Positions 1-64,000 of a stretch of DNA of 64,000 nucleotides are shown one piece after another (position 1 is the stretch's first letter; every line of letters starts with the position of its first letter). The notes beneath the pieces are model-generated. The model did no database searches and was not told where the DNA came from. It worked only from the letters and a program-made list of their open reading frames with translations. Source of the DNA: a virus; the IMG/VR virus record IMGVR_UViG_3300045988_127716, positions 30,446 to 94,445 of that record. One strand, 5' to 3'. Both the position numbers and the translations under genes were made by a program.

Positions 1-351
1 TCAGATGATCAGAAGTTAGAGAAAACTCTTAGAAATAGACTAGATGGGGCTAAAAGAAGAGCCATAAAGAAAAATATTCCTTTTGATTTAGATTTGGAAT
101 TTATAAGAAAACTGTGGGATGAACAACGTGGACTGTGTAAAGTATCTAAGCTGCCTATGACATATACTTTAGATAGTGGAAGAACTTTTTCTAATGTAAG
201 CATTGATCAAATAAATCCTTCTTTAGGATATACTAGAGATAATATACAACTTGTATGTATGTCTATAAATCAATTAAAATCAGATTTTGATATGAATACA
301 GTTTTACTAATTTGTTCTAATGTAGTTAAAAATTACGAGAATGTCAAGTGA
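1..351 (+). CDS. HNH-family endonuclease-like protein, C-terminal part (reading frame is open from window start)
   Basis: Frame 1 has no stop from nt 1 to the TGA at 349-351. The ...GLCKVSKLPM...SIDQINPSLGYTRDNIQLVC... region resembles the His-Me finger region of freestanding phage HNH endonucleases. Listed start 94 is an internal Met. Confidence 0.4.
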   Translation, partial: SDDQKLEKTLRNRLDGAKRRAIKKNIPFDLDLEFIRKLWDEQRGLCKVSKLPMTYTLDSGRTFSNVSIDQINPSLGYTRDNIQLVCMSINQLKSDFDMNTVLLICSNVVKNYENVK

Positions 352-1066
352 AAAATATGTAAAAGATATTAGTAAATTTCAAATGGGAGGAACTATGAAT
401 GGTTTATCCCCTTTACCTATTTGGAGTTTATTTAAATCTAGTAAAGAAGTTAGGGAAGAACCTAAAAAAGTATCTAAACAACCTCAATTTGAATCTAATA
501 AATCAATCTATGAGGATAAAATTAAATCTAATCCTAAATTTGATAAGAGAATAAATTGGGATAATATAGATTGGCTACAGCAATTTTTTCATAAAAATCT
601 AGGATATAAAACATCCTTAGGAATATTGCCCTCTGTTATTAAAGAAAGTTTTGGAAATCCTAAAATTAAACAGATAGGTGGAGGGCCTGGATATGGACTA
701 TTACAATGGGAGAAAGGATCTGATAGATATAATAGAATGATGAAGTATCGCACTGATAGTATTATTCCAGGAGTAGATCCAGAGCTTCAAAGGCAAGCAG
801 AATTTATTATTAACACTACACTTGACTCTCAGCATCCAGATGATTGGCATCATGGAGGTAAAGGAAGTGGATTTAATACTGCTGAGGATGCAAGAAAAGC
901 TTTTATTAGTAGAAAAAGTTCTGCTGAAGAAAAAGCTTATGCATTGTCTGCTGGATATGTAAGACCCAAAGGAGGATTAAATGAAGCTAAGAGAAGAAGT
1001 AAAATGACACATTCATTAGATTCTTTATATAATAGTAAGTATTTTAAAATGTTAACAAATAAGTAA
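341..1066 (+). CDS. hypothetical protein, possible peptidoglycan hydrolase/tail-lysozyme-like domain
   Basis: 241-aa ORF. GPGYGLLQWEKGSDRY segment recalls phage tail-lysozyme type domains. It sits directly upstream of a holin-like ORF and a GH108 endolysin. Weak call. Confidence 0.3.
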   Translation: MSSEKYVKDISKFQMGGTMNGLSPLPIWSLFKSSKEVREEPKKVSKQPQFESNKSIYEDKIKSNPKFDKRINWDNIDWLQQFFHKNLGYKTSLGILPSVIKESFGNPKIKQIGGGPGYGLLQWEKGSDRYNRMMKYRTDSIIPGVDPELQRQAEFIINTTLDSQHPDDWHHGGKGSGFNTAEDARKAFISRKSSAEEKAYALSAGYVRPKGGLNEAKRRSKMTHSLDSLYNSKYFKMLTNK

Positions 1067-1068
1067 TT

Positions 1069-1263
1069 ATGTTAGGAGGAATAATATTTGTATTCATAGT
1101 TTGGTTTGTCCCTATGATTTTATGGTTGATATTCCAAAATCCATTTAAAAAGAATTCTTCTTGTGAAAATGGTAAAGCTGAGAATAAGTTAGATAAGAAA
1201 ATGTTTTGGGCCGCTTTATCTATTGGTATAGCAATTTTATTAGGAATAATTATATTAGCATAA
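1069..1263 (+). CDS. small two-TM membrane protein, holin-like
   Basis: 64 aa with two hydrophobic helices (IIFVFIVWFVPMILWLIF and ALSIGIAILLGIIILA) and a charged linker. It lies inside the lysis-like cassette. Confidence 0.4.
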   Translation: MLGGIIFVFIVWFVPMILWLIFQNPFKKNSSCENGKAENKLDKKMFWAALSIGIAILLGIIILA

Positions 1264-1264
1264 A

Positions 1265-1942
1265 ATGTCAGAATTAGGTAAGAATTATATAGATGTAGAA
1301 GTAGGAGACAATGATTATGTCTGTAGAGTAGCCTACGATACTTGGGAAAAAGGTAGAGGGCTAATGAATGAGGAGAATCTAGGAGATAATGAGGGGATGC
1401 TATTTATATATGATGAACCTCAAGAAGAGATCTCCTTTTGGATGAAGGATACTCCTTTAGATTTGGATATTGTATTTATATGTCCATGTAAAAAAGTTAT
1501 TTCAGTTGGGCAAGGAATAGCTAATACTACTGATTTAATAACAGAGAATAATGTTCAGTTTGTATTGGAAGTAAAAGCTGGATCAGGAATAAAAGAAGGA
1601 GATGAGGTAGAATTCGATGGGTTAGAAGATTTTATTGAAAATAGAATTGAATCATTACCACAAGAAAATGTTGAAAAAGTTCTTGACTCTGAAAGAGAAA
1701 AACTCTCTGCTCTTCTTAAAGTATTAGATCCTGATGGAGAAGTTCAACTGGTTATAAAAGGAGATGTTAGGATATTCTCTAGAAAAAATACTAAAGTCCT
1801 AATCAGACAAGCTAAGAAAGCTGATAAATTAAAAACTGATTCAGCCTATAAAAGATTAGGAAAATCAATATTTAAATATATGAGAATACAAGATGAGAAT
1901 GGGGAAGAATATGTAAAACCTAATAAGAAGAGTAATGAGTAA
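1265..1942 (+). CDS. hypothetical acidic protein
   Basis: 225-aa ORF, tightly packed (1-nt gap from upstream ORF). No motif recognised. Confidence 0.4.
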   Translation: MSELGKNYIDVEVGDNDYVCRVAYDTWEKGRGLMNEENLGDNEGMLFIYDEPQEEISFWMKDTPLDLDIVFICPCKKVISVGQGIANTTDLITENNVQFVLEVKAGSGIKEGDEVEFDGLEDFIENRIESLPQENVEKVLDSEREKLSALLKVLDPDGEVQLVIKGDVRIFSRKNTKVLIRQAKKADKLKTDSAYKRLGKSIFKYMRIQDENGEEYVKPNKKSNE

Positions 1943-2507
1943 AAAGATAAATCTAATCAATTTAATTCTTGAAGGAGAAGGAGGATATGTAAATGATTCA
2001 GATGATTCTGGAGGAAGAACTTATAAAGGAATCTCTGAAAAGAATTTCCCTAATTGGGAAGGTTGGAATATAATTAATAAGCATGAACCACTGAAAAGAG
2101 GACAAGTGATTAGGGATGAGGATTTAGAGGAAGAAATATATGAATTTTATTTAGTTCATTTCTATTCCAAACTAAAAATAGATCAGATTAATAATTTATA
2201 TATCTCAGCTCATTTATTGGATCATGGAGTTAATGCTGGAATCTCTAATGGTGTTAAATGTTTACAAAGAGCAGTTAATAAAACTTGTCCAGCTAATTTA
2301 TCTATAGATGGTAAAATTGGCCCTAAGACAATCAATGAGGCAAATACTTGTAGTCCCAGAATACTTTTAGATAATTTTATTAAAGAAAGACAAGAATATT
2401 ATAAATCTATTGTAACTAAGAATCCTAAACAAGAGAAATTTTTGAAGGGATGGTTAAATAGAATAGATAATGTAAATAAATATATTAACAATTTAAAAGA
2501 GAAATAA
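1935..2507 (+). CDS. endolysin, glycoside hydrolase family 108 N-terminal domain plus peptidoglycan-binding (PG_binding_3-like) C-terminal domain
   Basis: N-terminus EGEGGYVNDSDDSGGRTYKGISEKNF matches the GH108 signature (EGGYvnDp.D.GG.T..GIt). C-terminal ...DGKIGPKTINEA... resembles the PG-binding domain that accompanies GH108. Confidence 0.75.
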   Translation: MSKKINLINLILEGEGGYVNDSDDSGGRTYKGISEKNFPNWEGWNIINKHEPLKRGQVIRDEDLEEEIYEFYLVHFYSKLKIDQINNLYISAHLLDHGVNAGISNGVKCLQRAVNKTCPANLSIDGKIGPKTINEANTCSPRILLDNFIKERQEYYKSIVTKNPKQEKFLKGWLNRIDNVNKYINNLKEK

Positions 2508-2598
2508 TTATGGCTTGTAAAGGTAGTAAAAAATCTGGATCTTCTAAAGGAAAATCTGGAAAAGGAAGTAAATAATTAATTAATAATTTAAATTAGGT

Positions 2599-3088
2599 AT
2601 GGCAATATATGTAGGAAACACATTAGTTGCTGATGTAGGAGGGGGGGGTAAGCCTCTCTACCTCTACTGCAACTAGATATTTAGTTGGATCGGCTTCTAC
2701 TACAGGAGATACTGAAAATTTGTATACTAATTCTAATTGTTATATGAGTAATAATAATTTATATAGTAATGGTAATAAAGTAGTGACAGAAACTGACTAT
2801 CTTAAATTAGTAGGGGATCATAGGGCAACTGTTAATGGATATATAACATTGGGGAGAATAAAAATTAATTGGGGAACATTATCTATAGGCCCAAATACTA
2901 GAGGAAGCACAAATTTTGCTAGTTCTTTTGGTGGAAATCCTTATACGGCAGTTTGTACATGGGATTATGATGCTTTAGGAGGACAAGAAAATTATGCAAT
3001 TTATCAGTTATCTTCCTCAACAATTTATATTGTTAATGGTGAAGGAACCACCAGATTATTTAGATATATAGCTATAGGTCCAGCATAA
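2599..3088 (+). pseudogene. tail-fibre-like gene split by frameshift at a G8 homopolymer (candidate phase-variable or slippage-expressed gene)
   Basis: ATG 2599 frame (MAIYVGNTLVADVGGGGKPLYLYCN*) stops at 2674-2676. The +1 frame is open from 2639 through the listed ORF 2720-3088 (TTG start only). The two frames overlap exactly at the G8 run 2641-2648; a -1G variant would fuse them. N-terminus MAIYVG resembles MAVYVG of ORF 3729-4598. Confidence 0.5.
2641..2648. repeat. G8 homopolymer tract
   Basis: ggggggggta at 2641-2650. Only long G run seen in this AT-rich window. It sits at the frame junction of the split gene. Confidence 0.9.
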
Positions 3089-3089
3089 T

Positions 3090-3497
3090 ATGAAAATTAA
3101 ATACTCTTCATTGATTCTATTTAAAGGATTTTATGCAATAAATCTTTATGGAACTATGTATATTAGGAAAGAATTTAAAGATAGTCCTTTGAGATTAGAT
3201 GAGTATGATATAAATCATGAAGAAATTCATTCAGCTCAAGCAAGGGACTTCTGTAAGATAAACTGGATAGGATATACTATATTCTATATATTTTATTTCT
3301 TATTCTGGTTAGTAGAATTAGTAAGACCTCCATATGATGAGGCATATCATGATATATGTTTTGAAAAGGAAGCATATATTCATGAGAATAATTTAGATTA
3401 TTTAAAACAAAGAACTAGGTGGTGTTGGTTAAAAGAGAAGTATTGGAGAAATTATGAAGAACCTAGGAAAAATAAGACTAAAAAGTATAATCAATAA
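3090..3497 (+). CDS. hypothetical protein with central hydrophobic segment
   Basis: 135-aa ORF with YTIFYIFYFLFWLVELV hydrophobic stretch. No motif recognised. Confidence 0.4.
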   Translation: MKIKYSSLILFKGFYAINLYGTMYIRKEFKDSPLRLDEYDINHEEIHSAQARDFCKINWIGYTIFYIFYFLFWLVELVRPPYDEAYHDICFEKEAYIHENNLDYLKQRTRWCWLKEKYWRNYEEPRKNKTKKYNQ

Positions 3498-3508
3498 ATT
3501 TAAATGAT

Positions 3509-3727
3509 ATGAATAAAATTAGAGAAATAATTAATAAAATTTTATCTACTAAAGTAGGAAAGTTCTTATTCGAATTTACTAACATGGTTGCATTGATATT
3601 CTTAACTATTTATATGTTTGCACATGTTGAAATTGTTTTTGGAATAATTGCATTATTCTGTGCATTTTCTAATGCTTTAGTATTAGTTGATAAATACTTC
3701 ATTAAGAATAAAAATAAAATAGAATAA
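3509..3727 (+). CDS. small membrane protein
   Basis: 72 aa with two hydrophobic helices. Confidence 0.35.
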   Translation: MNKIREIINKILSTKVGKFLFEFTNMVALIFLTIYMFAHVEIVFGIIALFCAFSNALVLVDKYFIKNKNKIE

Positions 3728-3728
3728 A

Positions 3729-4598
3729 ATGGCGGTATATGTAGGAGCTGATGAATTATCTAAAATATATGTTGGAAATTCTAATGGAAATAGTATTTAT
3801 TTAGGAGATAAAAAGGTTTGGCCTAATTATCCTGATTTAGATCCTATAGTAGCACAGATAACAAAAGATTTAAAAATAGTGCCTATCCATTATTGCAAAT
3901 TTGATGGAAATATAACACAAACTCCTTTACTTATTGATGGAGTTCAAATGAGTCCTATTAACTTTATCAGTACTCCAAACAGTCCTACATATGAAAAAGG
4001 TGTTGGAGGGAGGAAAGCACTGAAATGTAGTTATGTTGATATTTCTTTAGCTCAATTAGCTAAAGCACAACATAGTGTATTCATATCAATGCTAATAAAA
4101 CAAACTACTTCAAATAGTACTTATTCAGGAGTTTTAGGAGGAACTATATTTGGATTAAATACTAAAGGATATGGATATGCTTTAGGATGGGGTCCTAGTA
4201 TACAAAATAATAAAATCTGTGCTGAAAGTTATGCTGGTGGTGCAGCAGCAGCTTCTTATAATACTGTTATGACTGCCAATAAATGGTATCATGTTATGAT
4301 GGAATTTAGAAGTCCAATAACTGCAACAGGAGATGGAACACCAACATCTTTTCTTTCTATAAATGGTTCTGAATTTACTAAAGGTGTTGGAGCAGGTAGT
4401 ATAGGTAGTCCATTAGATTATAGTGATTTATCTAGTGAGCAAGGTGATAGTTACATTCATTTGGGTTGTGTATGGCAGAGTGAAAAAAAATACTTTAAAG
4501 GACTTATTCAAGATTTTGTATTATGGATAGATAACAAACTTACAGATGCTCATGTAGAATTATTAAAAAATTATTATAGAGAACTTGGAGTATATTAA
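3729..4598 (+). CDS. LamG/concanavalin-A-like jelly-roll domain protein, putative tail fibre/receptor-binding protein
   Basis: 289 aa. C-terminal half (…WYHVMMEFRS…SFLSINGSEF…YIHLGCVWQSEKKYFKGLIQDFVLWIDNKLTD…) resembles Laminin_G_3/LamG-like domains common in phage fibres. N-terminus is paralogous to the split gene at 2599. Confidence 0.45.
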   Translation: MAVYVGADELSKIYVGNSNGNSIYLGDKKVWPNYPDLDPIVAQITKDLKIVPIHYCKFDGNITQTPLLIDGVQMSPINFISTPNSPTYEKGVGGRKALKCSYVDISLAQLAKAQHSVFISMLIKQTTSNSTYSGVLGGTIFGLNTKGYGYALGWGPSIQNNKICAESYAGGAAAASYNTVMTANKWYHVMMEFRSPITATGDGTPTSFLSINGSEFTKGVGAGSIGSPLDYSDLSSEQGDSYIHLGCVWQSEKKYFKGLIQDFVLWIDNKLTDAHVELLKNYYRELGVY

Positions 4599-4599
4599 A

Positions 4600-4640
4600 A
4601 TAAAAAAGGACTAATCAATTAAGATTAGTCCTTTTTTGTT
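4600..4640. terminator. bidirectional rho-independent terminator between convergent genes
   Basis: aggactaatc-aattaa-gattagtcct 10-bp perfect stem flanked by A-run upstream and T-run downstream. Confidence 0.7.
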
Positions 4641-4854
4641 ATACTTTTATTTCATTTATTAGATTAGTAGAACAATAAACTTTTCCATTTTTCCACCAAT
4701 CATTCCAATTGCCCGAGCCAGTATTCCAAGGAGTGCTAGTTATAGTGTAGGGTCGACTATTTTTTATATTTATTTGAATATCTATATCTAAATCTTTTAT
4801 ATTACTTAGCTTTTCTAAAGCTTCAGCAATTTCTTTCAATTCACTTATTCCCAT
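4639..4854 (-). CDS. hypothetical protein
   Basis: 71-aa ORF on minus strand, adjacent (2-nt gap) to the coiled-coil gene. Confidence 0.35.
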   Translation of the reverse strand: MGISELKEIAEALEKLSNIKDLDIDIQINIKNSRPYTITSTPWNTGSGNWNDWWKNGKVYCSTNLINEIKV

Positions 4855-4856
4855 AT

Positions 4857-5834
4857 TTAATCATTTAATAATTCAAAAGCATTTACAGTATCAACAGTTT
4901 TAATTCCCATAGATTCTAATAATTCTAAAAATCCAGTGATAACTGGGTTGTCATTATATAAATCTTTAGCCTCTTCTATTGTTAATTTATTTCTTGATAA
5001 TTCCTTTTCAGATTTACCAATCTTAGCATATTCTGGAATCTTATCTAATTTCTCCTCAGGATCATTAGTTGATGCTGAAGCATAAGTATCTTCTATTTTA
5101 TTTTCTTCTTCTTTCTTTCCAAAATATTCTTCAAGTTCCCATTTTGCATAATCTTCACAGAATTTTCTATAGTTTTCATCAAGTCTATCAAGCTCAATTC
5201 TTTCATGTTGCTCAGCTAACTTTTTCCATTGGTTATAATTATGTATTGCAAGAACCTTAGCTTGATTTAATTGATCTTTTAATCTAGCTATCTCTTCCTC
5301 TGCATTTTTCTTATATGTATCATTTTCAATATAATCACTTTGCCATTTTACAGTTTCTTCAAGTTGAGATATTTGTTCTTTTGATTCACATAATTTTTCT
5401 CCCAAGTTAGCCACTCTTTCCCTTTCTATACCAAGAGCTTCCTTTAAATCATCTATAGTATCATCATAGGCTACTTCATTATTTTTATATTCTTCAATCT
5501 CACGATGTAATTTTATATTTTCATCATGTAATTCTTCAATAGTTTGGTATAATCCCTCTTCTTTATTTCTTAATACATAATTCTCAGAATTAACAGCTTC
5601 TAGAATTTCCTTATTTTCTGATAATTCTTCTTTTAAAGAAGTTCTTTCAGCTATATAACCACTTACCATCTTTTTTAACTTAGAAATTTCTTGATTCTTA
5701 GCCTCAATCAAATCATCCATATTCTTGATAATCTTTAATAAAGATCCTTCCAATTCACAAAGTTTTCCAACTTCACCATTCATAAAAGAGTCAATCTTTT
5801 CGTAAAATTCTTCACTAATTTTTCCCATAATCAT
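4857..5834 (-). CDS. coiled-coil protein
   Basis: 325 aa, E/K/L-rich heptad-like sequence throughout. No catalytic motif. Confidence 0.5.
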   Translation of the reverse strand: MIMGKISEEFYEKIDSFMNGEVGKLCELEGSLLKIIKNMDDLIEAKNQEISKLKKMVSGYIAERTSLKEELSENKEILEAVNSENYVLRNKEEGLYQTIEELHDENIKLHREIEEYKNNEVAYDDTIDDLKEALGIERERVANLGEKLCESKEQISQLEETVKWQSDYIENDTYKKNAEEEIARLKDQLNQAKVLAIHNYNQWKKLAEQHERIELDRLDENYRKFCEDYAKWELEEYFGKKEEENKIEDTYASASTNDPEEKLDKIPEYAKIGKSEKELSRNKLTIEEAKDLYNDNPVITGFLELLESMGIKTVDTVNAFELLND

Positions 5835-5964
5835 ATTTAATATTAAATTAATTTATAAAAACAAAGATACTATTTAGAATCTACTTTTCCAAGTAATCCG
5901 ATTCTAAATAGTATCTAAATAAGGTTATCATACTCAACATTTAAATCTTTATGGATTCATCTAA

Positions 5965-6240
5965 TTATCTTAGTTTCTCTCTAAATTCTGGAAGTAGTTC
6001 TTTAAGCTCTTCCTTAACTATTCTTTGTCTATCTAAATAACTTTTATTTGGATACTTGATTGCACCTAATTCATTAACTATTTGTGTAGCTTCTGGAGAT
6101 GTTAAATCTGGATCTTCAGACAATATCTTTTGCATTGATTGCATATTATTTTGTATATAATTTAACATCTTTAAAGCATTTTGTATTACTCTAGGATCAA
6201 ATTGAGAAAAATCAAAATTCCCAAAATTAAAATTAGCCAT
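5965..6240 (-). CDS. hypothetical protein
   Basis: 91-aa ORF. Confidence 0.35.
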   Translation of the reverse strand: MANFNFGNFDFSQFDPRVIQNALKMLNYIQNNMQSMQKILSEDPDLTSPEATQIVNELGAIKYPNKSYLDRQRIVKEELKELLPEFREKLR

Positions 6241-6515
6241 ACCTGATTCAATTTAATATTAATATCATTTGTTATTTATTAATACAAAGATAGTAAATAT
6301 TTAATAAAGTATAGCTTAGATTATGAATTTATATTATCATGTGCTATTTAAAATTATACCTTTATTATATAACGTGCACACGTATAATTTAAAATAATAT
6401 TTCCAAATTAATTTTGGGAATTTTTATTTATCTAATAGGAGAATTTATTAGAGTAATATTATTGCTGATAATAGTGCAACTATTGCAATAAATAACTTTA
6501 ATGCCTTACTAGTCT

Positions 6516-6743
6516 TCATATTGAGTTTAATTTATATTTAAGTTCTCTTAGATTATTTTCTAATTGAACAACCTTATTTATTTCAAATGATTTTATTGTC
6601 ATGATCTTAGCTTCTAAATCTCCTACACTTAATTTAAGATCTATTATAGCCTTTATTAATAACTCCCACTTATCCTCAGGATTCATTAATTTATTCTTAC
6701 AATCCTCTAATTGATTTATTGTCACTGAATTTATCATACTCAT
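6516..6743 (-). CDS. hypothetical protein
   Basis: 75-aa ORF overlapping the 3' end of 6697-7014. Confidence 0.3.
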   Translation of the reverse strand: MSMINSVTINQLEDCKNKLMNPEDKWELLIKAIIDLKLSVGDLEAKIMTIKSFEINKVVQLENNLRELKYKLNSI

Positions 6744-7014
6744 TAATCATATTTAATGCCATATTGGCAGCATTGTGTAATAAATTATTATTTACTTCAA
6801 CATCTATTATATTAGAATAACTTTCTAATATACTTATTATCTTATTCATACATTCCTGTTTAGCAAATGTTTTATAGAACACAGATTCAAGTATTGCTTT
6901 TTGCATTTCTGAATCTGGAGCGTCATTAGAATCTAAAGGAAATCTTACTTCTGAATCTCCAAATTCTGAATCAGTAAATATTGTATAACCATTTTCTACA
7001 TCAACTCTTAGCAT
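6697..7014 (-). CDS. hypothetical protein
   Basis: 105-aa ORF. Confidence 0.35.
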   Translation of the reverse strand: MLRVDVENGYTIFTDSEFGDSEVRFPLDSNDAPDSEMQKAILESVFYKTFAKQECMNKIISILESYSNIIDVEVNNNLLHNAANMALNMINEYDKFSDNKSIRGL

Positions 7015-7170
7015 CTTCCCAGCTTTTGTCTAATAATTTCCAAAAATCATAATCATTGACTCCCATTTCCTCTAAGTCTTTGTAAAAACTTTTAGAGTTA
7101 TCTAATAATTTTTCTTCAAATTCTCTAAGAGCTTTTATTAGTTCTTCTTTCACAAATACTTCATTTTCCA

Positions 7171-7917
7171 TTACTCTGTTTCACATTTAATTACATCCTC
7201 ATAATTTACATGAATATAAGATTCCTTATCACGATCTCTATTTATAATATTTATTTGATCTATTAGACTCTTAATTATCCTATCCTTCTCTTGGTCTTTT
7301 CTTTTCAATTCCATAATATCTTCTGTATTTTCTTGCACTTGTGCAGCCAAAAATAAAACTGCTTGTCCTACCTTATTCAAATCAAATACAAAAGATTTAT
7401 TCATTTTAGATATAATACTTTTCTCCTCTAAACCTGTAATAATTTTTTTAGTTACATGAGGAGAACATCCCATTATCTTTGAAATCTTATTAGTAGTTAA
7501 ATTCACATTTCCCATTCCGGTATTAGGATCTTTCTCCATTTTATTCTGAATACATAAAAATAATGCCTTCTCAGACCCAGTATACTCTTTACTCCTAATA
7601 AACTCCATAGTAAACTCTTCCTTATCTCTTAAACTCTTTGGAGGTCTTTTTAAAGTATATAAATTAGATTTCCCCTTCTTTCCGATTTCTAAATTCCCGT
7701 TTTCTTGTAACTTCTTTAATCTATTAGAAATAGTATTCTTTGCCATATTGGCCTCCTTAGATAAAGTATCTAAAGAAACAAAAGTTTGGAATGTTTCTTT
7801 ATCTGCATAACTTAATAATATCCCATATAACAATACATCTTTATAATCTAAATTCTCATCATTTGGAATATCATTATCCAATTGAATTCTTTGTGGCTTT
7901 TTCTTTCCATTAATCAT
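7171..7917 (-). CDS. two-winged-helix DNA-binding protein, candidate replication initiator or transcriptional regulator
   Basis: 248 aa. Two HTH/winged-helix-like segments (…LSKEANMAKNTISNRLKKLQENG… and …NKISKIMGCSPHVTKKIITGLEEKSII…). Divergently oriented from the repeat-rich 7918-8710 region. Confidence 0.4.
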   Translation of the reverse strand: MINGKKKPQRIQLDNDIPNDENLDYKDVLLYGILLSYADKETFQTFVSLDTLSKEANMAKNTISNRLKKLQENGNLEIGKKGKSNLYTLKRPPKSLRDKEEFTMEFIRSKEYTGSEKALFLCIQNKMEKDPNTGMGNVNLTTNKISKIMGCSPHVTKKIITGLEEKSIISKMNKSFVFDLNKVGQAVLFLAAQVQENTEDIMELKRKDQEKDRIIKSLIDQINIINRDRDKESYIHVNYEDVIKCETE

Positions 7918-8129
7918 TCTGCTTCATGAAATATTTTCATTTTATTTAATCATTTATCAACATTACAAAGATAATAATTATATTTTTGAAAACCGATTGA
8001 ATATAGAAAATTATAAAATTTTGAACTAATGAGCTCTTCTTAAATACTATATTTAAAAATGATTATATCTCAATATAATACACTTATTAAAATAATCATT
8101 TTATTTAAATATCCAATATAAAACCGATT

Positions 8130-8169
8130 GTTTGCACTGGTTGAGATTGAAGTTTGCACTGGTTGAGAT
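8130..8169. repeat. tandem 18-bp direct repeats gtttgcactggttgagat x2 (iteron/operator-like)
   Basis: Copies at 8130-8147 and 8152-8169, 22 bp centre to centre. aaaccgattg also occurs twice (7987-7996, 8121-8130) in the same ~800-nt non-coding region. Confidence 0.6.
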
Positions 8170-8710
8170 ATAGAAAATTATTCTTCCAGTTTAATTTAAC
8201 ATTTTTTAACTATTAAAAGTATATATTTAATAAACTTATAACTTCATTAACTTAAAATTTTGGATCATAAAAGTTTGCATATATTGACACCTATCTATAC
8301 TAGCAACTTGGAATCCAGCTACCGACCCTACCCTAGCCAGGGTTTACAACTCTTCTTCGAAGAGTTTGAAGATTTAAATTTATTTTTATTTTGTTTAAAT
8401 TGAATACTTTTTATATTTGTACTTTAAATAATTGTTTCCATTTTAAAAATTTTTCTCATATTTTAGATGATAAAAATTCTATCTCCCTAGGTGATTATTT
8501 AGATCCCCTGTGGGTATATTAGGGTTAATGATTTAAGTAATTTAGATAATTTTAATAGGAAGAATTTGAATAATGTAAGTTGAAATATAAAAAATCTAGA
8601 ACTAGTCGAGTGACAGATGTATTCCCCCAAAACACCCCCTAACCACCTTGAGGAAAAAGTGAAATTCCTTACCAAAATAAAAAATAATAAATCATTTAAA
8701 TTTTACAATT

Positions 8711-9106
8711 ATGGCAATAAATAGAAGCCTATCAAAAGAAGATTTGGAAAAAATCGCATTTGTAGCATCAGAATTTGGTTCTAGTGCTCAAGTAAATGAC
8801 ACCATCAAAGTTCCTGAAGATCCACACTTTGATGAGGTAAAACAAGAAATTGGTGGACAAGACAGAACTTGGTACGTTGTTAAAGACATTCTTTACAATG
8901 GAAAGAGCAAAGAGTCTCAATCAGTCAATTTCGCAAGAAGAGGTAAAAAGTCAGAAAGATCTCAGGCTACCAACGACAAGTTGGCCAACACTCATACTTT
9001 ACTTGATCTATACAAGCTGATTGCCGGAACCACTTGGAAATGTGTCTATGTTGAAACAAATCCATTTGGAACCACCAATGCAACTTGGGATTTGGTAACT
9101 GAGTAA
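8711..9106 (+). CDS. hypothetical protein with atypical (C-ending) codon usage
   Basis: 131-aa ORF. Codons such as gac, acc, atc, aag, ggt dominate, unlike the gat/act/att/aaa bias of neighbouring genes. It is followed by a small 30-aa ORF and a strong terminator. Confidence 0.5.
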   Translation: MAINRSLSKEDLEKIAFVASEFGSSAQVNDTIKVPEDPHFDEVKQEIGGQDRTWYVVKDILYNGKSKESQSVNFARRGKKSERSQATNDKLANTHTLLDLYKLIAGTTWKCVYVETNPFGTTNATWDLVTE

Positions 9107-9217
9107 TAACAATAAAAATTTACAATCATGAATAACATTATCGAAGATTACTGGTCTGATGACTACGGTTACGTAGAAGTTCTTTACCTAAATGGTGAAA
9201 TATATCAGATACAAAGA

Positions 9218-9246
9218 TAAAGGGTTAAAACCCTTTATCTTTTTTA
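9218..9246 (+). terminator. rho-independent terminator
   Basis: taaaggg-ttaaaa-cccttta then tcttttt. Confidence 0.65.
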
Positions 9247-9397
9247 AGTATTTTTTAATCTTCATCATGTTATTCAATTGTGAATTTTAATGCAGCCAAA
9301 GACTGTCTCAAGCCAGTAGAATGCAGAGAGTTATTCATGATTGGGCACTCCTGAGTATGAGTATAAACTACTCTATTAATTTTAAATATAACACACT

Positions 9398-9613
9398 ATG
9401 GAAACAGTTGAAAAGAGAAAGAAATTATTTGAAAAAGCATGTGAAGGATTTCTAAATGCTTTATATATTGAAAAAGGAAAGAGTGATAATATTACATCAG
9501 ATGATATTGATGTAGTTTGGGAAACATTATTATTATCTTTACATAAATTTGAGCCAAATTTAAGAGAGGCTGCAGAAGAAGTTTGTGATAGAATTGTGGA
9601 AAATAAAATATAA
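9398..9613 (+). CDS. hypothetical protein
   Basis: 71-aa ORF with a natural-looking sequence. The overlapping minus-strand ORF 9382-9624 looks low-complexity and is judged antisense. Confidence 0.3.
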   Translation: METVEKRKKLFEKACEGFLNALYIEKGKSDNITSDDIDVVWETLLLSLHKFEPNLREAAEEVCDRIVENKI

Positions 9614-10375
9614 CTCGAACTCATGCTGATGATTACTGGAAATTAATGTCCAGATTCACTATAATTAGGTTATTTATCTATAGTTGCGATGCAGGAAACT
9701 ATACTATCTGAATAAGAGCACTGTAATTATATGTTGTCAGATGTAAATAATTCTAATATAAGTGGGCTTAAACGAGTATAAATAAAAGCCGAAAAGTATT
9801 GTTTTAGTTGTGGAAATCCTAGTGAAGTAGAGTAGCTAGGATTTTTTATTTTGATTATATTGGTGTATTTATATATTTTGGGTTTTAGGATGTTTGTTCC
9901 CAGATTAGATGATTATGATGATTATCTAATGTTTGATGGAGAGGATATGGTGTGAGGGGTGAGTATACCTCCAACTCCACCATCTCCATCTTTTTCATCC
10001 AAATCATCACCAAAATTATCTCTACAACTAGGTAAATTTTCAAGATTTCTTTCATTATAATAAATATTTAATTTATAATATTCATAATTTTTTTGATTAG
10101 TTTTAACTTGTTATGCATTTTATTTACTTTTAACTTTTCGTTTTAATTTTTTGAAAAAAATTAATCATAGTTTTTAGAAAAAATTAAACATTAGATTAAT
10201 ATAAAGTCGTGAGATTCATATTAATCGAATAATCTAAATCATTATATAGATTTTTATTATATCCAGCTGATACATTATTATATAACAGAAGTTTATAATA
10301 ATGATTTAGATTATAAATAATATCTAATTCCGGAAGGTACCAATAAGTTCGGATTAGGTGTTATTAGTTACTAAC

Positions 10376-10402
10376 AGGAAGGAGAAATCCTTCCTATTTT
10401 TA
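10376..10402 (+). terminator. rho-independent terminator
   Basis: aggaagg-agaaat-ccttcct followed by attttta. Confidence 0.55.
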
Positions 10403-10597
10403 TTTGAGTATTATGAAGAAAAGATATATAAAACATTTAGGGATAGTGCTTATTATATTAGACATAATGAGTGCTATAATGGTGTTTATAACAGGAGCTG
10501 ATTGGACTATAATTACATTTGTAATTTGTTTGATCTTATCATTTATAACACTTATTACAATAGATTTTGGATAAATAACACTAAAACACTAAATATT

Positions 10598-11116
10598 ATG
10601 GAATTATATAATAAAGAGGAATTATTAGAATATGCTAAAGCTTGTAATTTATCAGATGTAGCTGATAGAGCTTTAATGGCGATTCTTAGATTAAGTGATA
10701 CAGAGAAAGAAATGGGACTTAACCCAAGTTTAGATTTTTCTAAGATTCAGATAAAGATTCAAGATAGTAGGACCAGATGTAGAAAGTTATTAAATGCATT
10801 AGAAGAGAAGTTCTATGATACTTTTAAAGGATTTAAGGAAGATTTAGATGAATCTGAGATGATTGTAGAGAAATTTGAACTATACGCAAATAGAAGTATT
10901 TCAAAAGGTGAATATGTATATGATAACTATTTAAATATTAAGATAAGAGATAAAGATGGTCATTTAAATATTGTTAATACACTTATTCAATCTTCTGGAG
11001 ATAAACTTGCATGTTGTATAGGAAAGCATAGTAATGCGGAATTAGATAGTATTTGCGAAAAATATTTTCAAGTAGTACCTGCAATATTGTTTAAACCAGA
11101 ACTTATTTATTTATAA
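10598..11116 (+). CDS. hypothetical protein
   Basis: Listed ORF 10502-11116. The internal Met at 10598 (MELYNKEELLEY…) is preferred because 10502-10597 overlaps a 54-aa membrane-peptide ORF (10411-10575) in another frame. Confidence 0.4.
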   Translation: MELYNKEELLEYAKACNLSDVADRALMAILRLSDTEKEMGLNPSLDFSKIQIKIQDSRTRCRKLLNALEEKFYDTFKGFKEDLDESEMIVEKFELYANRSISKGEYVYDNYLNIKIRDKDGHLNIVNTLIQSSGDKLACCIGKHSNAELDSICEKYFQVVPAILFKPELIYL

Positions 11117-11123
11117 AAAAATC

Positions 11124-11218
11124 ATCCACCTTGTGTTCCCTTCTTGCCTATTTTAGTACGTCAGACTTGCAACACAATACACATATAAGCTTACATTTAA
11201 GTTCAACACAAGGTGGAT
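11124..11218. repeat. 14-bp perfect inverted repeat enclosing a 67-nt loop
   Basis: atccaccttgtgtt (11124-11137) and aacacaaggtggat (11205-11218). Confidence 0.8.
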
Positions 11219-11271
11219 TCTATAAGATATTTATATTAAATTATTAGATAACATATTAAAACACTAAAACT

Positions 11272-11817
11272 ATGGAAAATTATCAAAACACTAAAGAGAG
11301 AAGAGCTCAAGAAGTTGAAAGATATTCAATTTTGGTTACTAAATCTTTAAATACTCTAAGATTAAATTCCAGAGATGGGATATTTTATAAAGAGGATTTG
11401 AAGAATTTATTGAAAGAGATTTCTGGAACAAAAAGATCCATAATCATGTCTAGATTAGTTGGAAGAGGAATTATTGCGAGAATAGGAAAAGATGATATTG
11501 GGTCATTATATAGTATTAACAATGCTTCCAATCCTGTTTATGTAGGAAATGTAAGAGAAGCTGTAAAAGCAGCTTGTGATTACTATAACAAGAATTATCT
11601 TGATTATTACAAAGTTGGACAATCTAAAGAAAATAAATTGGAAATTAAAGTTGGCCCAATTGAAAAAGTTTCTGACAGTAAAAAGTTCTTTTTAGATAGA
11701 GATGAATTATCTCAAGAAGAAAAGGAAAGAATGTGTGTTGAGTTCTTATTGAGAGTTGAAGGGAATAGAAAGTACAGAATTATTAAAGAAACTTCTGAAG
11801 AATTGAAACTTCAATAA
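11272..11817 (+). CDS. hypothetical protein
   Basis: 181-aa ORF. No motif recognised. Confidence 0.4.
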   Translation: MENYQNTKERRAQEVERYSILVTKSLNTLRLNSRDGIFYKEDLKNLLKEISGTKRSIIMSRLVGRGIIARIGKDDIGSLYSINNASNPVYVGNVREAVKAACDYYNKNYLDYYKVGQSKENKLEIKVGPIEKVSDSKKFFLDRDELSQEEKERMCVEFLLRVEGNRKYRIIKETSEELKLQ

Positions 11818-11897
11818 CTATTGAGGTAATAATGTATATAGAGTTAAATAATTAAATTACTCGAATTAGTTCTTTTCATTCATAGCAAATATACATT

Positions 11898-12083
11898 ATG
11901 AAAACAATAGGTATGATAGTTATATTTGTGATTTTGATTTTATTTTGGTTTATGATTGGAAGAATGGGTGCTATTATATTATTTATAATAATGATAGTTC
12001 TGTTCCTTATTGTTCAAATCATCCAAACTTATTTAGAAGATCGAAAGAACAAACTAAACAACAAAAACAAAAACAAAAAATGA
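11898..12083 (+). CDS. small membrane protein
   Basis: 61 aa, mostly hydrophobic (IVIFVILILFWFMIG…), with a K/N-rich tail. Confidence 0.35.
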   Translation: MKTIGMIVIFVILILFWFMIGRMGAIILFIIMIVLFLIVQIIQTYLEDRKNKLNNKNKNKK

Positions 12084-12133
12084 TTGACTTTAGGCTGTGG
12101 TAGAAATATCACAGCCTTTTTCTATTTAATCCA

Positions 12134-12367
12134 ATGGCAAAGAAAAAAGAAGTTGATTATAAAAGAGCTTGGAATAGTGTAACATATTTAAATAATATGT
12201 ATAGTAGAACCAAGAAGAGTATCTACTTTGATTTAGCTATATTATATAAAATGGCTATTGATTGGTATGATATGGACAATGCAAATACAGAAGGAGGAAA
12301 GAAATTTGATGAGCAATGTTATTTAAATAATGTTGAAGCAGAATTTTATACTCCTTGGAGAATATAA
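12134..12367 (+). CDS. hypothetical protein
   Basis: 77-aa ORF. Confidence 0.35.
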   Translation: MAKKKEVDYKRAWNSVTYLNNMYSRTKKSIYFDLAILYKMAIDWYDMDNANTEGGKKFDEQCYLNNVEAEFYTPWRI

Positions 12368-12783
12368 ATTTATCCATTTTTATCTGAGATTTCTATCAAG
12401 ACTTCATCAGACTTGGAAATATATCTGAAGAAGACTTAAGCCAAGTAAAATAAAAGTTGAAACCTCTTATATTATGGGAGAGCTGTTAGGCTGGAACTAA
12501 CAGAGTAATCCTGAGGAATATAATCCTGATATAAGTTAGATAAGAAGAAAATTCTCATCTGTTAAAAGGTTATATATTAAAATCCGAAAGGGTTTAAGAT
12601 ATGTATAGGGTTAATATTGTATAAAGGGTCATCTAGCTAGTGACCCTTTAAAGAAGGGGATAGTTAATTTAAATATTATGAAGAAGATTGGAAATATTTT
12701 AGAGAAGCTATTCTTATGGTTTATATTAATCTTAGTAATAGCTGTTGGGATCTCATACTTATTAGTATGGATAGGGATATTAT

Positions 12784-13071
12784 TTGTCCCATTTTTCAGA
12801 TGAACCTCAATGTCAAAAGGTTATTATATGTGGATTGATGTTTATGGTATATGATTTTTATGAATTGTATAACATTTTAAACTTTATTACTATGGAAACA
12901 TCAATTATCCTATGTGCGATTGCACTTTTAGTGTATTATTCAACGATTTTCTTTCTTATTAGATGGTTAATAGATAGTAAGAAAAGAGATCCAAAGAAAG
13001 TATTTGTATTTAAGCTACTTTCGGTATTATTGGCCTTTATCGCAGGTTGGGCAGTAGTATTTTTTGCTTAA
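12784..13071 (+). CDS. membrane protein
   Basis: 95 aa with two or three hydrophobic helices. Confidence 0.35.
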   Translation: MSHFSDEPQCQKVIICGLMFMVYDFYELYNILNFITMETSIILCAIALLVYYSTIFFLIRWLIDSKKRDPKKVFVFKLLSVLLAFIAGWAVVFFA

Positions 13072-13214
13072 GTAATGATTGATGATTATGATATATGCTC
13101 AAAGGTAGAAGTGGAAACACTTGCTATCTATATTTAAATACTCCTATTCATTAGGGAATACTCAGGTTCGAATCCTGAAAGGAGTACTATTTATAACATT
13201 AAATATTAAATATT

Positions 13215-13688
13215 ATGGAAGAGATAAAAGAGATGAAAATTCAGATACCAGAAGGTTATGAAATTGATGAAAAGAATAGTACATTTAAATGTATTAAATT
13301 TAAGAAAATCCCTCAAAATTATCCAACTTATAAAGATTTGAAAAAAGTTTCAGGATATTTCATTGTAATTGATGGCATATCTAAAACTATGGATTCGGAT
13401 TTAAAGGTTAGAAAAATTGTCTTCAAAGAAGAGAGACATGCAAAAATGGCAATGGCTGCCGCACAAATAAGTCAGCTAATGCCTTATTATGGAGGAGAAA
13501 TAATTCCAGATGAATATTACTCAGGAATAATTCATTACAGAATTGAACATAATGGAATGAGAAGTGATTTTGAAATTATTGAAACAAGTAGGCATAATAA
13601 TCTTTTAGAATTTCATACTAAGGAACAAGCAAGTGCATTTGTTGAAAATAATAGAATTTTACTAAAAGATTATTTTATGATTGATTAA
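13215..13688 (+). CDS. hypothetical protein
   Basis: 157-aa ORF. Confidence 0.4.
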   Translation: MEEIKEMKIQIPEGYEIDEKNSTFKCIKFKKIPQNYPTYKDLKKVSGYFIVIDGISKTMDSDLKVRKIVFKEERHAKMAMAAAQISQLMPYYGGEIIPDEYYSGIIHYRIEHNGMRSDFEIIETSRHNNLLEFHTKEQASAFVENNRILLKDYFMID

Positions 13689-13699
13689 ATATTAAGAGT

Positions 13700-13918
13700 A
13701 TGATTACATATTTAATCCTTTATAGAGTATTTTTGTTCTTATGTATAACAGGTTTTACATTTTCATTAATATTTGGAGTTTCTTATGCAGAATTTGAAGG
13801 GAGACTTTCAAGAATAATAGCTATAATCTCAGTTGCGGTCTTTATTATAAGTGGGATTTTAACTATAATTTTTGGAACACTTTATGAGCCAAATTCTTGT
13901 TTTCATATAACTAACTAA
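13700..13918 (+). CDS. small membrane protein
   Basis: 72 aa, two hydrophobic helices. Confidence 0.35.
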   Translation: MITYLILYRVFLFLCITGFTFSLIFGVSYAEFEGRLSRIIAIISVAVFIISGILTIIFGTLYEPNSCFHITN

Positions 13919-14023
13919 GTATCAATGATGTGCAATTTATTTTAAACTTTCTTATTAAATAATTTGGAAGTATTAAATGAATTGTATATCTTTGTACTCA
14001 CATTTTGATAATAAAGCTATGAT

Positions 14024-14110
14024 GCCGAAGTGGTGAAACTGGATATACACGTTAGACTTAAGATCTAATGGTCAGTAATGGCCGTGTGGGTTCGAGTCCC
14101 ACCTTCGGTA
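14024..14110 (+). tRNA. tRNA-Leu(TAA), type II
   Basis: Acceptor gccgaag/cttcggt, anticodon arm ttaga-ctTAAga-tctaa, long variable arm, T-arm gtggg-ttcgagt-cccac. Confidence 0.8.
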
Positions 14111-14163
14111 CACTTTTCTCTTTTATGGATATTTTTCATAAAGGTTAGTATTTAGTGTGTTAG

Positions 14164-14195
14164 GTAAGGAGTAGAAATACTCCTTACTATTTATC
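14164..14195 (+). terminator. hairpin with GNRA tetraloop after tRNA-Leu
   Basis: gtaaggagta-gaaa-tactccttac. The downstream T-run is weak (tatttatc). Confidence 0.45.
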
Positions 14196-14214
14196 AGATT
14201 TAAAATTAAATAAT

Positions 14215-14430
14215 ATGACTTCAGAAATAATTTTATGGATAATCAGTTCTGCATTATTTTTAACTTCAATGCTCATTATAACATTAATACTTGCTGATGA
14301 TAAGATTCTTTCTTCATCACAGCGTGCAATGGGTTGTGTTATACTTTTTGGTGTTACTCTTTTATTCATAATGAGTCTTATTCAAGCAATAAGTTCAACA
14401 ATTGAATTAACAATTCAACAATTGAAATAA
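14215..14430 (+). CDS. small membrane protein
   Basis: 71 aa, two hydrophobic helices. Preferred over the overlapping minus-strand ORF 14187-14369. Confidence 0.35.
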   Translation: MTSEIILWIISSALFLTSMLIITLILADDKILSSSQRAMGCVILFGVTLLFIMSLIQAISSTIELTIQQLK

Positions 14431-14437
14431 ATTATAT

Positions 14438-14510
14438 AGCCTCAAGGTCAAATGGTTAAGATGTCCGACTGTCTATCGGTACGGAGCGGGTTCGATTCCC
14501 GTTGGGGCTG
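14438..14510 (+). tRNA. tRNA-Asp(GTC)
   Basis: 73 nt. Acceptor agcctca/tggggct, anticodon arm tccga-ctGTCta-tcggt, T-arm gcggg-ttcgatt-cccgt. Confidence 0.75.
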
Positions 14511-14515
14511 CATAT

Positions 14516-14590
14516 GTGAAGTTACCAGAGTGGCTTAATGGCTCAGACTGCAAATCTGTTGATTCGGGAGTTCGAATCTCCCACTTCACT
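14516..14590 (+). tRNA. tRNA-Cys(GCA)
   Basis: Acceptor gtgaagt/acttcac perfect, anticodon loop ctGCAaa, T-arm gggag-ttcgaat-ctccc. Confidence 0.8.
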
Positions 14591-14625
14591 CAATATTAAT
14601 TAAAGTTAAATTTAAATTTAAGATT

Positions 14626-15006
14626 ATGTGGTTAATAATTATTTTAGCAGTAGTATTTATTATTTGTGTTATAGGAGCATTTAAGTTAGATGATGATTAC
14701 TTTGGGCTACAAATATTTTGTGGATTTGCATCTTTTGCAACTGGAATTACAATATTAGTGATGTTGTGTAGTATTCCTGGTAATGATTATGAGAAGAAGA
14801 TCCTTCAAAAATCTGAGCTTATCACACTGCAATTAAGTGATACTACTTTATCTAATATAGAAAGATCCATTATTATAAAAGAGGCTATAGAATTAAATAA
14901 TACTTTATTAGATAATAAGGTATATCATAATAATAAACTCTATGGAGTTATTTATTCTGATAAAATTGCAGAAATTCCTTATATTGAATTAAGAAAAGAT
15001 AAATAA
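14626..15006 (+). CDS. membrane-anchored hypothetical protein
   Basis: 126 aa with two N-terminal hydrophobic helices. Confidence 0.4.
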   Translation: MWLIIILAVVFIICVIGAFKLDDDYFGLQIFCGFASFATGITILVMLCSIPGNDYEKKILQKSELITLQLSDTTLSNIERSIIIKEAIELNNTLLDNKVYHNNKLYGVIYSDKIAEIPYIELRKDK

Positions 15007-15060
15007 ATTATTAATCCATTTTAACACAGAGTTTGTAAGTTCTCTAAAAACTTACATTAT

Positions 15061-15143
15061 TCCTCCTTCGCATAGTGGTTGATTGCACTAGTTTTGTAAC
15101 CTAGTCCTGAAAAGGCGCGTCAGTTCGAATCTGACAGGAGGAT
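15061..15143 (+). tRNA. tRNA (type II, 83 nt), anticodon uncertain; anticodon arm has a perfect 5-bp stem with an apparent 9-nt loop ttttgtaac
   Basis: Acceptor tcctcct/aggagga perfect, T-arm gtcag-ttcgaat-ctgac, variable arm about 13 nt, anticodon stem actag/ctagt. Candidate anticodon GTA or TGT depending on loop register. Confidence 0.55.
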
Positions 15144-15177
15144 CAATTAAATAATAACACATTAAATAGATAATATT

Positions 15178-15774
15178 ATGACTAAAGAAGAATATATAGA
15201 ATATCTTGAAAGGAGAAAAGAAGATTTCAAAAGAATGTATCCTTGTATATTATCAATTAAAGAAAAAATTGATATTGTAGAAAGCATTTTAGATACTGCT
15301 AAAACCATCAAAAGAGGAATAGGAAGAGTTTATATTTGTCATGAGTTACAAGACATGAGCACAGAATATAATTTATCCTCTGTAAATATAGGACTTGATG
15401 ATAATGTTTTATTTACAATTCTTGCTAAAAAAGAAGATTTTTGGTATTTACTTGACGAAGGAGATAATGATACTCCTCTTTCTGAAGAAGATGTATTAAA
15501 GAGAATTTTAGAAAAAATTCCTTCTGCAGAATACTTAGAAGATGCTTCCTATTATCAACCTTCTTTTCAATCATCTTATGATATGTTAGAAGATGATTTT
15601 TATGAATTATATGAAGACTCCTCTTCTTTATCAATTATAGCATTAATGCTTCCAGAATTAATGGATTATATGCCTTTAACTCTATGTGAAGATGTAAGTT
15701 ATTTTGATTCTACAGAGGAAAGAATTCAAGCATTAGAAAATATATTACAAGACTTAAAAACACAAATCCAATAG
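15178..15774 (+). CDS. hypothetical acidic protein
   Basis: 198-aa ORF. The overlapping minus ORF 15425-15634 is judged spurious. Confidence 0.4.
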   Translation: MTKEEYIEYLERRKEDFKRMYPCILSIKEKIDIVESILDTAKTIKRGIGRVYICHELQDMSTEYNLSSVNIGLDDNVLFTILAKKEDFWYLLDEGDNDTPLSEEDVLKRILEKIPSAEYLEDASYYQPSFQSSYDMLEDDFYELYEDSSSLSIIALMLPELMDYMPLTLCEDVSYFDSTEERIQALENILQDLKTQIQ

Positions 15775-16072
15775 GGCAGTGAAACTTCATCACTGGTAGA
15801 ATTCTAGTTAAGGGTGGATATTATAATTTGTTCGAAAAATACTAGATATTAGGTTACTTTGGGACTATGTTCAATCTCCTGATTTAACAAGAACTACTAA
15901 CAAAGAATTGAGCCTTAGATAGTGATTTATTTAACATTGACACAGAGATAGTTCATCTATCATAAAGTCCAAATGGTTAGACCATCAGGGATATTAATAG
16001 AGTTAGGCTTTACTCATAGTTATCCTTATGTTAAATAATCTCACTATCTAAGATTATATTAAATAATTAAGT

Positions 16073-16342
16073 ATGGAAATAGATTACAGAAAAGCATTTA
16101 TATCAATGGAGAATATATCAGAATGTGCTTGTAGATTTAAGGCATTTAAGGTATATGATGATTTACAAACTGCATTGAACTTATTAAGAGAATATTCGGA
16201 ATTGATTAGATTTTGCTCTAAATCTTCTAATGTAGAAGAATATGAAAGGCTTAAGAATATTTTTAAATCTCATGTAAATGAAATTAAATCCGATTTTAGT
16301 AGAGCAGAGTTAATTATTAATCTTTATTTTCCTGAAATATGA
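16073..16342 (+). CDS. hypothetical protein
   Basis: 89-aa ORF. Confidence 0.35.
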   Translation: MEIDYRKAFISMENISECACRFKAFKVYDDLQTALNLLREYSELIRFCSKSSNVEEYERLKNIFKSHVNEIKSDFSRAELIINLYFPEI

Positions 16343-16590
16343 TTATTAATTTAGATTACACAGGAAAATCTCTAGAGGAAATATATCGTCCAGATGAAAA
16401 TGATATAATTATTGATAATAACAATAATATTATTCATGAAAAGGAAATAGAAAGAAGTCCAAAAGTTGTCATTAATGGTGTTACATTTTACTATTATAGA
16501 ACATCTAAACTAGCTGAAAAGTTGGCTGGACATAAAGTAACTCTTGAGATTGATATAACTACTAGAAAGTTAGAGTTTATATTTAAATAA
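16339..16590 (+). CDS. hypothetical protein
   Basis: 83-aa ORF, 4-nt overlap with upstream ORF. Confidence 0.35.
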   Translation: MIINLDYTGKSLEEIYRPDENDIIIDNNNNIIHEKEIERSPKVVINGVTFYYYRTSKLAEKLAGHKVTLEIDITTRKLEFIFK

Positions 16591-16702
16591 TATTAAAATC
16601 CTTGTCCAGTACTAATAATTCACTGCAGGATCTGTTATTAATGTCATGGACTAAAGTAATGATGAGTAAGGGATCTCATCTTATCTTTTTACAAAACTTT
16701 AA

Positions 16703-17098
16703 ATGTTTAGCAATTGTGTTAATTTCAAGAAACAGGGTGATGTGGGAATGTGTTATGCTATAGCATATTATTCGAAACTGGGATGGACAATCTCAATTCC
16801 AGTTACTGATTCTCAAGATTATGATTTAATAGTAGATACAGGAACTAAGTTGTTAAAGGTGCAAGTAAAGACTACTACTCAAAAAAGTAATTATGGTGTT
16901 TATATTGCAAATTTAAAAACTTGTGGAGGTAATAGGAGCGGAGACACTATTAAGACCTTTGAAAGTAATCAGTCAGATTTAATATTTATACTAACAGATA
17001 GTGGTGATTGTTATTCAATTCCTAGAGATGCTGTTTCTTCTAAGACTACAATTAATTTAGGCGAAAAAGTTTTAATGTACAAGGTGTCATTATTTTAA
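16703..17098 (+). CDS. putative PD-(D/E)XK-fold nuclease-like protein
   Basis: 131 aa. …DSQDYDLIVDTGTKLLKVQVKTT… is compatible with a D…(D/E/Q)xK restriction-endonuclease-like core. It lies at the edge of the tRNA island. Weak call. Confidence 0.3.
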   Translation: MFSNCVNFKKQGDVGMCYAIAYYSKLGWTISIPVTDSQDYDLIVDTGTKLLKVQVKTTTQKSNYGVYIANLKTCGGNRSGDTIKTFESNQSDLIFILTDSGDCYSIPRDAVSSKTTINLGEKVLMYKVSLF

Positions 17099-17102
17099 TA
17101 AT

Positions 17103-17191
17103 GGGTATGCAGCGACGATGGTGGTGTCGTGCGAGACTGTAAATCTCGTCCCTTAGGGTAAACATTGGTAGTTCGAATCTACCCATGCCCA
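17103..17191 (+). tRNA. tRNA-Tyr(GTA), type II
   Basis: Acceptor gggtatg/catgccc, anticodon arm cgaga-ctGTAaa-tctcg perfect, long variable arm, T-arm ggtag-ttcgaat-ctacc. Confidence 0.8.
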
Positions 17192-17193
17192 CA

Positions 17194-17272
17194 TGCGGGT
17201 GGGTGAAATGGATATATAAATCATTCCAGCCTCATAAGCTGGAGATACTAGGTTCGATTCCTAGACCCGCTA
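17194..17272 (+). tRNA. tRNA-Met(CAT), copy 1 (long D-loop; acceptor register slightly ambiguous)
   Basis: Anticodon arm ccagc-ctCATaa-gctgg perfect, T-arm ctagg-ttcgatt-cctag. Confidence 0.65.
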
Positions 17273-17302
17273 CAAAAGTCACTTACAATACTGCATATTT
17301 AA

Positions 17303-17373
17303 GAACGAATAGCTTAGCGGATAAAGCAATTATCTTCAAATAATAGTTCTGGGTTCGATTCCCAGTTTGTTTA
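17303..17373 (+). tRNA. tRNA, 71 nt, atypical anticodon arm; loop reads cttcaa(a) so candidate anticodon TCA (UGA-reading) or TTC
   Basis: Acceptor gaacgaa/tttgttt (two G-U pairs), D-arm gctt-agcggata-aagc, T-arm ctggg-ttcgatt-cccag. The anticodon stem attat/ataat is perfect only with a 6-nt loop; other registers give a 7- or 8-nt loop with a weaker stem. ACTTACAATA lies 13 nt upstream. Confidence 0.5.
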
Positions 17374-18116
17374 GTAAAATTAGTGACTATTTATATGGGC
17401 TAGTTCTGGCTTTGACAGGTGATTAGAACAGTATTAAGACATGTAGGAAGGCAGTTTCCTTATAAAGGCAAAACTAATAAATGCTAAAGGTAGAGTAATC
17501 TCCTTCTCTAGACCTGCAGCTATTGCAGCGTAAGAGTTGGGTTGTCAACTGACCTAGAAACAGAATAGTTGTAAATATTAAAAAAGGATTGTATTAATAT
17601 AAACAAACCAGAATCCTTGAACCTTAAAAGGTGACAGACCATTGGGTAATTCCATAGGAGCGCTGTTAGGTTTATGAAGTTTCCTTATTCTTTAAAAATA
17701 AGGTGGTGGAGTGGTAATCTACGGTTACCCCAAAGTTTGATAGTTTGTATATACTAGTCATTATAAATACATTGTATTTATTGCACTATTTTAAGAGTTC
17801 TAGTAAAACTATCTATAATTGATCTATGTGATTTATAGATCATAAACATGTATATCTTAATACTAAGTAAATTGTCTGGACCGGAGTTCGACTCTCCGCT
17901 AGTCCACGGGAACAAGTTAGATGTGCTCAGGGGGGATACCCTGAGGGTTAGATAGGGATGGAATCAGAAGTACTAGTCTCCTTCTAGATTGAACCAAGAA
18001 AAGAGTATATAAGCATAGTGGACGCACTAAATTTTGTGAAATTACTCCGCCAAAGAGATTTGGTCTAGTGGCATCTAACTTTTTAAAAATATTAACATTT
18101 TAAATAACAAAACAGT

Positions 18117-18563
18117 ATGGAAAGAATTAACTTCACAGAAGAGAACTTAGCTCAGCTAAAAGATCTTGCAGTAGAGTTCTTATTTAATAGAACTACATTT
18201 AATGGTCCTATGAGTACTCAATATGATGTAACTCAAGTGATACATGACACTACTATGAGTTCTTTAAAGTCTATGTTCAATAGCATTAAATCTGCAATAG
18301 ATAAGAAATCTAATGTAAGTAGATGGACTACTTCAGCTGCAGAACAGAAAGAATTGAAGATTCTTGAGGATAAGAAAGAGTTCTTAGACCTATTAATGGG
18401 ATATAAACTCTATCAAGCTCAGGAAGCTGAAGTTGCTAGAGAAGCAGAAGCTCTTAGAGCTGAGATTAAATCTCTTGAGGAAGATACAAAAACTCCTGAA
18501 GAGAAACTTAAAGAGAAGAAAGAAGCTTTATCTAAGTTAGAGAATTTCTTCAAAATGGTTTAG
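18117..18563 (+). CDS. coiled-coil protein
   Basis: 148 aa; the C-terminal half is heptad-like (AEVAREAEALRAEIKSLEEDTKTPEEKLKEKKEALSKLENF). Confidence 0.4.
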   Translation: MERINFTEENLAQLKDLAVEFLFNRTTFNGPMSTQYDVTQVIHDTTMSSLKSMFNSIKSAIDKKSNVSRWTTSAAEQKELKILEDKKEFLDLLMGYKLYQAQEAEVAREAEALRAEIKSLEEDTKTPEEKLKEKKEALSKLENFFKMV

Positions 18564-18711
18564 GTTTATAAAAACAGTAGCAAGATTATAGTTTACATTT
18601 CTTGCTACTGCATGTTACTTACAATCTAACAAAACTTGTCTGATCTGCAAGTAAAAAAGGATCTCCATAGCTATCATCTTTATTAATAATTAAGTTTAAC
18701 CAAGTAACATT

Positions 18712-20544
18712 ATGAAAGTAGAATTAAATAACAAAGAAACAAATCCTTTTTCTGGGTTAAGAAACTGTTTGAAGATTTTCAACAACGGTGGTCAAGGCAT
18801 CACATTAAGTCAAGATGATTTAAATAAAGCCTGGGAAGAGGTAAAAGATAGTAAAGAGAAGAAAGAGATGTTTTTCTCTCTATTATTCTCATTAGGAGAT
18901 ATTACTGCCAGACAACACAACATCTTTAGAGGTCAAAAAGTTGATTCTGGAGGTAATTCTCAAAGGGAAATCTTTTTCAATTGCATGGAGTGGATGAAAA
19001 AGAATATCCCAGATCAGTTCTTTAAATTCATGAAATCTCATTTATTTAATGAGTATACTTGTTTTGATAATCTATTTAGGAATAGAGTTCAAACTCAGGG
19101 TAAGAAGATTATATCTATTAAATCTGTGTTGAATACATCTGATAATAGATATTTCAATGAGTTATTAGATTACACTGAATCTATTATCAAAGGTAAAAAT
19201 CCTTATGACAAGATGCTTGTAGCTAAATTCTTAACTCTTCCTAGATTATCTCCAAGAAAAGAGCATAAACAAATGCTTCCTCAAACTAAAGAATTGATGA
19301 AAGCAAAGGCTAAATTCTTAGAAGAATTATCTAAGAGAATGAATTGGTCTTATAAAATTGAAGGAAATATACTAAACTTCAAAGGATATAGAGAGTGGAG
19401 GAAGGAATACAACTCTACATTAGAATCTGTTCTTTTCAGTACTGGAAAGATTAAAGATTTTGATGAAATTCAGTTCTTAGAATGGTTGGATAGAATCCCT
19501 GCGCAAGCTAGATTCAGAGTGAGAAACAGAATCATGTTTGAGAAAGAGGGGGTATTTAAATATCCTAAACTGAAAGAGTGGTATGAAAAGTGGGAGAAAT
19601 ACAAAGAAGAGAAACAGGCAGAGCAAAGAGTTCTTGAAGAGAAAGTTCGTCAAGGACAGGCTAGTGTAGAGGATAAAGTTAAATTGGAAAAGGTTAAAAA
19701 AGAAGCCAAGGTAACAGTTGGATCTACTAACTTCCAAGAACTTTATAAAGAGATCCTTAGTGGAAGGATTGATAAACTTAAATTGGAGTCTTTTGTGAAT
19801 AACAAAGTAAGTCTTCAATATAATAGTTTAGTGATTATTGATGACTCTGGATCTATGGGTGGTGCGCCTTTCAACTTTGCTAAATTTATTGCATCTGTTT
19901 GTCTTGTTAAAAATCCAGATGATGATGGAAGAAACCTTTTAGGATTCTTCAATTATGACTCTAGACTATATGGAAGTATGGATAGAGCTGGAAGTAAGAC
20001 TCCTAATAGCTTAATGAGATCAAGTGTGAAGAACATTGTTAAGAAACCTTTTGTAGATCCTCATAAGAGTTTCTATGAAAACTATCAAAACATTTCTTCA
20101 TTCTGCCAAGGTGTATTCCAAGGTGGAGGTACTAGAATAAATAGTATCCCAAAAGGATTTGCTGAACAAGCTAATAATAATCCTGTATTATTAGATGAAC
20201 TTATGCAATATCCAGTTTGGACAATTGTCTCAGATGGAGAATGGAATAATATGTATTCTCCAGAAGCTTCAATGAATGAATTCTTCAGAGATTGTGAGAA
20301 TCTTTTAGGATTTAGACCATTTATCATTGCGATAGATATTCAAAATCCTAATTGGGCACATCAGATATTTAAAGCTGATAGATTTACTGGTATAGATAAC
20401 ATGATCTATATTCCAAGTAACCCAGCTCAAATTGAGCAAATTCTTACAAATTTCAAGGACATTGAAATCTTTGATGTCTATACTCCGTTACTCTCTTTAT
20501 ACAGAAGTAATAGATATGATCTAGTAAGGGCTAATGTAATTTAG
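18712..20544 (+). CDS. vWA-domain protein with large N-terminal domain; hypothesised TROVE/Ro60 (Rsr)-like RNA-binding protein
   Basis: 610 aa. Clear MIDAS motif LVIIDDSGSMGG at about residue 377, the position of the vWA domain in Ro60. N-terminal segments LRNCLKIFNNGGQGITL and EMFFSLLFSLGDI recall Ro60 TROVE segments (…FL.FGSEGGTYY… and …PMLFALA…). Permuted tRNA-like ncRNA candidates lie immediately downstream. The vWA call is firm; the TROVE assignment is inference. Confidence 0.45.
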   Translation: MKVELNNKETNPFSGLRNCLKIFNNGGQGITLSQDDLNKAWEEVKDSKEKKEMFFSLLFSLGDITARQHNIFRGQKVDSGGNSQREIFFNCMEWMKKNIPDQFFKFMKSHLFNEYTCFDNLFRNRVQTQGKKIISIKSVLNTSDNRYFNELLDYTESIIKGKNPYDKMLVAKFLTLPRLSPRKEHKQMLPQTKELMKAKAKFLEELSKRMNWSYKIEGNILNFKGYREWRKEYNSTLESVLFSTGKIKDFDEIQFLEWLDRIPAQARFRVRNRIMFEKEGVFKYPKLKEWYEKWEKYKEEKQAEQRVLEEKVRQGQASVEDKVKLEKVKKEAKVTVGSTNFQELYKEILSGRIDKLKLESFVNNKVSLQYNSLVIIDDSGSMGGAPFNFAKFIASVCLVKNPDDDGRNLLGFFNYDSRLYGSMDRAGSKTPNSLMRSSVKNIVKKPFVDPHKSFYENYQNISSFCQGVFQGGGTRINSIPKGFAEQANNNPVLLDELMQYPVWTIVSDGEWNNMYSPEASMNEFFRDCENLLGFRPFIIAIDIQNPNWAHQIFKADRFTGIDNMIYIPSNPAQIEQILTNFKDIEIFDVYTPLLSLYRSNRYDLVRANVI

Positions 20545-20618
20545 TCCTTACTATTAAAATGACTCAATTATTATAAAAAACAATACAGATACTTACAATA
20601 TTATAAGAATCAATTTAT

Positions 20619-20674
20619 GCAGGTTCGACTCCTGTCTTTTGCATTGGCAGAAGTGGCGAAATTGGTATACGCAC
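20619..20674 (+). ncRNA. permuted tRNA-like module 1 (T-arm, then 3' acceptor strand, tetraloop, 5' acceptor strand, then D-arm); YrlA/Y-RNA-like candidate
   Basis: gcagg-ttcgact-cctgt T-arm (20619-20635). cttttgc-attg-gcagaag forms a 7-bp acceptor-like hairpin. Then tg-gcg-aaattggtata-cgc D-arm-like. ACTTACAATA lies 19 nt upstream. Confidence 0.45.
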
Positions 20675-20779
20675 TGGTCTGAAAAACTGGGGAATATAAT
20701 ATTCAATAGTATCTATTTATGACTTTTCTTTTCCTTGCATGATATATTGATACTTACAAGATCAGACAATCTGTAGGTC

Positions 20780-20837
20780 GAGGGTTCGAATCCTTCAAAT
20801 CGCGCGTTTTGCGAATTTAGCTCAGTAGGTTTAGAGC
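20780..20837 (+). ncRNA. permuted tRNA-like module 2 (T-arm, then acceptor-like hairpin, then canonical D-arm tagctcagtaggtttagagc)
   Basis: gaggg-ttcgaat-ccttc T-arm. aaatcgc-gcgtttt-gcgaatt hairpin with 6 of 7 pairs. Then ta-gctc-agtaggttta-gagc. ACTTACAAGA lies about 20 nt upstream. Confidence 0.45.
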
Positions 20838-20920
20838 AATAGACATTGAAGTATCATTCATATAAGAAAATAATGTTTAGAATAAAAATTATAAAGTCAC
20901 TTACAATATTATCATAATTC

Positions 20921-20994
20921 GTAGAAATAACTCAATAGGATAGAGTACAAAACTTATAATTTTGGTGTTCAGGGTTCAAGTCCCTGTTTTTACA
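20921..20994 (+). tRNA. tRNA-Ile(TAT)
   Basis: Acceptor gtagaaa/tttttac, D-arm actc/gagt, anticodon arm caaaa-ctTATaa-ttttg perfect, T-arm caggg-ttcaagt-ccctg. ACTTACAATA lies 15 nt upstream. Confidence 0.75.
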
Positions 20995-21031
20995 GTGTAA
21001 TTATTATAGTGACTAATTTTATATTTTAAGG

Positions 21032-21133
21032 GGATGGTTTATAACTATTAGTAAATTTATATTTACTTACAAAATCATAAACTGTATGGAAAAATTTACA
21101 CCACAAATGTAGATAAGCAGGTTCGAATCCTGC
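21032..21133 (+). ncRNA. tRNA-like element with ~30-nt insertion (perfect 7-bp long-range acceptor pairing ggggatg/catcccc about 95 nt apart)
   Basis: 5' strand at 21032-21038; T-arm gcagg-ttcgaat-cctgc then catcccc-g. The insertion contains the hairpin agtaaat-ttat-atttact followed by tacaaaatc (the ACTTACAAAATC motif). Confidence 0.4.
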
Positions 21134-21170
21134 CATCCCCGCAAAAGCTACTTACAATAAGATTTAAATT

Positions 21171-21243
21171 ATAACAATAGCTCAATAGGCTGAGCAAATT
21201 TCTGGGGAAAATTAGGTTGTAGGTTCAAGTCCTACTTGTTAAT
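21171..21243 (+). tRNA. tRNA-Pro(GGG)
   Basis: 73 nt. D-arm gctc-aataggct-gagc, anticodon arm aattt-ctGGGga-aaatt perfect, T-arm gtagg-ttcaagt-cctac. Acceptor ataacaa/ttgttaa has an A-A at position 1:72. Motif lies 21 nt upstream. Confidence 0.65.
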
Positions 21244-21277
21244 AAATTTAAAAGTAGCTATTTTTATGAATACTTAA

Positions 21278-21688
21278 TTGGACATTATGTATGATATTAA
21301 TAGAATGAAAGGAGATTTATATGTAAATCATTATCTCTATAAATCTCGTAATGAATACAATCAAATAATTGTATGTGAGATATATAGAGACATTCATGAA
21401 CATATAAATTTCACATTCTATATAACTAGCAAAAGAAAGAGGGGATTTCAAGAAGGAAAGATAACTGGTAAAGATGGAATAAAATCTTTAATATGGGCGA
21501 AAAATTGTCTATTAGATTTTATTAAATATGCTAAACATCATTATCCAAAAGATATTATTACAATTTGGGCGACAGATAAAAGAAGATATAAAGTATATGA
21601 GAGAAGTTTAATTCCATTAGGATTTAAGCATGCAAATGATAGATATAGACATTTTTATCTTAAACTTGATGAATATAGTATAGAATAA
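21278..21688 (+). CDS. hypothetical protein
   Basis: 136-aa ORF embedded in the tRNA island. Confidence 0.4.
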   Translation: MDIMYDINRMKGDLYVNHYLYKSRNEYNQIIVCEIYRDIHEHINFTFYITSKRKRGFQEGKITGKDGIKSLIWAKNCLLDFIKYAKHHYPKDIITIWATDKRRYKVYERSLIPLGFKHANDRYRHFYLKLDEYSIE

Positions 21689-21694
21689 TTAATA

Positions 21695-21808
21695 GGGGAG
21701 GTTGAAATGTTGGAATAAGAGTATCAGTTCATTGTGATACTTACAAAATCAAATTAATTTTCGAATAAATTTGGGTTTTATCTTAACGCAGGTTCGATTC
21801 CTGTCCTC
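21695..21808 (+). ncRNA. tRNA-like element with ~35-nt insertion (perfect 7-bp long-range acceptor pairing ggggagg/cctcccc); 3' part contains a Pro(TGG)-like anticodon arm
   Basis: 5' strand 21695-21701. Insertion has the hairpin agtatca-gttcattg-tgatact followed by tacaaaatc. Then ataaa-ttTGGgt-tttat arm, then T-arm gcagg-ttcgatt-cctgt, then cctcccc-a. Confidence 0.4.
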
Positions 21809-21854
21809 CCCACTACGTTTCGTAAGAGCAAATAGTCAGACACTTACAATACTA

Positions 21855-21927
21855 TAAATTGTAGCTCATTGGGTAGAGCATTTGATTTTTAATCAAAGGG
21901 TAATGGGTTCAAATCCCATCTTAGTGT
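21855..21927 (+). tRNA. tRNA-Lys(TTT), copy 1, with non-pairing acceptor stem as drawn
   Basis: Canonical D-arm tagctcattgggtagagca, anticodon arm tttga-ttTTTaa-tcaaa, T-arm atggg-ttcaaat-cccat. But the 5' strand taaattg does not pair with 3' cttagtg. Motif lies 4 nt upstream. Confidence 0.45.
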
Positions 21928-21939
21928 CTATTTTTAAAT

Positions 21940-22011
21940 TGAGACATCGTATAACGGTTAATACATCAGATTTTGGTTCTGAGAATCTAGGTTCGAATCC
22001 TAGTGCCTCAA
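21940..22011 (+). tRNA. tRNA-Gln(TTG)
   Basis: Acceptor tgagaca/tgcctca (one mismatch), D-arm gtat/atac, anticodon arm tcaga-ttTTGgt-tctga perfect, T-arm ctagg-ttcgaat-cctag. Confidence 0.7.
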
Positions 22012-22101
22012 CATTTATTCTTGTTTATTGTTCCATATGTGTTATTGAATGAGTGTATAGGTAGAAATACTTATACACTCTTTTTATTTAAAATTAGTTA
22101 T

Positions 22102-23553
22102 ATGTTATTTAAGAAAGAATATAAGATAGGAGATGTAGTTACATTTTTCCTTAGAGATGGTAAAGAAGAATTTATTGCCACTTTTAAAGTTGAGCTTGAG
22201 TCACTGCCTACAGTATCATTTTATTATTTAAAAGGATTTACTGAAAAATATGGTGAAGAGTGTGGTAGTCATTATTCCACTTGGAATAAAATTCTTTCCA
22301 TGTATGAAAGTTGGGCAGTACAGGCAAGTGAGAGAACTTTAAAAAATCTTGTTAAAGATTGTCAAGATCAAAAGTCATTCAAATGTAATTGTCCTGAGGG
22401 AAGTATATCACCAGAATTCGCTAATCTGGGAGAGTTAAATGTTTTCATTAGAGCTTTTAGATTATTATTAATAGATAAGTACCTTAATCTTTGTTCTACT
22501 TCAGAATCTATACAAAAATTAATAAGCAAAGCTAATGAAAACTATGAAGAATTTTCCTCAACTATTTACAAAGATGCCTTATCTTATAGTCAGGCAAAGG
22601 AGTATTTATACCGGTATGTTACTTATAAAAATTCCATTCAAGAACAACCTATTAATATAATAGGCAATGGAACAATTACAGCATCTACTATATCTCCTCA
22701 GGAATTTACAATTACTCAAGTTAAGAAAGAAGAAGAAAAACCTATTATAAAAGAAAATTTAATTATGAAAGAAGATGTATTATTCTCAAAAGAAGGAAAA
22801 GAAGCAACTTTTGTAAATCCGTTAAACAATATTTTTGGAAATATGTTCAAAGGTATGAATATGCAAGGAGCTAACATCGAATTTGGGTTTATCCAAGATC
22901 AATCAATTGCTATCTCACCTAAAGGAATCGCATTCTTTGATCCAGAAACTCAAGGATACAAAGCATGGGATGCTAATAATAAAGAGTTAGTAGATATGGG
23001 AACTTTTGCTATGCAAGGTATCTTTATGAAAGTTCCTGTGAAAAGAGAAAGTCTTAAAGAAGGAGATATTCTCCTCATCCAAGATGAGTACAGAATCTTT
23101 GATGGCTTTGCTACTAAGACCATGAAATTGATTAATCCTCTTACAGGAGTACAAACTAATAAACAAAAACAAACTAACATTTTGAATTTTAATGTATTCA
23201 TTAAAGTTGTTTGTGCAATGAATCCTTTTGCTAAAGGAACTATGAATGAATTCATGAAAATTAGCATGATGAGTTCTATGTTTGGAGGTCAAGGAATGCA
23301 GGGAATGTTTGGAGGTAATTGTGGAAGAGATATGGTATCTCAAATGTTCCAACTACAAATGTTAAGTAGTCTTTTTGGAAACGGTAAAGGATTTGATCTA
23401 AATTTCGATATGGATTTTGGATCTGTTTTTGATTCAGTGTTAGGAACTGAAGCTACTGAAGAGTCAGAGTTGAAAAAGAAGCTCAAGGCTCTTGAAAAAG
23501 AAAATGCTAAACTCAAAGCAGCAAAAGAAGAATCTAAAGATAAAGAAGATTAA
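22102..23553 (+). CDS. hypothetical protein with Q/M/G-rich low-complexity region and C-terminal coiled coil
   Basis: Listed ORF starts at 22003 but nt 22003-22011 overlap tRNA-Gln. Internal ATG 22102 (MLFKKEYKIGD…) is preferred. …GQGMQGMFGGNCGRDMVSQMFQLQMLSSLFGNG… then ELKKKLKALEKENAKLKAAKEESKDKED. Confidence 0.45.
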   Translation: MLFKKEYKIGDVVTFFLRDGKEEFIATFKVELESLPTVSFYYLKGFTEKYGEECGSHYSTWNKILSMYESWAVQASERTLKNLVKDCQDQKSFKCNCPEGSISPEFANLGELNVFIRAFRLLLIDKYLNLCSTSESIQKLISKANENYEEFSSTIYKDALSYSQAKEYLYRYVTYKNSIQEQPINIIGNGTITASTISPQEFTITQVKKEEEKPIIKENLIMKEDVLFSKEGKEATFVNPLNNIFGNMFKGMNMQGANIEFGFIQDQSIAISPKGIAFFDPETQGYKAWDANNKELVDMGTFAMQGIFMKVPVKRESLKEGDILLIQDEYRIFDGFATKTMKLINPLTGVQTNKQKQTNILNFNVFIKVVCAMNPFAKGTMNEFMKISMMSSMFGGQGMQGMFGGNCGRDMVSQMFQLQMLSSLFGNGKGFDLNFDMDFGSVFDSVLGTEATEESELKKKLKALEKENAKLKAAKEESKDKED

Positions 23554-23739
23554 GATTTAGATAGGAATAATTTTTATGAAAATTTCTTATAAAATTATTT
23601 GGAATTTGAAAATTATTACCTTATCTTTGTATTCATCTTCGATAAGATAAACTGTTGAAAGGAATTTAATAGTTCTAAGTAAATAAAGGATGAGAGTTTC
23701 ATAAAATATTATCATATTTTACTTTAGATCATCCTAAAT

Positions 23740-23814
23740 GGGTTCTTAGCCAAGTAGGTAAAGGCACCTGACTCATAATCAGGAGATACGCTGGTTCGAT
23801 CCCAGCAGAGCCCA
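23740..23814 (+). tRNA. tRNA-Met(CAT), copy 2
   Basis: Acceptor gggttct/agagccc, anticodon arm cctga-ctCATaa-tcagg perfect, T-arm gctgg-ttcgatc-ccagc. Confidence 0.75.
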
Positions 23815-23824
23815 CATATACTAT

Positions 23825-23897
23825 ATAGGTGTAGTTCAGTTGGTAGAACGCTGCATTTGGGATGCAGAGGCCGCTAGTTCAAGTCTAGTCACCTATA
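23825..23897 (+). tRNA. tRNA-Pro(TGG)
   Basis: Acceptor ataggtg/cacctat perfect, anticodon arm ctgca-ttTGGga-tgcag perfect, T-arm gctag-ttcaagt-ctagt. Confidence 0.75.
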
Positions 23898-23923
23898 CAA
23901 ATTTAACCTAATCCAATTAAATT

Positions 23924-24214
23924 ATGAGATATTTATTCATTTTATTAGTTATCCTATTACTAGGTAGTTGTACAATTTCTCCTAAAAGAGAAGAACCAAA
24001 AACTATAGATTCTAAAATAGAATTAATTACTCCTGATACTTGTTTAGTCAGAATTGATGATGGGATGTTTTATATAACCACTACAAATAATGTAATTATG
24101 TACAAAGCAACTCAATATGATTCTGAATTTTTATCAGTGCCTTTATCTGTGATAATTGCCCTTTCTATTATATTTTTATTTGGACTTGTAGGTTTTATAA
24201 CACTATTTAAATAG
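23924..24214 (+). CDS. small lipoprotein-like/membrane protein
   Basis: 96 aa. N-terminal signal peptide with lipobox-like LLGSC, C-terminal hydrophobic helix. Confidence 0.4.
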   Translation: MRYLFILLVILLLGSCTISPKREEPKTIDSKIELITPDTCLVRIDDGMFYITTTNNVIMYKATQYDSEFLSVPLSVIIALSIIFLFGLVGFITLFK

Positions 24215-24320
24215 AATAATACTTTAAATCCAAGTTGGTGGTAAGGACTTTAACATCACTTTGTACATCATTGTATAATAAACCCATGTGAGTAGTATTT
24301 AAAATGGAGGCTCACAAATT

Positions 24321-24408
24321 GGAAGATTGCTAGAACGGTAATAGAACAGTCTTGAAAACTGATGTAACGTAATCATTCGTTGAGCAGGTTCGACTCCTGC
24401 ATCTTCCT
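24321..24408 (+). tRNA. tRNA-Ser(TGA), type II
   Basis: Acceptor ggaagat/atcttcc perfect, anticodon loop ctTGAaa, long variable arm with aacg/cgtt stem, T-arm gcagg-ttcgact-cctgc. Confidence 0.75.
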
Positions 24409-24419
24409 CATTAAATAAT

Positions 24420-24491
24420 GCTCCAATAGTTTAACGGATAAAACAATTCTCTTCTAAAGAATAAATTCTAGTTCGATTCTAGGTTGGAGTA
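24420..24491 (+). tRNA. tRNA-Arg(TCT)
   Basis: D-arm gttt/aaac, anticodon arm attct-ctTCTaa-agaat perfect, T-arm tctag-ttcgatt-ctagg. Confidence 0.75.
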
Positions 24492-24501
24492 CTAGTTATA
24501 A

Positions 24502-24573
24502 GCATTTGTGGTGCAACTGGTAGCATTTCGGATTCCAACCCCGAAGATCAGAGTTCGAATCTTTGCAAATGTG
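24502..24573 (+). tRNA. tRNA-Trp(CCA)
   Basis: Acceptor gcatttg/caaatgt, anticodon loop ttCCAac, T-arm cagag-ttcgaat-ctttg. Confidence 0.7.
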
Positions 24574-24658
24574 CGATTTTACTAAATAAAAATTTTATTA
24601 TAACTTTTCTTGTTATACTTCTATAGTTTCAGTATTTTTGTAGTACAAAATATGTACT

Positions 24659-25144
24659 ATGAAATACGAACATGATTATTCTAAAGAAACATTATCTGAA
24701 ATAGTTTCTAAATGTAGTAACTTAGCTCAAGTATGCAGAGCATATGGAATAACTTCCAGCTCAGGAAACTACAAAACCATCAAGAAAAAGATACAAGAAT
24801 TTAACATAGATATATCTCACTTTACTAGAAAACTTAAAAAAGTAAAGGTATCAGAGAGAGTAAATAATATAGAAGATATTTTAGTAGAAAATTCTCCATA
24901 TCAAAATATTTCTTCCTTAAAGAAAAAGATTTTGAAACAAGGTCTCATGGAATATAAGTGTGCAATATGTGGAATTTCTGAGTGGCTGGGCAATCCTTTA
25001 TCTTTACAATTAGATCACATAAATGGAATTAGTAACGACCATAGACTAGAAAACTTACGACTTGTGTGCCCTAATTGTCATTCACAAACTGAAACATTTG
25101 CGGGAAGAAATGTAAAATTATTAAATGCTTCTAAGACAGAATGA
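24659..25144 (+). CDS. freestanding HNH homing endonuclease
   Basis: 161 aa. N-terminal HTH-like region, C-terminal …CAICGISEW…LQLDHINGISNDHRLENLRLVCPNCHSQTE HNH/zinc-ribbon motif. Lies between tRNA genes. Confidence 0.8.
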   Translation: MKYEHDYSKETLSEIVSKCSNLAQVCRAYGITSSSGNYKTIKKKIQEFNIDISHFTRKLKKVKVSERVNNIEDILVENSPYQNISSLKKKILKQGLMEYKCAICGISEWLGNPLSLQLDHINGISNDHRLENLRLVCPNCHSQTETFAGRNVKLLNASKTE

Positions 25145-25533
25145 ATGTAACAAATTTATCTAAAGAAGAAAGATTGAAGCTCTTTCAAGAGTGGATGGAT
25201 GCTAATAAGAAAGCTAATAAAGAGGGGTATAATCCAGATATAACATCTAAAGATGGATATTATCTTACATTTGGCCATGATTATGATATATCTAAAGAAG
25301 AATTAGAAGATCCTAATTTCTATTTAATAGAATGGGGAGAAAGTTCTAAACTTCCTTATTGGATGAGACAAATGGCTGATAAAATAGGCAAAAGATGTAC
25401 TATAGATTGTTCTGGAGAAACAGGGATATTTTTGGGATTTACAGCTTCTTATGAGGATTTTTATTATAGAATAAAGCTTGATACAGGTGAGAATACATTA
25501 GAAACTTGTGTAAGTAATTTATTATTTGAATAG
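25141..25533 (+). CDS. hypothetical protein
   Basis: 130-aa ORF, 4-nt overlap with the HNH gene. Its stop overlaps the start of tRNA-Ile(GAT) by 2 nt. Confidence 0.4.
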   Translation: MNVTNLSKEERLKLFQEWMDANKKANKEGYNPDITSKDGYYLTFGHDYDISKEELEDPNFYLIEWGESSKLPYWMRQMADKIGKRCTIDCSGETGIFLGFTASYEDFYYRIKLDTGENTLETCVSNLLFE

Positions 25534-25603
25534 GATTATCTTCCAAAGGTTAGGAAACTTGACTGATACTCAAGCAATCATGGTTCGAATCCATGTAATC
25601 CTA
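25532..25603 (+). tRNA. tRNA-Ile(GAT)
   Basis: Acceptor aggatta/taatcct perfect, D-arm ttcc/ggaa, anticodon arm cttga-ctGATac-tcaag perfect, T-arm catgg-ttcgaat-ccatg. Confidence 0.8.
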
Positions 25604-25705
25604 CCCATTAAGTAGTAATACTTGGTGCTGTTCGGAGTTAAGTTGAAAGTGCGCCTCTGCAACCGGGAAATGTTGTAAAACTAATTAGAAAAACTTATCG
25701 CACCA

Positions 25706-25737
25706 TGAGAGGGAGACAGTTGACCTCTCACTTTTTG
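25706..25737 (+). terminator. rho-independent terminator
   Basis: tgagagg-gagacagttga-cctctca followed by ctttttg. Confidence 0.55.
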
Positions 25738-25905
25738 TAAATAGAACTATAAAAACTAGCAACTGTACTGATGAGAGTATGTACAGGACTTTTTAAGTCA
25801 AATCTCTCACTTTGGGGTCATAGTATAAAGGCTATTATACTAGATTATTTAATTTTTATAGGTATATAATTCAGATTGATTAGGATATACATAGATTACA
25901 ACATT

Positions 25906-25977
25906 GGGGGTATAGTATAGTGGTAATTATATTAGTTTTGCACATTAAAGACCTGAGTTCGATTCTCAGTACCTCCA
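25906..25977 (+). tRNA. tRNA-Ala(TGC)
   Basis: Acceptor gggggta/tacctcc (one G-U), anticodon arm ttagt-ttTGCac-attaa, T-arm ctgag-ttcgatt-ctcag. Confidence 0.7.
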
Positions 25978-26064
25978 CAAGTCTAGTATTTAAAAAAGTG
26001 TTGAATTTTGTTTGATTCGAACTAATATGTTCGTATATTTGCATATATCAAATGTGCGAATATT

Positions 26065-26634
26065 ATGAGCAAATATAATAAAGAAGAATTAGAAAATTTA
26101 ATACTTGACCAGAACTTATCATACGAAGCTATTGGAAGGATGTATGGAGTTACTGGTAATGCCATTAAGAAGGCAGCTACTAGATTAGGTATAAAATTAC
26201 CCTCAAGAAGGAAGATTAATCCTTGTGAGACATTTAACAAAGATAATTCTAAAGAAGTTAGACATTGCTTAAATTGTGATAAAGAGCTAGATTACAGTGC
26301 TAAGAAATTTTGCTCTCATGAATGCCAACAGGAGTATCAATATTTAACTTATATAGATAGATGGAAGAAAGGATTAGAAACAGGAACTAAAGGTTCTGAT
26401 GCAGTATCAAACTATCTTCGTAAATATTTATTTAATAAGTTTAATAACAAATGTTGTAAATGTCATTGGCTAGAAACTAATCCTTATAGTGGACTTATTC
26501 CTCTACAAGTACATCATAAAGATGGAAATTGCCTTAATAATAATGAAGATAATTTAGAATTATTATGTCCTAATTGTCATGCATTGACTGAAAATTATGG
26601 AAATTTAAATAAAAACTCAAAAAGAATTAGATAG
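26065..26634 (+). CDS. freestanding HNH homing endonuclease
   Basis: 189 aa. HTH-like N-terminus (…AIGRMYGVTGNAIKKAATRLGI…), C-terminal …CCKCHW…LQVHHKDGNCLNNNEDNLELLCPNCHALTE HNH motif. Between tRNA-Ala and an orphan T-arm fragment. Confidence 0.8.
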   Translation: MSKYNKEELENLILDQNLSYEAIGRMYGVTGNAIKKAATRLGIKLPSRRKINPCETFNKDNSKEVRHCLNCDKELDYSAKKFCSHECQQEYQYLTYIDRWKKGLETGTKGSDAVSNYLRKYLFNKFNNKCCKCHWLETNPYSGLIPLQVHHKDGNCLNNNEDNLELLCPNCHALTENYGNLNKNSKRIR

Positions 26635-26639
26635 TCTAA

Positions 26640-26670
26640 AGATCTGGGTTCGATTCCCAGTGATTCCACA
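26640..26670 (+). other. orphan tRNA 3' fragment (T-arm plus 3' acceptor strand) immediately after the HNH gene
   Basis: ctggg-ttcgatt-cccag then tgattcc-a-caa. No matching 5' half within 100 nt upstream (that stretch is HNH coding sequence). Resembles the 3' ends of the tRNAs at 17303 and 25906. Confidence 0.5.
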
Positions 26671-26678
26671 ATTATTTA

Positions 26679-26764
26679 AGTACCTTTGGCCGAGTGGACG
26701 ATGGCAGCAGACCGTTAATCTGCCGGGAGAAATCCTCACCGTAAGTTCGAATCTTACAGGGTAC
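26679..26764 (+). tRNA. tRNA, type II (86 nt), anticodon loop ccGTTaa (GTT) with C at position 33; isotype uncertain
   Basis: Ser/Leu-like D-arm tggccgagtggacgatggc, acceptor gtacctt/agggtac (one G-U), anticodon stem gcaga/tctgc perfect, long variable arm, T-arm gtaag-ttcgaat-cttac. Confidence 0.55.
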
Positions 26765-26896
26765 GCTCATTCTTAACCTACATCCTAGGATGCTAACATA
26801 GTTGTACAAGAATGTCTTTACAGTGTTAGGTGGATACAAAGACGCTGGCTGCAGCGTGATACTCAATGGTGGAATTAAGAGCAGCACCACCAATTT

Positions 26897-26967
26897 GCAG
26901 GTATAGCACAGTGGTAGTGCAGGAGCCTTCCAAGCTCACTACGTGGGTTCGATTCCCATTACCTGCT
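26897..26967 (+). tRNA. tRNA-Gly(TCC)
   Basis: Acceptor gcaggta/tacctgc perfect, D-arm gcac/gtgc, anticodon loop ctTCCaa, T-arm gtggg-ttcgatt-cccat. Confidence 0.75.
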
Positions 26968-26997
26968 CTATTAATTAACACATTAAATAAGATAATT

Positions 26998-27354
26998 ATG
27001 ATCAATTTAGAAGAGAAAATTAAAAATAATGAAGATTTAATTAGAAAGTATACATTAGATCAATGGATTGTGCTATTAAAGCATATATGTATATCTTGTA
27101 TAAGAATTCCTTCTAAAAAGGAAATAGAATCTATTATGAATGCAAATTCATTTAAAGTAGAATATGCAGAAGGAAGGATTATAAAAATAGAACTTTACAC
27201 AAATAATCTGTGTTGGGAAGACTTTAAAATGGAGTTAAATATATTAAATATAGTAATTTCTAGACAGAAAGGATATAACACATTTGAACAAATTACATTT
27301 ATTCCTCTTGAAGTGTTTAAAATATTAAATGATGGTATTTTTAAATGTAAATAA
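26998..27354 (+). CDS. hypothetical protein
   Basis: Listed ORF 26866-27354 overlaps tRNA-Gly. Internal ATG 26998 (MINLEEKIKNNEDL…) is preferred. Confidence 0.4.
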   Translation: MINLEEKIKNNEDLIRKYTLDQWIVLLKHICISCIRIPSKKEIESIMNANSFKVEYAEGRIIKIELYTNNLCWEDFKMELNILNIVISRQKGYNTFEQITFIPLEVFKILNDGIFKCK

Positions 27355-27360
27355 TTATAT

Positions 27361-27435
27361 TGCGGGATAGACTGGAGAGGTTCCAGCTCAGTCTCATAAG
27401 CTGAATTACGTGAGTTCGATTCTCACTCCCGCAAC
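27361..27435 (+). tRNA. tRNA-Met(CAT), copy 3
   Basis: Acceptor tgcggga/tcccgca perfect, anticodon arm tcagt-ctCATaa-gctga, T-arm gtgag-ttcgatt-ctcac. Three CAT tRNAs in total; which is fMet, Met or lysidine-Ile cannot be told by eye. Confidence 0.7.
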
Positions 27436-27461
27436 TATTTATTACTTAAATTAGATAAATT

Positions 27462-27869
27462 ATGATTAATCTACAAGTTATTCCCTTTGAAGAATTACTT
27501 CAATGGAAAGAGAAAATTCAAGAAGAATTGGACAGAAGAGATCTCTATGCATTCGATATTACTGTAAAAGCATTATTTGAACTTCATCCAGAAAAGAAAG
27601 TATTAGTGTTAGGAATGTCTTATAAAGCATATGATGCCCCTTATGAAACAGGAACTAGTTCTGCAATTTGGGTTGATGAGGCATTTGGGGAATATAAAGA
27701 AGATGATATAATCAACTTCTGCGAGGATGAGGAGACAGAGAATCTTATTCAAAAGTTAGCAAGATGCTTTAACCTTGAAGAAGACAATGAATTATATCCT
27801 GGACAAAGATGTATTTATTATATAGATAGATCTGATCCAGAGAATATTCAGACATATATAGAGGGTTAA
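27462..27869 (+). CDS. hypothetical acidic protein
   Basis: 135-aa ORF. Confidence 0.4.
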   Translation: MINLQVIPFEELLQWKEKIQEELDRRDLYAFDITVKALFELHPEKKVLVLGMSYKAYDAPYETGTSSAIWVDEAFGEYKEDDIINFCEDEETENLIQKLARCFNLEEDNELYPGQRCIYYIDRSDPENIQTYIEG

Positions 27870-27881
27870 TAATCCTCTAAT

Positions 27882-27955
27882 GGAACTGTAGCTCAGTAGG
27901 TAGAGCACTAGATTGAAGATCTAGGTTTGCACTGGTTCGATCCCAGTTAGTTCCA
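27882..27955 (+). tRNA. tRNA-Phe(GAA)
   Basis: Canonical D-arm tagctcagtaggtagagca, anticodon arm ctaga-ttGAAga-tctag perfect, T-arm actgg-ttcgatc-ccagt, acceptor ggaactg/tagttcc. Confidence 0.8.
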
Positions 27956-28230
27956 CGTTTAATATTCTATAATAGACTATTATGTAGTATAGTTTTATTA
28001 TGTTGAATATATGTTTTAAGTAGTTGTATCATTGAAAACTACTCCCTCTTAGTGCTTTGGTTGGTAAAATAAAGCAGGCGAAAGTTTCAGCTCTTTCTAG
28101 AGAGTCTTTCAGACAGCCATAAGGAATTTGAAAAATTGTATTCTAGACCTTTCATACTAGAAGGTTAAAAGTATGATATTTATTGTGCACAATTTTAGGG
28201 GAGAGGTACATGTACTATCTCCCTAAATAT

Positions 28231-28302
28231 TACCCTGTAACTCAATGGCAGAGTACTACACTTTTAATGTAGGAGTTGTGGGTTCAAGTCCCATCAGGGT
28301 AA
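28231..28302 (+). tRNA. tRNA-Lys(TTT), copy 2
   Basis: Acceptor taccctg/cagggta perfect, D-arm actc/gagt, anticodon arm ctaca-ctTTTaa-tgtag perfect, T-arm gtggg-ttcaagt-cccat. Confidence 0.75.
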
Positions 28303-28312
28303 CTAATTTTAT

Positions 28313-28386
28313 AGAGGATTAACTCAGCGGTTGAGAGTGTCACTTTTACACAGTGAAAGTCATAGGTTCGAATCCTATATCCTCTA
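28313..28386 (+). tRNA. tRNA-Val(TAC)
   Basis: Acceptor agaggat/atcctct perfect, anticodon arm tcact-ttTACac-agtga perfect, T-arm atagg-ttcgaat-cctat. Confidence 0.8.
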
Positions 28387-28388
28387 CT

Positions 28389-28462
28389 GTGTTATTAGCT
28401 TAGTTGGTTAAAGCGCTGGGTTGTGGTTCCAGAGATCATGGGTTCAAGTCCCATATAACACC
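28389..28462 (+). tRNA. tRNA-His(GTG)
   Basis: Acceptor gtgttat/ataacac perfect, D-arm gctt/aagc, anticodon arm ctggg-ttGTGgt-tccag, T-arm atggg-ttcaagt-cccat. Confidence 0.8.
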
Positions 28463-28478
28463 TAATGTTTAATTTTAT

Positions 28479-28566
28479 GGAAGGTTACTCAAATTGGTTA
28501 AGAGGACACATTGCTAACGTGTTAGAGCAGTAAAATGCTGTGAGAGTTCGAACCTCTCACCTTCCT
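28479..28566 (+). tRNA. tRNA-Ser(GCT), type II
   Basis: Acceptor ggaaggt/accttcc perfect, anticodon loop ttGCTaa, long variable arm, T-arm gagag-ttcgaac-ctctc. Confidence 0.75.
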
Positions 28567-28584
28567 CAAATAATAAATAATGCA

Positions 28585-28725
28585 ATGGAAAAGAGATTTA
28601 AAGTAATAACTAAAATGAATCAGATTCATTTAGTTACAATAGAAACAGAAGAGAAGTATAAATTAGGGTTATACTTATCCTATTTAACAGAATTATTTGG
28701 TGAATCAGAAATAATTTCTCTATAA
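28585..28725 (+). CDS. small hypothetical protein
   Basis: Listed ORF 28540-28725 overlaps tRNA-Ser. Internal ATG 28585 (MEKRFKVITKMNQ…) is preferred. 46 aa. Confidence 0.3.
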   Translation: MEKRFKVITKMNQIHLVTIETEEKYKLGLYLSYLTELFGESEIISL

Positions 28726-28730
28726 TAAAT

Positions 28731-29036
28731 ATGGAAAGTAATATTGAGATAAATGACGGAGATATTATCCAATTTAAGAATGAAAATAATTCAAGATATT
28801 GGGTTGCAATACATCATTCTAAATGTAATATGGATAATAGAGAGAAATTTAGAAGAAATATCGCTGATCATACTGGATATTATTTATTTAGTGGAATTTG
28901 GTATGAGGGAGATATTTTAACTGATAAACCTTATGGAAAATGTATAGAACAGCTCAGAAGAGGTATGTTTCCCAATATAGAAATAGTAGGAAATATTATT
29001 AAAGATTTTGAGAAGTTTAAAGAAATGTTAATGTAG
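28731..29036 (+). CDS. hypothetical protein
   Basis: 101-aa ORF. Confidence 0.4.
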   Translation: MESNIEINDGDIIQFKNENNSRYWVAIHHSKCNMDNREKFRRNIADHTGYYLFSGIWYEGDILTDKPYGKCIEQLRRGMFPNIEIVGNIIKDFEKFKEMLM

Positions 29037-29047
29037 CATTTATATAA

Positions 29048-29119
29048 GTCGGGTTCATCTAGGGGTCAGGATTACAGATTTTCGATCTGTTCACAGGGGT
29101 TCAAATCCCCTACCCGATA
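29048..29119 (+). tRNA. tRNA-Glu(TTC)
   Basis: Acceptor gtcgggt/acccgat, D-arm atct-aggggtca-ggat, anticodon arm acaga-ttTTCga-tctgt perfect, T-arm agggg-ttcaaat-cccct. Confidence 0.75.
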
Positions 29120-29229
29120 CAAAATTTAGTTAAACAATAATGGCAGCTTAATAGTATAGGTGATGCTTTTTTATCTAATTAGAAATAATTTAATTAAGAA
29201 GCACTCAACCTATATTATTAAGATTTTAA

Positions 29230-29303
29230 GCACCTGTAGCCCAATTGGCAGAGGCAATAGATTTAGGCTCTATCCAGTGTGAGTTCGAATCTCACTAGGT
29301 GTA
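29230..29303 (+). tRNA. tRNA with anticodon TAG (Leu-type anticodon) but type-I length (74 nt)
   Basis: Acceptor gcacctg/taggtgt (two G-U), anticodon arm ataga-ttTAGgc-tctat perfect, T-arm gtgag-ttcgaat-ctcac. The short variable region is unusual for tRNA-Leu. Confidence 0.55.
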
Positions 29304-29346
29304 CGAAAATCAAGAAAGAACAGGTTTTCGATTTTTTGGTGCAGTT

Positions 29347-29396
29347 TGGGGTATTTGAAGATTGATTTCATCTTTGAATACCCCATTTTTATTTTC
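29347..29396 (+). terminator. strong rho-independent terminator closing the tRNA island
   Basis: ggggtatttgaagat…atctttgaatacccc 15-bp stem (two G-U) followed by atttttatttt. Confidence 0.75.
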
Positions 29397-29589
29397 ATAC
29401 CTAACTTCAAAATATGAGCCTATTTTATACCCAAAATGACATGATTTTTAAAATCTCATTCTGGAACTGTATATTGAAAATAATAAAAATTTCATAAGGT
29501 GTATATATAATGAAATTATGAGTAGTTTAGTTAAATATTTTTAAATTTATTTGATGTTGAATTTTATAAATAATAGATAGAATATAATT

Positions 29590-30045
29590 ATGAATGATTA
29601 CACATTTAAAAATCCTTGTTGTGAGGATGGCAGAACATCTACATTCCATAATTGTGCTGAATTTAAAGAAAAGTTCAGGGAATTTTTGAGGGTATTTAGT
29701 AGGTTTAGTTCTGATATCCTTGGTTATAAAGAGGATAAAGAAGAGAGAATTTGGTCTGGAAACAGGTTTGACAGAAGAGAAGATTGTGAACGTTTTGAAG
29801 AAGAGCTTCTTTTGTATTTAAGATTAAGAGCATATCTTAGTTTTAGAAACTGGTTAGTGACCAAAAAAGATTATGTATCAAATATAAGAATAGTATACTC
29901 TTACAATGAAAACAGATGGGTAGTAAGCAGTGAAAAGAATAAAGGAATCTTGGCTTTGTATGTAGATACACTTGAACATGCTGAAAAGGTTGCTAATATG
30001 CTTAACTATAGTAAAGCAGAGTTTGATAATTTATTTTCTGAATAA
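29590..30045 (+). CDS. hypothetical protein
   Basis: 151-aa ORF. Confidence 0.4.
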   Translation: MNDYTFKNPCCEDGRTSTFHNCAEFKEKFREFLRVFSRFSSDILGYKEDKEERIWSGNRFDRREDCERFEEELLLYLRLRAYLSFRNWLVTKKDYVSNIRIVYSYNENRWVVSSEKNKGILALYVDTLEHAEKVANMLNYSKAEFDNLFSE

Positions 30046-30048
30046 TTT

Positions 30049-30540
30049 ATGAAAAGATTTATTTTAATTATTGGTATTATATTTATATCACTATCAGGGT
30101 TTTCTCAAGAGGTAGTATCTAGGGATTCTACAAATATATTATCAGAGAAAATATATAATGATGTAAAACAGGCTATAGTAGGAGCCTCTCAAGCCCTTAA
30201 AGTAGGAGCTGAGAATGTTTATGAAATTGTTAAAGCTCAGCAGGCTGTTAATAGTATTATCAATCTTTGTGTGATTGTATGTGGTGTTCTTCTAACTTTA
30301 CTTATATTTCGTTATCTTAAATCTACTATAAAAGTAGTGACAAAGAAGGATGAGAAGGGAAAAGCTATTGATTGGTATTATAATAAAGACTCAGAAACAT
30401 GGGCATTTGCACATGTATTAGGAGGAACGATGTTAGCGGTAATAGTAGTATTTACTATGGTCACTATTAAAAATACTATAACAGGATTTTTAAATCCAGA
30501 CTTTGGAGTTATTAATTATTTATTAGAATTTATAAAATGA
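30049..30540 (+). CDS. membrane protein (signal/anchor plus two TM helices)
   Basis: 163 aa. Hydrophobic N-terminus and two internal TM segments. First gene of the NfeD/flotillin cluster. Confidence 0.45.
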   Translation: MKRFILIIGIIFISLSGFSQEVVSRDSTNILSEKIYNDVKQAIVGASQALKVGAENVYEIVKAQQAVNSIINLCVIVCGVLLTLLIFRYLKSTIKVVTKKDEKGKAIDWYYNKDSETWAFAHVLGGTMLAVIVVFTMVTIKNTITGFLNPDFGVINYLLEFIK

Positions 30541-31067
30541 TAGATATTATATTAACATTAGCTATAGTAGTTTCTGCTATATTTATAATCCAATTCTTAG
30601 TATCTATATTAGGTATGGGAGTAGACATGGATGTTGATTTAGATTCTAGCTTTGATACTGATATAGATAGTACAGGTTCTACAGTAGGAGACTTAATATC
30701 CTTTAAAGGAGTATTGCATTTCTTATTAGGATTCTGTTGGACTTTAGTATTGTTGAAGGAGATTAAAGCTCTAACTGTAGCCGTTGCTATAGGAGTTGGA
30801 ATACTATTTGTAATAGTACTATATCATGTATATAAAGGTATTAATAAATTAAAATCTGAACCAACTAGAGAAACTTTATCAGATCTAGTAGGAAGATCTT
30901 GTACTATATATTGTAAACTACCTAATGAAAATGGATATATGGTGAGTATAGTTGTTAATGGTTTAGTAACAGAAAAGACTGTATTTTCTCAATCCAATAC
31001 ACCTTATGAGGTAGGAGATATAGTATTTATTGCAGATTGTAATGATGAGTTTTTATTTATTGAATAG
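30537..31067 (+). CDS. NfeD-like membrane protein (N-terminal TM helices, C-terminal OB-fold-like domain)
   Basis: 176 aa. TM helices, then …GRSCTIYCKLPNENGYMVSIVVNGLVTEKTVFSQSNTPYEVGDIVFIADCNDEFLFIE typical of short NfeD C-domains. Immediately upstream of an SPFH/flotillin gene. Confidence 0.5.
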   Translation: MIDIILTLAIVVSAIFIIQFLVSILGMGVDMDVDLDSSFDTDIDSTGSTVGDLISFKGVLHFLLGFCWTLVLLKEIKALTVAVAIGVGILFVIVLYHVYKGINKLKSEPTRETLSDLVGRSCTIYCKLPNENGYMVSIVVNGLVTEKTVFSQSNTPYEVGDIVFIADCNDEFLFIE

Positions 31068-31091
31068 TTATATAATTTTAATTAGTTAAAA

Positions 31092-32918
31092 ATGGAAGGA
31101 TTAGATTTAAGTTCACTATTAATTGTAGCAGGAATTTTAGTTGTAGTAATTATTATTACTATCATTGCGGTTTTATCAAGATATAGGAAATGTCCTCCTG
31201 ATAAAATCTTAATAATTTATGGTAAATCTTCTAAGGATAAAGAAGGTAATAAGAAACCTTCTAAGGTTATTCATGGAGGATCTACATTTGTTTGGCCTTA
31301 TTTCCAAGGTTATACCACAATGTCCTTAATTCCAATTCAGTTTAAATGTACTATTGCTGATGCATTATCAAGTCAATATATTAGAGTAACTGTGCCTATT
31401 ACAGCTACAGTTGCTGTAAATTCTGAAGAACCATTTGTTCAAAATGCAGTGAGTAGATTGGCTGGATTGACTGAGGATACTATTATAGAAATGACTAGAG
31501 AAATTATCTATGGCCAATTTAGGGAAATTATTTCTAAATCTTCTATTGAACAGTTAAATGCTGACAGAGATGCTTTTAGAACTAACTGTGAGCAAAGTAT
31601 TGCTAGTGAGTTAAATAAACTAGGATTGAAACTTATCAATATTAACATTGTGGATATTCAAGATGAAGCTGGATATATTGCAAATATTGGTAAGAAAGAA
31701 GCAGCTAAGGCAGTTAATCAAGCTAAAGTAGAAACCGCAGAGGAAGACAAACAAGGAGCAACTAAGAGTGCTGAGATTGAAAAGGATAAAGCAACCCAAG
31801 TAGCAGAGACTGAGAAGAATAGAATTAGTATTTTAGCAGAAACTAAGAAAGAAGAAGCTATTAAGGTTGCAGAAACTGAGAAGAATAGAGTAAGTGCTCT
31901 AGCAGAGATTGAGAAGGAGAAAGCTACTCAAGTAGCAGAAGCTGATAGGATTAGAGAGACCACTGTGGCTGAAACCAAAGCTCAAGAAAGTGCAAGTATT
32001 GTACAATCTAAGAATAATGCAGCTGTAGAAATTGCTAAATCAGATGCAGAAAGGGAATCTAAACAAGTAGAGTTTGATAACTCTAAGGAAATTAAGATTG
32101 CCCAATCTAATTCTGAAATGGAAATTAGAAAAGCGGAAGCTGAGAAGAATGCAATGGTTGGGAAGAATGAGGCAATGAAAGCTGTTGCAACCTCTGAAGG
32201 AGAATTGAAAGTAACTGAAGCAGAAGCTGAGAGAAAAGCTAGAGAGGCTCAAGTAATTGCAGATGCTAAGGTTAAAGAAAGACAAGAGCTTCAACAAAAA
32301 GCTGTAGAAGAAGCTAGAGCACAAAAGGTTGAAACCCAGTTAAAAGCTGAAAAGATTGTTCCTGCAGAAATTGAGAAGGAGAAAGCTCGTCTTAATGCGG
32401 AGGCTTATCAGAATGAAGTAACTGGTAAAGCTAAAGCTGAAGCTGAGGCTATTAAACTCAAAGCAGAGGCAGAAGCAGCTGCAATTAGATTAAAACAAGA
32501 AGCAGAAGCAGCAGGTATTCAGGCTAAACTTGAAGCTGAGGCTGAGGGTAAGAGAAAGTCTGCATTGGCTGAGGCTGAGGGATTTAAGGCAACCATGGAA
32601 GCAGCTAAAGGAAATGAAACCTTAGCAATTCATTACAAGATGGTTACTCAATACAAAGAAATTGCTGGTGAGCAGGTTAAAGCATTTGAGAAGATGAACC
32701 TTGGAAATATCAATATCTTTGATACTGGTGATGGTAAAGGTGCTGGGAAGTTCATGAGAGATATTGTTAACACAGTTGCACCTGCAACTAGTGTGTTATC
32801 CGAAATGCCAGTAATTGGAAAAGCTGTAAAAGCATTAGAGAGTGCTTTGGATAAGAAGAATGAGAGTGGGAATGAAGAGGGAGATGTTAAATCTTCTGCT
32901 TTTGAAGAAGTAAAGTAA
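31092..32918 (+). CDS. SPFH/band-7 flotillin-like protein (YqiK/FloA-like) with long EA-rich coiled coil
   Basis: 608 aa. N-terminal TM (LLIVAGILVVVIIITIIAVL), SPFH-like domain (…KVIHGGSTFVWPYFQGYTTMSLIPIQF…IRVTVPITATVAV…), then about 300 aa of A/E/K-rich repeats (flotillin-type coiled coil). Confidence 0.65.
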   Translation: MEGLDLSSLLIVAGILVVVIIITIIAVLSRYRKCPPDKILIIYGKSSKDKEGNKKPSKVIHGGSTFVWPYFQGYTTMSLIPIQFKCTIADALSSQYIRVTVPITATVAVNSEEPFVQNAVSRLAGLTEDTIIEMTREIIYGQFREIISKSSIEQLNADRDAFRTNCEQSIASELNKLGLKLININIVDIQDEAGYIANIGKKEAAKAVNQAKVETAEEDKQGATKSAEIEKDKATQVAETEKNRISILAETKKEEAIKVAETEKNRVSALAEIEKEKATQVAEADRIRETTVAETKAQESASIVQSKNNAAVEIAKSDAERESKQVEFDNSKEIKIAQSNSEMEIRKAEAEKNAMVGKNEAMKAVATSEGELKVTEAEAERKAREAQVIADAKVKERQELQQKAVEEARAQKVETQLKAEKIVPAEIEKEKARLNAEAYQNEVTGKAKAEAEAIKLKAEAEAAAIRLKQEAEAAGIQAKLEAEAEGKRKSALAEAEGFKATMEAAKGNETLAIHYKMVTQYKEIAGEQVKAFEKMNLGNINIFDTGDGKGAGKFMRDIVNTVAPATSVLSEMPVIGKAVKALESALDKKNESGNEEGDVKSSAFEEVK

Positions 32919-32924
32919 ATTTTT

Positions 32925-32958
32925 AGAGGAGTTAGGAAACTAACTCCTCTTTTTATTT
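32925..32958 (+). terminator. rho-independent terminator after flotillin gene
   Basis: agaggagtta-ggaaac-taactcctct 10-bp perfect stem, then ttttatttg. Confidence 0.7.
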
Positions 32959-32966
32959 GAATATGA

Positions 32967-33287
32967 ATGAAGCAAGTATTAGTTTTTGTAAAGGCTAAGA
33001 ATTCTTTATTGTTTAGACAATATTCAACTTGTGTTCCTAAGGGAGAATTACTTCCAGATGAAACTCCAGTTAAAGCAGCGATGAGAATTCTTAAAGAAAT
33101 ATATGGATTAAGATTTAAAGAACTACAATTTATAGAGCTAGATAATAATGAAAAGCATGTAAATGTAGGTCTTTCTTTAGATTATTATCCAGAAAGTTAT
33201 ATGGATGAAGATCCAACATTTGTAGATACTAAAGAAGTTTCTTTAAACGGAGAGTGTCCTTTAACAGAAAAATTTCTTACTAAATAA
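32967..33287 (+). CDS. hypothetical protein
   Basis: 106-aa ORF. Confidence 0.4.
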   Translation: MKQVLVFVKAKNSLLFRQYSTCVPKGELLPDETPVKAAMRILKEIYGLRFKELQFIELDNNEKHVNVGLSLDYYPESYMDEDPTFVDTKEVSLNGECPLTEKFLTK

Positions 33288-33296
33288 TTGGTTAAA

Positions 33297-33325
33297 AGAG
33301 GTTCGAATCCTCATTTAGTACAAAT
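33297..33325 (+). other. isolated tRNA T-arm-like element (gagg-ttcgaat-cctc) with 3' tail
   Basis: aaaagaggttcgaatcctcatttagtaca. No 5' half found upstream (the stretch is coding). Confidence 0.4.
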
Positions 33326-33457
33326 TTAAATTAGATAATTATGAACAAAAGTAATACAACAGAGAAAGTGATTACAAGTGTCTTCACTCTCATAATTGGA
33401 GTACTTTTATTAACTGGTATGTTATGGTAGTTATAATTGGTATAGTTGTGACGTTAA

Positions 33458-33919
33458 TTGCTGCAGCAATTTTTGAAGATTAACATGAAACTCCCATATA
33501 CAAAGAAATTAGTTAAGGATAAAGTACATTCCAAATTAATCACTATTTATGGGAGATTAAGAAAAGGAGATCAGTATGCTCAAGATTTATTTAATCCTAG
33601 TTATCATTATAGAGTATTATACCAACCTTCTGAAAAAGATATTCAAGGTTGGATGTATTTAGAAAGTTCTAGACATGTTACGCTAAGAAGATTAAAATCT
33701 ATTTTACATGATATAATTTATATATATAAATTATTAAATAATAAATATACTATATATATAATTAGGAAAAATCAAGAGCATGAGTATTATTATAACGTAG
33801 AGAAGAAGGATGTAATGAATAAGATAGGGTTAGGATATAATGGATATATTTATTACAATGGAGTAATTGATAAGGATCACTCTATGTTAAATGAATTTAA
33901 GAAAGTATTAGATAACTAA
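33458..33919 (+). CDS. hypothetical protein
   Basis: 153-aa ORF. Confidence 0.4.
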   Translation: MLQQFLKINMKLPYTKKLVKDKVHSKLITIYGRLRKGDQYAQDLFNPSYHYRVLYQPSEKDIQGWMYLESSRHVTLRRLKSILHDIIYIYKLLNNKYTIYIIRKNQEHEYYYNVEKKDVMNKIGLGYNGYIYYNGVIDKDHSMLNEFKKVLDN

Positions 33920-33964
33920 CCCTTGTTGATGGATTGCCATTAGCTAGGGTTTTATTCTTTTTAT

Positions 33965-34267
33965 ATGGATAAGTATTTAAGTTGCAAGGATTATAGAGAG
34001 TATAAGAGAGATGTATTAGATCCTCTTAAAGTTGATATAAATAATATCGGCAAAATGTTAAATAAATCTAGGAAGAATGTAAATGGGTTATTTATAGAAG
34101 AGTTACCTACTGTAGATGATTCTTATATTCTTCCTGATGATGAAGAGTATCAAACATTCTGTGATAAGGTTGTCTTGGAATTGGATAAAGAAGTAAGAGA
34201 GTGTGAATTAAATAAATTTAGAATAGATGAAAGAAGAATCAATTTCTGGGATTTCTCAAAAAACTGA
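33965..34267 (+). CDS. hypothetical protein
   Basis: 100-aa ORF. Confidence 0.35.
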   Translation: MDKYLSCKDYREYKRDVLDPLKVDINNIGKMLNKSRKNVNGLFIEELPTVDDSYILPDDEEYQTFCDKVVLELDKEVRECELNKFRIDERRINFWDFSKN

Positions 34268-34691
34268 CAATTCTGAGAGGAGAGAATATTTGGAAAATTC
34301 TAAAAGAAATCTTATTGAGAAGTTCAATAAACTACAAAAGGAAATAAAAGGAATTTCTGAAGAACTTAAAGAGGTTAATTCAATGTTAGATGAACTTAAA
34401 TATCCAGAATTTGTATCTAAATATTTAATATTAAGATATAAGAATGGAAATATGGTCTTCGCTAAAATTGGAAGCTCTTTTAAGGTACTAGAATTAGGAT
34501 ACAACGATTATTCTAAAGATTTTTCTATACATGAAAATTTCTTCGAAACTTCCATAATAAAATATGATATTGGAAGTAAGGATATAAACCAATATTGTGT
34601 GGATGAAGAAGAATTTTATGAATCTCTCAGAAGATTTTTATTAGTAAATAATCATCAGGTAACTAAAAAGTTTGAAGGATGGGGAGAATAA
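34227..34691 (+). CDS. hypothetical protein
   Basis: 154-aa ORF, overlapping the previous ORF by 41 nt in a different frame. Confidence 0.4.
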   Translation: MKEESISGISQKTDNSERREYLENSKRNLIEKFNKLQKEIKGISEELKEVNSMLDELKYPEFVSKYLILRYKNGNMVFAKIGSSFKVLELGYNDYSKDFSIHENFFETSIIKYDIGSKDINQYCVDEEEFYESLRRFLLVNNHQVTKKFEGWGE

Positions 34692-35119
34692 ATTTTGATA
34701 AATATTGTTATACAGATGTTTGTGTGGAGAAGTTATTAAAGACTTATAAAGAAAGAGGATATTTAATCATAGCCTTTGACTTTGATGATACTTTAATATC
34801 TTCTGAGCCTGATTATGAATGCCAACTTCCTTTAAGACTATTATCATTGTGCAAAGAATATATTAATTGTAAATTAATCTTATACACTTGTAGATCTAGT
34901 AATAGAGGAGATGGAAGGAATCTTAGAAGAGCAATTGAGACATGTAAGAGTTTAGGAATTGAGCCAGATTATGTTAATGAACATGCTTATGAAGAATATA
35001 AAGGATTAGATGGTAAAGTATTTTATGATATATTCCTTGATGATAAAGCTGGGTTGGGGCAGGCATGTGAAATACTAGGACTGGTTATAAATAAAATATT
35101 GAATAATGAAGATATTTAA
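34679..35119 (+). CDS. HAD-superfamily phosphatase-like protein
   Basis: 146 aa. LIIAFDFDDTL matches HAD motif I (DxDxT). Small cap-less size. Confidence 0.45.
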   Translation: MGRINFDKYCYTDVCVEKLLKTYKERGYLIIAFDFDDTLISSEPDYECQLPLRLLSLCKEYINCKLILYTCRSSNRGDGRNLRRAIETCKSLGIEPDYVNEHAYEEYKGLDGKVFYDIFLDDKAGLGQACEILGLVINKILNNEDI

Positions 35120-35357
35120 AAATGTAATTTGTATTATACTAACATTAATTGTAGTATGTGTAATAGTAGATGTGGTAGGGTATGAGTCTCAAATTAATCC
35201 CAGAGACATGGATATAACTCTTCTAATATCTTCAATGATATATAGCATCTCCATTGGTTTTATAACGGGTCATGTTTTGGGTTTTATAATTGCCATATTA
35301 GGAGGTAAGGATTACATATTTAAGAATAATAAATTTCAAATAATAGATAAAGAATGA
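35106..35357 (+). CDS. small membrane protein
   Basis: 83 aa, two or three TM helices. Confidence 0.35.
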   Translation: MKIFKNVICIILTLIVVCVIVDVVGYESQINPRDMDITLLISSMIYSISIGFITGHVLGFIIAILGGKDYIFKNNKFQIIDKE

Positions 35358-35857
35358 AAGGTGAATTAGTTATTGGAGCAATTGCAGGTGATATTCTGGG
35401 ATCTCCTTATGAAAGAAATGCAGTATATAATCCAGATGTAGATCTTACTGATGAACAAGATTTTACAGATGATTCTATATTAACTATCGCAACTATGGAA
35501 TGTATGCTTGATGATTCTGAGGAATTTGAAAAATATTACATGAAATGGGGAAGAAAATTTATAGGTGAATCTATATGGGGTAAAAATTTCTTTAAATGGT
35601 TACATGATGGAGATTGTAAGGCAATTAATCATTCATGGGGAAATGGATGTTTAATGAGAATTAGTCCTATAGCATACTTTCCTGGAACTGAAGAAGATTG
35701 TAAAAGATTAGCTATTTTATCTTGTCAATATACTCATAATTGTCCAGAGAGTTTCTTAGCCGCAATTGAGTATGTAGGATATTTATATAGATTTGGAACA
35801 TTGTCTAGTTATGGAAGTCTTTGTATTAAATTTGTGGAAAAATGTATGATTTCATAA
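35354..35857 (+). CDS. ADP-ribosylglycohydrolase (ARH/DraG-family)-like protein, short form or N-terminal portion
   Basis: 167 aa. VIGAIAGDILGSPYE matches the N-terminal signature of the ARH family (G.A.GD..G.P.E); FTDDSILT matches the second metal-site motif. Typical ARHs are about 300 aa, so this may be truncated. Confidence 0.5.
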   Translation: MKGELVIGAIAGDILGSPYERNAVYNPDVDLTDEQDFTDDSILTIATMECMLDDSEEFEKYYMKWGRKFIGESIWGKNFFKWLHDGDCKAINHSWGNGCLMRISPIAYFPGTEEDCKRLAILSCQYTHNCPESFLAAIEYVGYLYRFGTLSSYGSLCIKFVEKCMIS

Positions 35858-36276
35858 TTTATACAGATGGATCTTATAAATCATCTAGAAAGCAGGGAGG
35901 ATATAGTGTAGTAATATGTAACAACAATGAGGAGGTAATAAAAACTATCTTCAAAGGAGTTAAAAATACTACCAACAACAGAATGGAATTATCTGGATTT
36001 ATTTCAGCATTGGAAAACATTCCAAAGGGATCTAAAGTGAAAATAATATCTGATTCAGAATATGTCTTAAATCCTCTGACTAAAGGATGGTTGGATAAAT
36101 GGATAAAAGAAGATTTCAAGGACAAGAAAAATCCGGATTTGTGGAAGAAAGTTGCGGAATTATTACCTGATTATAATATAGAATTGGAATGGGTTAAAGG
36201 TCATGAAGATTCTAAATTAAATAATCTAGCTGATATGTTAGCACAACACGCTGGAGAAGTGGATTTAGATAATTAA
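35842..36276 (+). CDS. rnhA: ribonuclease HI
   Basis: 144 aa. IYTDGS, TNNRMELSGFISALE, SDSEYV, WVKGHEDSKLNNLADMLA align with the RNase H1 catalytic motifs of E. coli RnhA (DEDD residues). Confidence 0.85.
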   Translation: MYDFIIYTDGSYKSSRKQGGYSVVICNNNEEVIKTIFKGVKNTTNNRMELSGFISALENIPKGSKVKIISDSEYVLNPLTKGWLDKWIKEDFKDKKNPDLWKKVAELLPDYNIELEWVKGHEDSKLNNLADMLAQHAGEVDLDN

Positions 36277-36286
36277 AATTAAAAAC

Positions 36287-36724
36287 ATGTGTTTAATAGT
36301 ACAATCAAGAGAACCTAAGATAGCAGAGGAAGATATAGTCTGTTATAAATTAGTTAAATATTGGGAAGATGCAGATATTTATGTATCTTCCATGCAGCAC
36401 TTTCCTATAGCCTCTTCTAGAAAAATTATAGGATTTGCACAAAAGGAGGATTCTGAATATGAAATTTATTCTGATATAAGACGAGAATTAGGATATAATA
36501 TTCATGGAGGATTTTTACATACTTTTGCAAACTTAAAAGATGCTAAACACATTTTATCTGAAGTAAGTAATAAATCTGAATACAGAATGTTTAAATGCAT
36601 TATTCCTATTAGTACTACATATTATGAAGGTACAACAAGATTCATAGTTAATGGAAAGTTTATTTCTAATAAAAGTTTTGCATCAAGAGGATTAATTTAT
36701 AAAGAAGAAATACCATGTGTTTAA
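36287..36724 (+). CDS. hypothetical protein, paralogue A (MCLIVQ… family)
   Basis: 145 aa. Its N-terminal region (MCLIVQSREPKIAEEDIVCYKLVKYW…GGFLHTF) is paralogous to the N-terminus of the next ORF (MCLTVLNKNHHIAESDITCYKLFKIK…GGVIHSF). Confidence 0.4.
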   Translation: MCLIVQSREPKIAEEDIVCYKLVKYWEDADIYVSSMQHFPIASSRKIIGFAQKEDSEYEIYSDIRRELGYNIHGGFLHTFANLKDAKHILSEVSNKSEYRMFKCIIPISTTYYEGTTRFIVNGKFISNKSFASRGLIYKEEIPCV

Positions 36725-37518
36725 CAGTATTAAATAAAAATCATCATATAGCCGAGAGTGACATTACTTGCTATAAGTTATTTAAAATAAAAAGTGGAAA
36801 ACTTGTTACTAAATATCAAGAATTTGAGGTGGATCCAACAAAAGAGCTAGTGGCCAAAGGGAGACTTGATATTGTAAAATGTAATGAGGAGTGGGAGATT
36901 AATGGAGGAGTAATTCATTCATTTTCAACTATTCTTGGAGCACTTTTATATAGTGAAAGGAATACAGTTTTATATGAATGTGTTATCCCGAAAGGAGCTA
37001 AATATTATATTGGAAAGTTCTCAGCATCTGGTTCTTATGGATCTGAAAAACTTACTTTAGTAAGAAAAATAGAAGTAACAGAGTATAGAAGCCTGTTGAA
37101 TGAATATCTTTCAGACATTCCTGACAAGTTTGAGAATGTTTATGATATTAAGTCCTATTCTGCAGCTCTTAAGTATTTAAATGAAGAAGCTGCTCCAGAA
37201 ACTGGAGATGAGTGTGTTGATGCTTTCATTAAATTAAGAACAATTGCTAGAGCATGGAATAAATTTATGGGATTTGAGATTAATTTTAAGGATTTTAATC
37301 AATATAGATATGCTCCATATTTTTATTTGGCAGATATACTAAGCAATGACGGTGCCTACTCCGGTTTCGGCTACTGTTGTTCGCACTCCGGCGTGTCTTC
37401 TGCCGTTGCCTATGTCAGCGGCCGGCTTTTATTTGAAAATGATGGAACTGCCAGATTATTTGGGTTTATGTTCTTTGATTTGTACAAAAAGTATTTAATG
37501 CTTGATGGCGACTTCTAA
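36715..37518 (+). CDS. hypothetical protein, paralogue B with C-terminal extension containing a GC-rich patch
   Basis: 267-aa ORF. Nucleotides about 37349-37427 are strikingly GC-rich (…ggtgcctactccggtttcggctactgttgttcgcactccggcgtgtcttctgccgttgcctatgtcagcggccggc…). Confidence 0.4.
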   Translation: MCLTVLNKNHHIAESDITCYKLFKIKSGKLVTKYQEFEVDPTKELVAKGRLDIVKCNEEWEINGGVIHSFSTILGALLYSERNTVLYECVIPKGAKYYIGKFSASGSYGSEKLTLVRKIEVTEYRSLLNEYLSDIPDKFENVYDIKSYSAALKYLNEEAAPETGDECVDAFIKLRTIARAWNKFMGFEINFKDFNQYRYAPYFYLADILSNDGAYSGFGYCCSHSGVSSAVAYVSGRLLFENDGTARLFGFMFFDLYKKYLMLDGDF

Positions 37519-37831
37519 AAAATCAAATAACACAGAAGAAGAAGAAAAGGTCTCCTCTAAAACTATCATTCTAGAAGAAAACTTTAGAATTGATCAGGGA
37601 GGAGCACCTGGTAGATATAGTTTATATGTTAAAAAGATAATTAGTAAAGGTAAATCCTCTGAAAGAGAAGATTGGGATATAGTAGGATATGATTTTCATA
37701 TGGATGTTCTTTTGAAAAAACTTACTCACATCTTAACTGATAAGAAATTTCCAGAGGCAGTTACTATAAAAGAGTATTTTAAAGAATATTTTAAGGTATC
37801 CAAATATCTTACTGATTTGATAAAAATATGA
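37502..37831 (+). CDS. hypothetical protein
   Basis: 109-aa ORF. Confidence 0.4.
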   Translation: MMATSKKSNNTEEEEKVSSKTIILEENFRIDQGGAPGRYSLYVKKIISKGKSSEREDWDIVGYDFHMDVLLKKLTHILTDKKFPEAVTIKEYFKEYFKVSKYLTDLIKI

Positions 37832-38160
37832 AAAGTTATAATTTATTAGAAGAAATTTATAGCGTCCTAGATGCTTATGAATTATCTACAAAAGACATTT
37901 TATGGTGCGGAAGTGAGGATTTCAGAACTGTATGGAAGCAATTTGAAGAAGTTGCTAAGTATACTGATTATGAAAAGAAATCTGAATTACCTCAGGACTT
38001 AGTCATTGTGGCTAATGGATGGTATTTATCACTTATTCCTGACGAAATGGATCCAGATTTATTTGAAGTCATTGAAACACCTAGGATGCCAAGTTTAATA
38101 AAGGATATTAAACATTTAACTAGTAAAGAATCATATCTCAATTTAATTGATATTAATTAA
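37828..38160 (+). CDS. hypothetical protein
   Basis: 110-aa ORF. Confidence 0.4.
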   Translation: MKSYNLLEEIYSVLDAYELSTKDILWCGSEDFRTVWKQFEEVAKYTDYEKKSELPQDLVIVANGWYLSLIPDEMDPDLFEVIETPRMPSLIKDIKHLTSKESYLNLIDIN

Positions 38161-38435
38161 TGTTAGCTGAAGTAAAAGTTTTAGCAAATTTTAAAGAGCT
38201 TGAGGAAAACCAAAGGCAAAGAGATAAAGAAGAGGATACTATGGGTATGGCTAGTACTCCTAAATTAAAAGAAGAGTACAAGTATGTTCCTTTTGTATTT
38301 AAATTAGATGAAGTTAAGAGAGCTTATTACTCCTCAGATTTAAAAGATATTATATTAGGATTTGCTGACTCTGATTTTACAGTAAAAGCTAGTGAAGAAT
38401 TATGGAACTTAATTTTAACAAAAATAAATAATTAA
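38160..38435 (+). CDS. hypothetical protein
   Basis: 91-aa ORF. Confidence 0.35.
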   Translation: MLAEVKVLANFKELEENQRQRDKEEDTMGMASTPKLKEEYKYVPFVFKLDEVKRAYYSSDLKDIILGFADSDFTVKASEELWNLILTKINN

Positions 38436-38437
38436 CT

Positions 38438-39019
38438 ATGAAAAATAAGGAATCAAAAATTAGAGATCAGTATGTAATTGGTGAGTTTACTGATTTTACA
38501 GGAGAGAAAAGAGAGTTTGTTATCTGTGGTATTAGTAAAGAGATTTACTATGAAACTAGAAGAGTGGTTGTAGATGCTCTAGGTTTTCATGAACCAGTTA
38601 AAGAAAAGGATGAGTTTGCTTTTAAGAGCGTAAATTTTGGAATTGCAGTGAGAAATCATGGAGATGTATTTTCTGAAGAAGTAGGAAAGTCTATAGCTAA
38701 ATCTTACGCAATGAATAAACCATTTGAAACAGTATGTGCATATAATAAGTTTACCCTTAATTATGACACTATCAGTGCAATGTTAGATTCATTTGCAAAA
38801 TTCTTCATTGAGAATCCTGCAATGTTTATTCCATCTTATGCTAAACGTAAAGCAGAATATGATAAAAATCCCAACTTGTGGTTAGCTAAGAGAGATTTCC
38901 AAGCACAAAAGGAAGAGAATATTAAGAAGGCTGAACTTGCTCTGAAAGAGGCTAAAGCATCTAAGTTTGGAGGCTTTATCAACGATCCAGAAGAAGCTCC
39001 TAAACTCTTAACTAGGTAA
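38438..39019 (+). CDS. hypothetical protein
   Basis: 193-aa ORF. Confidence 0.4.
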   Translation: MKNKESKIRDQYVIGEFTDFTGEKREFVICGISKEIYYETRRVVVDALGFHEPVKEKDEFAFKSVNFGIAVRNHGDVFSEEVGKSIAKSYAMNKPFETVCAYNKFTLNYDTISAMLDSFAKFFIENPAMFIPSYAKRKAEYDKNPNLWLAKRDFQAQKEENIKKAELALKEAKASKFGGFINDPEEAPKLLTR

Positions 39020-39023
39020 TATA

Positions 39024-39302
39024 ATGTTATATAAAAAAGATCGTAGCGTTATAAAATGTAATTCTAAAGATCTTTTTATATATGAAGCTACTTGTTATAG
39101 AACTATAGATAGATTTACAATCTGTTTAGAAGATACTATCTTTCTTCAAAGTAAAGAGTTTATTAAAGAACAGAATGTTATTCAAGGAGATCTTGTAAAA
39201 TCCCTAACTCTAATTTCAGCTCCCATGAGCTGGATTAGAGGAATGGGTTATGAGGAAGTAGATGATAATTATGGAATTAAAAAGAAATTTATTAAAAAAT
39301 AA
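39024..39302 (+). CDS. hypothetical protein
   Basis: 92-aa ORF. Confidence 0.35.
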   Translation: MLYKKDRSVIKCNSKDLFIYEATCYRTIDRFTICLEDTIFLQSKEFIKEQNVIQGDLVKSLTLISAPMSWIRGMGYEEVDDNYGIKKKFIKK

Positions 39303-39307
39303 TTATT

Positions 39308-39730
39308 ATGAACAACGAAGTATTACAAATGTATCAGAAAATATATTATCTATTCCCTGAAGAAAGAGTTAATCTCTCCAAAATGATTGATCTTAGATTA
39401 TTAAGAATATTATCTTGGGAAGAGTATATTAAGATATTTCCAGATCCAACTATGGGATTACCAAATAGTGTTCTTGAAGATTCTTTTCTTTTAGCTACTT
39501 TTAAGCACAGACAGATGATGAATAAATATTATGAAGCTTTAAATTATACTCCAGATTGGCTTCTTAAAGATGATATTAAATCCTGTCTATATATGAGAGA
39601 TACTCATTTTGAATATGGAGATTTTTATACTATGTATATGTTCTTACTAGCATTTAAAGATAAGAATGATGCTCAATTATATGGAGAAAAGAATAGACAA
39701 CTAGTTAAACAACTTTATTTTATAGATTAA
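39308..39730 (+). CDS. hypothetical protein
   Basis: 140-aa ORF. Confidence 0.4.
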   Translation: MNNEVLQMYQKIYYLFPEERVNLSKMIDLRLLRILSWEEYIKIFPDPTMGLPNSVLEDSFLLATFKHRQMMNKYYEALNYTPDWLLKDDIKSCLYMRDTHFEYGDFYTMYMFLLAFKDKNDAQLYGEKNRQLVKQLYFID

Positions 39731-40320
39731 TGAAAATATTAATTATAGTAGACCCGCAGTATGATTTTCTTGATGAAAATGGGTCTTTATATGTAAAGAA
39801 TGATCATTTAACAGAGTCCATTAGTGATTATGCAATATATCATAAAGACTTTGATAGAGTATTTATTACTATGGATAATCACCCAATTAATCATTGTAGC
39901 TTTATCCAATTTGGAGGACAATTTCCTACTCATTGTGTAGAAGGAAGTTTAGGAGCTTCTTATGATAATAATATATTAAGTATTATAGATCATTATAGAG
40001 ATAAATACACAATAATTTCCAAAGGAGGATGGGCTCATCAAGAGGAATTTGGGGCTTTTGGAAGTACGCATACAATCAGTCTTTTTAAACTTCTTCTATT
40101 ATCTAATAAAGAGGAACACTCAATAGAGGTTTGTGGAGTTGCAGGAGATTATTGTGTAAAGGAAACTATATCTAATTTATTAAATAATTTCAAAGGAATT
40201 ATTAGTAATGAGGATATTTATGTTCTTGAAGATTTGGTAGTATCTATTGATGATGGAACTGCTCTTAAGGAATTTATTAGAGAAAAAGGAATACAAGTAA
40301 TAAATGAATTGCGTAGCTGA
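39730..40320 (+). CDS. pncA: nicotinamidase (PncA; isochorismatase-fold)
   Basis: 196 aa. MKILIIVDPQYDFLDENGSLYV (the D.Q.DF…G.L.V nicotinamidase N-terminus), MDNHPINHCSF and FPTHCVEGSLGA match the PncA metal/active-site signatures (DWHP..H.SF, WP.HCV). Confidence 0.7.
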   Translation: MKILIIVDPQYDFLDENGSLYVKNDHLTESISDYAIYHKDFDRVFITMDNHPINHCSFIQFGGQFPTHCVEGSLGASYDNNILSIIDHYRDKYTIISKGGWAHQEEFGAFGSTHTISLFKLLLLSNKEEHSIEVCGVAGDYCVKETISNLLNNFKGIISNEDIYVLEDLVVSIDDGTALKEFIREKGIQVINELRS

Positions 40321-40639
40321 ATGTGAATATTGCAGAAGTGTTAATGTATGTATAGATAGTCCTAACTGTAATACAACTGGACACTTTTGTACTAAATTAA
40401 ATAGATTAGTTTCTATTAATAAACCTGTTGACGAAGATTGTCCATTTTATTTTAATAAATATAGTTATAGGGAGTTAATCAATTTAAGAGATTCTTTAAT
40501 TTCAGAACTGTACAAAATTAGAGTTAAATGGCGCAAAGGAATTACTGTCACTTTAGAAGATTCACTATTTGCTCAGGATATCGAAGATACAATATACAAT
40601 GTATTTAATAAATTATTAGATAAACAAAATGGAGATTAA
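40304..40639 (+). CDS. Cys-rich small protein (possible zinc-binding)
   Basis: 111 aa with CEYC…C…C…C…C pattern in the first 50 residues. Confidence 0.35.
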   Translation: MNCVAECEYCRSVNVCIDSPNCNTTGHFCTKLNRLVSINKPVDEDCPFYFNKYSYRELINLRDSLISELYKIRVKWRKGITVTLEDSLFAQDIEDTIYNVFNKLLDKQNGD

Positions 40640-41798
40640 ATCAATTTTAGATACAGATCTATATAAATTCTCTGTATCATATGCTTATATGAGATTATTC
40701 CCAGACGCAATTGGAACATTTGAATTTGTAGATAGGAATAAATCTCATTATACAGAAGATGATCTGGATTATATAAATTATGAACTTGCAAATCTTTCTG
40801 CACTTAAATTAAGTGATAATGAAAAAAGATTTATGCAAGATAGATGTTACTTTATTCCAGACTACTATTTTGAATGGTTACAATCATTTAAATTTGATTG
40901 TAGAAATTTATCTATTTCCTTAGATGAAGAAAATCATCTTCATATAAAAGTTACAGATTATTTATATAAAGTAACTCTTTGGGAAATTCCAATTCTTGCA
41001 ATAGTTAGTAGAACCCAGCATAGAGAAGACAAATGGAATATAGATGATTTATATACTAGAACTAGTAATAAAGTACACAACCTTCCATATGAATTCAAAG
41101 TCGCCGATTTCGGAACCAGAAGAAGATTTAATTTTGAAGTTCAGTCAGAAGTGATTGATAAACTATTACATGACTGTCCTCAGAATTTTGTTGGAACATC
41201 CAATTGTTATATAGCTTATCTAAGAGATATTAAAATGATTGGAACTTTTCCTCATGAGTGGGTGATGTTTCATGGTGCTATGTATGGATATGATCAAGCT
41301 AACTATTTAGCTTTAGAGAATTGGGTTAATGTATATGATGGAGAATTAGGAATTGCTTTATCTGATACTTACACATCTGATGTGTTCTTTAGAAATTTCT
41401 CTAAGAAACATGCAAGATTATTTGATGGAGTAAGACAAGATTCTGGAGATCCATTTCAGTTTATTAATAAATGTATTGATAGGTATAGAGAATTAAATGT
41501 AGATCCTCTTACTAAGACTATTGTATTCTCTGATTCATTAGATTTCAAGAAAGCAGTTGATATATTTAATTGCTGTAAGGGAAGGATTAAATGTTCATTT
41601 GGAATTGGAACTAATTTAACTTGCGATTTAGAGGGAGTTAAACCTTCTAATATTGTGATGAAGTTAGTTTCTTGTCAGATGAATAGTAAACAACCTGTGA
41701 AGAAATGTATTAAACTATCTGATGTAGAAGGAAAACATATAGGTGATCCAGAAGAAGTAGCGTTAGCACAAATGATAATAAGTCAACATTATGAGTGA
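40629..41798 (+). CDS. pncB: nicotinate phosphoribosyltransferase (PncB-type, NAPRTase family)
   Basis: 389 aa. N-terminal ILDTDLYKFSVSYAYMRLFP resembles the PncB N-terminus (LLDTDAYKL…). Size fits PncB (about 400 aa) rather than NAMPT (about 480 aa). Adjacent to PncA. Confidence 0.65.
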   Translation: MEIKSILDTDLYKFSVSYAYMRLFPDAIGTFEFVDRNKSHYTEDDLDYINYELANLSALKLSDNEKRFMQDRCYFIPDYYFEWLQSFKFDCRNLSISLDEENHLHIKVTDYLYKVTLWEIPILAIVSRTQHREDKWNIDDLYTRTSNKVHNLPYEFKVADFGTRRRFNFEVQSEVIDKLLHDCPQNFVGTSNCYIAYLRDIKMIGTFPHEWVMFHGAMYGYDQANYLALENWVNVYDGELGIALSDTYTSDVFFRNFSKKHARLFDGVRQDSGDPFQFINKCIDRYRELNVDPLTKTIVFSDSLDFKKAVDIFNCCKGRIKCSFGIGTNLTCDLEGVKPSNIVMKLVSCQMNSKQPVKKCIKLSDVEGKHIGDPEEVALAQMIISQHYE

Positions 41799-42751
41799 AA
41801 TTAGAGAAATTAAAGAATGTTATGAATAGAGATTTAAATTATTCAAAAGTATTTGATACTTTAGTAAATGAAACTAAGAAATATCTTGAAGACCATAATT
41901 TACAAGCTATGGTTCTGGGCATTAGTGGTGGTATTGATTCTACTGTTACTGCTGCGATTTGTTCTGAAGTTAGTAAATGCACTGATATTCCATTGATTGG
42001 AAGAAGTCTTCCAATTAAAAACAAGGATGATGAATTTAATGTATCTAAGTTAGTTGGAGAAGCATTTTGTACTAATTTCCAAGTATGTAATCTTGACGAG
42101 AGTTTATTATACACTAAAGTATTACAAACTATAGAACACTTTGAAGGGGAGGGATCTATATCTAAAATAGCCAATGGAAATATTCAAGCTAGACTTAGGA
42201 TGATTTATCTTTATAATTTAGCATCAACTCATAATGGAATAGTAATATCTACTGATAATCAAACAGAATATCAGTTAGGATTCTGGACTTTACATGGTGA
42301 TGTTGGAGATTTTAACCCTCTATTTGGGTTATGGAAGACTGAGATATATGAGTTAGCTAAACAATTAGAGACTTGGTATGGTACAGAAGCAGAAGGAGCA
42401 GAAGAAGAATATTTTGTAGGGTGCTGTGAAAGAGAAAATGCCATTCATCAATCTATTAAACTCACTCCAACTGATGGACTTGGAATTAGTAATTCCGATT
42501 TAGATCAGATAGGAGCTAAATCTTATTCAGAAGTTGATGATATTTTACAGGAATTTGAGGCTTTTCAATACTTATATCCAAAACAACTTGCAGGAATGAC
42601 TTTAAAGGAAAAGGCTAAAGAGTTTTTGGATAATCAAGAAATGCTTTATATAGAGCCAGAAGTTATCGTTAAGGTAATTGATAGACACGTTAAATCAGAA
42701 TTCAAAAGAAAGAATCTTCCAATTTGTATAACTAGAGATAAGTATGAATAA
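41795..42751 (+). CDS. nadE: NH3-dependent NAD+ synthetase (NadE, PP-loop ATP pyrophosphatase)
   Basis: 318 aa. LGISGGIDSTVTAA is the SGGxDS PP-loop. NadE-like length and layout. Confidence 0.75.
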   Translation: MKLEKLKNVMNRDLNYSKVFDTLVNETKKYLEDHNLQAMVLGISGGIDSTVTAAICSEVSKCTDIPLIGRSLPIKNKDDEFNVSKLVGEAFCTNFQVCNLDESLLYTKVLQTIEHFEGEGSISKIANGNIQARLRMIYLYNLASTHNGIVISTDNQTEYQLGFWTLHGDVGDFNPLFGLWKTEIYELAKQLETWYGTEAEGAEEEYFVGCCERENAIHQSIKLTPTDGLGISNSDLDQIGAKSYSEVDDILQEFEAFQYLYPKQLAGMTLKEKAKEFLDNQEMLYIEPEVIVKVIDRHVKSEFKRKNLPICITRDKYE

Positions 42752-43256
42752 AAAACTTAGATTGTTAATAACAACAAAGTGTCCTAATAATTGTCCTTTA
42801 TGCTGTAATAAAAATTTTGATTTAGATTCTCTTGAAGGATTAGAAGATTTAACTCAATATGATGAAGTGAGTATTACTGGAGGAGAACCTATGTTAATTA
42901 ATGTAGACATCCTCACTAGATTCATAAATCTTTTGAGTAGTATGAAGAAGAAAGTATATTTATACACATCTATCGCAACTATAGATACTATTGATATGGG
43001 GTGCTTTTCTGCACTTAATGGAATTACTCTTACATTACATTCTCAGAAAGATTTGGATAATTTTATTATCTCTAATAAGAGATGTTTAGAAAGAAAGAAT
43101 CCATTAAGAAAAGTTTCATTAATTCTTAAATACTTTAAGGGTATGGAACTTCCTAAAGATATTGATTTATCTATGTGGAAAGTTAAAGAAACAGAGTGGG
43201 TAGAAAACTGCCCACTTCCGGAAGGAGAAGATTTTAAGAAATTTATTTTGTTTTAA
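42744..43256 (+). CDS. small radical-SAM-like protein (organic-radical-activating-enzyme-like: NrdG/QueE-type size)
   Basis: 170 aa. CPNNCPLCC gives Cx3Cx2C; ITGGEPML is the glycine-rich SAM-binding motif. No NrdD or other obvious partner nearby. Confidence 0.45.
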   Translation: MNKKLRLLITTKCPNNCPLCCNKNFDLDSLEGLEDLTQYDEVSITGGEPMLINVDILTRFINLLSSMKKKVYLYTSIATIDTIDMGCFSALNGITLTLHSQKDLDNFIISNKRCLERKNPLRKVSLILKYFKGMELPKDIDLSMWKVKETEWVENCPLPEGEDFKKFILF

Positions 43257-43258
43257 CT

Positions 43259-43555
43259 ATGCACAAAATAGGAGATACAATTTCTTTGTTTGGGAAGGTT
43301 TATATCGTTAAGTCTAAGAGTTCAATTGATGGTTGTTTGGGGTGTGAGGGACTTTTCAATGTTAGTTTTTGTGAGAATATTAGGAAAGTCTTTAATAATG
43401 AGTGTTTCGATTTAAATTGTGTTTATACTCCTTATGAGGCTCCTCCCTCTAAAGAGTCTAGAATAAGTAATTTAAAGATAATTATTAAATATGAAGAAGA
43501 AAAACTACTTGGACTTAAAAAAGAATTAGAACAATTAGAAATGGGAAGTGATTAA
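43259..43555 (+). CDS. hypothetical Cys-containing protein
   Basis: 98-aa ORF; DGCLGCEG…C…C. Confidence 0.35.
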   Translation: MHKIGDTISLFGKVYIVKSKSSIDGCLGCEGLFNVSFCENIRKVFNNECFDLNCVYTPYEAPPSKESRISNLKIIIKYEEEKLLGLKKELEQLEMGSD

Positions 43556-43557
43556 AT

Positions 43558-43929
43558 ATGATTTATTTTATAAGTGGACATAGAGACATAACTAGAGCCG
43601 AATTTGAATATTGGTATGTTCCAATCATTAAAAATGCTGTAGAGCGCGATAAACATGCTAGATTTGTACTGGGAGGGTGTGAAGGTGTAGATTCTATGGC
43701 TTTGGAATATTTAGATGAATTAGCTTTTAATCCTGATAGAGTAACTGTTTATTATAATACTAAGGAAACAAAGTATTTATTTACTTGTAACTCTAAAGGA
43801 TTTGATTCATATGAAGAAGCTGATCAGAACATGACTAAAGATTCAGACATAGATATTGCTTTCATTAGACCTGGCAAAGAAGATTCTTATACAGCTAAGA
43901 ACATTTTAAGAAGATATTTAATGAAATAA
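43558..43929 (+). CDS. hypothetical protein, possible SLOG/DprA-like Rossmann-fold nucleotide-binding domain
   Basis: 123 aa. ARFVLGGCEGVDSMALEY loosely resembles the GGA.G.D.LA glycine motif of the SLOG superfamily. Weak. Confidence 0.25.
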   Translation: MIYFISGHRDITRAEFEYWYVPIIKNAVERDKHARFVLGGCEGVDSMALEYLDELAFNPDRVTVYYNTKETKYLFTCNSKGFDSYEEADQNMTKDSDIDIAFIRPGKEDSYTAKNILRRYLMK

Positions 43930-43930
43930 T

Positions 43931-44554
43931 ATGAAGATAATAGGTAAATATAAAGATTATTATGACTATATCCAGGGAAAATATGGAATAGATGAAGATG
44001 TAATACTTGATAGAAGGAATTTTGTGTGGGATGTACCTGCTACTTATAAATCCTTTAATCCTGACCCGTATGTTTCACACAGGTTCAGGAGTTTAAAGGA
44101 ATATTCTTATGAAGTATTATTACAAACAGGATTTGTTCAATATTTAATAGAAGTTCAACATAATTTAGATGGAGCTAATGTTCCAACTTTAGTAAAGAAG
44201 TTTGAATCAGAAGTAAATATTGGATCTTGCCCTGTGCTTCTAATGCCTCCAGAGATCACTTATTGTATTAGTGGGGCATTTTATAGAGAGTTGAAAGACT
44301 ATAATCTTGATGATATTAAGTCAATTAAAAGAGCCTTTGAAAAAGGAAAAAGTGAACTTCTTAGAAGCACTAAACTTCCAATTTTAAAAGATACTTTTAT
44401 TCCTAAAATTATTCCTGCAGAAGAAGTGTATAATAATATTTATAATTATCTATTATACATGAAAGAGCCCAAAGTAGTAGATACGAGGACTAACAAGCAG
44501 AAAATTGAGGGAAAAGGATTTGATTACAAAGAAAGTTTTAGAAATATAAAATGA
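43931..44554 (+). CDS. hypothetical protein
   Basis: 207-aa ORF inside the NAD cluster. Confidence 0.4.
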   Translation: MKIIGKYKDYYDYIQGKYGIDEDVILDRRNFVWDVPATYKSFNPDPYVSHRFRSLKEYSYEVLLQTGFVQYLIEVQHNLDGANVPTLVKKFESEVNIGSCPVLLMPPEITYCISGAFYRELKDYNLDDIKSIKRAFEKGKSELLRSTKLPILKDTFIPKIIPAEEVYNNIYNYLLYMKEPKVVDTRTNKQKIEGKGFDYKESFRNIK

Positions 44555-45150
44555 AAATAGGGTTATTATTTGGATCATTTGATCCATTTCATATTGGTCA
44601 TTTATCTGTAGTTACTTCTGCATTAAATTCTGGTCAGGTAGAAAAAGTTTGGATTATTCCTGCATTTAAAAGTCCTTGGAAAAATCATTATGCTGATTTC
44701 TATTCTAGATATAGAATGATTTTATCTGCTTGCATAGGGTTGTATGATAAAGTTAGTGTTTATCCAGTTGAGAGTGATCTTATTAAAATTCTAGGAAGAC
44801 CTCCTTATACTATAGATGTAATAGATTTCATTAAGGAAACTTATGAAGATTTTGAGTTCTATATAATTACTTCTACTGAAACAATAGTTGAAATAGAAAA
44901 ATGGCATGAAGGAAAGAGAATCCTAGAAGAAAATAGATTCATAGTAGTAGGCAGAGAAGGGTTTCCTATAAGTCCAGATATTAAAAAAGTAAAACCTTTA
45001 GAATGGATAGATGCATTTGGGTTTGAAGGAATATCTATATCTTCAACCAAAATCAGAAAATGGATAAGTAATAAATATATTCCAATTCCTTATATCAATG
45101 CAGATCAATATGATCTAATTAAACAAAATCATCTTTATGAAAAACTTTAG
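44551..45150 (+). CDS. nadD: nicotinate/nicotinamide mononucleotide adenylyltransferase (NadD-like)
   Basis: 199 aa. IGLLFGSFDPFHIGHL matches the (H/T)xGH nucleotidyltransferase motif in NadD context (GG.FDP.H.GHL). Confidence 0.75.
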   Translation: MKIGLLFGSFDPFHIGHLSVVTSALNSGQVEKVWIIPAFKSPWKNHYADFYSRYRMILSACIGLYDKVSVYPVESDLIKILGRPPYTIDVIDFIKETYEDFEFYIITSTETIVEIEKWHEGKRILEENRFIVVGREGFPISPDIKKVKPLEWIDAFGFEGISISSTKIRKWISNKYIPIPYINADQYDLIKQNHLYEKL

Positions 45151-45634
45151 TGTAGAAGTAGAAGGAAAAACTTATTGGATTTCTAGATCCATTGCAGTAG
45201 CTGGATTTATATTCTCCAAACTTGGAAATAACTGGTATGTACTAGCGAATAAAAGAGGAGAAGGTGCTCCTGATTATGTAGGATGCTGGAATTGTCCTTG
45301 TGGATATTTAGATTATGATGAAACCTTATCAGAGGCCTGCTCAAGAGAAATCTTTGAAGAAACAGGAGTGTCTATAAGAGAGGATGAACTAAACTTTGAA
45401 GAGATTAATGATTCTTTGGAAAATAGACAAAATGTTACAATTAGATTTACTAAATTTGATGATACAGGTAAACTGATTAATCAAGGACTAACATCTAGAT
45501 ATTCGGAAGATCAGGAAGTAGATGATATTAAATGGATCAGGGTTAAGAGTATTGATAACTATGATTGGGCATTTAATCATAAAGAGATTATTAAGGATTT
45601 AGCAAAATTTTATTTAAATTTTAAATATGAATAG
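45137..45634 (+). CDS. Nudix hydrolase
   Basis: 165 aa. GYLDYDETLSEACSREIFEETGV is a perfect Nudix box (Gx5Ex7REUxEExGU). Confidence 0.8.
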   Translation: MKNFSVEVEGKTYWISRSIAVAGFIFSKLGNNWYVLANKRGEGAPDYVGCWNCPCGYLDYDETLSEACSREIFEETGVSIREDELNFEEINDSLENRQNVTIRFTKFDDTGKLINQGLTSRYSEDQEVDDIKWIRVKSIDNYDWAFNHKEIIKDLAKFYLNFKYE

Positions 45635-46205
45635 AAGAGAGCAGACTATAAGCAATGAAGTAGCACAGTTAATGATAGATCAAATTAGTAGAGAGTTATA
45701 TAATCATAATGTTTATAGAACTTATGCTAATTTTTATTATCAAAGAGGATTGTGTAAATTATTTGATTATTATCAATTAAGAGCTTTTGAAGAGTATAAT
45801 CATCATAGTTGGTTGTTTGATAGATTAACTCAATGTGGTGTAGAGTTTGAATATCCAAAAGTGGATGCAATTAAATCTGAACATGTTATTACTAAATTAG
45901 AAGAATCCTTCCCTAATACAGTAAGTTTAGAGATTGAGACTACTGGATGGATTAATGGTATTGTTAAGCAATGTATTAAAGAAGGAGATTATACTACTGA
46001 ACAGTGGTTGAAAGAAGTAATGTTGGGAGAACAGCATGAAGAGGAGAATATCTCTAGACATATACAAGCCATTACTGAAGATGATACTGATTGGTTAACT
46101 AAACAAGATACTATTCTTAGTTATTATAATAATAGAGAGTATGCTACTGATACTCAGAGAGATATTATAAATGCTGAGAAGGTTGATGATGAGGATGATG
46201 ATTAA
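45627..46205 (+). CDS. ferritin-like di-iron protein
   Basis: 192 aa. …YNHNVYRTYANFYY… and …RAFEEYNHHSWLFDRL… resemble ferritin/bacterioferritin ferroxidase-site helices (E…ExxH). Confidence 0.45.
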   Translation: MNRREQTISNEVAQLMIDQISRELYNHNVYRTYANFYYQRGLCKLFDYYQLRAFEEYNHHSWLFDRLTQCGVEFEYPKVDAIKSEHVITKLEESFPNTVSLEIETTGWINGIVKQCIKEGDYTTEQWLKEVMLGEQHEEENISRHIQAITEDDTDWLTKQDTILSYYNNREYATDTQRDIINAEKVDDEDDD

Positions 46206-46218
46206 TAAAATTTAATCT

Positions 46219-46575
46219 ATGAAGAAATTTAAATTAAAGAGAAGAAAATTTAGGCCTAACAAAGTATATAGTTCAGAAAAACTTCTTAAATGTATCATAG
46301 ATGCTGAACTTAGACCATATGGTAAAACATTAGAAGATATTAATACAGAAGAAAATGGAATTATCAATGGCCTTAAGTGGTTTGAATATTATACCTTTAA
46401 AACTCCTTCTCAGGAAAGAGTTTGGGATGAGTATTGTAATAAACTAGTTAGAAAGCATTGGTTGCCTTGGTATATATCTAAAAGAGAAGCAGACAGACAT
46501 TTATCTATGATTAGATTAGGTTATGGACTTAAATCTGAATATATTACTTCAAAGTTAGAAAAGAATGAGAATTAG
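46219..46575 (+). CDS. hypothetical protein
   Basis: 118-aa ORF. Confidence 0.4.
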   Translation: MKKFKLKRRKFRPNKVYSSEKLLKCIIDAELRPYGKTLEDINTEENGIINGLKWFEYYTFKTPSQERVWDEYCNKLVRKHWLPWYISKREADRHLSMIRLGYGLKSEYITSKLEKNEN

Positions 46576-47395
46576 AATTATTCCAGATCTTCATGGATCT
46601 GATTGGTGGAAAGAAGAAATTAAGGATATTGATGAGTTAGATCATTGTATCTTCTTAGGTGATTATGTTGATGATTGGGATGCTAAGAATGAAGTGATAT
46701 TTAAAAACTTAGAAGAAATAATAAGTTTCAAAAAAGAATATATGGATAAGGTTACTCTTTTATATGGTAATCATGAATTTAATTACATTCATCCATATAC
46801 TGGATATTGTAGTGGTTTCAGACCTACTATGAAAGATTCCTTAGGTATTCTTCTCTTTGAAAATAAAAACTTATTTCAAATTTGTAAGTTAATAAATATT
46901 TCATTACCTTTGTATTCTTCTCCTCAACAGAAATTATTATTTTCTCATGCTGGATTTTCTAAGAATTGGATAAAGGATAATTACTATTGGATAAATGAAG
47001 AACATTGGAAGACAATTAGTGAAGAGGATTGGAAGAAGTTTAAAGACTTTCAGTTAGATAATTTAGAAGAAGTAATTAATAATTCATTCGATTCTTATAC
47101 TGTATTAGATAAAGTTATGTCTATTGGCAGATTAAGAGGAGGTTGCTCTCCAGAAGGTGGACCACTGTGGGCAGATATGAGAGAAACTTTCAATAGGTAT
47201 CTTTTAGGTTATAGACAATTTGTTGGGCATACTCCTTCAATGAAAGTTACTACTGGATCTTATCCTGATAGATCTCCTGAAAATTCTTCAATTACATTTT
47301 GTGATTGCGGAAGTAAAAGAGTAGATATAACTTTAGATATAACTAATTTTAATATAGCTCTAATAGTTAATAATGAAAGTACAATATTATGTTAA
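46565..47395 (+). CDS. calcineurin-like metallophosphatase (PPP-family Ser/Thr phosphatase-like)
   Basis: 276 aa. IIPDLHG, FLGDYVDDWD, LYGNHEF match PPP motifs GDxHG / GDxVDRG / GNHE. Confidence 0.65.
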   Translation: MRIRIIPDLHGSDWWKEEIKDIDELDHCIFLGDYVDDWDAKNEVIFKNLEEIISFKKEYMDKVTLLYGNHEFNYIHPYTGYCSGFRPTMKDSLGILLFENKNLFQICKLINISLPLYSSPQQKLLFSHAGFSKNWIKDNYYWINEEHWKTISEEDWKKFKDFQLDNLEEVINNSFDSYTVLDKVMSIGRLRGGCSPEGGPLWADMRETFNRYLLGYRQFVGHTPSMKVTTGSYPDRSPENSSITFCDCGSKRVDITLDITNFNIALIVNNESTILC

Positions 47396-48051
47396 TAGGT
47401 ATTAGTGGCAAGATCAAATCTGGTAAAGATACTATAGCTGATATATTTATGGCAGATTTTTGGAAGAATGGTTGTGGAGGAAGATTTTATACTATTGAGA
47501 GACATTCTTTCGCGGATAAATTAAAATCTATAGTTGCAGCTATAGTTGGGTGTCATAGAGAGGATTTAGATTCTCAAGAATTTAAATCTAAAGCAATTCC
47601 TGATTTTACCAAGATTTCTCAGAATGGAATCATTACTCATGTAGTTCCTAGTGATAAGATCTTTTACAATGATGTTTTTAAGGAATATAGTATAGTTACT
47701 TACAGAGAAGCTCTACAATTCTTCGGAACCAAATTCAGAAATGAATATGGAGAGAATTTCTGGGTGAACTTATTACTTAATTCCCTACCTTCTACATCAA
47801 AGGAGGAGATAATACTAATTACTGATGTAAGGTATTTAAATGAAGCAGAAGCTATTAAATCTAGAGGAGGAATTTTAATAAGAGTTAATAGACCTCACAA
47901 TGAATCTCCTAAGGATATTTCTAATCACCCTTCCGAAACAGGCCTTGATAATTATAATAATTTTGATTACATCATTGAGAATGATGGGTCTCTAGAAGAT
48001 TTAGAGGGGAAAGTTAAATTAATCTATTCACATTTAAAAACTAAACATTAA
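47389..48051 (+). CDS. deoxynucleoside monophosphate kinase-like P-loop kinase (T4 gp1-like)
   Basis: 220 aa. MLIGISGKIKSGKDTIADIF closely parallels the T4 dNMP kinase N-terminus (MKLIFLSGVKRSGKDTTADFI). Confidence 0.6.
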   Translation: MLIGISGKIKSGKDTIADIFMADFWKNGCGGRFYTIERHSFADKLKSIVAAIVGCHREDLDSQEFKSKAIPDFTKISQNGIITHVVPSDKIFYNDVFKEYSIVTYREALQFFGTKFRNEYGENFWVNLLLNSLPSTSKEEIILITDVRYLNEAEAIKSRGGILIRVNRPHNESPKDISNHPSETGLDNYNNFDYIIENDGSLEDLEGKVKLIYSHLKTKH

Positions 48052-48052
48052 A

Positions 48053-48250
48053 TTGTTAATTGGAGAACTTTTATTAGAAATCAATTACCTTAAAGAAAAA
48101 GAGGGTTTTACAGATAAAGATAAAATAAAGATTACAAATTTTAAAGAAGATTTTGATATTCAGTGTGTTACTACTCAATCAGAAGAGGGTCTCAAAAATG
48201 GAGAACCTAACTGTATTTTCTTAACTTTTAATCAAGAGAATGGGGACTAG
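48053..48250 (+). CDS. hypothetical protein
   Basis: 65-aa ORF. Confidence 0.3.
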   Translation: MLIGELLLEINYLKEKEGFTDKDKIKITNFKEDFDIQCVTTQSEEGLKNGEPNCIFLTFNQENGD

Positions 48251-48434
48251 GGAATATTTAAAAGCTAGGAATTTATTAGATATTCTAATGAATCTTACTG
48301 ATGAAGAAGGAGAAAGTGAAATAATTCTAATAGATAATAGATCTAAAAAATATTTTCTTATAAGTGGAGTAGAACTATCAAGGGATTTAATAACTGATGA
48401 TAAAACTCTTATAATAAACATTTCAGAAGAGTGA
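48240..48434 (+). CDS. hypothetical protein
   Basis: 64-aa ORF. The minus ORF 48221-48421 is judged antisense. Confidence 0.3.
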   Translation: MGTREYLKARNLLDILMNLTDEEGESEIILIDNRSKKYFLISGVELSRDLITDDKTLIINISEE

Positions 48435-49036
48435 TATTAAAATTTAAGAAAGAGGAAAATCGGAAGATTTATTTTACTTCAGATTTGCACTTTTGTCATA
48501 AGAATATATTATCCTATGATAATAGACCTTATGATACTATTGAGGAGATGAACAGGGATATAGTAGAAACTTGGAATAATATAGTTTCCGAGAACGATAT
48601 TATATTCCTGTTAGGGGATATTACCTTGTATGAAAAAAGTAACACAGTATTGAGTTTATTAAAAGAATTAAAAGGTGATATTTATTTTATACAGGGTAAT
48701 CATGATACAGATAAAGCAGTGAACTTTTATGTGGAGAATAAGGTATTTAAAAAAGTTTGTTCTCCTCTGCAAGTCATTGAATATAGTTTAGATAATACTG
48801 ATGAAGGAAAGTTTACCTTTCAACTTTGTCATTATCCTATGTTAGATTGGTGGAAGAAACAAAAAGGTGGATTTCAGATATTTGGTCATACTCATGGTAA
48901 TTTAAAAGATCATGATGTTGCCCAAATTGAAATCAGTTGGCCTGTTTGGTATCGTCCTATAGAGATTGATGAGATATTAGTTTATTTAACAAAGCAACAA
49001 CAATCATTGAAAACACATTATCATTTTAATGATTGA
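48431..49036 (+). CDS. metallophosphoesterase
   Basis: 201 aa. YFTSDLHFCH, LLGDIT, QGNHD, GHTH motifs of the calcineurin-like phosphoesterase fold. Confidence 0.6.
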   Translation: MILKFKKEENRKIYFTSDLHFCHKNILSYDNRPYDTIEEMNRDIVETWNNIVSENDIIFLLGDITLYEKSNTVLSLLKELKGDIYFIQGNHDTDKAVNFYVENKVFKKVCSPLQVIEYSLDNTDEGKFTFQLCHYPMLDWWKKQKGGFQIFGHTHGNLKDHDVAQIEISWPVWYRPIEIDEILVYLTKQQQSLKTHYHFND

Positions 49037-49397
49037 TGATGAAGTACTTAAGTCTACTCCTCTCCCTTGTACAAGTAGAGTACAATTATTAGAAAAAGAG
49101 GATGGATATTATACTACTTATGTTTTTGTTGATCTTGATACTGGGGAATATCTTATGGTAACTAAATACCCAAATTGGATACAGTCAGAGATTAATATAG
49201 GGGATACTGGGTATCTAACCTATTATCTTATTTTAGCTGGAATAACTAAGTGGTATTGTAAAGTAGGAGAAAACGATGAAGAAAGATTTGTTCCATATAA
49301 TTATACCCATATTGCTTTTGTTAAATTTATAAAGGATAGTAGTGAAATCATTAAAAGGGAGACAGATAATGATTTTAAGATTAAAGTTATTGTTTAA
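49029..49397 (+). CDS. hypothetical protein
   Basis: 122-aa ORF. Confidence 0.4.
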   Translation: MIDDEVLKSTPLPCTSRVQLLEKEDGYYTTYVFVDLDTGEYLMVTKYPNWIQSEINIGDTGYLTYYLILAGITKWYCKVGENDEERFVPYNYTHIAFVKFIKDSSEIIKRETDNDFKIKVIV

Positions 49398-49408
49398 ATT
49401 ATTTAATT

Positions 49409-50281
49409 ATGGCAGCAGTTATAGGAGATAAACTAAAAGAAGCGTTGAGAGAAAAAGAAAATGATGTGAATACATTTGTATGGAGGTATCCTAAAGATAG
49501 AGATAATGGAAATGCTCAGGATGAGGTTAAATTAATGGATTGTTCCCAGGAACAATTACAGGAGTTTTATGATCATTGTGAGAGTATGTTAAGGAATAAT
49601 GACAAGTTAAGTCCTGGTAGATATAATGTTTTAGCATTGATTAAATCCCAAAAAGATAAAATTGGGGCAGAATTATTGTTAAGAGAGATGCAACAGGCTA
49701 ATAAGAATTTTACTAGATATGCTCTTAATGAAGCCATAATTGAATTTATTGATAAGAATAAAGAGAATGGAGTAGAAATTAATCCAGAGGTGTCTACATT
49801 TGGACAATATTATGAATATGATATTTCTACTAAGTATAATAAGATTAATCTTCAATTGATTTTAGACGCTTGTAATGACAGATTAGGAGTTTTTGATAAT
49901 TCTCATTTAACTAAATCTTTCTTGTTAAAAAGAGGAGTTTGGTTTGATAGAGATGATGTTCAAAAGTTAAAAACATTTGCTTTAAAGAATGGAATTAACT
50001 CTAAAACTCCTAGATTGGAAGTCGCAAGGCAATATTTAAAATTGAAGGATTATCAAGTTCTTAAACAAAATTCTAGAGGATTAACAGTAGAAGAGTTAAG
50101 ATTAATGTTAATCCTGCGGCCATCTAAAATCAAAGATTTAACTACTGAGCAATTAGAAATTTTGAGATATAAATTACTACTTGATCTTGAAAGAAATGTT
50201 AGAGACCACATCGAGAGATGGGAAACTTTAGAATCTCAGATTAAGAAAGTTGCTAAAGTAAAAAAGTTTACTATTCAGTAA
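49409..50281 (+). CDS. hypothetical protein
   Basis: 290-aa ORF immediately upstream of the DNA polymerase. Confidence 0.4.
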   Translation: MAAVIGDKLKEALREKENDVNTFVWRYPKDRDNGNAQDEVKLMDCSQEQLQEFYDHCESMLRNNDKLSPGRYNVLALIKSQKDKIGAELLLREMQQANKNFTRYALNEAIIEFIDKNKENGVEINPEVSTFGQYYEYDISTKYNKINLQLILDACNDRLGVFDNSHLTKSFLLKRGVWFDRDDVQKLKTFALKNGINSKTPRLEVARQYLKLKDYQVLKQNSRGLTVEELRLMLILRPSKIKDLTTEQLEILRYKLLLDLERNVRDHIERWETLESQIKKVAKVKKFTIQ

Positions 50282-50286
50282 TATAA

Positions 50287-52458
50287 ATGAGATATTTTGT
50301 AAGTAATCAGAATTCTTTATTTAATTCAGATAATTACAAAGTTATTTCAGTAGAAGAATCCTTAAAGATCTTAGAGCCAATGAGAATAGTTGGTCTAGAT
50401 ACTGAGACTGAAGGATTCGATGTTTATACAAAAAAACTTTTATCAGTTCAGATAGGTGATTATGAAAATCAAGTTATGATTGATTGTACTACAATTGATA
50501 TTAGATTGTACAAAGATTACCTTGAATCTGATAGAATTTTTATTTTATGGAATGCAAAATTTGACTTAAAGTTTTTCTATCATCAAAGAATATTGATTAA
50601 TAATGTATTTGATGGTTATTTAGCTGAAAAGTTACTTTGGTTAGGTTATCCTCCTGGTATGCATGGCATGGGTCTTAAAGACGCAGCCATGAATTATCTA
50701 AATATTGTAATGGATAAGACTGTCAGGGGTAAGATTATAAATGTGGGTCTTACTGATGAAGTAGTAGTTTATGGTTGTAATGATGTTAAATATCTTCCTG
50801 ATATTAGAAAGTTACAATTAATTAAATTAGAGAAAGCTGATCTATTAGAAGCAATTAGATTTGAAAATGAATTTGTTAAAGTTTTAGCTTACATTGAGTA
50901 TTGTGGAGTCAAACTAGATGTAGACAAATGGAAAGCTAAAATGGCTAAAGACAAAGAGAGATTACTTAAAGCTGAAAAGGAGCTTAATGATTGGGTTGCA
51001 GAGTATTATGTAAAGAATAAGGGATCTAAAGAGTATTGGGTTAAGAAGTATTTAAAGATTCAAGATAGAATGAAGGAATACGAAGAAGTTTCCACAATTC
51101 CTAATGAAGCTTCAAATGTAGATAGAATTGTGAATGATGGGGAAGTTTATTATATATATGAAGTTCCTTATAAATTTGTTTCTATCAACCTTCAAGGAGA
51201 TCTCTTCTCAGGATTTGATACTACTCCTAAATGTAACATTAACTGGAATTCAGCTAAACAAGTAATTCCTCTATTCGAACTACTAGGATTTAATCTAAAA
51301 ACCTTTGATAAAGAAACAGGTAAGTCTAAGAAATCTATTGATGCTAAAATCATAGAACCTCAAAAGTCAATTTCTCCTATAGCTCAAGTGTATTTAAATT
51401 ATAGAGCTAATCAAAAAGTGGTTAGTACTTATGGAGAAAACTTTTTAAAACAAATCAACCCAATAACTGGAAGAATCCATACCCAATTTAATCAGTTAAT
51501 GGATACTGCTAGATTATCATGTGGTGGTAAAAACAGACAAACTGGAGAAGAATATGTAAATCTTCAAAATCTTCCTAAAGATGCTGAAACTAGAGCATGT
51601 TTTGTTGCTGAACCTGGAAATCTATGGATCTCAGCAGACTATAAATCTCAAGAATCTGTTATTATTGCTAATGTGACTCAAGATCCAGCAATGATTGATA
51701 TATTCTTAAATGGTGATGGAGATATTCATTCCTTGGCTGCTAAAATGGCTTTCCCTAAAGAATTAGAAGGGATTGAGGTAAAGGATGTAAAAGCGAAAGC
51801 TCATGATTATAGGGACAAAGGTAAAAAGGTTGAATTTGGTATAAATTATGGAGGAGATGGAAATACTATTGCTCAAAATTTAGCATTAACTAAAAAAGAA
51901 GGAGAGAGAATATATGAGGATTATATGAAGGGTTTCATTGGCCTGAAATTATATCAAGATTTTTGTAGAAAGGATGTAATGGAGAAAGGTTATATATTAT
52001 TAAATCCAGTTACTAGACATAAAGCTTATATTTATGACTATGCTGAATTAATAAAAACTGCTTCCACATTCACACAAGAGTTTTGGCAACAATACAGAGA
52101 ATTAAAAGCAATGGGAGATACTGATAATAGCACAGTATATAGTGTTAAGAAGTATTTCAAAAGAAAGGCAGCTTCTGAAAAGCAGTCTATTAATTATAGA
52201 ATACAAGGTACTGGTGCTATGTGTTTTAAATTATTTTCTATTAAACTATTTAATTCTCTAAAGAAAGCAAATCTCCTATTTACTGTTAAATATTGTATTC
52301 CAGTTCATGATGAGGCAAATCTAGAGGCTCCAGCAGAAATTGCAGATAAAATAGCTAAATTATTAGTTACCTGTATGAAGAAAGCTGGAGATGTATTTTG
52401 TACTACTGTGAAGCTAGATGCGGATGTAGTAGTTTCCGATCATTGGATACATGAATAA
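50287..52458 (+). CDS. family-A DNA polymerase with 3'-5' exonuclease domain
   Basis: 723 aa. Exo I VGLDTETEG; Exo II/III (…WNAKFDLKF…, YGCNDVKY). Pol motif A ISADYKSQESVI (DYSQIELR-like), motif B RDKGKKVEFGINYGG (R…K…FG..YG), motif C IPVHDE. Confidence 0.9.
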   Translation: MRYFVSNQNSLFNSDNYKVISVEESLKILEPMRIVGLDTETEGFDVYTKKLLSVQIGDYENQVMIDCTTIDIRLYKDYLESDRIFILWNAKFDLKFFYHQRILINNVFDGYLAEKLLWLGYPPGMHGMGLKDAAMNYLNIVMDKTVRGKIINVGLTDEVVVYGCNDVKYLPDIRKLQLIKLEKADLLEAIRFENEFVKVLAYIEYCGVKLDVDKWKAKMAKDKERLLKAEKELNDWVAEYYVKNKGSKEYWVKKYLKIQDRMKEYEEVSTIPNEASNVDRIVNDGEVYYIYEVPYKFVSINLQGDLFSGFDTTPKCNINWNSAKQVIPLFELLGFNLKTFDKETGKSKKSIDAKIIEPQKSISPIAQVYLNYRANQKVVSTYGENFLKQINPITGRIHTQFNQLMDTARLSCGGKNRQTGEEYVNLQNLPKDAETRACFVAEPGNLWISADYKSQESVIIANVTQDPAMIDIFLNGDGDIHSLAAKMAFPKELEGIEVKDVKAKAHDYRDKGKKVEFGINYGGDGNTIAQNLALTKKEGERIYEDYMKGFIGLKLYQDFCRKDVMEKGYILLNPVTRHKAYIYDYAELIKTASTFTQEFWQQYRELKAMGDTDNSTVYSVKKYFKRKAASEKQSINYRIQGTGAMCFKLFSIKLFNSLKKANLLFTVKYCIPVHDEANLEAPAEIADKIAKLLVTCMKKAGDVFCTTVKLDADVVVSDHWIHE

Positions 52459-52465
52459 ATAACTT

Positions 52466-52699
52466 ATGAAGGATTTAGATAAACAAATAGAAGCAAAAGA
52501 TAAAGTCTATAAAGTAATATTATCCTGTGAAAACAGAAAACAGCTTGAAGAGGCTCAAAATTGGATTGATGGTTTATGTAAAATATATGAAAGATCTAAG
52601 AATGAGTCTATTAAAGAAAGTTCTTTAAATGTATTAAAAGGATGTTCAGACTTAGTTTACCATAGACTAAGAGAGTTTGATAAAAAAGAAGGTTCTTAA
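52466..52699 (+). CDS. hypothetical protein
   Basis: 77-aa ORF. Confidence 0.35.
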   Translation: MKDLDKQIEAKDKVYKVILSCENRKQLEEAQNWIDGLCKIYERSKNESIKESSLNVLKGCSDLVYHRLREFDKKEGS

Positions 52700-53918
52700 T
52701 ATGGAAAAGTCTGAGAAAATACTAGAGGTAATTGATAAATGGAAAGCTAATAAAGGAAGAGGTTTAGTAGAGTGGCCCACACGTATGGGAAAAAGCCTAT
52801 TAGCTTTAGAAGTTATTAGAAGATTCTTAAATTCTAATCCAAATAAGAATGTTATAGTAGCGGTTCCTACTCAAGCTTTACAATATCAATGGTTCAATCT
52901 ATTATTAGATAAAGGGTTTTATGGTAAATGTAAAGCTTACACATATGATTATATAATTAAAAATATAAAATCATGTGATTTATTAATAGTAGATGAGATT
53001 CATAAATCTGTATCTGAAGTAAATATTAAATTATATTCAATACAATTTAAATTATTACTAGGATTAACTGCAACCTTAGAAAGATCAGATAATAGGCATC
53101 TAAAATTATCTGTTATTTGTCCTGTTATAGATAAAGTATCTAAAGAGGAGGCAATTAAGAATGGATGGATTAATGAGTATAAAGAATATAAATTAATCAT
53201 TGATGTTGAGGATATAGATAAATATAAGGAGCATGATGAGAAATTTCAAAAGTACTTTAATTTCTTTAATCAAGATTTCAATTTGGCTATGTCATGTGTT
53301 AAAAGTAAGGATGTAAGAAGAACTATTACTGATTTCAAAAAATGTAATCCAAAGATAACAGATGCTTGTACATTTGGATTTAACAGAGAATTGAAAGCAA
53401 GAATAGAGTTCATACAGTCCCATCCAAAAAAGACCCAATTAGCTAAGAAAATTTTAGAGAAAAGGAAGACATCGAAAACTATAATATTCTCTCCCACAAT
53501 CGAAATTTCACGTAAATTTCAGGGTTTTTATTATAACTCTAATATGAGTAATAAGGAAAAAATTAGAGAATTGTCAGATTTTCAAAATTGTGTTTCTGGA
53601 GTTTTATCAGCTGTGAATGGGATTACCTTAGGAATGGAGTTGAATGGATGTAATCTAGCATTGATGTTATGTAATAATTCATCTTTTGATGTAAAAGAGC
53701 AGAAGATTGGAAGATTGTTATCTAAAAGAAAGGATGGAATTATTCCAGAAGCTTTTACTTTTGTATTGAAGAATACTGTTGAAGAAGAATGGTTTAGAAG
53801 AAGTACAAAAGAGAATGATTATATAACTATTACAGAAAAAATGTTAGATAGATTGTTAGACGGTGAGGAAATTCTTGAAGAAAGGATTGAAGGACCTATA
53901 ATGTTAAATAATTATTGA
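52677..53918 (+). CDS. SF2 (DExH-type) helicase
   Basis: 413 aa. Motif I WPTRMGKS, Ia VAVPTQAL, II LLIVDEIHK, III GLTATLE. Confidence 0.6.
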   Translation: MIKKKVLNMEKSEKILEVIDKWKANKGRGLVEWPTRMGKSLLALEVIRRFLNSNPNKNVIVAVPTQALQYQWFNLLLDKGFYGKCKAYTYDYIIKNIKSCDLLIVDEIHKSVSEVNIKLYSIQFKLLLGLTATLERSDNRHLKLSVICPVIDKVSKEEAIKNGWINEYKEYKLIIDVEDIDKYKEHDEKFQKYFNFFNQDFNLAMSCVKSKDVRRTITDFKKCNPKITDACTFGFNRELKARIEFIQSHPKKTQLAKKILEKRKTSKTIIFSPTIEISRKFQGFYYNSNMSNKEKIRELSDFQNCVSGVLSAVNGITLGMELNGCNLALMLCNNSSFDVKEQKIGRLLSKRKDGIIPEAFTFVLKNTVEEEWFRRSTKENDYITITEKMLDRLLDGEEILEERIEGPIMLNNY

Positions 53919-54319
53919 TTATGGATAATACTAAGGAATATATTCTATGTGCAGCTGTAAGAAGAAAATCCAAAAGATTCTCTACTAATGGAAGCCCTTA
54001 TTGGGAAGGCACTAATGACATCTGTGATATAGAAATTGGATATAGGCATCATGATATTTATCAAAGATTTAGAGAGGAGATATCTATGAAATCTAAAGAC
54101 CAAGGATTTTACACATCTAAAGGAAGATTTGTAGATAGATATGAGGGGATGAAAATAGCCTATGAAGCTGGTCAATATACTAAAAGAGTATTTAAAAAAG
54201 ATGCTCCAGATATTGAGATTCACTGTATAAATGTTTTACTAGATAATGATGGCTATTCGGATTCAGAAATTAAATTTAAAGACATCTATTTGCCATTATT
54301 TTCCGAAGATTTATATTAA
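53915..54319 (+). CDS. hypothetical protein
   Basis: 134-aa ORF. The minus ORF 53945-54223 is judged antisense. Confidence 0.4.
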   Translation: MIMDNTKEYILCAAVRRKSKRFSTNGSPYWEGTNDICDIEIGYRHHDIYQRFREEISMKSKDQGFYTSKGRFVDRYEGMKIAYEAGQYTKRVFKKDAPDIEIHCINVLLDNDGYSDSEIKFKDIYLPLFSEDLY

Positions 54320-54321
54320 GT

Positions 54322-54519
54322 ATGGAAGAACTTTCAAATAAACTAGACCTAATTATCAAGAACCAAGAAGAAATTAAAACTATGCAGGTTATAGGACTAA
54401 GAGCTCTTAACTATTTAGTTAATCATGAGAAGAGTCCTGATGAGTTTATACAAAACCTAGTAGCTAATGTACTTGGTGATGAGATAGAATGGAATAGAAG
54501 AGGTAAATTTCAAAAATAA
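54322..54519 (+). CDS. hypothetical protein
   Basis: 65-aa ORF. Confidence 0.3.
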   Translation: MEELSNKLDLIIKNQEEIKTMQVIGLRALNYLVNHEKSPDEFIQNLVANVLGDEIEWNRRGKFQK

Positions 54520-54525
54520 AAAAAG

Positions 54526-54972
54526 ATGTTACTATTAGAAAAACTAGACAAGATTTTAGATGTAGAATCTCTAGAAAAGGAAACTAAAGAATCTTTAGTT
54601 GAGTTCTTAAAAGAATTAAGAGATGAAGTTGAAAAAGAGGATAGAAGAATAAAATATCCTTTTGAATTATTTGGCATTGAGTGTGGATATGGGTGGTATG
54701 GACTTATACTTCCTATCTATATGAAAATTACCAAATATAATAAAAACAAACCAGAAAACGAACAAATTCGCATTGATCAGATTAAAGAAAAATTCGGAGG
54801 CTTAAGATTCTATATATCTAATGCTCCTAGAGAGTTTTATGATATGATAGATGAGGCTGAGGAGTTATCTTATAAAGTCTGTGAACTATGTGGTTCTCCA
54901 ATTGATGTAACTACAGAAGGGAGAGGTTGGATCACAACTCAATGTAAAAAGTGTAGAACAAAAAATGATTAA
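54526..54972 (+). CDS. hypothetical protein with C-terminal zinc-ribbon-like CxxC…CxxC
   Basis: 148 aa; CELCGSP…TQCKKCR. Confidence 0.4.
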   Translation: MLLLEKLDKILDVESLEKETKESLVEFLKELRDEVEKEDRRIKYPFELFGIECGYGWYGLILPIYMKITKYNKNKPENEQIRIDQIKEKFGGLRFYISNAPREFYDMIDEAEELSYKVCELCGSPIDVTTEGRGWITTQCKKCRTKND

Positions 54973-55068
54973 TTAGCAACTAATTTTCCATCTGCATATC
55001 ATCTAATACCCTAGAATTAACTGCAGTTGTTTAAGTTGTATTGTCTAACAATATAAATTTAAACATTC

Positions 55069-55722
55069 ATGGAAAAAATCTCTATTGCAATAGATAAGGA
55101 ATTAAATCTATTGACACAATATGGTCTCACTGCTGAGGAATGGTGGATCATAAAGTTGTTATTCCTCGCTAACTATCCAGAAAGTAGAGTACAACCTTTA
55201 GAACAATATTCTAAAATAGTTGGTGGATTAAAGTTAGATATAATAGAATCTCTACAAAACAAAGGAATCTTAAAGAAATTTAAGGTTAAAAAGAATGATC
55301 ATTTAGATATAGATAATCTCCAATTTAATTTCGTAAAAGGAGAAGATGGGAAATCTTATCCAGACATACCTTTCACAGCCAATTTTATCAAGAGCTTCTT
55401 AAAGCACTCTGGTGAATTGGGGAAAGAATTATTCTTAACATATCCAACATTCATTTATATAAATGGACAGCCTGTTGGTGCTAGAAATATCACTACAGGA
55501 AATCACTTTGGTTCTATGGACGACTTCTTTTTCTTTTATGGAAAAACAATTAAATGGAATCCTGAAACTCATACTCAGATAATTAAGTTATTAGAGTATG
55601 CTAAGGAGAACAATTTAATTAATTATAGTATAGCTACTTTTGTTATTAATGAGAAGTGGAGAGAGATTCAAAAGGCTATACAAGAGGGGTTAGGAACTTA
55701 TCAATCTAGTATTCTTATCTAA
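55069..55722 (+). CDS. hypothetical protein (possible helicase-associated N-terminal module)
   Basis: 217-aa ORF. Its stop overlaps the ATG of the DnaB-like exon 1 (taATG). Confidence 0.4.
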   Translation: MEKISIAIDKELNLLTQYGLTAEEWWIIKLLFLANYPESRVQPLEQYSKIVGGLKLDIIESLQNKGILKKFKVKKNDHLDIDNLQFNFVKGEDGKSYPDIPFTANFIKSFLKHSGELGKELFLTYPTFIYINGQPVGARNITTGNHFGSMDDFFFFYGKTIKWNPETHTQIIKLLEYAKENNLINYSIATFVINEKWREIQKAIQEGLGTYQSSILI

Positions 55723-55869
55723 TGGGAGTAATAGATTCATTATATAAAAGAATAGAGGCAGGAAGAGAAGGTAAGAATATAGGTATTCCTACTGGTCTTC
55801 CAGATTTAGATAAATATACATACGGGATACAAAAGGGGTTTATGACTACTATATTTGGTGACAGTGGGT
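55722..55869 (+). CDS. DnaB-like replicative helicase, exon 1 (proposed)
   Basis: ATG 55722 frame reads MGVIDSLYKRIEAGREGKNIGIPTGLPDLDKYTYGIQKGFMTTIFGDSG then …LILSLNVNFQ*. The G.PTG...LD....G...G.L..I.G region of DnaB-family helicases is obvious, but it stops before Walker A is complete. Confidence 0.5.
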
Positions 55870-57085
55870 TAATTTTGTCACTAAACGTTAATTTTCAGTA
55901 AATAATATATTTTATATACATTATTTGGAGATGTCTCCAAATATGTTTATCTTTGTAATTATTAATTTAATTACATTTAAACATGAAAAATGATATAGAA
56001 TATAACATTTCTGGAATTTATAAAATTACAAACATTGTAAATAATAAAATTTATATCGGATCATCTAAAAATATAAAAAATAGATGGTTTAAACACACAG
56101 CATTGTTAAGACATAACAAACATGAAAATAAACATCTCCAAAATGCTTGGAACAAGTATGGAGAAGAGAATTTTAAATTTGAAATTGTTGAACAATGTGA
56201 AGTTGAAGAATTACTAATCAGAGAACAATTTTATTTGGACTCTTTATTATTTGCTCAAGAATTTATATCTAATAAAGATATAAGATTCTATAAACTAGGA
56301 TACAATCAAACCCCTATTTCTAATGGAGATTATAACACTGAGGAATCAAAAAAGAAAATTTCAGAAACTCTTAAAAGAAAATATGATTCTGGAGAAATAG
56401 AAAAGCAACATACTAAAATTGTATTTCAATACAACAGATTTAATGGAAATCTTATAAAAGTATGGGATTGTATAAATGATGCAAATAGACATTATGGAGT
56501 AACTAATCTAAGATCATCTAAAATAAACAGATGTCTTTGGGGAGAAACTCCAAGTGCATTTGATTCCTATTGGTCTTTAGAGCCTATAGAGTTCATATAT
56601 GCTAAAAAACCTCAAACAAAAGAAGGAATAATTTGCGTACAAGATGTGGAAAGAAATACTTATTTTTTTGCATCTTCGTATACAGAACTTGCTGAAATGC
56701 TTGGAGTTCCTGGAGCAAGGAGTACTTTAAAAAAATGTCATGATTCGAATTCTTTATATAAAAATAGATACAAATTTACAATGATTATGGCCCCTATCAT
56801 TTATGATAGCAAACCTTTTGAATTGCTGGGACATCGCGAAGATTTAGAAACTAAAACAGAAGAAGAAATTCTAAATGGAAATGTAAAAAATTCTAAATTA
56901 TGTGATAATCAGCAGCCAAGCTCCTAAGTGAAAATATGGAGAAGGTTCACAGACTATCCTGAAAAGGAGTAGAAATCAAGTGATTTCGAAGCGGAAGGTA
57001 CTACAATATAGTAGTAATGATATAGTCAGAACTTATGTGAAAGCATAAGAGAATATATGGAAACGATATATTCGTAACAAAATTG
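55870..57085 (+). mobile_element. proposed group I-like intron (about 1.2 kb) carrying a GIY-YIG homing-endonuclease ORF, inserted in the Walker A codons of the DnaB-like helicase
   Basis: Exon 1 ends in U (55869). Joining it to ca-gga-aag-act (57086 onward) gives GDSG-S-GKTT, a perfect Gx4GKT P-loop. The proposed intron ends with G (57085). HEG sits 113 nt from the 5' splice site and 158 nt from the 3' site. Exact boundaries are inferred, not demonstrated. Confidence 0.5.
55983..56927 (+). CDS. GIY-YIG homing endonuclease (intron-encoded)
   Basis: 314 aa. SGIYKITNIVNNKIYIGSSKNIKNRWFKH is a textbook GIY-YIG motif. The long C-terminal region is consistent with a DNA-binding domain. Confidence 0.85.
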   Translation: MKNDIEYNISGIYKITNIVNNKIYIGSSKNIKNRWFKHTALLRHNKHENKHLQNAWNKYGEENFKFEIVEQCEVEELLIREQFYLDSLLFAQEFISNKDIRFYKLGYNQTPISNGDYNTEESKKKISETLKRKYDSGEIEKQHTKIVFQYNRFNGNLIKVWDCINDANRHYGVTNLRSSKINRCLWGETPSAFDSYWSLEPIEFIYAKKPQTKEGIICVQDVERNTYFFASSYTELAEMLGVPGARSTLKKCHDSNSLYKNRYKFTMIMAPIIYDSKPFELLGHREDLETKTEEEILNGNVKNSKLCDNQQPSS

Positions 57086-58107
57086 CAGGAAAGACTACTT
57101 ATACATTATTTACTCATGTATATAAACCTTTACAGTTCGCATTAGAAAATCCAAATATTCCAGTGAAGATATTATATTTTTCCTTGGAAATGAGTCCAGA
57201 AGTATTACTAGCTAAGTTATTAAGTTTATTTATTTCAGATCAATTCCATGTTCAAATATCTTATAAAGAAATTTTATCTTTAGGAGGTATTTTGGATGAT
57301 GATAAATTTGAATTAATATGTAAGGCTAAGGCTTGGTTGGAAAGAGTTGTTCAACATTTAACTATTTATGACAAAGCTGTTAATGCAGTTAGAGTTTATA
57401 ATGTAGTTAGAGAATGGGCAGGCAACTTTGGAACTTTTATGGAAGAGGAAAGTATGGAAATCTATGTTCCTAAGAATCCAGATATGTATAAAATTGTCGT
57501 TATTGACCATATGAGGCTATTAGTTGGATCAGATAAGAAAACGGAAATCAATACTTGTGCTGATTATTTAATCAACTTAAGAGATTTATGTAATCTTACG
57601 GTAGCTTTAGTTCAACAGGCCAATAGACAAATTAAATCTATGGATAGAAGAAATGGCGGTTATCAATATCTTCAGTTGGATGATATGGCTGATGCTTCTG
57701 GGCCTGCTCAAGGTTCTGAGGTTGTTATTGGTATATATTATCCTCATAGAGAGAAGAGAACCACTTGTGAAGGTTATGATATAAAGAAATTAAGAGACCA
57801 TGCTAGGATTATTCAAATCCTAAAGCATAGGTATGGAGTCTCAGATGTAATGAAGGGTATATTATTTAGAGGGGAGATAGGGTATTATAAAGAATTACCC
57901 AATCCCAATGATGGAGCCTTAAATTATGATGAGATATTAGATTATAATTATCTGTACATGGACAAACCATTATCAGATAATAACATCCTAGATAAATTAC
58001 CACCATTAGATGAAGAAAAAGATTTTACTTCTACGGAAGATTTATTTAATGATATAGATAGTTCTGATGGAAGTAGTGGGTTAAACTTTAATTTTGTTTT
58101 TGATTAA
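57086..58107 (+). CDS. DnaB-like replicative helicase, exon 2 (RecA-fold domain)
   Basis: Frame open from 57049. Contains …GKTTYTLF…ILYFSLEMS (H1a), KIVVIDHMRLL (Walker B), LVQQANRQIKSMDRRNG (H3), ARIIQILKHRYG (H4). Listed ORF 57163-58107 is the portion after an internal Met. Confidence 0.6.
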
Positions 58108-58796
58108 TGGCAAATTTAATAGGAATTGTAGGAGAATCTGGAAGTGGAAAGTCAACTAGTATTGGATTTCTAAATCCTACTGAGACAGTAGTAATAAGTG
58201 TGGCTAACAAACCATTACCAATTAAAGGATTTCAAAAGAAATATACTCTGTTTGATGGCAAAACCAACCCAAAAGGAAATTTATTTAATAGCTCAAATGT
58301 AGAGCAAATTAGGAAATTTATGCAGTTTATTAGTGATCGAAGACCTGATATTAAGAATTTAATTATTGACGATGCGCAATATCTCATGTCCTTCGAGTTA
58401 ATGAATAGAGCTGAGGAAAAATCTTATGACAAATTCACTCAAATAGCTGCTCACTTTTATTCTGTCTTAAAAGAAGCTATAAACTTAAGACCTGATTTAA
58501 ACATTATTATAATGACTCACTCTGAAAATATTGGAGATGCAATAAATCCTCAATACAAGATGAAGACAATTGGAAAAATGCTTGACAGTGCTATTACTGT
58601 TGAAGGATTATTCACTTATGTAATCTTTACAAGAAAGAGTCTTGATGATAATGATAAACCGGTATATGAGTTTATCACTAATTATGACGGAACTAATACA
58701 GCTAAAACTCCAGCTGGATGTTTTGAGTCACTTACTATGCCTAATAATCTACAAATGGTAGTTGAGGCAATTGATAAATATAATAACGAAGAATGA
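58107..58796 (+). CDS. RecA-fold P-loop ATPase (Sak4-like/phage replication-recombination ATPase)
   Basis: 229 aa. IGIVGESGSGKST Walker A near the N-terminus; Walker-B-like LIIDDAQYL. Confidence 0.5.
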   Translation: MANLIGIVGESGSGKSTSIGFLNPTETVVISVANKPLPIKGFQKKYTLFDGKTNPKGNLFNSSNVEQIRKFMQFISDRRPDIKNLIIDDAQYLMSFELMNRAEEKSYDKFTQIAAHFYSVLKEAINLRPDLNIIIMTHSENIGDAINPQYKMKTIGKMLDSAITVEGLFTYVIFTRKSLDDNDKPVYEFITNYDGTNTAKTPAGCFESLTMPNNLQMVVEAIDKYNNEE

Positions 58797-59542
58797 TAAA
58801 TATTTCATTTGATTTCGATCCAGTTAGTTATTCAGTATCTAATATATTAGTTACAGAAAAAGGCACATCTGGCCTTGATAAGATTGTGGAACAGATGAAG
58901 GAAGTTATTCCTTCACCTACTAAATCTACAACTAAAACTACTGGAAGAAAGAAAAAAGAAAAGAATGAAGATATAATCAAACTTGAAGATAACAAACTTG
59001 TTCTAACTCAAAAATTAATTGATTTATTAGAAGCAGAGCCTGGAGATAGGTTATGTATTAGATTTAAAGATTTTAACGGAGAGTATTTCCCTATTATAGC
59101 TAAGTCGGAAGTATTTGCTGATCCAGAAGCTGGAAATAAACTTACTAAGAGTTTAACAGTTTCTTATAGAGGCAAACAAAGGGAAGAATTAGTTATATAT
59201 GGAGAGGAATTTACATTTGAAGAAACTTTTGAAGGATCTGGAATATGTAAATTAATAGGACAGAACACAATAACAGCAGATGATAAGGTATTTAAAGGTA
59301 ATAAAGACCTTGATTACTATGATGATGAAGATAAAGAAAAGAAGAAATCTAATAAATCTCAGAAGAAAGAAGATGTAGTTGGATTAAATCCAGATACTAA
59401 GTTCTCTTATACTCCAGTTTTACCTAATAGTAAATCTAGAGTAGATTCTTCTGTTAATATTTTAGATTTCGATTTTAATAAAAAGTCAGATAGTAACATA
59501 GATAATCTTTTGAAAGAGATTGAAGGGGTTGAGGATTTATAA
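58793..59542 (+). CDS. hypothetical protein
   Basis: 249-aa ORF with a K/E-rich middle region. Confidence 0.4.
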   Translation: MINISFDFDPVSYSVSNILVTEKGTSGLDKIVEQMKEVIPSPTKSTTKTTGRKKKEKNEDIIKLEDNKLVLTQKLIDLLEAEPGDRLCIRFKDFNGEYFPIIAKSEVFADPEAGNKLTKSLTVSYRGKQREELVIYGEEFTFEETFEGSGICKLIGQNTITADDKVFKGNKDLDYYDDEDKEKKKSNKSQKKEDVVGLNPDTKFSYTPVLPNSKSRVDSSVNILDFDFNKKSDSNIDNLLKEIEGVEDL

Positions 59543-59567
59543 ATATTAAATTTAAATACTATATATT

Positions 59568-60401
59568 ATGAATATGAATTTTGGAAGTGATTTAGCTAAT
59601 AAAGACGTAAAAGCAACAGCAGGTGAATCTAATTTTCTTAAAGGCGATGCTATTTATGATGTAAAATTAAAAGATGTAAGAGAGGAAGTTATTAAAGGTA
59701 AAGAAAAAGATGGTGCTCCTGGTCAGGAATATCATGTATTAGTTATGGAGTTTGCTGAGATAAATCCTGAAACTGGAACTATTGATGAAAATAGTAAAGT
59801 TTATGCTGATAAAACTTTCCCTATTACAGAACAATCTGCAAAGAGAAATACCTTTAAGAGAGTAGTAGATGGCAAAGAAACTGAGATAGAATTACCATCT
59901 ATTTATGAAACTACTATGGCTAAATTTAAGCAATATATGAGCCAACTTTGTCCAGAGTATTATAATAGCTTACTTACTGGTAAGAATAGTTTATCTGGAA
60001 TTAATAGCTGGGATGCATTTAAGAAAGTAATGATCACTTTGTTCTCTAAAGTAATTAAGTCTGACAAAAATCCTTCTTGTAAACTTAAACTAGTTAAAAA
60101 TAAACAAGGATTTGCTACTATTCCAAACTTTGTTGCATTAAATAGAGAAGGACAGTATTATGTTAATAATAACTTCCTTGGAAATGTTGATCTATTAACT
60201 AAAGAGAAAAGAGAAATTGCATTCTCTGACTATGAAATGAGTCAAATTGAAAAGAGAAAGAAAGCAGCTAAAGAAGCTACTTCTACTACTCAATTAATGG
60301 GAATGTCTGCTCCTGCAGCATCTAACACAGCTCCTATTGCTGGAGGCTCTGAAAGTGTAGATCAAGTAAACTTTGATGATATTGATCTAAGCAGTCTTTA
60401 A
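59568..60401 (+). CDS. hypothetical protein
   Basis: 277-aa ORF in the replication module. No motif recognised. Confidence 0.4.
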   Translation: MNMNFGSDLANKDVKATAGESNFLKGDAIYDVKLKDVREEVIKGKEKDGAPGQEYHVLVMEFAEINPETGTIDENSKVYADKTFPITEQSAKRNTFKRVVDGKETEIELPSIYETTMAKFKQYMSQLCPEYYNSLLTGKNSLSGINSWDAFKKVMITLFSKVIKSDKNPSCKLKLVKNKQGFATIPNFVALNREGQYYVNNNFLGNVDLLTKEKREIAFSDYEMSQIEKRKKAAKEATSTTQLMGMSAPAASNTAPIAGGSESVDQVNFDDIDLSSL

Positions 60402-60413
60402 TAATAACAACAA

Positions 60414-61424
60414 ATGGAGTTACGAATATTTCCAGAGAAGTTAACTCAAGAAGAATTATTAAAGCACAATTCTGAGGAGACTTATATGGAACATTATTTA
60501 GGGATTCCAGTAAAAAAAGGACTATTTAAGTCTCCACTTAGGAAAGATAATACTCCAACTTGTTCTTTTTATAGAGATAAAGCTGGAAGACTTATTTTTA
60601 AAGATTTTCGTGGGGATTTTTATGGGAATTTTGTAGAAGTTGTTAAATTTAAGTACAATGTATCATACCATAAGGCATTGGCTATTATAGCCAATGACTT
60701 TGGTATTTTACTTAATCCTGAACTAGAAAAACATAAATCTTGTATTAAAAAATATACTAATAATGTTCTCAAACCATCTGAAGAATCTATCATTAAAGTT
60801 AAAGTAAAAGACTTTACTAAAGAAGAATTAGATTGGTGGGGAAGTTTTGGTATAGGACTTACTACACTAAAGAAGTTTTTTGTCTTCTCTTGTGAAATAG
60901 TATTTCTAAATGATCAGATTTATTCTTATTCCACTCCTACTAGTTTCAATTTTGGGTATTTTTATCCATCGAGAGATAGTAAGAAACAATTCTGGAGGAT
61001 CTATTATCCTCAAAATAAAAAGTATCGTTTCATATCCAACTGGAATAAGACAATGATTCAAGGATTTCACATGATGCCTAAGTCTGGAGAATTCTTAGTG
61101 ATAACAAAATCAATGAAAGATGTAATGTTATGCTATGAATTAGGAATCCCTGCAATTGCCCCGAATTCTGAGAATTTATTTATAACTGAAGCTCAATGGG
61201 ATAATATAGTTATAAAGTTCAGGAAAATTTTTTTATTATATGATACAGACTTAGCAGGAGTATCTAATAGTAAGAGGATTAAAAAGAAATTTCCTAAGAT
61301 TCAAGTTTTACTAATCCCTAGGAAATACAAAGCAAAAGATCTAACTGATTTATATAAGAAGTTAGGAACAGAGAAGATGTTAAATTTAGTTGAAGAAGCT
61401 AAACAATATTATTTAAACCAGTGA
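60414..61424 (+). CDS. DNA primase (Toprim domain)
   Basis: 336 aa. The C-terminal half has a Toprim-like arrangement (…LVITKSMKDVMLCYELGIPAIAP…LLYDTDLAG…) with conserved E and DxD. The N-terminal half has a possible zinc-binding/primase-like region. Confidence 0.55.
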   Translation: MELRIFPEKLTQEELLKHNSEETYMEHYLGIPVKKGLFKSPLRKDNTPTCSFYRDKAGRLIFKDFRGDFYGNFVEVVKFKYNVSYHKALAIIANDFGILLNPELEKHKSCIKKYTNNVLKPSEESIIKVKVKDFTKEELDWWGSFGIGLTTLKKFFVFSCEIVFLNDQIYSYSTPTSFNFGYFYPSRDSKKQFWRIYYPQNKKYRFISNWNKTMIQGFHMMPKSGEFLVITKSMKDVMLCYELGIPAIAPNSENLFITEAQWDNIVIKFRKIFLLYDTDLAGVSNSKRIKKKFPKIQVLLIPRKYKAKDLTDLYKKLGTEKMLNLVEEAKQYYLNQ

Positions 61425-61942
61425 AAGATTTAAGAATTATTATAGATATTGATGATACAATAAATTCCTGGATGGAGTATTATAAAGAATGGTTTGATAC
61501 AGATCATCATCCTTATAGATTGATAGATCATGTGATTACTAGAAATGTTTTTAAATTGAGGCATAATAAGGATTTTTGGTTAAATGTGCCTAAATTAAGA
61601 GATGTTGAATCTCCAATAGTTGCATATTGTACTAAAAGGGTAAATCCAAAATCTTATACTAAAGAATGGCTAAGTAAAAATGGATTTCCAAATAAGCCTA
61701 TTTATCAAATGTTATATCAACACGGTAATAAAGCAAGACTTATCAAAGGCAAATGTGATGTATTTATTGATGATTCAGTATCTAATTTTAAGAGTTGTAA
61801 TGAATCAGGAGTATTTACATTACTAATAGATGCTCCTCACAATAGACATTTCAATACAGATCTTAGGATTTATTCATTAAATTATAATGAAATAAAAGAA
61901 AAGTATGAGCAATTTAGAGAGGACTTTAGCGCTGATATTTGA
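61421..61942 (+). CDS. HAD-family 5'(3')-deoxyribonucleotidase-like protein
   Basis: 173 aa. IIIDIDDTIN matches HAD motif I. Size and layout resemble NT5C-type nucleotidases. Confidence 0.45.
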   Translation: MKDLRIIIDIDDTINSWMEYYKEWFDTDHHPYRLIDHVITRNVFKLRHNKDFWLNVPKLRDVESPIVAYCTKRVNPKSYTKEWLSKNGFPNKPIYQMLYQHGNKARLIKGKCDVFIDDSVSNFKSCNESGVFTLLIDAPHNRHFNTDLRIYSLNYNEIKEKYEQFREDFSADI

Positions 61943-62309
61943 AGTAGATGATCAATTTATAAAGGATATAATTGATCTCCCTGTTTCTGATGATGGTATT
62001 ATGGATGCAAGTGAACAACTTTGTCAAAGTAATGAGTTCTTTGATTGTAGCACTATTGCAAATGCTATATTGAAAGAATATATTATTGACAAAATACTAG
62101 AAGATGAAGATTTTGATAATGAGTTCAATTATTACGATTTATATGTTACGGTATATTGCCCTACTTATTTAGAAAGAAAGTACAAAATTGCAATTTGTAC
62201 AAAAGACTTTCTACTAGAAAAAGTAAGATCTATATTAAATCAAGATAGTATTTTATCTGAACTCATTTCTGAATATGAAGTGATGATCATTTATGATATT
62301 TTGCAATAA
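61905..62309 (+). CDS. hypothetical acidic protein
   Basis: 134-aa ORF. Confidence 0.35.
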   Translation: MSNLERTLALIFEVDDQFIKDIIDLPVSDDGIMDASEQLCQSNEFFDCSTIANAILKEYIIDKILEDEDFDNEFNYYDLYVTVYCPTYLERKYKIAICTKDFLLEKVRSILNQDSILSELISEYEVMIIYDILQ

Positions 62310-63440
62310 ATGATCTCTGAAGAAGTATTAAATAAATTTGAAATAATACCAGACTATGATTCAGTTGAATGTAAGGAAATAGATGATGAAACTTACTTTA
62401 GCTCAGAATATAGAAATTATATATCTAATTCTAAGTTAAAATTAATCAATCCAGATGAGGGAGGATCTTTTGAAACATACCTAAAAGGTTTACAATCTAC
62501 TTCATCTACATCACTCTCAGTAGGAACTGCAGTTCATGAAGTTATTCTTCAAGAAGAGAATTTCGAAATCTCTGATCAACTAAAACCAACTGCAAAAGCT
62601 GGAATGATGATTGATAGAATCTTCTATTACCGAAATAAGAAAAATGAAAAAGGAAAATATTGCTACAAAATAGGTGAATCTATTATATTTGCATCAGAAG
62701 ATGTTGGATATTATACTAATCAATTAACTAAAAAGAGGTTAGAGGCTCTACTAAAAAGTGGTTGGGATTATTATAAATATCTAAGAAGATTGCAATCTTT
62801 TAAACCTTCTAAAGAACAGATTGTATTAGATAAGACCACTAGACCAATTGTATTATCTTGTATAGAACAGTTAAGAAGGAATGAAGATGCAATGAATCTA
62901 TTACGTCCTGATGCCTTCAACTTTATGGGATATGATATAATCAATAGAAATGAAGATGCAATATTTATTAATGTAACAGTTAAGTTTCCTAATAGTTTAA
63001 CTGATCCAAATGCAGAAATAGTTTCTCAAGATCTAGCATTAAAGATCAAAATAGACAACTGGAGCATAGATTTAGATAACAAATATTTAACACTTAATGA
63101 TTTAAAGACTACCGGAAAGGCTGTTTATATGTTTCCTGGAAGTATTAGAAATGAAACTGGAGAATTCTTAGAAGGATCATTCCAACATTATCATTACTAT
63201 CGCCAGATGGGCATGTATATATGGGTTTTAAGGCAGTATGTAAAAAGAGAGTTTAATATAGATTTAAAGGAATTTACTACAAACCTAAATATGATTGTAG
63301 TATCAACAGTTCCCAATTATTCTACTTCCGTCTTTAGAGTAACTAATGAATGGGCAGAGAAAGGTTTTGAGGAATTTGCAAAACTCTTGAAATATGCAGC
63401 TTATGCTGAATATAATAGAGAGAAATTATTAAAAGAATAA
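62310..63440 (+). CDS. putative PD-(D/E)XK-family exonuclease (YqaJ/lambda-Exo-like)
   Basis: 376 aa. Conserved acidic residues followed by …LTLNDLKTTGK… are consistent with a D…(D/E)xK core. Position next to an ATPase and primase fits a recombination exonuclease. Weak. Confidence 0.3.
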   Translation: MISEEVLNKFEIIPDYDSVECKEIDDETYFSSEYRNYISNSKLKLINPDEGGSFETYLKGLQSTSSTSLSVGTAVHEVILQEENFEISDQLKPTAKAGMMIDRIFYYRNKKNEKGKYCYKIGESIIFASEDVGYYTNQLTKKRLEALLKSGWDYYKYLRRLQSFKPSKEQIVLDKTTRPIVLSCIEQLRRNEDAMNLLRPDAFNFMGYDIINRNEDAIFINVTVKFPNSLTDPNAEIVSQDLALKIKIDNWSIDLDNKYLTLNDLKTTGKAVYMFPGSIRNETGEFLEGSFQHYHYYRQMGMYIWVLRQYVKREFNIDLKEFTTNLNMIVVSTVPNYSTSVFRVTNEWAEKGFEEFAKLLKYAAYAEYNREKLLKE

Positions 63441-63444
63441 CATC

Positions 63445-63843
63445 ATGGAAAAAGAAGAATTGAATGAATACAGGATTAATGATGCCTGTAATAGTTTTAA
63501 TTTACTTACCTATGATGAGAAGAAGGCTTTTATAAATAGAACATTTGGATTTAGATTACTAACAGTTCCTGATTTAGATAATAGATTAGTGTTGGTATCT
63601 TTATTAAATGCAATATTTAGGGCTTATAAGAAGAATCATCCAGAGGAGACAATGGATGCATTTATCCCAAAGCTTCTTAAAGATAAACTATGTGATTTAG
63701 ATAAGGAATGGTTTGTGAATTTTCTACCGTTTGCAGAATCTTTAGCAGAAGGATGTGATAAGGTTAATACATTTGGGCTAAAGACAGCAGGAGATTTTAA
63801 AAATGAAATCTGTAAGATATTAAATTTACTCCTTCCATTTTAG
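63445..63843 (+). CDS. hypothetical protein
   Basis: 132-aa ORF. Confidence 0.4.
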   Translation: MEKEELNEYRINDACNSFNLLTYDEKKAFINRTFGFRLLTVPDLDNRLVLVSLLNAIFRAYKKNHPEETMDAFIPKLLKDKLCDLDKEWFVNFLPFAESLAEGCDKVNTFGLKTAGDFKNEICKILNLLLPF

Positions 63844-63875
63844 TAGATAAATATTAATGAGTTAGATAAATCCAA

Positions 63876-63920
63876 GAAATTTAAGAAATTTTTTCTGTGA
63901 ATTTAAGAAATTTTTTCTTT
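63876..63920. repeat. tandem 19-bp direct repeat aatttaagaaattttttct x2
   Basis: Copies at 63876-63894 and 63902-63920, separated by gtgaatt, in the non-coding stretch at the window end. Confidence 0.7.
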
Positions 63921-64000
63921 AATAAAATTTGGAAAGTATGAAGATTTCCCTTATCTTTGTATCATAAAATTAAGGGAAAATATATTTATTAATTATAATA

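Follow-up and report, generated by a model that had tools for sequence, protein, structure and literature searches.

The window, i.e. the whole 64,000-nucleotide stretch of viral DNA analysed here, carries four consecutive genes on the plus strand, which encode a soluble, lineage-specific protein of 151 aa (29590..30045), a membrane protein of 163 aa (30049..30540), a 176-aa protein of the short NfeD kind (NfeD2/YuaF/YqiJ-type, 30537..31067; assigned through a family profile and a structure model) and a 608-aa flotillin of the prokaryotic SPFH2 type (31092..32918; with matches in Pfam, NCBIfam and the PDB). The last two open reading frames, already described in an earlier note made from the sequence, are real and lie 24 nt apart; position 30049, which that note gave as the start of the stretch holding the pair, is not where the 176-aa gene begins but the start of the 163-aa gene, which it had left undescribed and whose stop overlaps the start of the NfeD-like gene by 4 nt. 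Terminator-like hairpins are found on the same strand on both sides: at 29347..29385, 3' of a tRNA-Leu gene, a 16-bp stem with a T-run after it, which belongs to the two strong plus-strand sites of this kind, is proposed as the upstream boundary, and at 32925..32950, beginning 7 nt past the flotillin stop codon, an 11-bp stem followed by a T-run is the proposed end of the unit (6 such sites were observed in the window, with 1.4 expected from shuffles).

Based on the 4-nt overlap, the 24-nt gap, the flanking hairpins and the fact that all four genes are syntenic in the contig of a sister phage (L005), we propose that they form one transcription unit with the 151-aa gene in first place. A sigma-70 scan for the promoter of this unit stayed at chance level (19 found, 20.2 expected), and the Bacteroidetes-type promoter motif TTTG...TAnnTTTG does not occur within 29386-29590. 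The putative operon has the tRNA block on one side and the NAD/replication genes on the other and shares their strand, which puts it on the replication/early side of the phage genome, in a position that is not moron-like.

The viral nature of the genome is indicated by the 100% identity of the locus to IMG/VR contig IMGVR_UViG_3300045988_116753 (185,173 bp), by the presence in the window of about 27 tRNAs and a tmRNA, by a PolA which is 49-52% identical to that of crAss-like Bacteroides phages, and by phage-type primase and replication-initiator genes. Judged from these features the carrier appears to be a large (185-kb) crAss-like gut phage; the genes in the window that are relevant to its placement all belong to the replication side, and the 185-kb size, PolA and tRNA content suggest, with a question mark, the Zeta-like group (cf. 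PMC7886860). The genes themselves are of a kind already known, and it is the crAss-like phage as their carrier that is unusual.

Profile HMM searches of the type suggested in the earlier note place both Band_7 and Flot above cut-off on the 608-aa protein. Band_7 (PF01145) is matched with E=2.3e-25 and 90.1 bits (cut-off 23.6) over residues 53-220 (nt 31248-31751), corresponding to profile positions 14-176 of 176, which bears out the SPFH-like domain recognised in that note, while the match to Flot (PF15975) at residues 481-553 (nt 32532-32750) is marginal, with 27.5 bits against a cut-off of 27.0; PF15975 is a precomputed match in nearly all close homologues, and the majority of the 2,560 homologues obtained at E<=1e-10 carry PF01145 together with PF15975. 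A genuine SPFH core followed by a Flot C-terminal domain disposes of the alternative that the large protein is a generic coiled-coil or SMC-like protein lacking such a core. The N-terminal TM that had been proposed is recovered as one strong segment at residues 10-28 (nt 31119-31175, mean Kyte-Doolittle 3.49), directly followed by the basic stretch SRYRKC, because of which the body of the flotillin is predicted to be cytoplasmic. The flotillin-type coiled coil rich in A, E and K is likewise present, extending over residues 206-500 (nt 31707-32591) with 54.6% A+E+K, 11/22-residue repeats and one proline only, and the quoted peptide AEAEAIKLKAEAEAAAIRLKQEAEAAG is found in the protein. These features are not a product of chance, given domain E-values far below chance level and an open reading frame of 1.8 kb in a 30%-GC genome.

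Among PDB sequences the best matches of the 608-aa protein are human flotillin-1 (E=8.5e-17) and flotillin-2 (E=7e-13), from entries 9bq2 and 9l3g, followed by weaker matches to PH stomatin (E=4e-4) and QmcA (E=0.0098), a ranking by which flotillins, and not stomatin, HflK/C or prohibitin, are its nearer relatives. With 143 bits it stays below the cut-off of 700 for the FloT equivalog NCBIfam NF058507. On sequence grounds it is a member of the flotillin family and not a FloT orthologue, and from the solved homologues 9bq2 and 9l3g we infer that it may form a large membrane-attached oligomeric cage. The flotillin also matches, weakly, phrog_200 'lipoprotein' (E=3.8e-6), which would fit an SPFH protein packaged in the virion or working in particle assembly at the membrane, and a precedent is provided by the Vi01-like phage Sajous1, in which an SPFH band-7 lipoprotein was among the proteins recovered by mass spectrometry (PMC10892097). 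Such a role is very unlikely here, as the protein, with the NfeD partner beside it, is built like a cellular inner-membrane flotillin, has a TM anchor and lacks a lipobox, and no recognisable structural gene adjoins the pair either in the window or in the epsilon crAss-like phage csAssE-Sib.

The TM helices attributed to the 176-aa protein were recovered both by hydropathy (peaks at residues 4-22, 53-76 and 78-96) and in the structure model (helices at residues 2-24, 50-73 and 78-105), and three N-terminal hydrophobic helices fit the description of short NfeD proteins (PMC2636767). A conserved acidic DxDxD loop occupies about residues 27-52, and the model places a five-strand OB-fold at the C-terminus (about residues 119-176, nt 30891-31064), a beta-barrel of the NfeD type. 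The AF2 model was unusable with a 5-sequence alignment (pLDDT 59), the word-indexed homology search having returned 4 relatives only, and was resolved with a 61-sequence alignment from an exhaustive profile search. Searched alone, the protein finds no match in Pfam (including PF01957), NCBIfam, PHROGs, PDB sequences or PADLOC, so that the direct HMM search for NfeD came out negative. The profile of the 5-sequence family reaches STOPP 3wwv at E=0.62 and that of the 61-sequence family reaches YuaF 2k14 at E=3.2e-4, and PF01957 is matched by 16 of the 61 members, at best with E=1.5e-6. The 'NfeD-type' C-terminal domain claimed earlier is supported transitively, through the family profile and the structure model, and not by direct searches with PF01957 or NCBIfam. 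Since the protein has only 176 aa and Pfam detects no ClpP-type serine protease domain of the long NfeD1b/STOPP form, it falls outside the NfeD long form. Partners of the NfeD2 type are missed by Pfam and NCBIfam in phages and Bacteroidales and stand in databases as 'transmembrane protein' or without annotation, a gap which the partner-family profile built here from 1,116 representatives would mend.

Concerning the two upstream genes, the 151-aa protein has no significant match in Pfam and shares 37% identity (E=8e-29) with the 147-aa product of its syntenic counterpart in the sister phage. The 163-aa protein, which has an N-terminal signal-like hydrophobic segment (residues 1-23) and two TM segments (residues 69-87 and 120-147), is 39% identical to its syntenic counterpart in the same contig, has few homologues and is a candidate accessory or client of the pair; a second NfeD was ruled out, as it shows no similarity to the csAssE-Sib partner. 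Its match to phrog_1486 'membrane protein' (E=4e-6), of the class 'moron, auxiliary metabolic gene and host takeover', together with the membrane location of the proteins and the conservation of the pair in many phages of two lineages, could speak for superinfection exclusion or counter-defence, possibilities of the kind raised in the earlier note, the cage blocking the entry of rival phage DNA or shielding the membrane from depolarising abortive-infection effectors. We consider this distinctly unlikely, because PADLOC-DB 2.0 contains no family matching any of the three proteins at E<=0.01, the genes lie inside early/replication-side blocks in both lineages and not as an isolated moron, and a literature search found no SPFH protein reported in such a role.

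The NfeD-flotillin pair occurs in at least 263 IMG/VR contigs, and in 80/80 viral loci the NfeD gene stands directly upstream of the flotillin gene. In GTDB the best 80 of the 313 flotillin matches belong almost without exception to named Bacteroidales (Bacteroides, Phocaeicola, Parabacteroides, Prevotella and allies); the flotillin gene is immediately preceded by an NfeD-like one in 75 of these 80 bacterial loci, which are flanked by housekeeping genes, and host genomes carry one or two paralogous flotillin copies each. The Phocaeicola vulgatus-type copy (L094-L099), found on recurring contigs of ~75 kb, was considered as a possible mobile-element or phage copy and rejected, since its ybeY and mnmG flanks and 45-50% GC mark it as a chromosomal paralogue.

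The window flotillin is 48-50% identical to host copies and 49-51% to those of epsilon phages, its partner is 36% identical to the Parabacteroides partner over the full length, and flotillins of the epsilon clade are 66-70% identical to those of hosts. In neighbour-joining trees of the flotillin and of the partner the window lineage does not fall within Bacteroidales, and a single phage clade receives 0% bootstrap in both, the partner tree having the two phage clades as sisters. The phage pair appears to be derived from the homologous core operon of Bacteroidales, the direction being read from the distribution; SPFH2-NfeD2 pairs are described as co-evolving and as laterally transferred as a pair (PMC2636767).

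The phage flotillin and NfeD-like genes are shown by dN/dS estimates to be under purifying selection, with function retained: the median for epsilon-clade flotillin is 0.038, and the comparison of the window with the sister phage gives 0.16 for the flotillin and 0.40 for the NfeD-like gene, at saturated dS. These values bear on whether the pair is a non-functional passenger, i.e. a recently captured host fragment, or even host DNA that was mis-assembled or mis-binned, as is probably the case for at least one 'viral' IMG/VR contig (L075, 25 kb), whose copy is nearly identical to that of Bacteroides hominis. For the window copy this is extremely improbable and effectively refuted by the strong purifying selection, by GC3 values (0.22/0.18, in line with the remainder of the 30%-GC window, versus 0.42-0.64 in hosts) that indicate full amelioration, and by synteny that is kept in the sister phage and in 78 epsilon-type contigs; in addition, the copy shares no more than about 50% identity with any cellular one and is flanked by tRNA and phage-type replication genes.

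Built on the viral context, on the domain make-up of the two proteins, on the strict adjacency of their genes in phages as in hosts and on the purifying selection seen in the phages, the reading that we favour, with moderate confidence, is that of a virus-borne, host-derived flotillin operon (SPFH2 plus NfeD2, of the YuaG/FloT-YuaF or YqiK-YqiJ type) which makes or reinforces membrane microdomains controlled by the phage. The mechanism is drawn by analogy from solved SPFH assemblies, namely the 44-mer dome of human flotillin, HflK/C-FtsH and QmcA-YbbJ. During infection the 608-aa protein would enter the inner membrane of the host through its N-terminal helix and oligomerise through the long coiled coil; the resulting closed cage would enclose a patch of membrane, in which the three TM helices of the NfeD-like protein would reside with its OB domain docked on the SPFH ring. 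The phage would thus make or strengthen flotillin microdomains under its own control, possibly so that processes depending on the membrane continue, or phage membrane proteins are organised, at a time when host expression is disturbed. The apparently co-transcribed 151-aa and 163-aa proteins may be clients or accessories in the window lineage; where these are encoded, the epsilon crAss-like phages have an acyl carrier protein instead.

As the host already possesses one or two flotillin copies, simple supplementation offers no obvious benefit, and these same copies open the way to hijack by co-assembly, in which the phage flotillin mixes with that of the host to give hybrid or poisoned cages with altered microdomain contents, e.g., FtsH-like proteases, secretion or envelope-synthesis machinery being trapped or released to the benefit of the phage. 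Phage-host flotillin identities (48-51% for the window, 66-70% for the epsilon clade) are in or above the range between human flotillin-1 and flotillin-2. These two human proteins co-assemble in the solved complex 9bq2 (PMC11260169). Further points in favour are the coiled coil of the window protein, longer than that of the hosts (608 aa versus 542-566 aa for the whole protein), the reported correlation of subunit number with coiled-coil length in SPFH complexes (PMC12624060) and the interaction with FtsH reported for E. coli YbbK/YbbJ and HflK/C (PMC2636767). We give hijack a modest chance, because the phages bring their own NfeD partner in every viral locus, which suggests a self-sufficient complex and not a parasite of the host's; its biochemistry overlaps with that of phage-controlled microdomains, and the outcome alone differs.

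A bolder version of the phage-controlled microdomain, which we regard as unlikely, is that two lineages of abundant gut phages build virus-specified membrane microcompartments with a captured flotillin-NfeD pair, each recruiting its own clients, so that envelope physiology would come under the control of a viral membrane 'organelle'. Its clients would be the 163-aa and 151-aa proteins in the window lineage and the acyl carrier protein in the epsilon clade, and inside the cage specific membrane proteins of phage or host would be confined or concentrated, e.g., a lipid-modifying pathway or an FtsH-type protease, in the setting of the long, non-lytic-looking infections of crAss-type phages.

Flotillins and NfeD partners occur widely in bacteria, and what they do in the cell is debated. 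The strong purifying selection on the phage genes points to a function within a single infection cycle, and the phage flotillin could serve as a compact tool for finding flotillin clients. In human gut viromes, 13-18% of the crAss-like reads come from epsilon-type phages (PMC7886860); if the pair acts on the inner membrane of Bacteroidales, it would constitute a common and undiscussed viral influence on dominant gut bacteria.

With regard to known systems, E. coli QmcA-YbbJ (SPFH1-NfeD1a; PDB 8z5g) differs in that QmcA, which matches the phage flotillin at only E=0.0098, is an SPFH1 protein of stomatin type; its coiled coil is short and it forms a 26-mer (PMC12624060). Other phages also encode proteins of this superfamily: Vibrio phage KIT04 (T5-like, LC487410) encodes a genuine flotillin (profile E=2.7e-73), the gene upstream of which is not detectably an NfeD (82 aa, three TM, no OB domain), and Vi01-like phages have SPFH/band-7 proteins annotated as lipoproteins, for which an NfeD partner is not reported (PMC10892097). 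The operon class is that of Bacillus subtilis yuaF-yuaG (NfeD2-FloT) and E. coli yqiJ-yqiK, the SPFH2/NfeD2 operons of Hinderhofer et al. 2009 (PMC2636767), from which the window pair differs in being phage-borne, in not being a FloT equivalog, in its longer coiled coil (608 aa), in the two lineage-specific co-oriented genes upstream and in the strongly acidic DxDxD loop of the partner.

The closest named cellular relatives are the chromosomal operons of Bacteroidales (Parabacteroides leei L004/L120, Bacteroides cellulosilyticus L089, Phocaeicola vulgatus L097), with 48-50% identity for the flotillin and 35-37% for the partner over the full length. In these operons the two genes are arranged as in the window, across a short gap, and the partner gene is without Pfam annotation; unlike the window pair, the operons have housekeeping flanks, 45-50% GC and shorter coiled coils (542-566 aa). 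Among phages the pair is shared with epsilon crAss-like phages (csAssE-Sib/CrAssE-Sib, GenBank OR575929; PMC11054128), in which it is widespread, the flotillin being 49-51% and the partner 40-42% identical between these phages and the window. GenBank OR575929 labels the flotillin as 'flotillin family protein' and the partner as 'transmembrane protein' only, the text of the crAssE-Sib paper (PMC11054128) mentions neither of them, and phage flotillin/NfeD genes are not discussed in Yutin 2021 or in the Zeta-group papers. The replication module of csAssE-Sib contains the pair, and epsilon pairs in general lie within or adjoin replication genes and are, like that of the window, under purifying selection. 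The epsilon flotillin nevertheless forms a lineage separate from the window in both trees, much nearer to host copies (66-70%), and its upstream accessory genes encode an acyl carrier protein and a 237-aa protein, where the window has the 151-aa and 163-aa proteins.

The 608-aa ORF (31092-32918, + strand), judged by its profile and structure matches, is a flotillin, as the earlier note had proposed: Pfam recognises a Band_7/SPFH domain at residues 53-220 (E=2.3e-25) and a Flot C-terminal domain at 27.5 bits, barely above the cut-off of 27.0, and the closest solved structures are human flotillin-1 (E=8.5e-17) and flotillin-2 (E=7e-13), with much weaker matches to stomatin and QmcA. With the NCBIfam FloT model the protein scores 143 bits over residues 12-405, far below the equivalog cut-off of 700, and the protein should therefore be regarded as a member of the flotillin family, not as a FloT orthologue. 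One strongly hydrophobic helix (residues 10-28) is followed by basic residues, and residues 206-500 consist of 54.6% Ala+Glu+Lys with 11- and 22-residue repeats. The outcome by which the earlier note would have had its reading refuted, a coiled-coil protein without an SPFH core, is thus not what the matches show; the peptide quoted there, AEAEAIKLKAEAEAAAIRLKQEAEAAG, is found in the window.

In the ORF listing this gene is preceded on the + strand by the 176-aa ORF of the putative NfeD-type partner (30537-31067), from which it is separated by 24 nt, and by ORFs of 163 aa (30049-30540, overlapping the 176-aa gene by 4 nt) and 151 aa (29590-30045). The range originally assigned to the pair, 30049-32918, thus contains both of the described ORFs, while its start is that of the 163-aa gene, absent from the note's text. 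All four genes are enclosed by strong terminator-like hairpins at 29347-29385 (just 3' of a tRNA-Leu) and 32925-32950 (7 nt 3' of the flotillin stop codon), the two strong + strand sites among 6 terminator-like sites observed against 1.4 expected from shuffles. No convincing promoter was found upstream of the unit, where a sigma-70 scan stayed at chance level and the 200 nt 5' held no Bacteroidetes-type TTTG...TAnnTTTG motif. Directly 3' of the flotillin terminator, a 106-aa ORF (32967-33287, +) has a NUDIX match of 22.4 bits (cut-off 21.1) covering only the N-terminal half of the domain, and may encode a truncated or divergent NUDIX hydrolase.

Searches with the 176-aa protein alone were uninformative in Pfam, NCBIfam, PHROGs, PADLOC and PDB, and its assignment as an NfeD-type partner is supported by remote methods only, namely a family profile and a structure model. 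A word-indexed search returned 4 relatives, whose profile gave one weak PDB match (E=0.62), to the Pyrococcus stomatin operon partner protein 3wwv, a member of the correct family, with the match falling in the correct region, the OB domain. An exhaustive profile search then expanded the family to 1,116 representatives, mostly of 160-200 aa; 16 of 61 diverse members reach Pfam NfeD unaided (best E=1.5e-6), and the 61-sequence profile matches the soluble domain of YuaF, the NfeD partner of FloT in B. subtilis, over the whole C-terminal domain (E=3.2e-4). The AlphaFold2 model built from the same alignment (pLDDT 90) predicts a five-strand barrel C-terminal to three long helices. No ClpP-like protease domain was found, which places the protein in the short NfeD2/YuaF/YqiJ type, and it fits exactly the NfeD2 class, described as weakly conserved proteins with three hydrophobic stretches and an all-beta domain, in operons with prokaryotic flotillins (Hinderhofer et al., PMC2636767). 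A strongly acidic DxDxDxD loop between TM1 and TM2 (residues ~27-52, window 30615-30692; consensus GxDxDxDxDxD...SFKG), modelled with low confidence (pLDDT about 60), is kept across the 61-member alignment and may bind cations.

The genome carrying the window is that of a phage. The flotillin locus matches IMG/VR contig IMGVR_UViG_3300045988_116753 (185,173 bp) with 100% identity. The window has 30% GC, and its genes lie nearly all on one strand. Among their products are PolA, helicases, a DnaB-like protein, a primase and a replication initiator, along with enzymes of NAD salvage and an endonuclease of the GIY-YIG type. The PolA shares 49-52% identity with its counterparts in crAss-like Bacteroides phages such as IAS virus, cr108_1, PhiCrAssBcn and Kehishuvirus; in the crAss-like phage cr116_1 the PolA match falls in two pieces, with an annotated endonuclease under it. 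About 27 tRNA genes covering most amino acids lie among small ORFs at 14024-29304 (+), including an odd one at 17303-17373 whose anticodon ARAGORN left unnamed (56.9 bits in Rfam) and a partial one at 21861-21920 detected by Rfam only. A phage-encoded tmRNA (17397-17909, +; ARAGORN) matches the full Rfam RF00023 model with 51.5 bits (gathering score 47, E=7e-18) and has the predicted tag peptide VNIKKGLY*. Size, PolA and tRNA content resemble those of the Zeta group (PMC7886860), the window holding no structural genes by which to place it in a crAss-like group. The Bacteroidetes-type promoter motif TTTG-N17-23-TAnnTTTG occurs 13 times where 4.05 matches are expected, a count that none of 100 shuffles reached, and this enrichment fits a Bacteroidota host; the sites, on the + strand at 13963, 23598, 55924, 63928 and 9 other positions and with the recurrent form TTTGGAA...TTATCTTTG, include none directly upstream of the flotillin unit. 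A 314-aa GIY-YIG ORF among the replication genes (55983-56927, +) is probably a homing endonuclease. At 40629-42751 (+) an NAPRTase gene (E=8e-59) is followed by an NAD synthase gene (E=1e-37), to which the sister phage (L005 16148-17281) adds an isochorismatase/nicotinamidase-type gene and an ADP-ribosylglycohydrolase; this NAD+ salvage set recalls the NAD+ systems reported for gut jumbo phages (PMC11662467).

Flotillin homologues numbered 2,560 at E<=1e-10. Of 313 matches in GTDB representative genomes, the best 80 came almost exclusively from named Bacteroidales, such as Bacteroides, Phocaeicola, Parabacteroides, Prevotella and their allies, and share 44-48% identity with the window flotillin; an NfeD-like gene lies immediately 5' in 75 of these loci, and the host loci are flanked by housekeeping genes. 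Phocaeicola genomes (loci L097, L099 and L134) have a second, paralogous NfeD-flotillin operon, and one of the two is a divergent copy flanked by ybeY and mnmG. A relative is encoded on 263 IMG/VR contigs, and at each of the 80 loci retained the NfeD-like gene lies immediately 5' (gaps 23-85 nt); 76 combine a 566-aa flotillin with a 164-aa partner, a pattern typical of the ~150-kb epsilon crAss-like phages. On the 25-kb 'viral' contig IMGVR_UViG_3300045988_141550 (L075), the pair groups closely with that of Bacteroides hominis in the two trees; the contig probably consists of host DNA or of an element with host flanks.

Neighbour-joining trees, calculated separately for flotillin and partner, contain two well-supported phage lineages, the window with its sister phage (bootstrap 100% for flotillin, 94% for partner) and the epsilon clade (100% in both), with no bootstrap support for joint monophyly of all sampled viral copies, L075 included. 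In the partner tree the two clades are sisters next to the Phocaeicola paralogue, the divergent ybeY/mnmG copy being the closest cellular one. GC3 of the window genes (0.22 and 0.18) resembles phage and not hosts (0.42-0.64), and the capture is therefore not recent. Epsilon-clade flotillins are 66-70% identical to host copies and the window flotillin 48-51% to hosts and epsilon clade alike.

By the Nei-Gojobori method, dN/dS of epsilon-clade flotillins (59 random pairs) has a median of 0.038 and a maximum of 0.15, and that of their partners ranges from 0.02 to 0.10; the comparison of the window with its sister phage, in which dS is saturated, gives 0.16 (flotillin) and 0.40 (partner). A non-functional passenger was rejected on this purifying selection and on the GC3 and identity data. 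All four genes stand in the same arrangement in the sister phage (37%, 39%, 48% and 67-70% identity for the 151-, 163-, 176- and 608-aa proteins). Directly 5' of the epsilon-clade pair, 76-77 of 78 loci encode two other proteins, an acyl carrier protein (PP-binding, 27.7 bits) and one of 237 aa, neither of which occurs at host loci or in the window lineage, so that each phage lineage has added its own accessory genes to a common core pair. The acyl carrier protein gene overlaps the start of the NfeD-like gene in the epsilon representative csAssE-Sib (OR575929; 4460-5412 of its locus) and in loci L009-L087; a link between phage flotillin and lipids is possible.

To the established architecture, pairing, conservation and viral context of the pair, a mechanism can be added by analogy with solved SPFH assemblies (flotillin dome 9bq2/9l3g; QmcA-YbbJ 8z5g; PMC11260169, PMC12624060). 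Anchored in the inner membrane of the host, with its body on the cytoplasmic side, the flotillin would use its coiled coil to assemble into an oligomeric cage that covers a patch of membrane. The partner would contribute its three TM helices to this patch and have its OB domain docked on the SPFH ring. Read most economically, the phage would produce or strengthen flotillin microdomains at a time that it sets itself, with expression that the adjoining replication genes suggest to be early or middle. The purpose would be to keep membrane-dependent processes going or to arrange phage membrane proteins, with the upstream genes as candidate clients of the complex. Among the rival readings, co-assembly of the phage flotillin with host flotillin, which would alter host microdomains, is plausible from their identity range and the longer coiled coil, since coiled-coil length correlates with subunit number (PMC12624060). 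A rival role in superinfection exclusion or counter-defence finds no PADLOC match. A further rival is a virion-associated role, of the kind proposed for SPFH lipoproteins in Vi01-like phages.

The SPFH2-NfeD2 operon class is well known in cells, and phage flotillins are already labelled in databases, in csAssE-Sib (GenBank 'flotillin family protein', its partner 'transmembrane protein') and in the T5-like Vibrio phage KIT04. Flotillin, SPFH and NfeD are absent from the text of the csAssE-Sib paper, the Yutin et al. crAss-like survey and the Zeta-group paper. The KIT04 flotillin (473 aa, 3180-4850 of locus L168) matches the profile at E=2.7e-73. The gene before it encodes an 82-aa protein that has three TM segments and a short acidic loop and, unlike the 176-aa partner, no OB domain; it may represent a shortened NfeD-like partner or be unrelated. 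Four points are apparently unreported in the literature searched: that phages have an NfeD partner, that the pair is strictly conserved in at least 263 viral contigs of two lineages, that it is under purifying selection and that its accessory genes are lineage-specific; virus-specified membrane microcompartments built with the flotillin-NfeD pair would be the potentially more interesting reading, and one that is testable.

Follow-up and report, generated by a model that had tools for sequence, protein, structure and literature searches.

A gene cluster in a phage genome had been predicted to encode PncA, PncB, NadD, NadE and a Nudix hydrolase, which raises the question whether such a phage rebuilds NAD+ in the infected cell and what it would gain by doing so. 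The window analysed here, a stretch of 64,000 nucleotides from an IMG/VR virus record, originates from a human-gut phage of ~185 kb and carries on its plus strand, from 39730 to 45634, genes for PncA, a type-I PncB, a single-domain NadE, a NadD-type adenylyltransferase and a Nudix hydrolase, i.e. a predicted four-enzyme set leading from nicotinamide to NAD+ plus a probable ADP-ribose-cleaving enzyme. The ten ORFs of this region overlap or are separated by gaps of at most 2 nt (Table 1) and share their strand with the genes for replication and nucleotide metabolism, a layout from which co-transcription of the NAD cluster is probable.

Table 1. Features of the NAD cluster and of one nearby gene; positions refer to the window, reactions are predicted.
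Position	Strand	Length (aa)	Product	Basis or distribution
35354..35857	+	147 (N-terminal) plus foreign tail	ADP-ribosylglycohydrolase, truncated	PF03747
39730..40320	+	196	PncA, nicotinamidase: nicotinamide to nicotinate + NH3	Active-site conservation in orthologs, PDB ranking
40304..40639	+	111	Cys-rich ORF, lineage-specific, probably outside the pathway	Closest relatives L002-L005 only, among 17 phage loci
40629..41798	+	389	PncB, type-I nicotinate phosphoribosyltransferase: nicotinate + PRPP to NaMN	Equivalog models
41795..42751	+	318	NadE, ammonia-type single-domain NAD+ synthetase: NaAD + ATP + NH3 to NAD+	TIGR00552, PP-loop
42744..43256	+	170	Small radical-SAM 'organic radical activating enzyme'-like protein	CX3CX2C, homolog domains
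43259..43555	+	98	Lineage-specific ORF	Detected in L002 and near-identical strains only
43558..43929	+	123	Minimal SLOG-fold protein, YpsA/DprA/LOG-like	Fold structurally confirmed
43931..44554	+	207	ORF (phrog_4243), not conserved with the NAD module	19 homologs only, none annotated
44551..45150	+	199	NadD-type nicotinate-mononucleotide adenylyltransferase: NaMN + ATP to NaAD	Motifs, PDB matches
45137..45634	+	165	Nudix hydrolase, probable ADP-ribose pyrophosphatase: ADPR to AMP + ribose-5-phosphate	Nudix box, profile

Phage context of the cluster

The nearest cellular relatives of PncB (44-52% identity) are all Bacteroidales, and the region might accordingly be of bacterial origin, from a mis-binned contig of the host or a passively carried host operon, rather than a phage function. 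We consider this extremely improbable, because the window contains phage genes for a tail lysozyme, a GH108 endolysin, HNH and GIY-YIG endonucleases, PolA and helicases, together with 27 tRNAs and a tmRNA, and because its uniform GC content (25-33%) and coding on a single strand contrast with the 47-62% GC of all bacterial loci compared except two. Furthermore, IMG/VR contains matching viral contigs of 101-185 kb, and identical clusters are present on contigs of 48-183 kb from several human-gut metagenome samples. The full cluster was not found in the Bacteroidales genomes harbouring the nearest PncB, in which pncB stands by itself or is accompanied by a divergent pncA, and its assembly is therefore phage-specific, while the genes themselves are probably of Bacteroidales origin. 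In the phage, the cluster is surrounded by genes for a dNMP kinase, PolA, helicases and phosphatases.

Enzyme assignments and order of the last steps

All motifs quoted in the original prediction were found on the plus strand exactly where it had placed them, and its assignment of the five genes was confirmed. In profile HMM searches PncB and NadE exceeded curated equivalog cut-offs, whereas PncA and NadD stayed below their curated NCBIfam ones and were assigned by their active sites and the ranking of solved structures. PncB is full length, scored 99 bits against Pfam NAPRTase_N and 200 bits against NAPRTase, and passed both the TIGR01514 equivalog (423 bits, cut-off 269.55) and NF003704 (433 bits, cut-off 379). 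The PHROG Nampt family matched it weakly (1.3e-14), and an identity as Nampt was rejected given that the PncB equivalog model was passed. NadE reached 132.7 bits against TIGR00552 (cut-off 63.65) and 129.6 bits against Pfam NAD_synthase, with the PP-loop SGGIDS at residues 44-49; no glutaminase domain was detected in Pfam and NCBIfam profile searches. Its 318 residues are counted from a GTG at 41795, and gene callers on identical contigs use an ATG at about 41822 (309 aa).

The assignment of PncA is the weakest of the enzyme calls. It scored 24.4 bits against Pfam Isochorismatase, under the gathering cut-off of 27, and 37.6 bits against NCBIfam PncA, far under the cut-off of 174. A nicotinamidase is suggested by the motifs DNHP (residues 49-52) and THCV (67-70), and by a single-sequence PDB search in which all nine matches with E < 0.005 were nicotinamidases (including 3r2j, 1ilw/1im5, 2h0r and 3pl1). 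The catalytic triad D8, K98 and C142 and the metal ligands D49, H51 and H68 are invariant in 10 phage orthologs sharing 27-55% identity. Compared with the PDB, the ortholog profile ranked characterised nicotinamidases as its best seven matches (E = 1.5e-41 to 4e-30); the first entries under other names trail them by ~8 orders of magnitude.

The NadD-like protein contains GSFDPFHIGH at residues 8-17 (HIGH at 14-17) and SISSTKIR at 162-169 and scored 58.8 bits against Pfam CTP_transf_like (cut-off 21). Its best 11 NCBIfam matches are NadD models, none of which reached its cut-off (TIGR00482: 99.6 bits, cut-off 112.45). The PDB search gave 18 matches, every one a NadD, led by S. aureus 2h29 (E = 2.9e-16) and then B. 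subtilis 1kam. Single-domain NadE homologs preferring NaMN and adenylyltransferases of dual specificity are known, as reportedly described by Sorci et al. in 2009. The last two steps might thus be reversed in a Francisella-like manner, the NadE-like enzyme converting NaMN to NMN and the NadD-like enzyme then adenylating NMN, given that substrate preference cannot be fixed from sequence alone and that the NadD score remains under the equivalog cut-offs. This order is unlikely, because the best PDB and NCBIfam matches of the adenylyltransferase are NaMN-preferring NadD and not NadM or NadR, and because NadE passes the NadE equivalog-domain model. Either order would result in the identical net conversion and leaves the main conclusion unaffected. 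With the enzyme assignments holding, the phage encodes a complete route from nicotinamide via nicotinate, NaMN and NaAD to NAD+, whose enzymes are predicted to be active in vivo.

Conserved gene order, the Nudix hydrolase and interspersed ORFs

The order pncA-pncB-nadE-nadD-nudix is conserved in 10-11 of 17 related loci on large gut and rumen phage contigs, at protein identities of 25-57% (MT835470 and the IMG/VR loci L002-L005 and L008-L012), which argues against a chance arrangement; across these contigs the order persists down to some 30-45% identity. Reduced forms comprise pncA-pncB-nudix (L013, L014, L016, L017), pncB-nudix (L015) and pncA-pncB (L006). As pncA stands alongside pncB in 16 of the 17 loci, the gene content points to nicotinamide as the input, and not just nicotinate.

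The Nudix protein has a perfect Nudix box (GX5EX7REUXEEXGU, residues 56-78) and scored 51.4 bits against Pfam NUDIX. Among PDB entries the profile of its phage orthologs was closest to 2fml (1.5e-14) and NrtR (3gz8/3gz5, about 1e-10), and it reached the Nudix domain of Francisella NadM-Nudix (2qjt) at 1.1e-8, level with several unrelated Nudix families (among them NudJ and plant NUDT1). An AF(D/N)H motif at the C-terminus aligns with 2fml and NrtR 3gz8. A proline ~16 residues past the Nudix box is typical of classical ADPR pyrophosphatases and is missing here. Specificity for ADP-ribose is nevertheless probable, as the protein is nearest to the ADP-ribose-binding NrtR group, NadM-Nudix being one of the weaker matches. 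It is conceivable, if rather doubtful, that the enzyme stands outside the NAD+ module as a nucleotide-pool sanitiser or RNA-decapping enzyme in a shared nucleotide-metabolism region. Its closest deposited relatives (43-45% identity), encoded by Prevotella Lak megaphages, adjoin a dUTPase-like ORF (recognised by eye) and have no NAD genes within the ±8 kb examined; ferritin-like, phosphatase and dNMP-kinase genes follow 3' in the window, and single-sequence PDB matches include NudJ and MutT-like proteins. This reading is opposed by the Nudix homolog that follows pncB, 1.4-6.3 kb past the pncB start, in 15 of the 17 loci, the reduced form pncA-pncB-nudix included, by the profile ranking and the common C-terminal motif, and by the NMN/NaMN adenylyltransferases already known to be fused or adjacent to Nudix (NadM-Nudix, KVP40).

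The radical-SAM, SLOG-like and hypothetical ORFs had been considered as possible members of the module. This was not borne out: in other phages they do not accompany the NAD genes, and they are therefore probably not parts of it. Neither the Cys-rich ORF nor the 98-aa ORF matched any family in Pfam, NCBIfam, PHROG or PADLOC. The radical-SAM protein carries its CX3CX2C motif at residues 13-20, and its homologs contain PF13353 and PF04055 under the JGI name 'organic radical activating enzyme'. In L007-L012 the gene lies 4-5 kb upstream of pncB, beside PolA and a ThyX-like ORF (recognised by eye), and it was not found in the examined stretches of L001, L003, L006 and L013-L017. The SLOG protein is a putative binder or processor of nucleotides or ADP-ribose derivatives, and stands next to the module without belonging to its core. 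The 207-aa ORF gave a poor structure model (pLDDT 56), and the neighbourhood of a distant homolog contains no NAD genes.

Upstream of the cluster, the truncated ADP-ribosylglycohydrolase matched PF03747 with 59.7 bits over profile positions 3-167 of 287 only. Its ortholog in L002 is complete at 255 aa and has the GGDTDT motif, and ~2.9 kb of the L002 sequence are missing from the window. It is an NAD/ADPR-related neighbour that is probably inactive in this strain. In L007-L009, L011 and L012, pncA and pncB have an ARH gene between them.

Predicted role and relation to known phage pathways

We propose, with a probability of roughly 70%, that the cluster is a phage nicotinamide salvage module rebuilding NAD+ in the infected cell. 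PncA would deamidate nicotinamide, the base freed on NAD+ cleavage, to nicotinate, from which PncB would form NaMN with PRPP; NadD would adenylate NaMN with ATP, and the ammonia-type NadE would amidate the resulting NaAD to NAD+. ADP-ribose, the other cleavage product, would most likely be split by the Nudix hydrolase into AMP and ribose-5-phosphate, which host enzymes can convert back to ATP and PRPP. The benefit would most likely be that NAD+ is kept for phage replication under depletion by host TIR, SIR2 and SEFIR NADase effectors. By analogy such a counter-defence role is plausible, and the sequence is equally open to a general NAD+ boost. If the proposal is true, the cluster would be a functional analogue of NARP2 working via deamidated intermediates and built from Bacteroidales-type genes, and NAD+ would also rise in hosts without NADase defences.

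Alternatively, the cluster may have a general auxiliary metabolic role that is not specific to antiphage NADases, providing more NAD+ to NAD+-consuming enzymes of phage or host, or complementing a host without this salvage route. Ligases, ADP-ribosyltransferases and RNA 2'-phosphotransferase are examples of such consumers. Removal of nicotinamide could relieve product inhibition of NADases, which counts against counter-defence. The cluster would spend PRPP and ATP at up to three steps, which is dearer than NARP1, and NARP2 raises NAD+ without any defence system (10.1101/2024.02.11.579819), so that a general metabolic role fits equally. A 2024 Microbiome study reads phage NAD+ clusters in this way, phage and host pathways being complementary (PMC11662467), and the dNMP kinase, PolA, helicase and phosphatase genes around the cluster agree with it. 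In addition, infection by jumbo phage PA5oct raises the expression of the pncA-pncB1-nadE operon of its host, and the portion of that report on the operon does not mention a defence context (PMC7318152). We give this role about one third of the weight of the salvage module, because PncB is nearly always found with PncA, alongside an ADPR-clade Nudix to which several phages add an ADP-ribosylglycohydrolase, a gene content that points to recycling of NAD+ cleavage products over precursor uptake. Moreover, all phage NAD+ synthesis pathways so far tested defeat NADase defences by resynthesis, namely NARP1 and NARP2 (10.1101/2024.02.11.579819) and NARP3 (PMC13464706), and the two roles are not mutually exclusive. 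The original prediction had listed only two types of such pathways; NARP1 and NARP2 are indeed tested, and NARP3 is to be added as a third.

The claim that the cluster represents a different solution stood insofar as its enzymes differ from those of NARP1-3, but pncB-nadD-nadE and pncA had already been reported in gut jumbo phages (PMC11662467), and the cluster is a new member of a kind described from sequence in large gut phages. These NAD-jumbo phages, e.g. Kuafu_71, are Bacteroidota-linked and carry a Preiss-Handler 'biosynthetic gene cluster' of pncB, nadD and nadE, and the paper mentions phage pncA and frames the role as metabolic (Microbiome 2024, PMC11662467). In contrast, the contigs studied here measure about 183-186 kb, under the 200-kb definition, and PncA and the ADPR-clade Nudix are integral and syntenic, whereas the pathway described there begins at nicotinate (PMC11662467). 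The bacterial pyridine nucleotide cycle with Preiss-Handler salvage agrees with the phage cluster in its four enzyme families and in the chemistry predicted for them, but its genes are dispersed in the Bacteroidales loci examined, with at most divergent pncA and pncB adjacent, while the phage genes are gathered on one strand with a Nudix gene added.

Like NARP2 (Nampt/NadV and Nmnat of Vibrio phage KVP40), the cluster would produce NAD+ from nicotinamide, PRPP and ATP by phage copies of salvage enzymes, and the KVP40 adenylyltransferase is also associated with a Nudix domain (10.1101/2024.02.11.579819). Unlike the two steps via NMN in NARP2, it would take four via nicotinate, NaMN and NaAD, without Nampt and with an adenylyltransferase of the NadD and not the NadM type; NARP2 was assayed against Thoeris, DSR and other systems (10.1101/2024.02.11.579819), whereas the present cluster is known from its sequence. 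NARP1 (Adps and Namat) would likewise restore NAD+ from NADase products, but it uses a novel chemistry in which ADPR is pyrophosphorylated and nicotinamide is attached directly (10.1101/2024.02.11.579819), whereas ADPR would here at most be degraded by the Nudix hydrolase; no Prs-like or Namat gene was found among the ten ORFs with Pfam and NCBIfam. NARP3 (PnuC and NadR; Sci Adv 2026) also resynthesizes NAD+ from a salvageable precursor, but starts from imported nicotinamide riboside and relies on a bifunctional NadR (PMC13464706), and neither a transporter nor NadR was found in the window's cluster with the same two databases. Both kinds of genes meet in the 735-kb phage LR756501, in which pncB, nadE and pncA are clustered with PnuC-like and NadR-like ORFs, the latter two recognised by eye from their translations.

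Enzymes encoded by the cluster

The stretch from 38438 to 46205 is an unbroken series of plus-strand ORFs, in which neighbours either overlap or lie no more than 5 nt apart, within a window of 25-33% GC that is coding almost wholly on one strand. The original prediction had read five of these genes as a complete Preiss-Handler route with a Nudix hydrolase, and the nicotinamidase, PncB, NadE, NadD and Nudix motifs it named were found in the translations where it had placed them. By family assignment, the phage is shown to encode a predicted enzyme set sufficient to convert nicotinamide via nicotinate, NaMN and NaAD to NAD+, with tightly packed genes and catalytic residues under purifying selection.

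Genes of the cluster with assigned families, window coordinates and basis of the assignment
Gene product	Coordinates	Strand	Basis
PncA, predicted nicotinamidase	39730-40320	+	Isochorismatase match (weak), invariant active site, PDB ranking
PncB, type-I nicotinate phosphoribosyltransferase, full length	40629-41798	+	equivalog HMMs, both NAPRTase domains
NadE, predicted ammonia-dependent NAD+ synthetase, 318 aa	41795-42751	+	TIGR00552, PP-loop
Radical-SAM ORF, 170 aa	42744-43256	+	CX3CX2C motif, domains of homologs
SLOG-superfamily ORF	43558-43929	+	SLOG Rossmannoid fold
NadD-type adenylyltransferase, cytidylyltransferase-like	44551-45150	+	NadD-only NCBIfam and PDB matches, motifs
Nudix hydrolase	45137-45634	+	NUDIX 51.4 bits, perfect Nudix box

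Profile HMM searches of the ten ORFs at 39730-45634 agreed with the predicted families to different degrees: PncB and NadE exceeded equivalog cut-offs and the Nudix protein has the NUDIX domain, whereas PncA and NadD remained below the curated cut-offs. PncB scored 423.1 bits with TIGR01514 (cut-off 269.55) and 433.4 with NF003704 (cut-off 379), and both PF17767 (NAPRTase_N) and PF04095 (NAPRTase) were found; its nearest cellular relatives were Bacteroidales throughout (43/43, 44-52% identity). NadE reached 132.7 bits with TIGR00552 (cut-off 63.65) and carries the PP-loop SGGIDS at residues 44-49. NAD_synthase is its sole Pfam domain, the glutaminase (CN-hydrolase) domain being absent.

Judged by its residues and nearest structures, PncA is a divergent member of the nicotinamidase family. 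It scored 24.4 bits with PF00857 (Isochorismatase; gathering cut-off 27), and its sole NCBIfam match was the PncA model NF008623 (1.9e-9, 37.6 bits, cut-off 174). In a single-sequence PDB search the best nine matches were all nicotinamidases, with the Leishmania enzyme 3r2j at 2.5e-20 and the enzymes of P. horikoshii (1ilw/1im5), yeast (Pnc1, 2h0r) and M. tuberculosis (3pl1) among the others. The catalytic triad D8, K98 and C142 and the metal ligands D49, H51 and H68 (DxH and HCV motifs) are invariant in an alignment of ten phage orthologs from related loci (27-55% identity); D8 aligned to D10 of P. horikoshii PncA, and the three ligands to D52, H54 and H71 of 1ilw/1im5. The DxH...H ligands separate nicotinamidases from other isochorismatase-like hydrolases, and the window protein has all three. 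When a profile of the orthologs was searched against the PDB, the top seven entries were characterised nicotinamidases (E 1.5e-41 to 4e-30), with subsequent entries named isochorismatase or cysteine hydrolase from about 1e-21. Among deposited phage records, PncA-like genes occur in only 5 (all uncultured), PncB in 13 and NadE in 44.

The 11 best NCBIfam matches of the putative NadD were all NadD models, each somewhat under its cut-off (TIGR00482 99.6 bits against 112.45; NF000840 102.5 against 150). All 18 PDB matches were likewise NadD, led by S. aureus 2h29 (2.9e-16) and then B. subtilis 1kam; neither NadM nor NadR occurred among these 11 and 18 matches. The protein carries HIGH at residues 14-17 and SISSTKIR at 162-169. 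Judged from sequence, NadD and NadE might act in either order.

The Nudix box, GYLDYDETLSEACSREIFEETGV, lies at residues 56-78, and its key positions are invariant in ten phage orthologs. A profile of these orthologs gave its best PDB matches with 2fml (1.5e-14) and NrtR 3gz8/3gz5 (about 1e-10), the latter an ADPR-responsive regulator; next came the Francisella NadM-Nudix domain 2qjt (1.1e-8), on a par with NudJ and plant NUDT1, all at modest E-values. A C-terminal AF(D/N)H motif aligned with 2fml and NrtR 3gz8. Classical ADPR pyrophosphatases typically have a proline about 16 residues past the Nudix box, and the window protein lacks it. With moderate confidence, we consider the protein a probable ADP-ribose pyrophosphatase.

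Conserved core and interspersed genes

Module membership was assessed by tblastn of all cluster proteins against 17 related phage loci. pncA accompanies pncB in 16 of these and a Nudix homolog lies 3' of pncB in 15, while 11 loci have nadE, and 10 have nadD, at a distance of no more than 10 kb. The order pncA-pncB-nadE-nadD-nudix is kept in MT835470, in the closest relatives (L002-L005) and in L008-L012, at identities down to 25-57%. Reduced forms consist of pncA-pncB-nudix (L013, L014, L016, L017), pncB-nudix (L015) or pncA-pncB (L006), and an ADP-ribosylglycohydrolase gene is located between pncA and pncB in L007-L009, L011 and L012. The conserved core is well defined, with PncA and PncB nearly constant, Nudix usual, and NadD and NadE optional. 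In the Bacteroidales loci pncB stands alone or is accompanied by a divergently transcribed pncA, and nadE is near in only one of them; the five-gene, one-strand arrangement therefore represents an assembly specific to phages, rather than an operon taken over from a host. Scans for promoters (114 promoter-like sites, 109 expected; Bacteroidales-type promoters lie outside its scope) and terminators (3, with 4 expected) were both at background and are uninformative on operon structure, and an Rfam search detected no riboswitch related to NAD in the vicinity of the cluster.

The Nudix gene may nevertheless stand outside the NAD+ module, because Prevotella Lak megaphages, which hold its nearest deposited relatives, have a homolog beside a dUTPase-like ORF. 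In phage Lak-B6 this homolog (45% identity; 7562-8513 of the locus) lies directly 3' of that ORF, which was recognised by eye, and no NAD genes were found within the ±8 kb examined around it.

The original prediction had further allowed that the radical-SAM, SLOG-like and hypothetical ORFs between the five genes belong to the module, a suggestion that was rejected on the basis of comparative synteny. The radical-SAM ORF contains CPNNCPLC (CX3CX2C) at residues 13-20 and has homologs with PF13353 and PF04055, by which it is placed in the 'organic radical activating enzyme' group; the ORF itself gave no Pfam match above threshold. In L007-L012 it lies 4-5 kb 5' of pncB, adjoining PolA and a ThyX-like ORF (by eye), and it is missing from the examined stretches of the other distant loci. 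Its family has 111 members, all lacking annotation, and the contigs that carry them reach 460 kb; homologs elsewhere adjoin ThyA/DHFR or lie near RNA ligase and KptA, not NAD synthesis genes. As viral YpsA-like SLOG proteins are predicted to process ADPr derivatives (Iyer et al., PMC9503650), an NAD-related role of the SLOG ORF is possible by analogy, with no tie to this pathway. The ORFs of 111, 98 and 207 aa are lineage-specific and unannotated; the last has 19 homologs, all unannotated, and a poor structure model (pLDDT 56).

Strains differ within the cluster. When the window was compared with L002, L020, L022 and L024, nucleotide identity fell from a background of 92-100% to only 54-80% in two sharply bounded patches, one inside the radical-SAM and 98-aa ORFs (42880-43480) and one in the nadD core (44600-45130), which indicates mosaic recombination within the module. 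Co-circulating strains thus carry two nadD alleles of about 50% protein identity, with motifs intact in both. At the pncB/nadE junction (window ~41798), some strains (L002 at 11163-12949, L020, L024) have an insertion of three genes, a 355-aa AAA+ ATPase and ORFs of about 120 aa each, which the window, L021-L023 and L025 lack.

Relation to known NAD+ reconstitution pathways

Few outcomes of bacterial antiphage immunity are commoner than NAD+ depletion, and experiments have established three phage pathways by which NAD+ is rebuilt. NARP1 (Adps and Namat) and NARP2 (Nampt and Nmnat) overcome Thoeris, DSR, SIR2-HerA and SEFIR (10.1101/2024.02.11.579819), and NARP3 (PnuC and NadR) was added in 2026 (PMC13464706). 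The papers on these pathways make no mention of PncA, PncB or NadE, and an Aravind-lab survey names NadV, NadM and NadR as the only phage NAD+ synthesis enzymes. The window cluster would work like NARP2, yet by its predicted enzymes it belongs to none of the three: in place of Nampt (NadV) and an NMN adenylyltransferase it has PncB, assigned by equivalog, and a NadD-type adenylyltransferase; neither the Prs family (PF14572) of the Prs-like Adps nor the Nampt family is present among its ORFs; and PnuC and NadR are both lacking, whereas the cluster of the 735-kb phage LR756501 has both, by eye.

The deamidated route had been put forward as a different solution from the known ones, which holds with respect to NARP1-3, although a pncB-nadD-nadE cluster was already published. 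Chen et al. (Microbiome 2024, PMC11662467) describe complete salvage or Preiss-Handler pathways in 174 gut jumbo phages, such a cluster in a Bacteroidota-infecting clade, and phage pncA. The window phage likewise encodes pncB, nadD and nadE in a cluster; those jumbo genomes exceed 200 kb, and the longest contigs with genes identical to ours are 183-186 kb and may be incomplete. Given this precedent, the cluster is a well-resolved new example of a kind already described from sequence, in a metagenomic survey only, and a specialist would not be surprised by it. Our literature search found no later paper putting a Preiss-Handler-type phage route to the test. PADLOC matched the Nudix protein only generically and the radical-SAM ORF only very weakly, with nothing else in the cluster.

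The observation underlying the original prediction is confirmed, and its interpretation is partly supported. In the proposed mechanism, the cassette would regenerate NAD+ as host NADases cleave it, while the Nudix enzyme would split ADP-ribose into AMP and ribose-5-phosphate, which host enzymes could recycle to ATP and PRPP. PncA is almost always found together with PncB, which suggests that the pathway starts from nicotinamide, the product of NADase action. The main rival, a general boost of NAD+, is how the Microbiome 2024 paper reads such clusters (PMC11662467), and the two readings are compatible. That PncA, PncB, NadD and NadE together with an ADPR-clade Nudix hydrolase form a fourth distinct NAD+ reconstitution pathway ('NARP4') against NADase immunity in large gut and rumen Bacteroidales phages is a tentative reading, to which we give a probability of roughly 40%.

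If it is correct, the deamidated intermediates would bypass NMN and free nicotinamide would be removed, so that the route could work in Nampt-less hosts and might withstand host counter-measures against the NMN route; the nadD allele swaps between near-identical strains could then reflect an arms race on the pathway itself. NAD+ reconstitution would reach gut Bacteroidales phages, provided that NADase defences are overcome, and a five-gene cassette would become available for therapeutic phage engineering. The cassette, a complete, clear-cut and recurring instance of a route known so far from a metagenomic survey only, is a ready-made, testable candidate, and its core tells experimenters what to clone.

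In LR756501.1, pncB, nadE and pncA are clustered at 4196-12669 of the locus (tblastn matches); the Microbiome 2024 paper credits this phage with nadD only (PMC11662467). Translations read by eye place a PnuC-like membrane protein, a NadR-like protein, a lipoprotein, a HAD-like ORF, a 170-aa ORF and a 718-aa TonB-dependent-receptor-like ORF in the same cluster.

The phage and the surroundings of the cluster

The window is from a human gut phage. It carries genes for tail lysozyme, GH108 endolysin, PolA, helicases, HNH and GIY-YIG endonucleases and a PDDEXK nuclease, with an RNase H recognised by eye from the translation; the phage's hosts are probably Bacteroidales, whose phage defence is poorly studied. 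Megablast of the cluster against GenBank phages gave nothing, that is, no close GenBank phage at the DNA level, and protein-level searches were therefore needed. In IMG/VR, PncB identity is 99% for a 185-kb contig and 87-88% for three others. Several human-gut metagenomes contain identical protein sets, on contigs reaching 183 kb; among these, ERR414428 (PRJEB5224) is 100% identical across the cluster. The phage is widespread in human gut samples.

A tRNA array (14024-29304) contains 27 tRNA genes and a tmRNA at 17397-17909 (ARAGORN tag peptide VNIKKGLY; RF00023 51.5 bits, gathering score 47). HNH endonuclease ORFs (24659-25144, 26065-26634) lie within it, as do two big ORFs without a Pfam match, at 18712-20544 (610 aa) and 22003-23553 (516 aa).

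An unusual phage cargo nearer to the cluster is the 608-aa SPFH/Band 7-flotillin-like protein encoded at 31092-32918, whose long coiled region is rich in Ala, Glu and Lys. It is followed by a 106-aa ORF with a degenerate-looking Nudix box, GELLPDETPVKAAMRILKEIYGL, recognised by eye (32967-33287), and by a HAD-like ORF of 146 aa containing FDFDDT (34679-35119), which has a 26%-identical counterpart in the LR756501 NAD cluster. On the 3' side of the Nudix gene lie a ferritin-like gene (45627-46205), calcineurin-like metallophosphatases (46565-47395, 48431-49036) and a dNMP kinase (47389-48051). In the distant phages L001 and L008-L012 the NAD module again has the kinase and the second phosphatase nearby, and the phosphatase is also near it in L007. 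A relationship of these metallophosphatases to the phage phosphatase that counters aRES was considered and rejected, the latter being a Macro-domain protein.

A family of proteins beginning with MCL (130-270 aa, common CYK...CIIPKG motifs) is multi-copy, with two copies in the window (36287-36724, 36715-37518) and at least six in L002 (2710-5240, 5678-6115). The ADP-ribosylglycohydrolase gene at 35354-35857 is truncated in the window, residues 1-147 matching the full-length 255-aa ortholog of L002. In the comparison with L002 1943-5240, its tail is similar to the final part of the last among five paralogous MCL ORFs located 3' of that ortholog, which implies that the window strain has lost about 2.9 kb.
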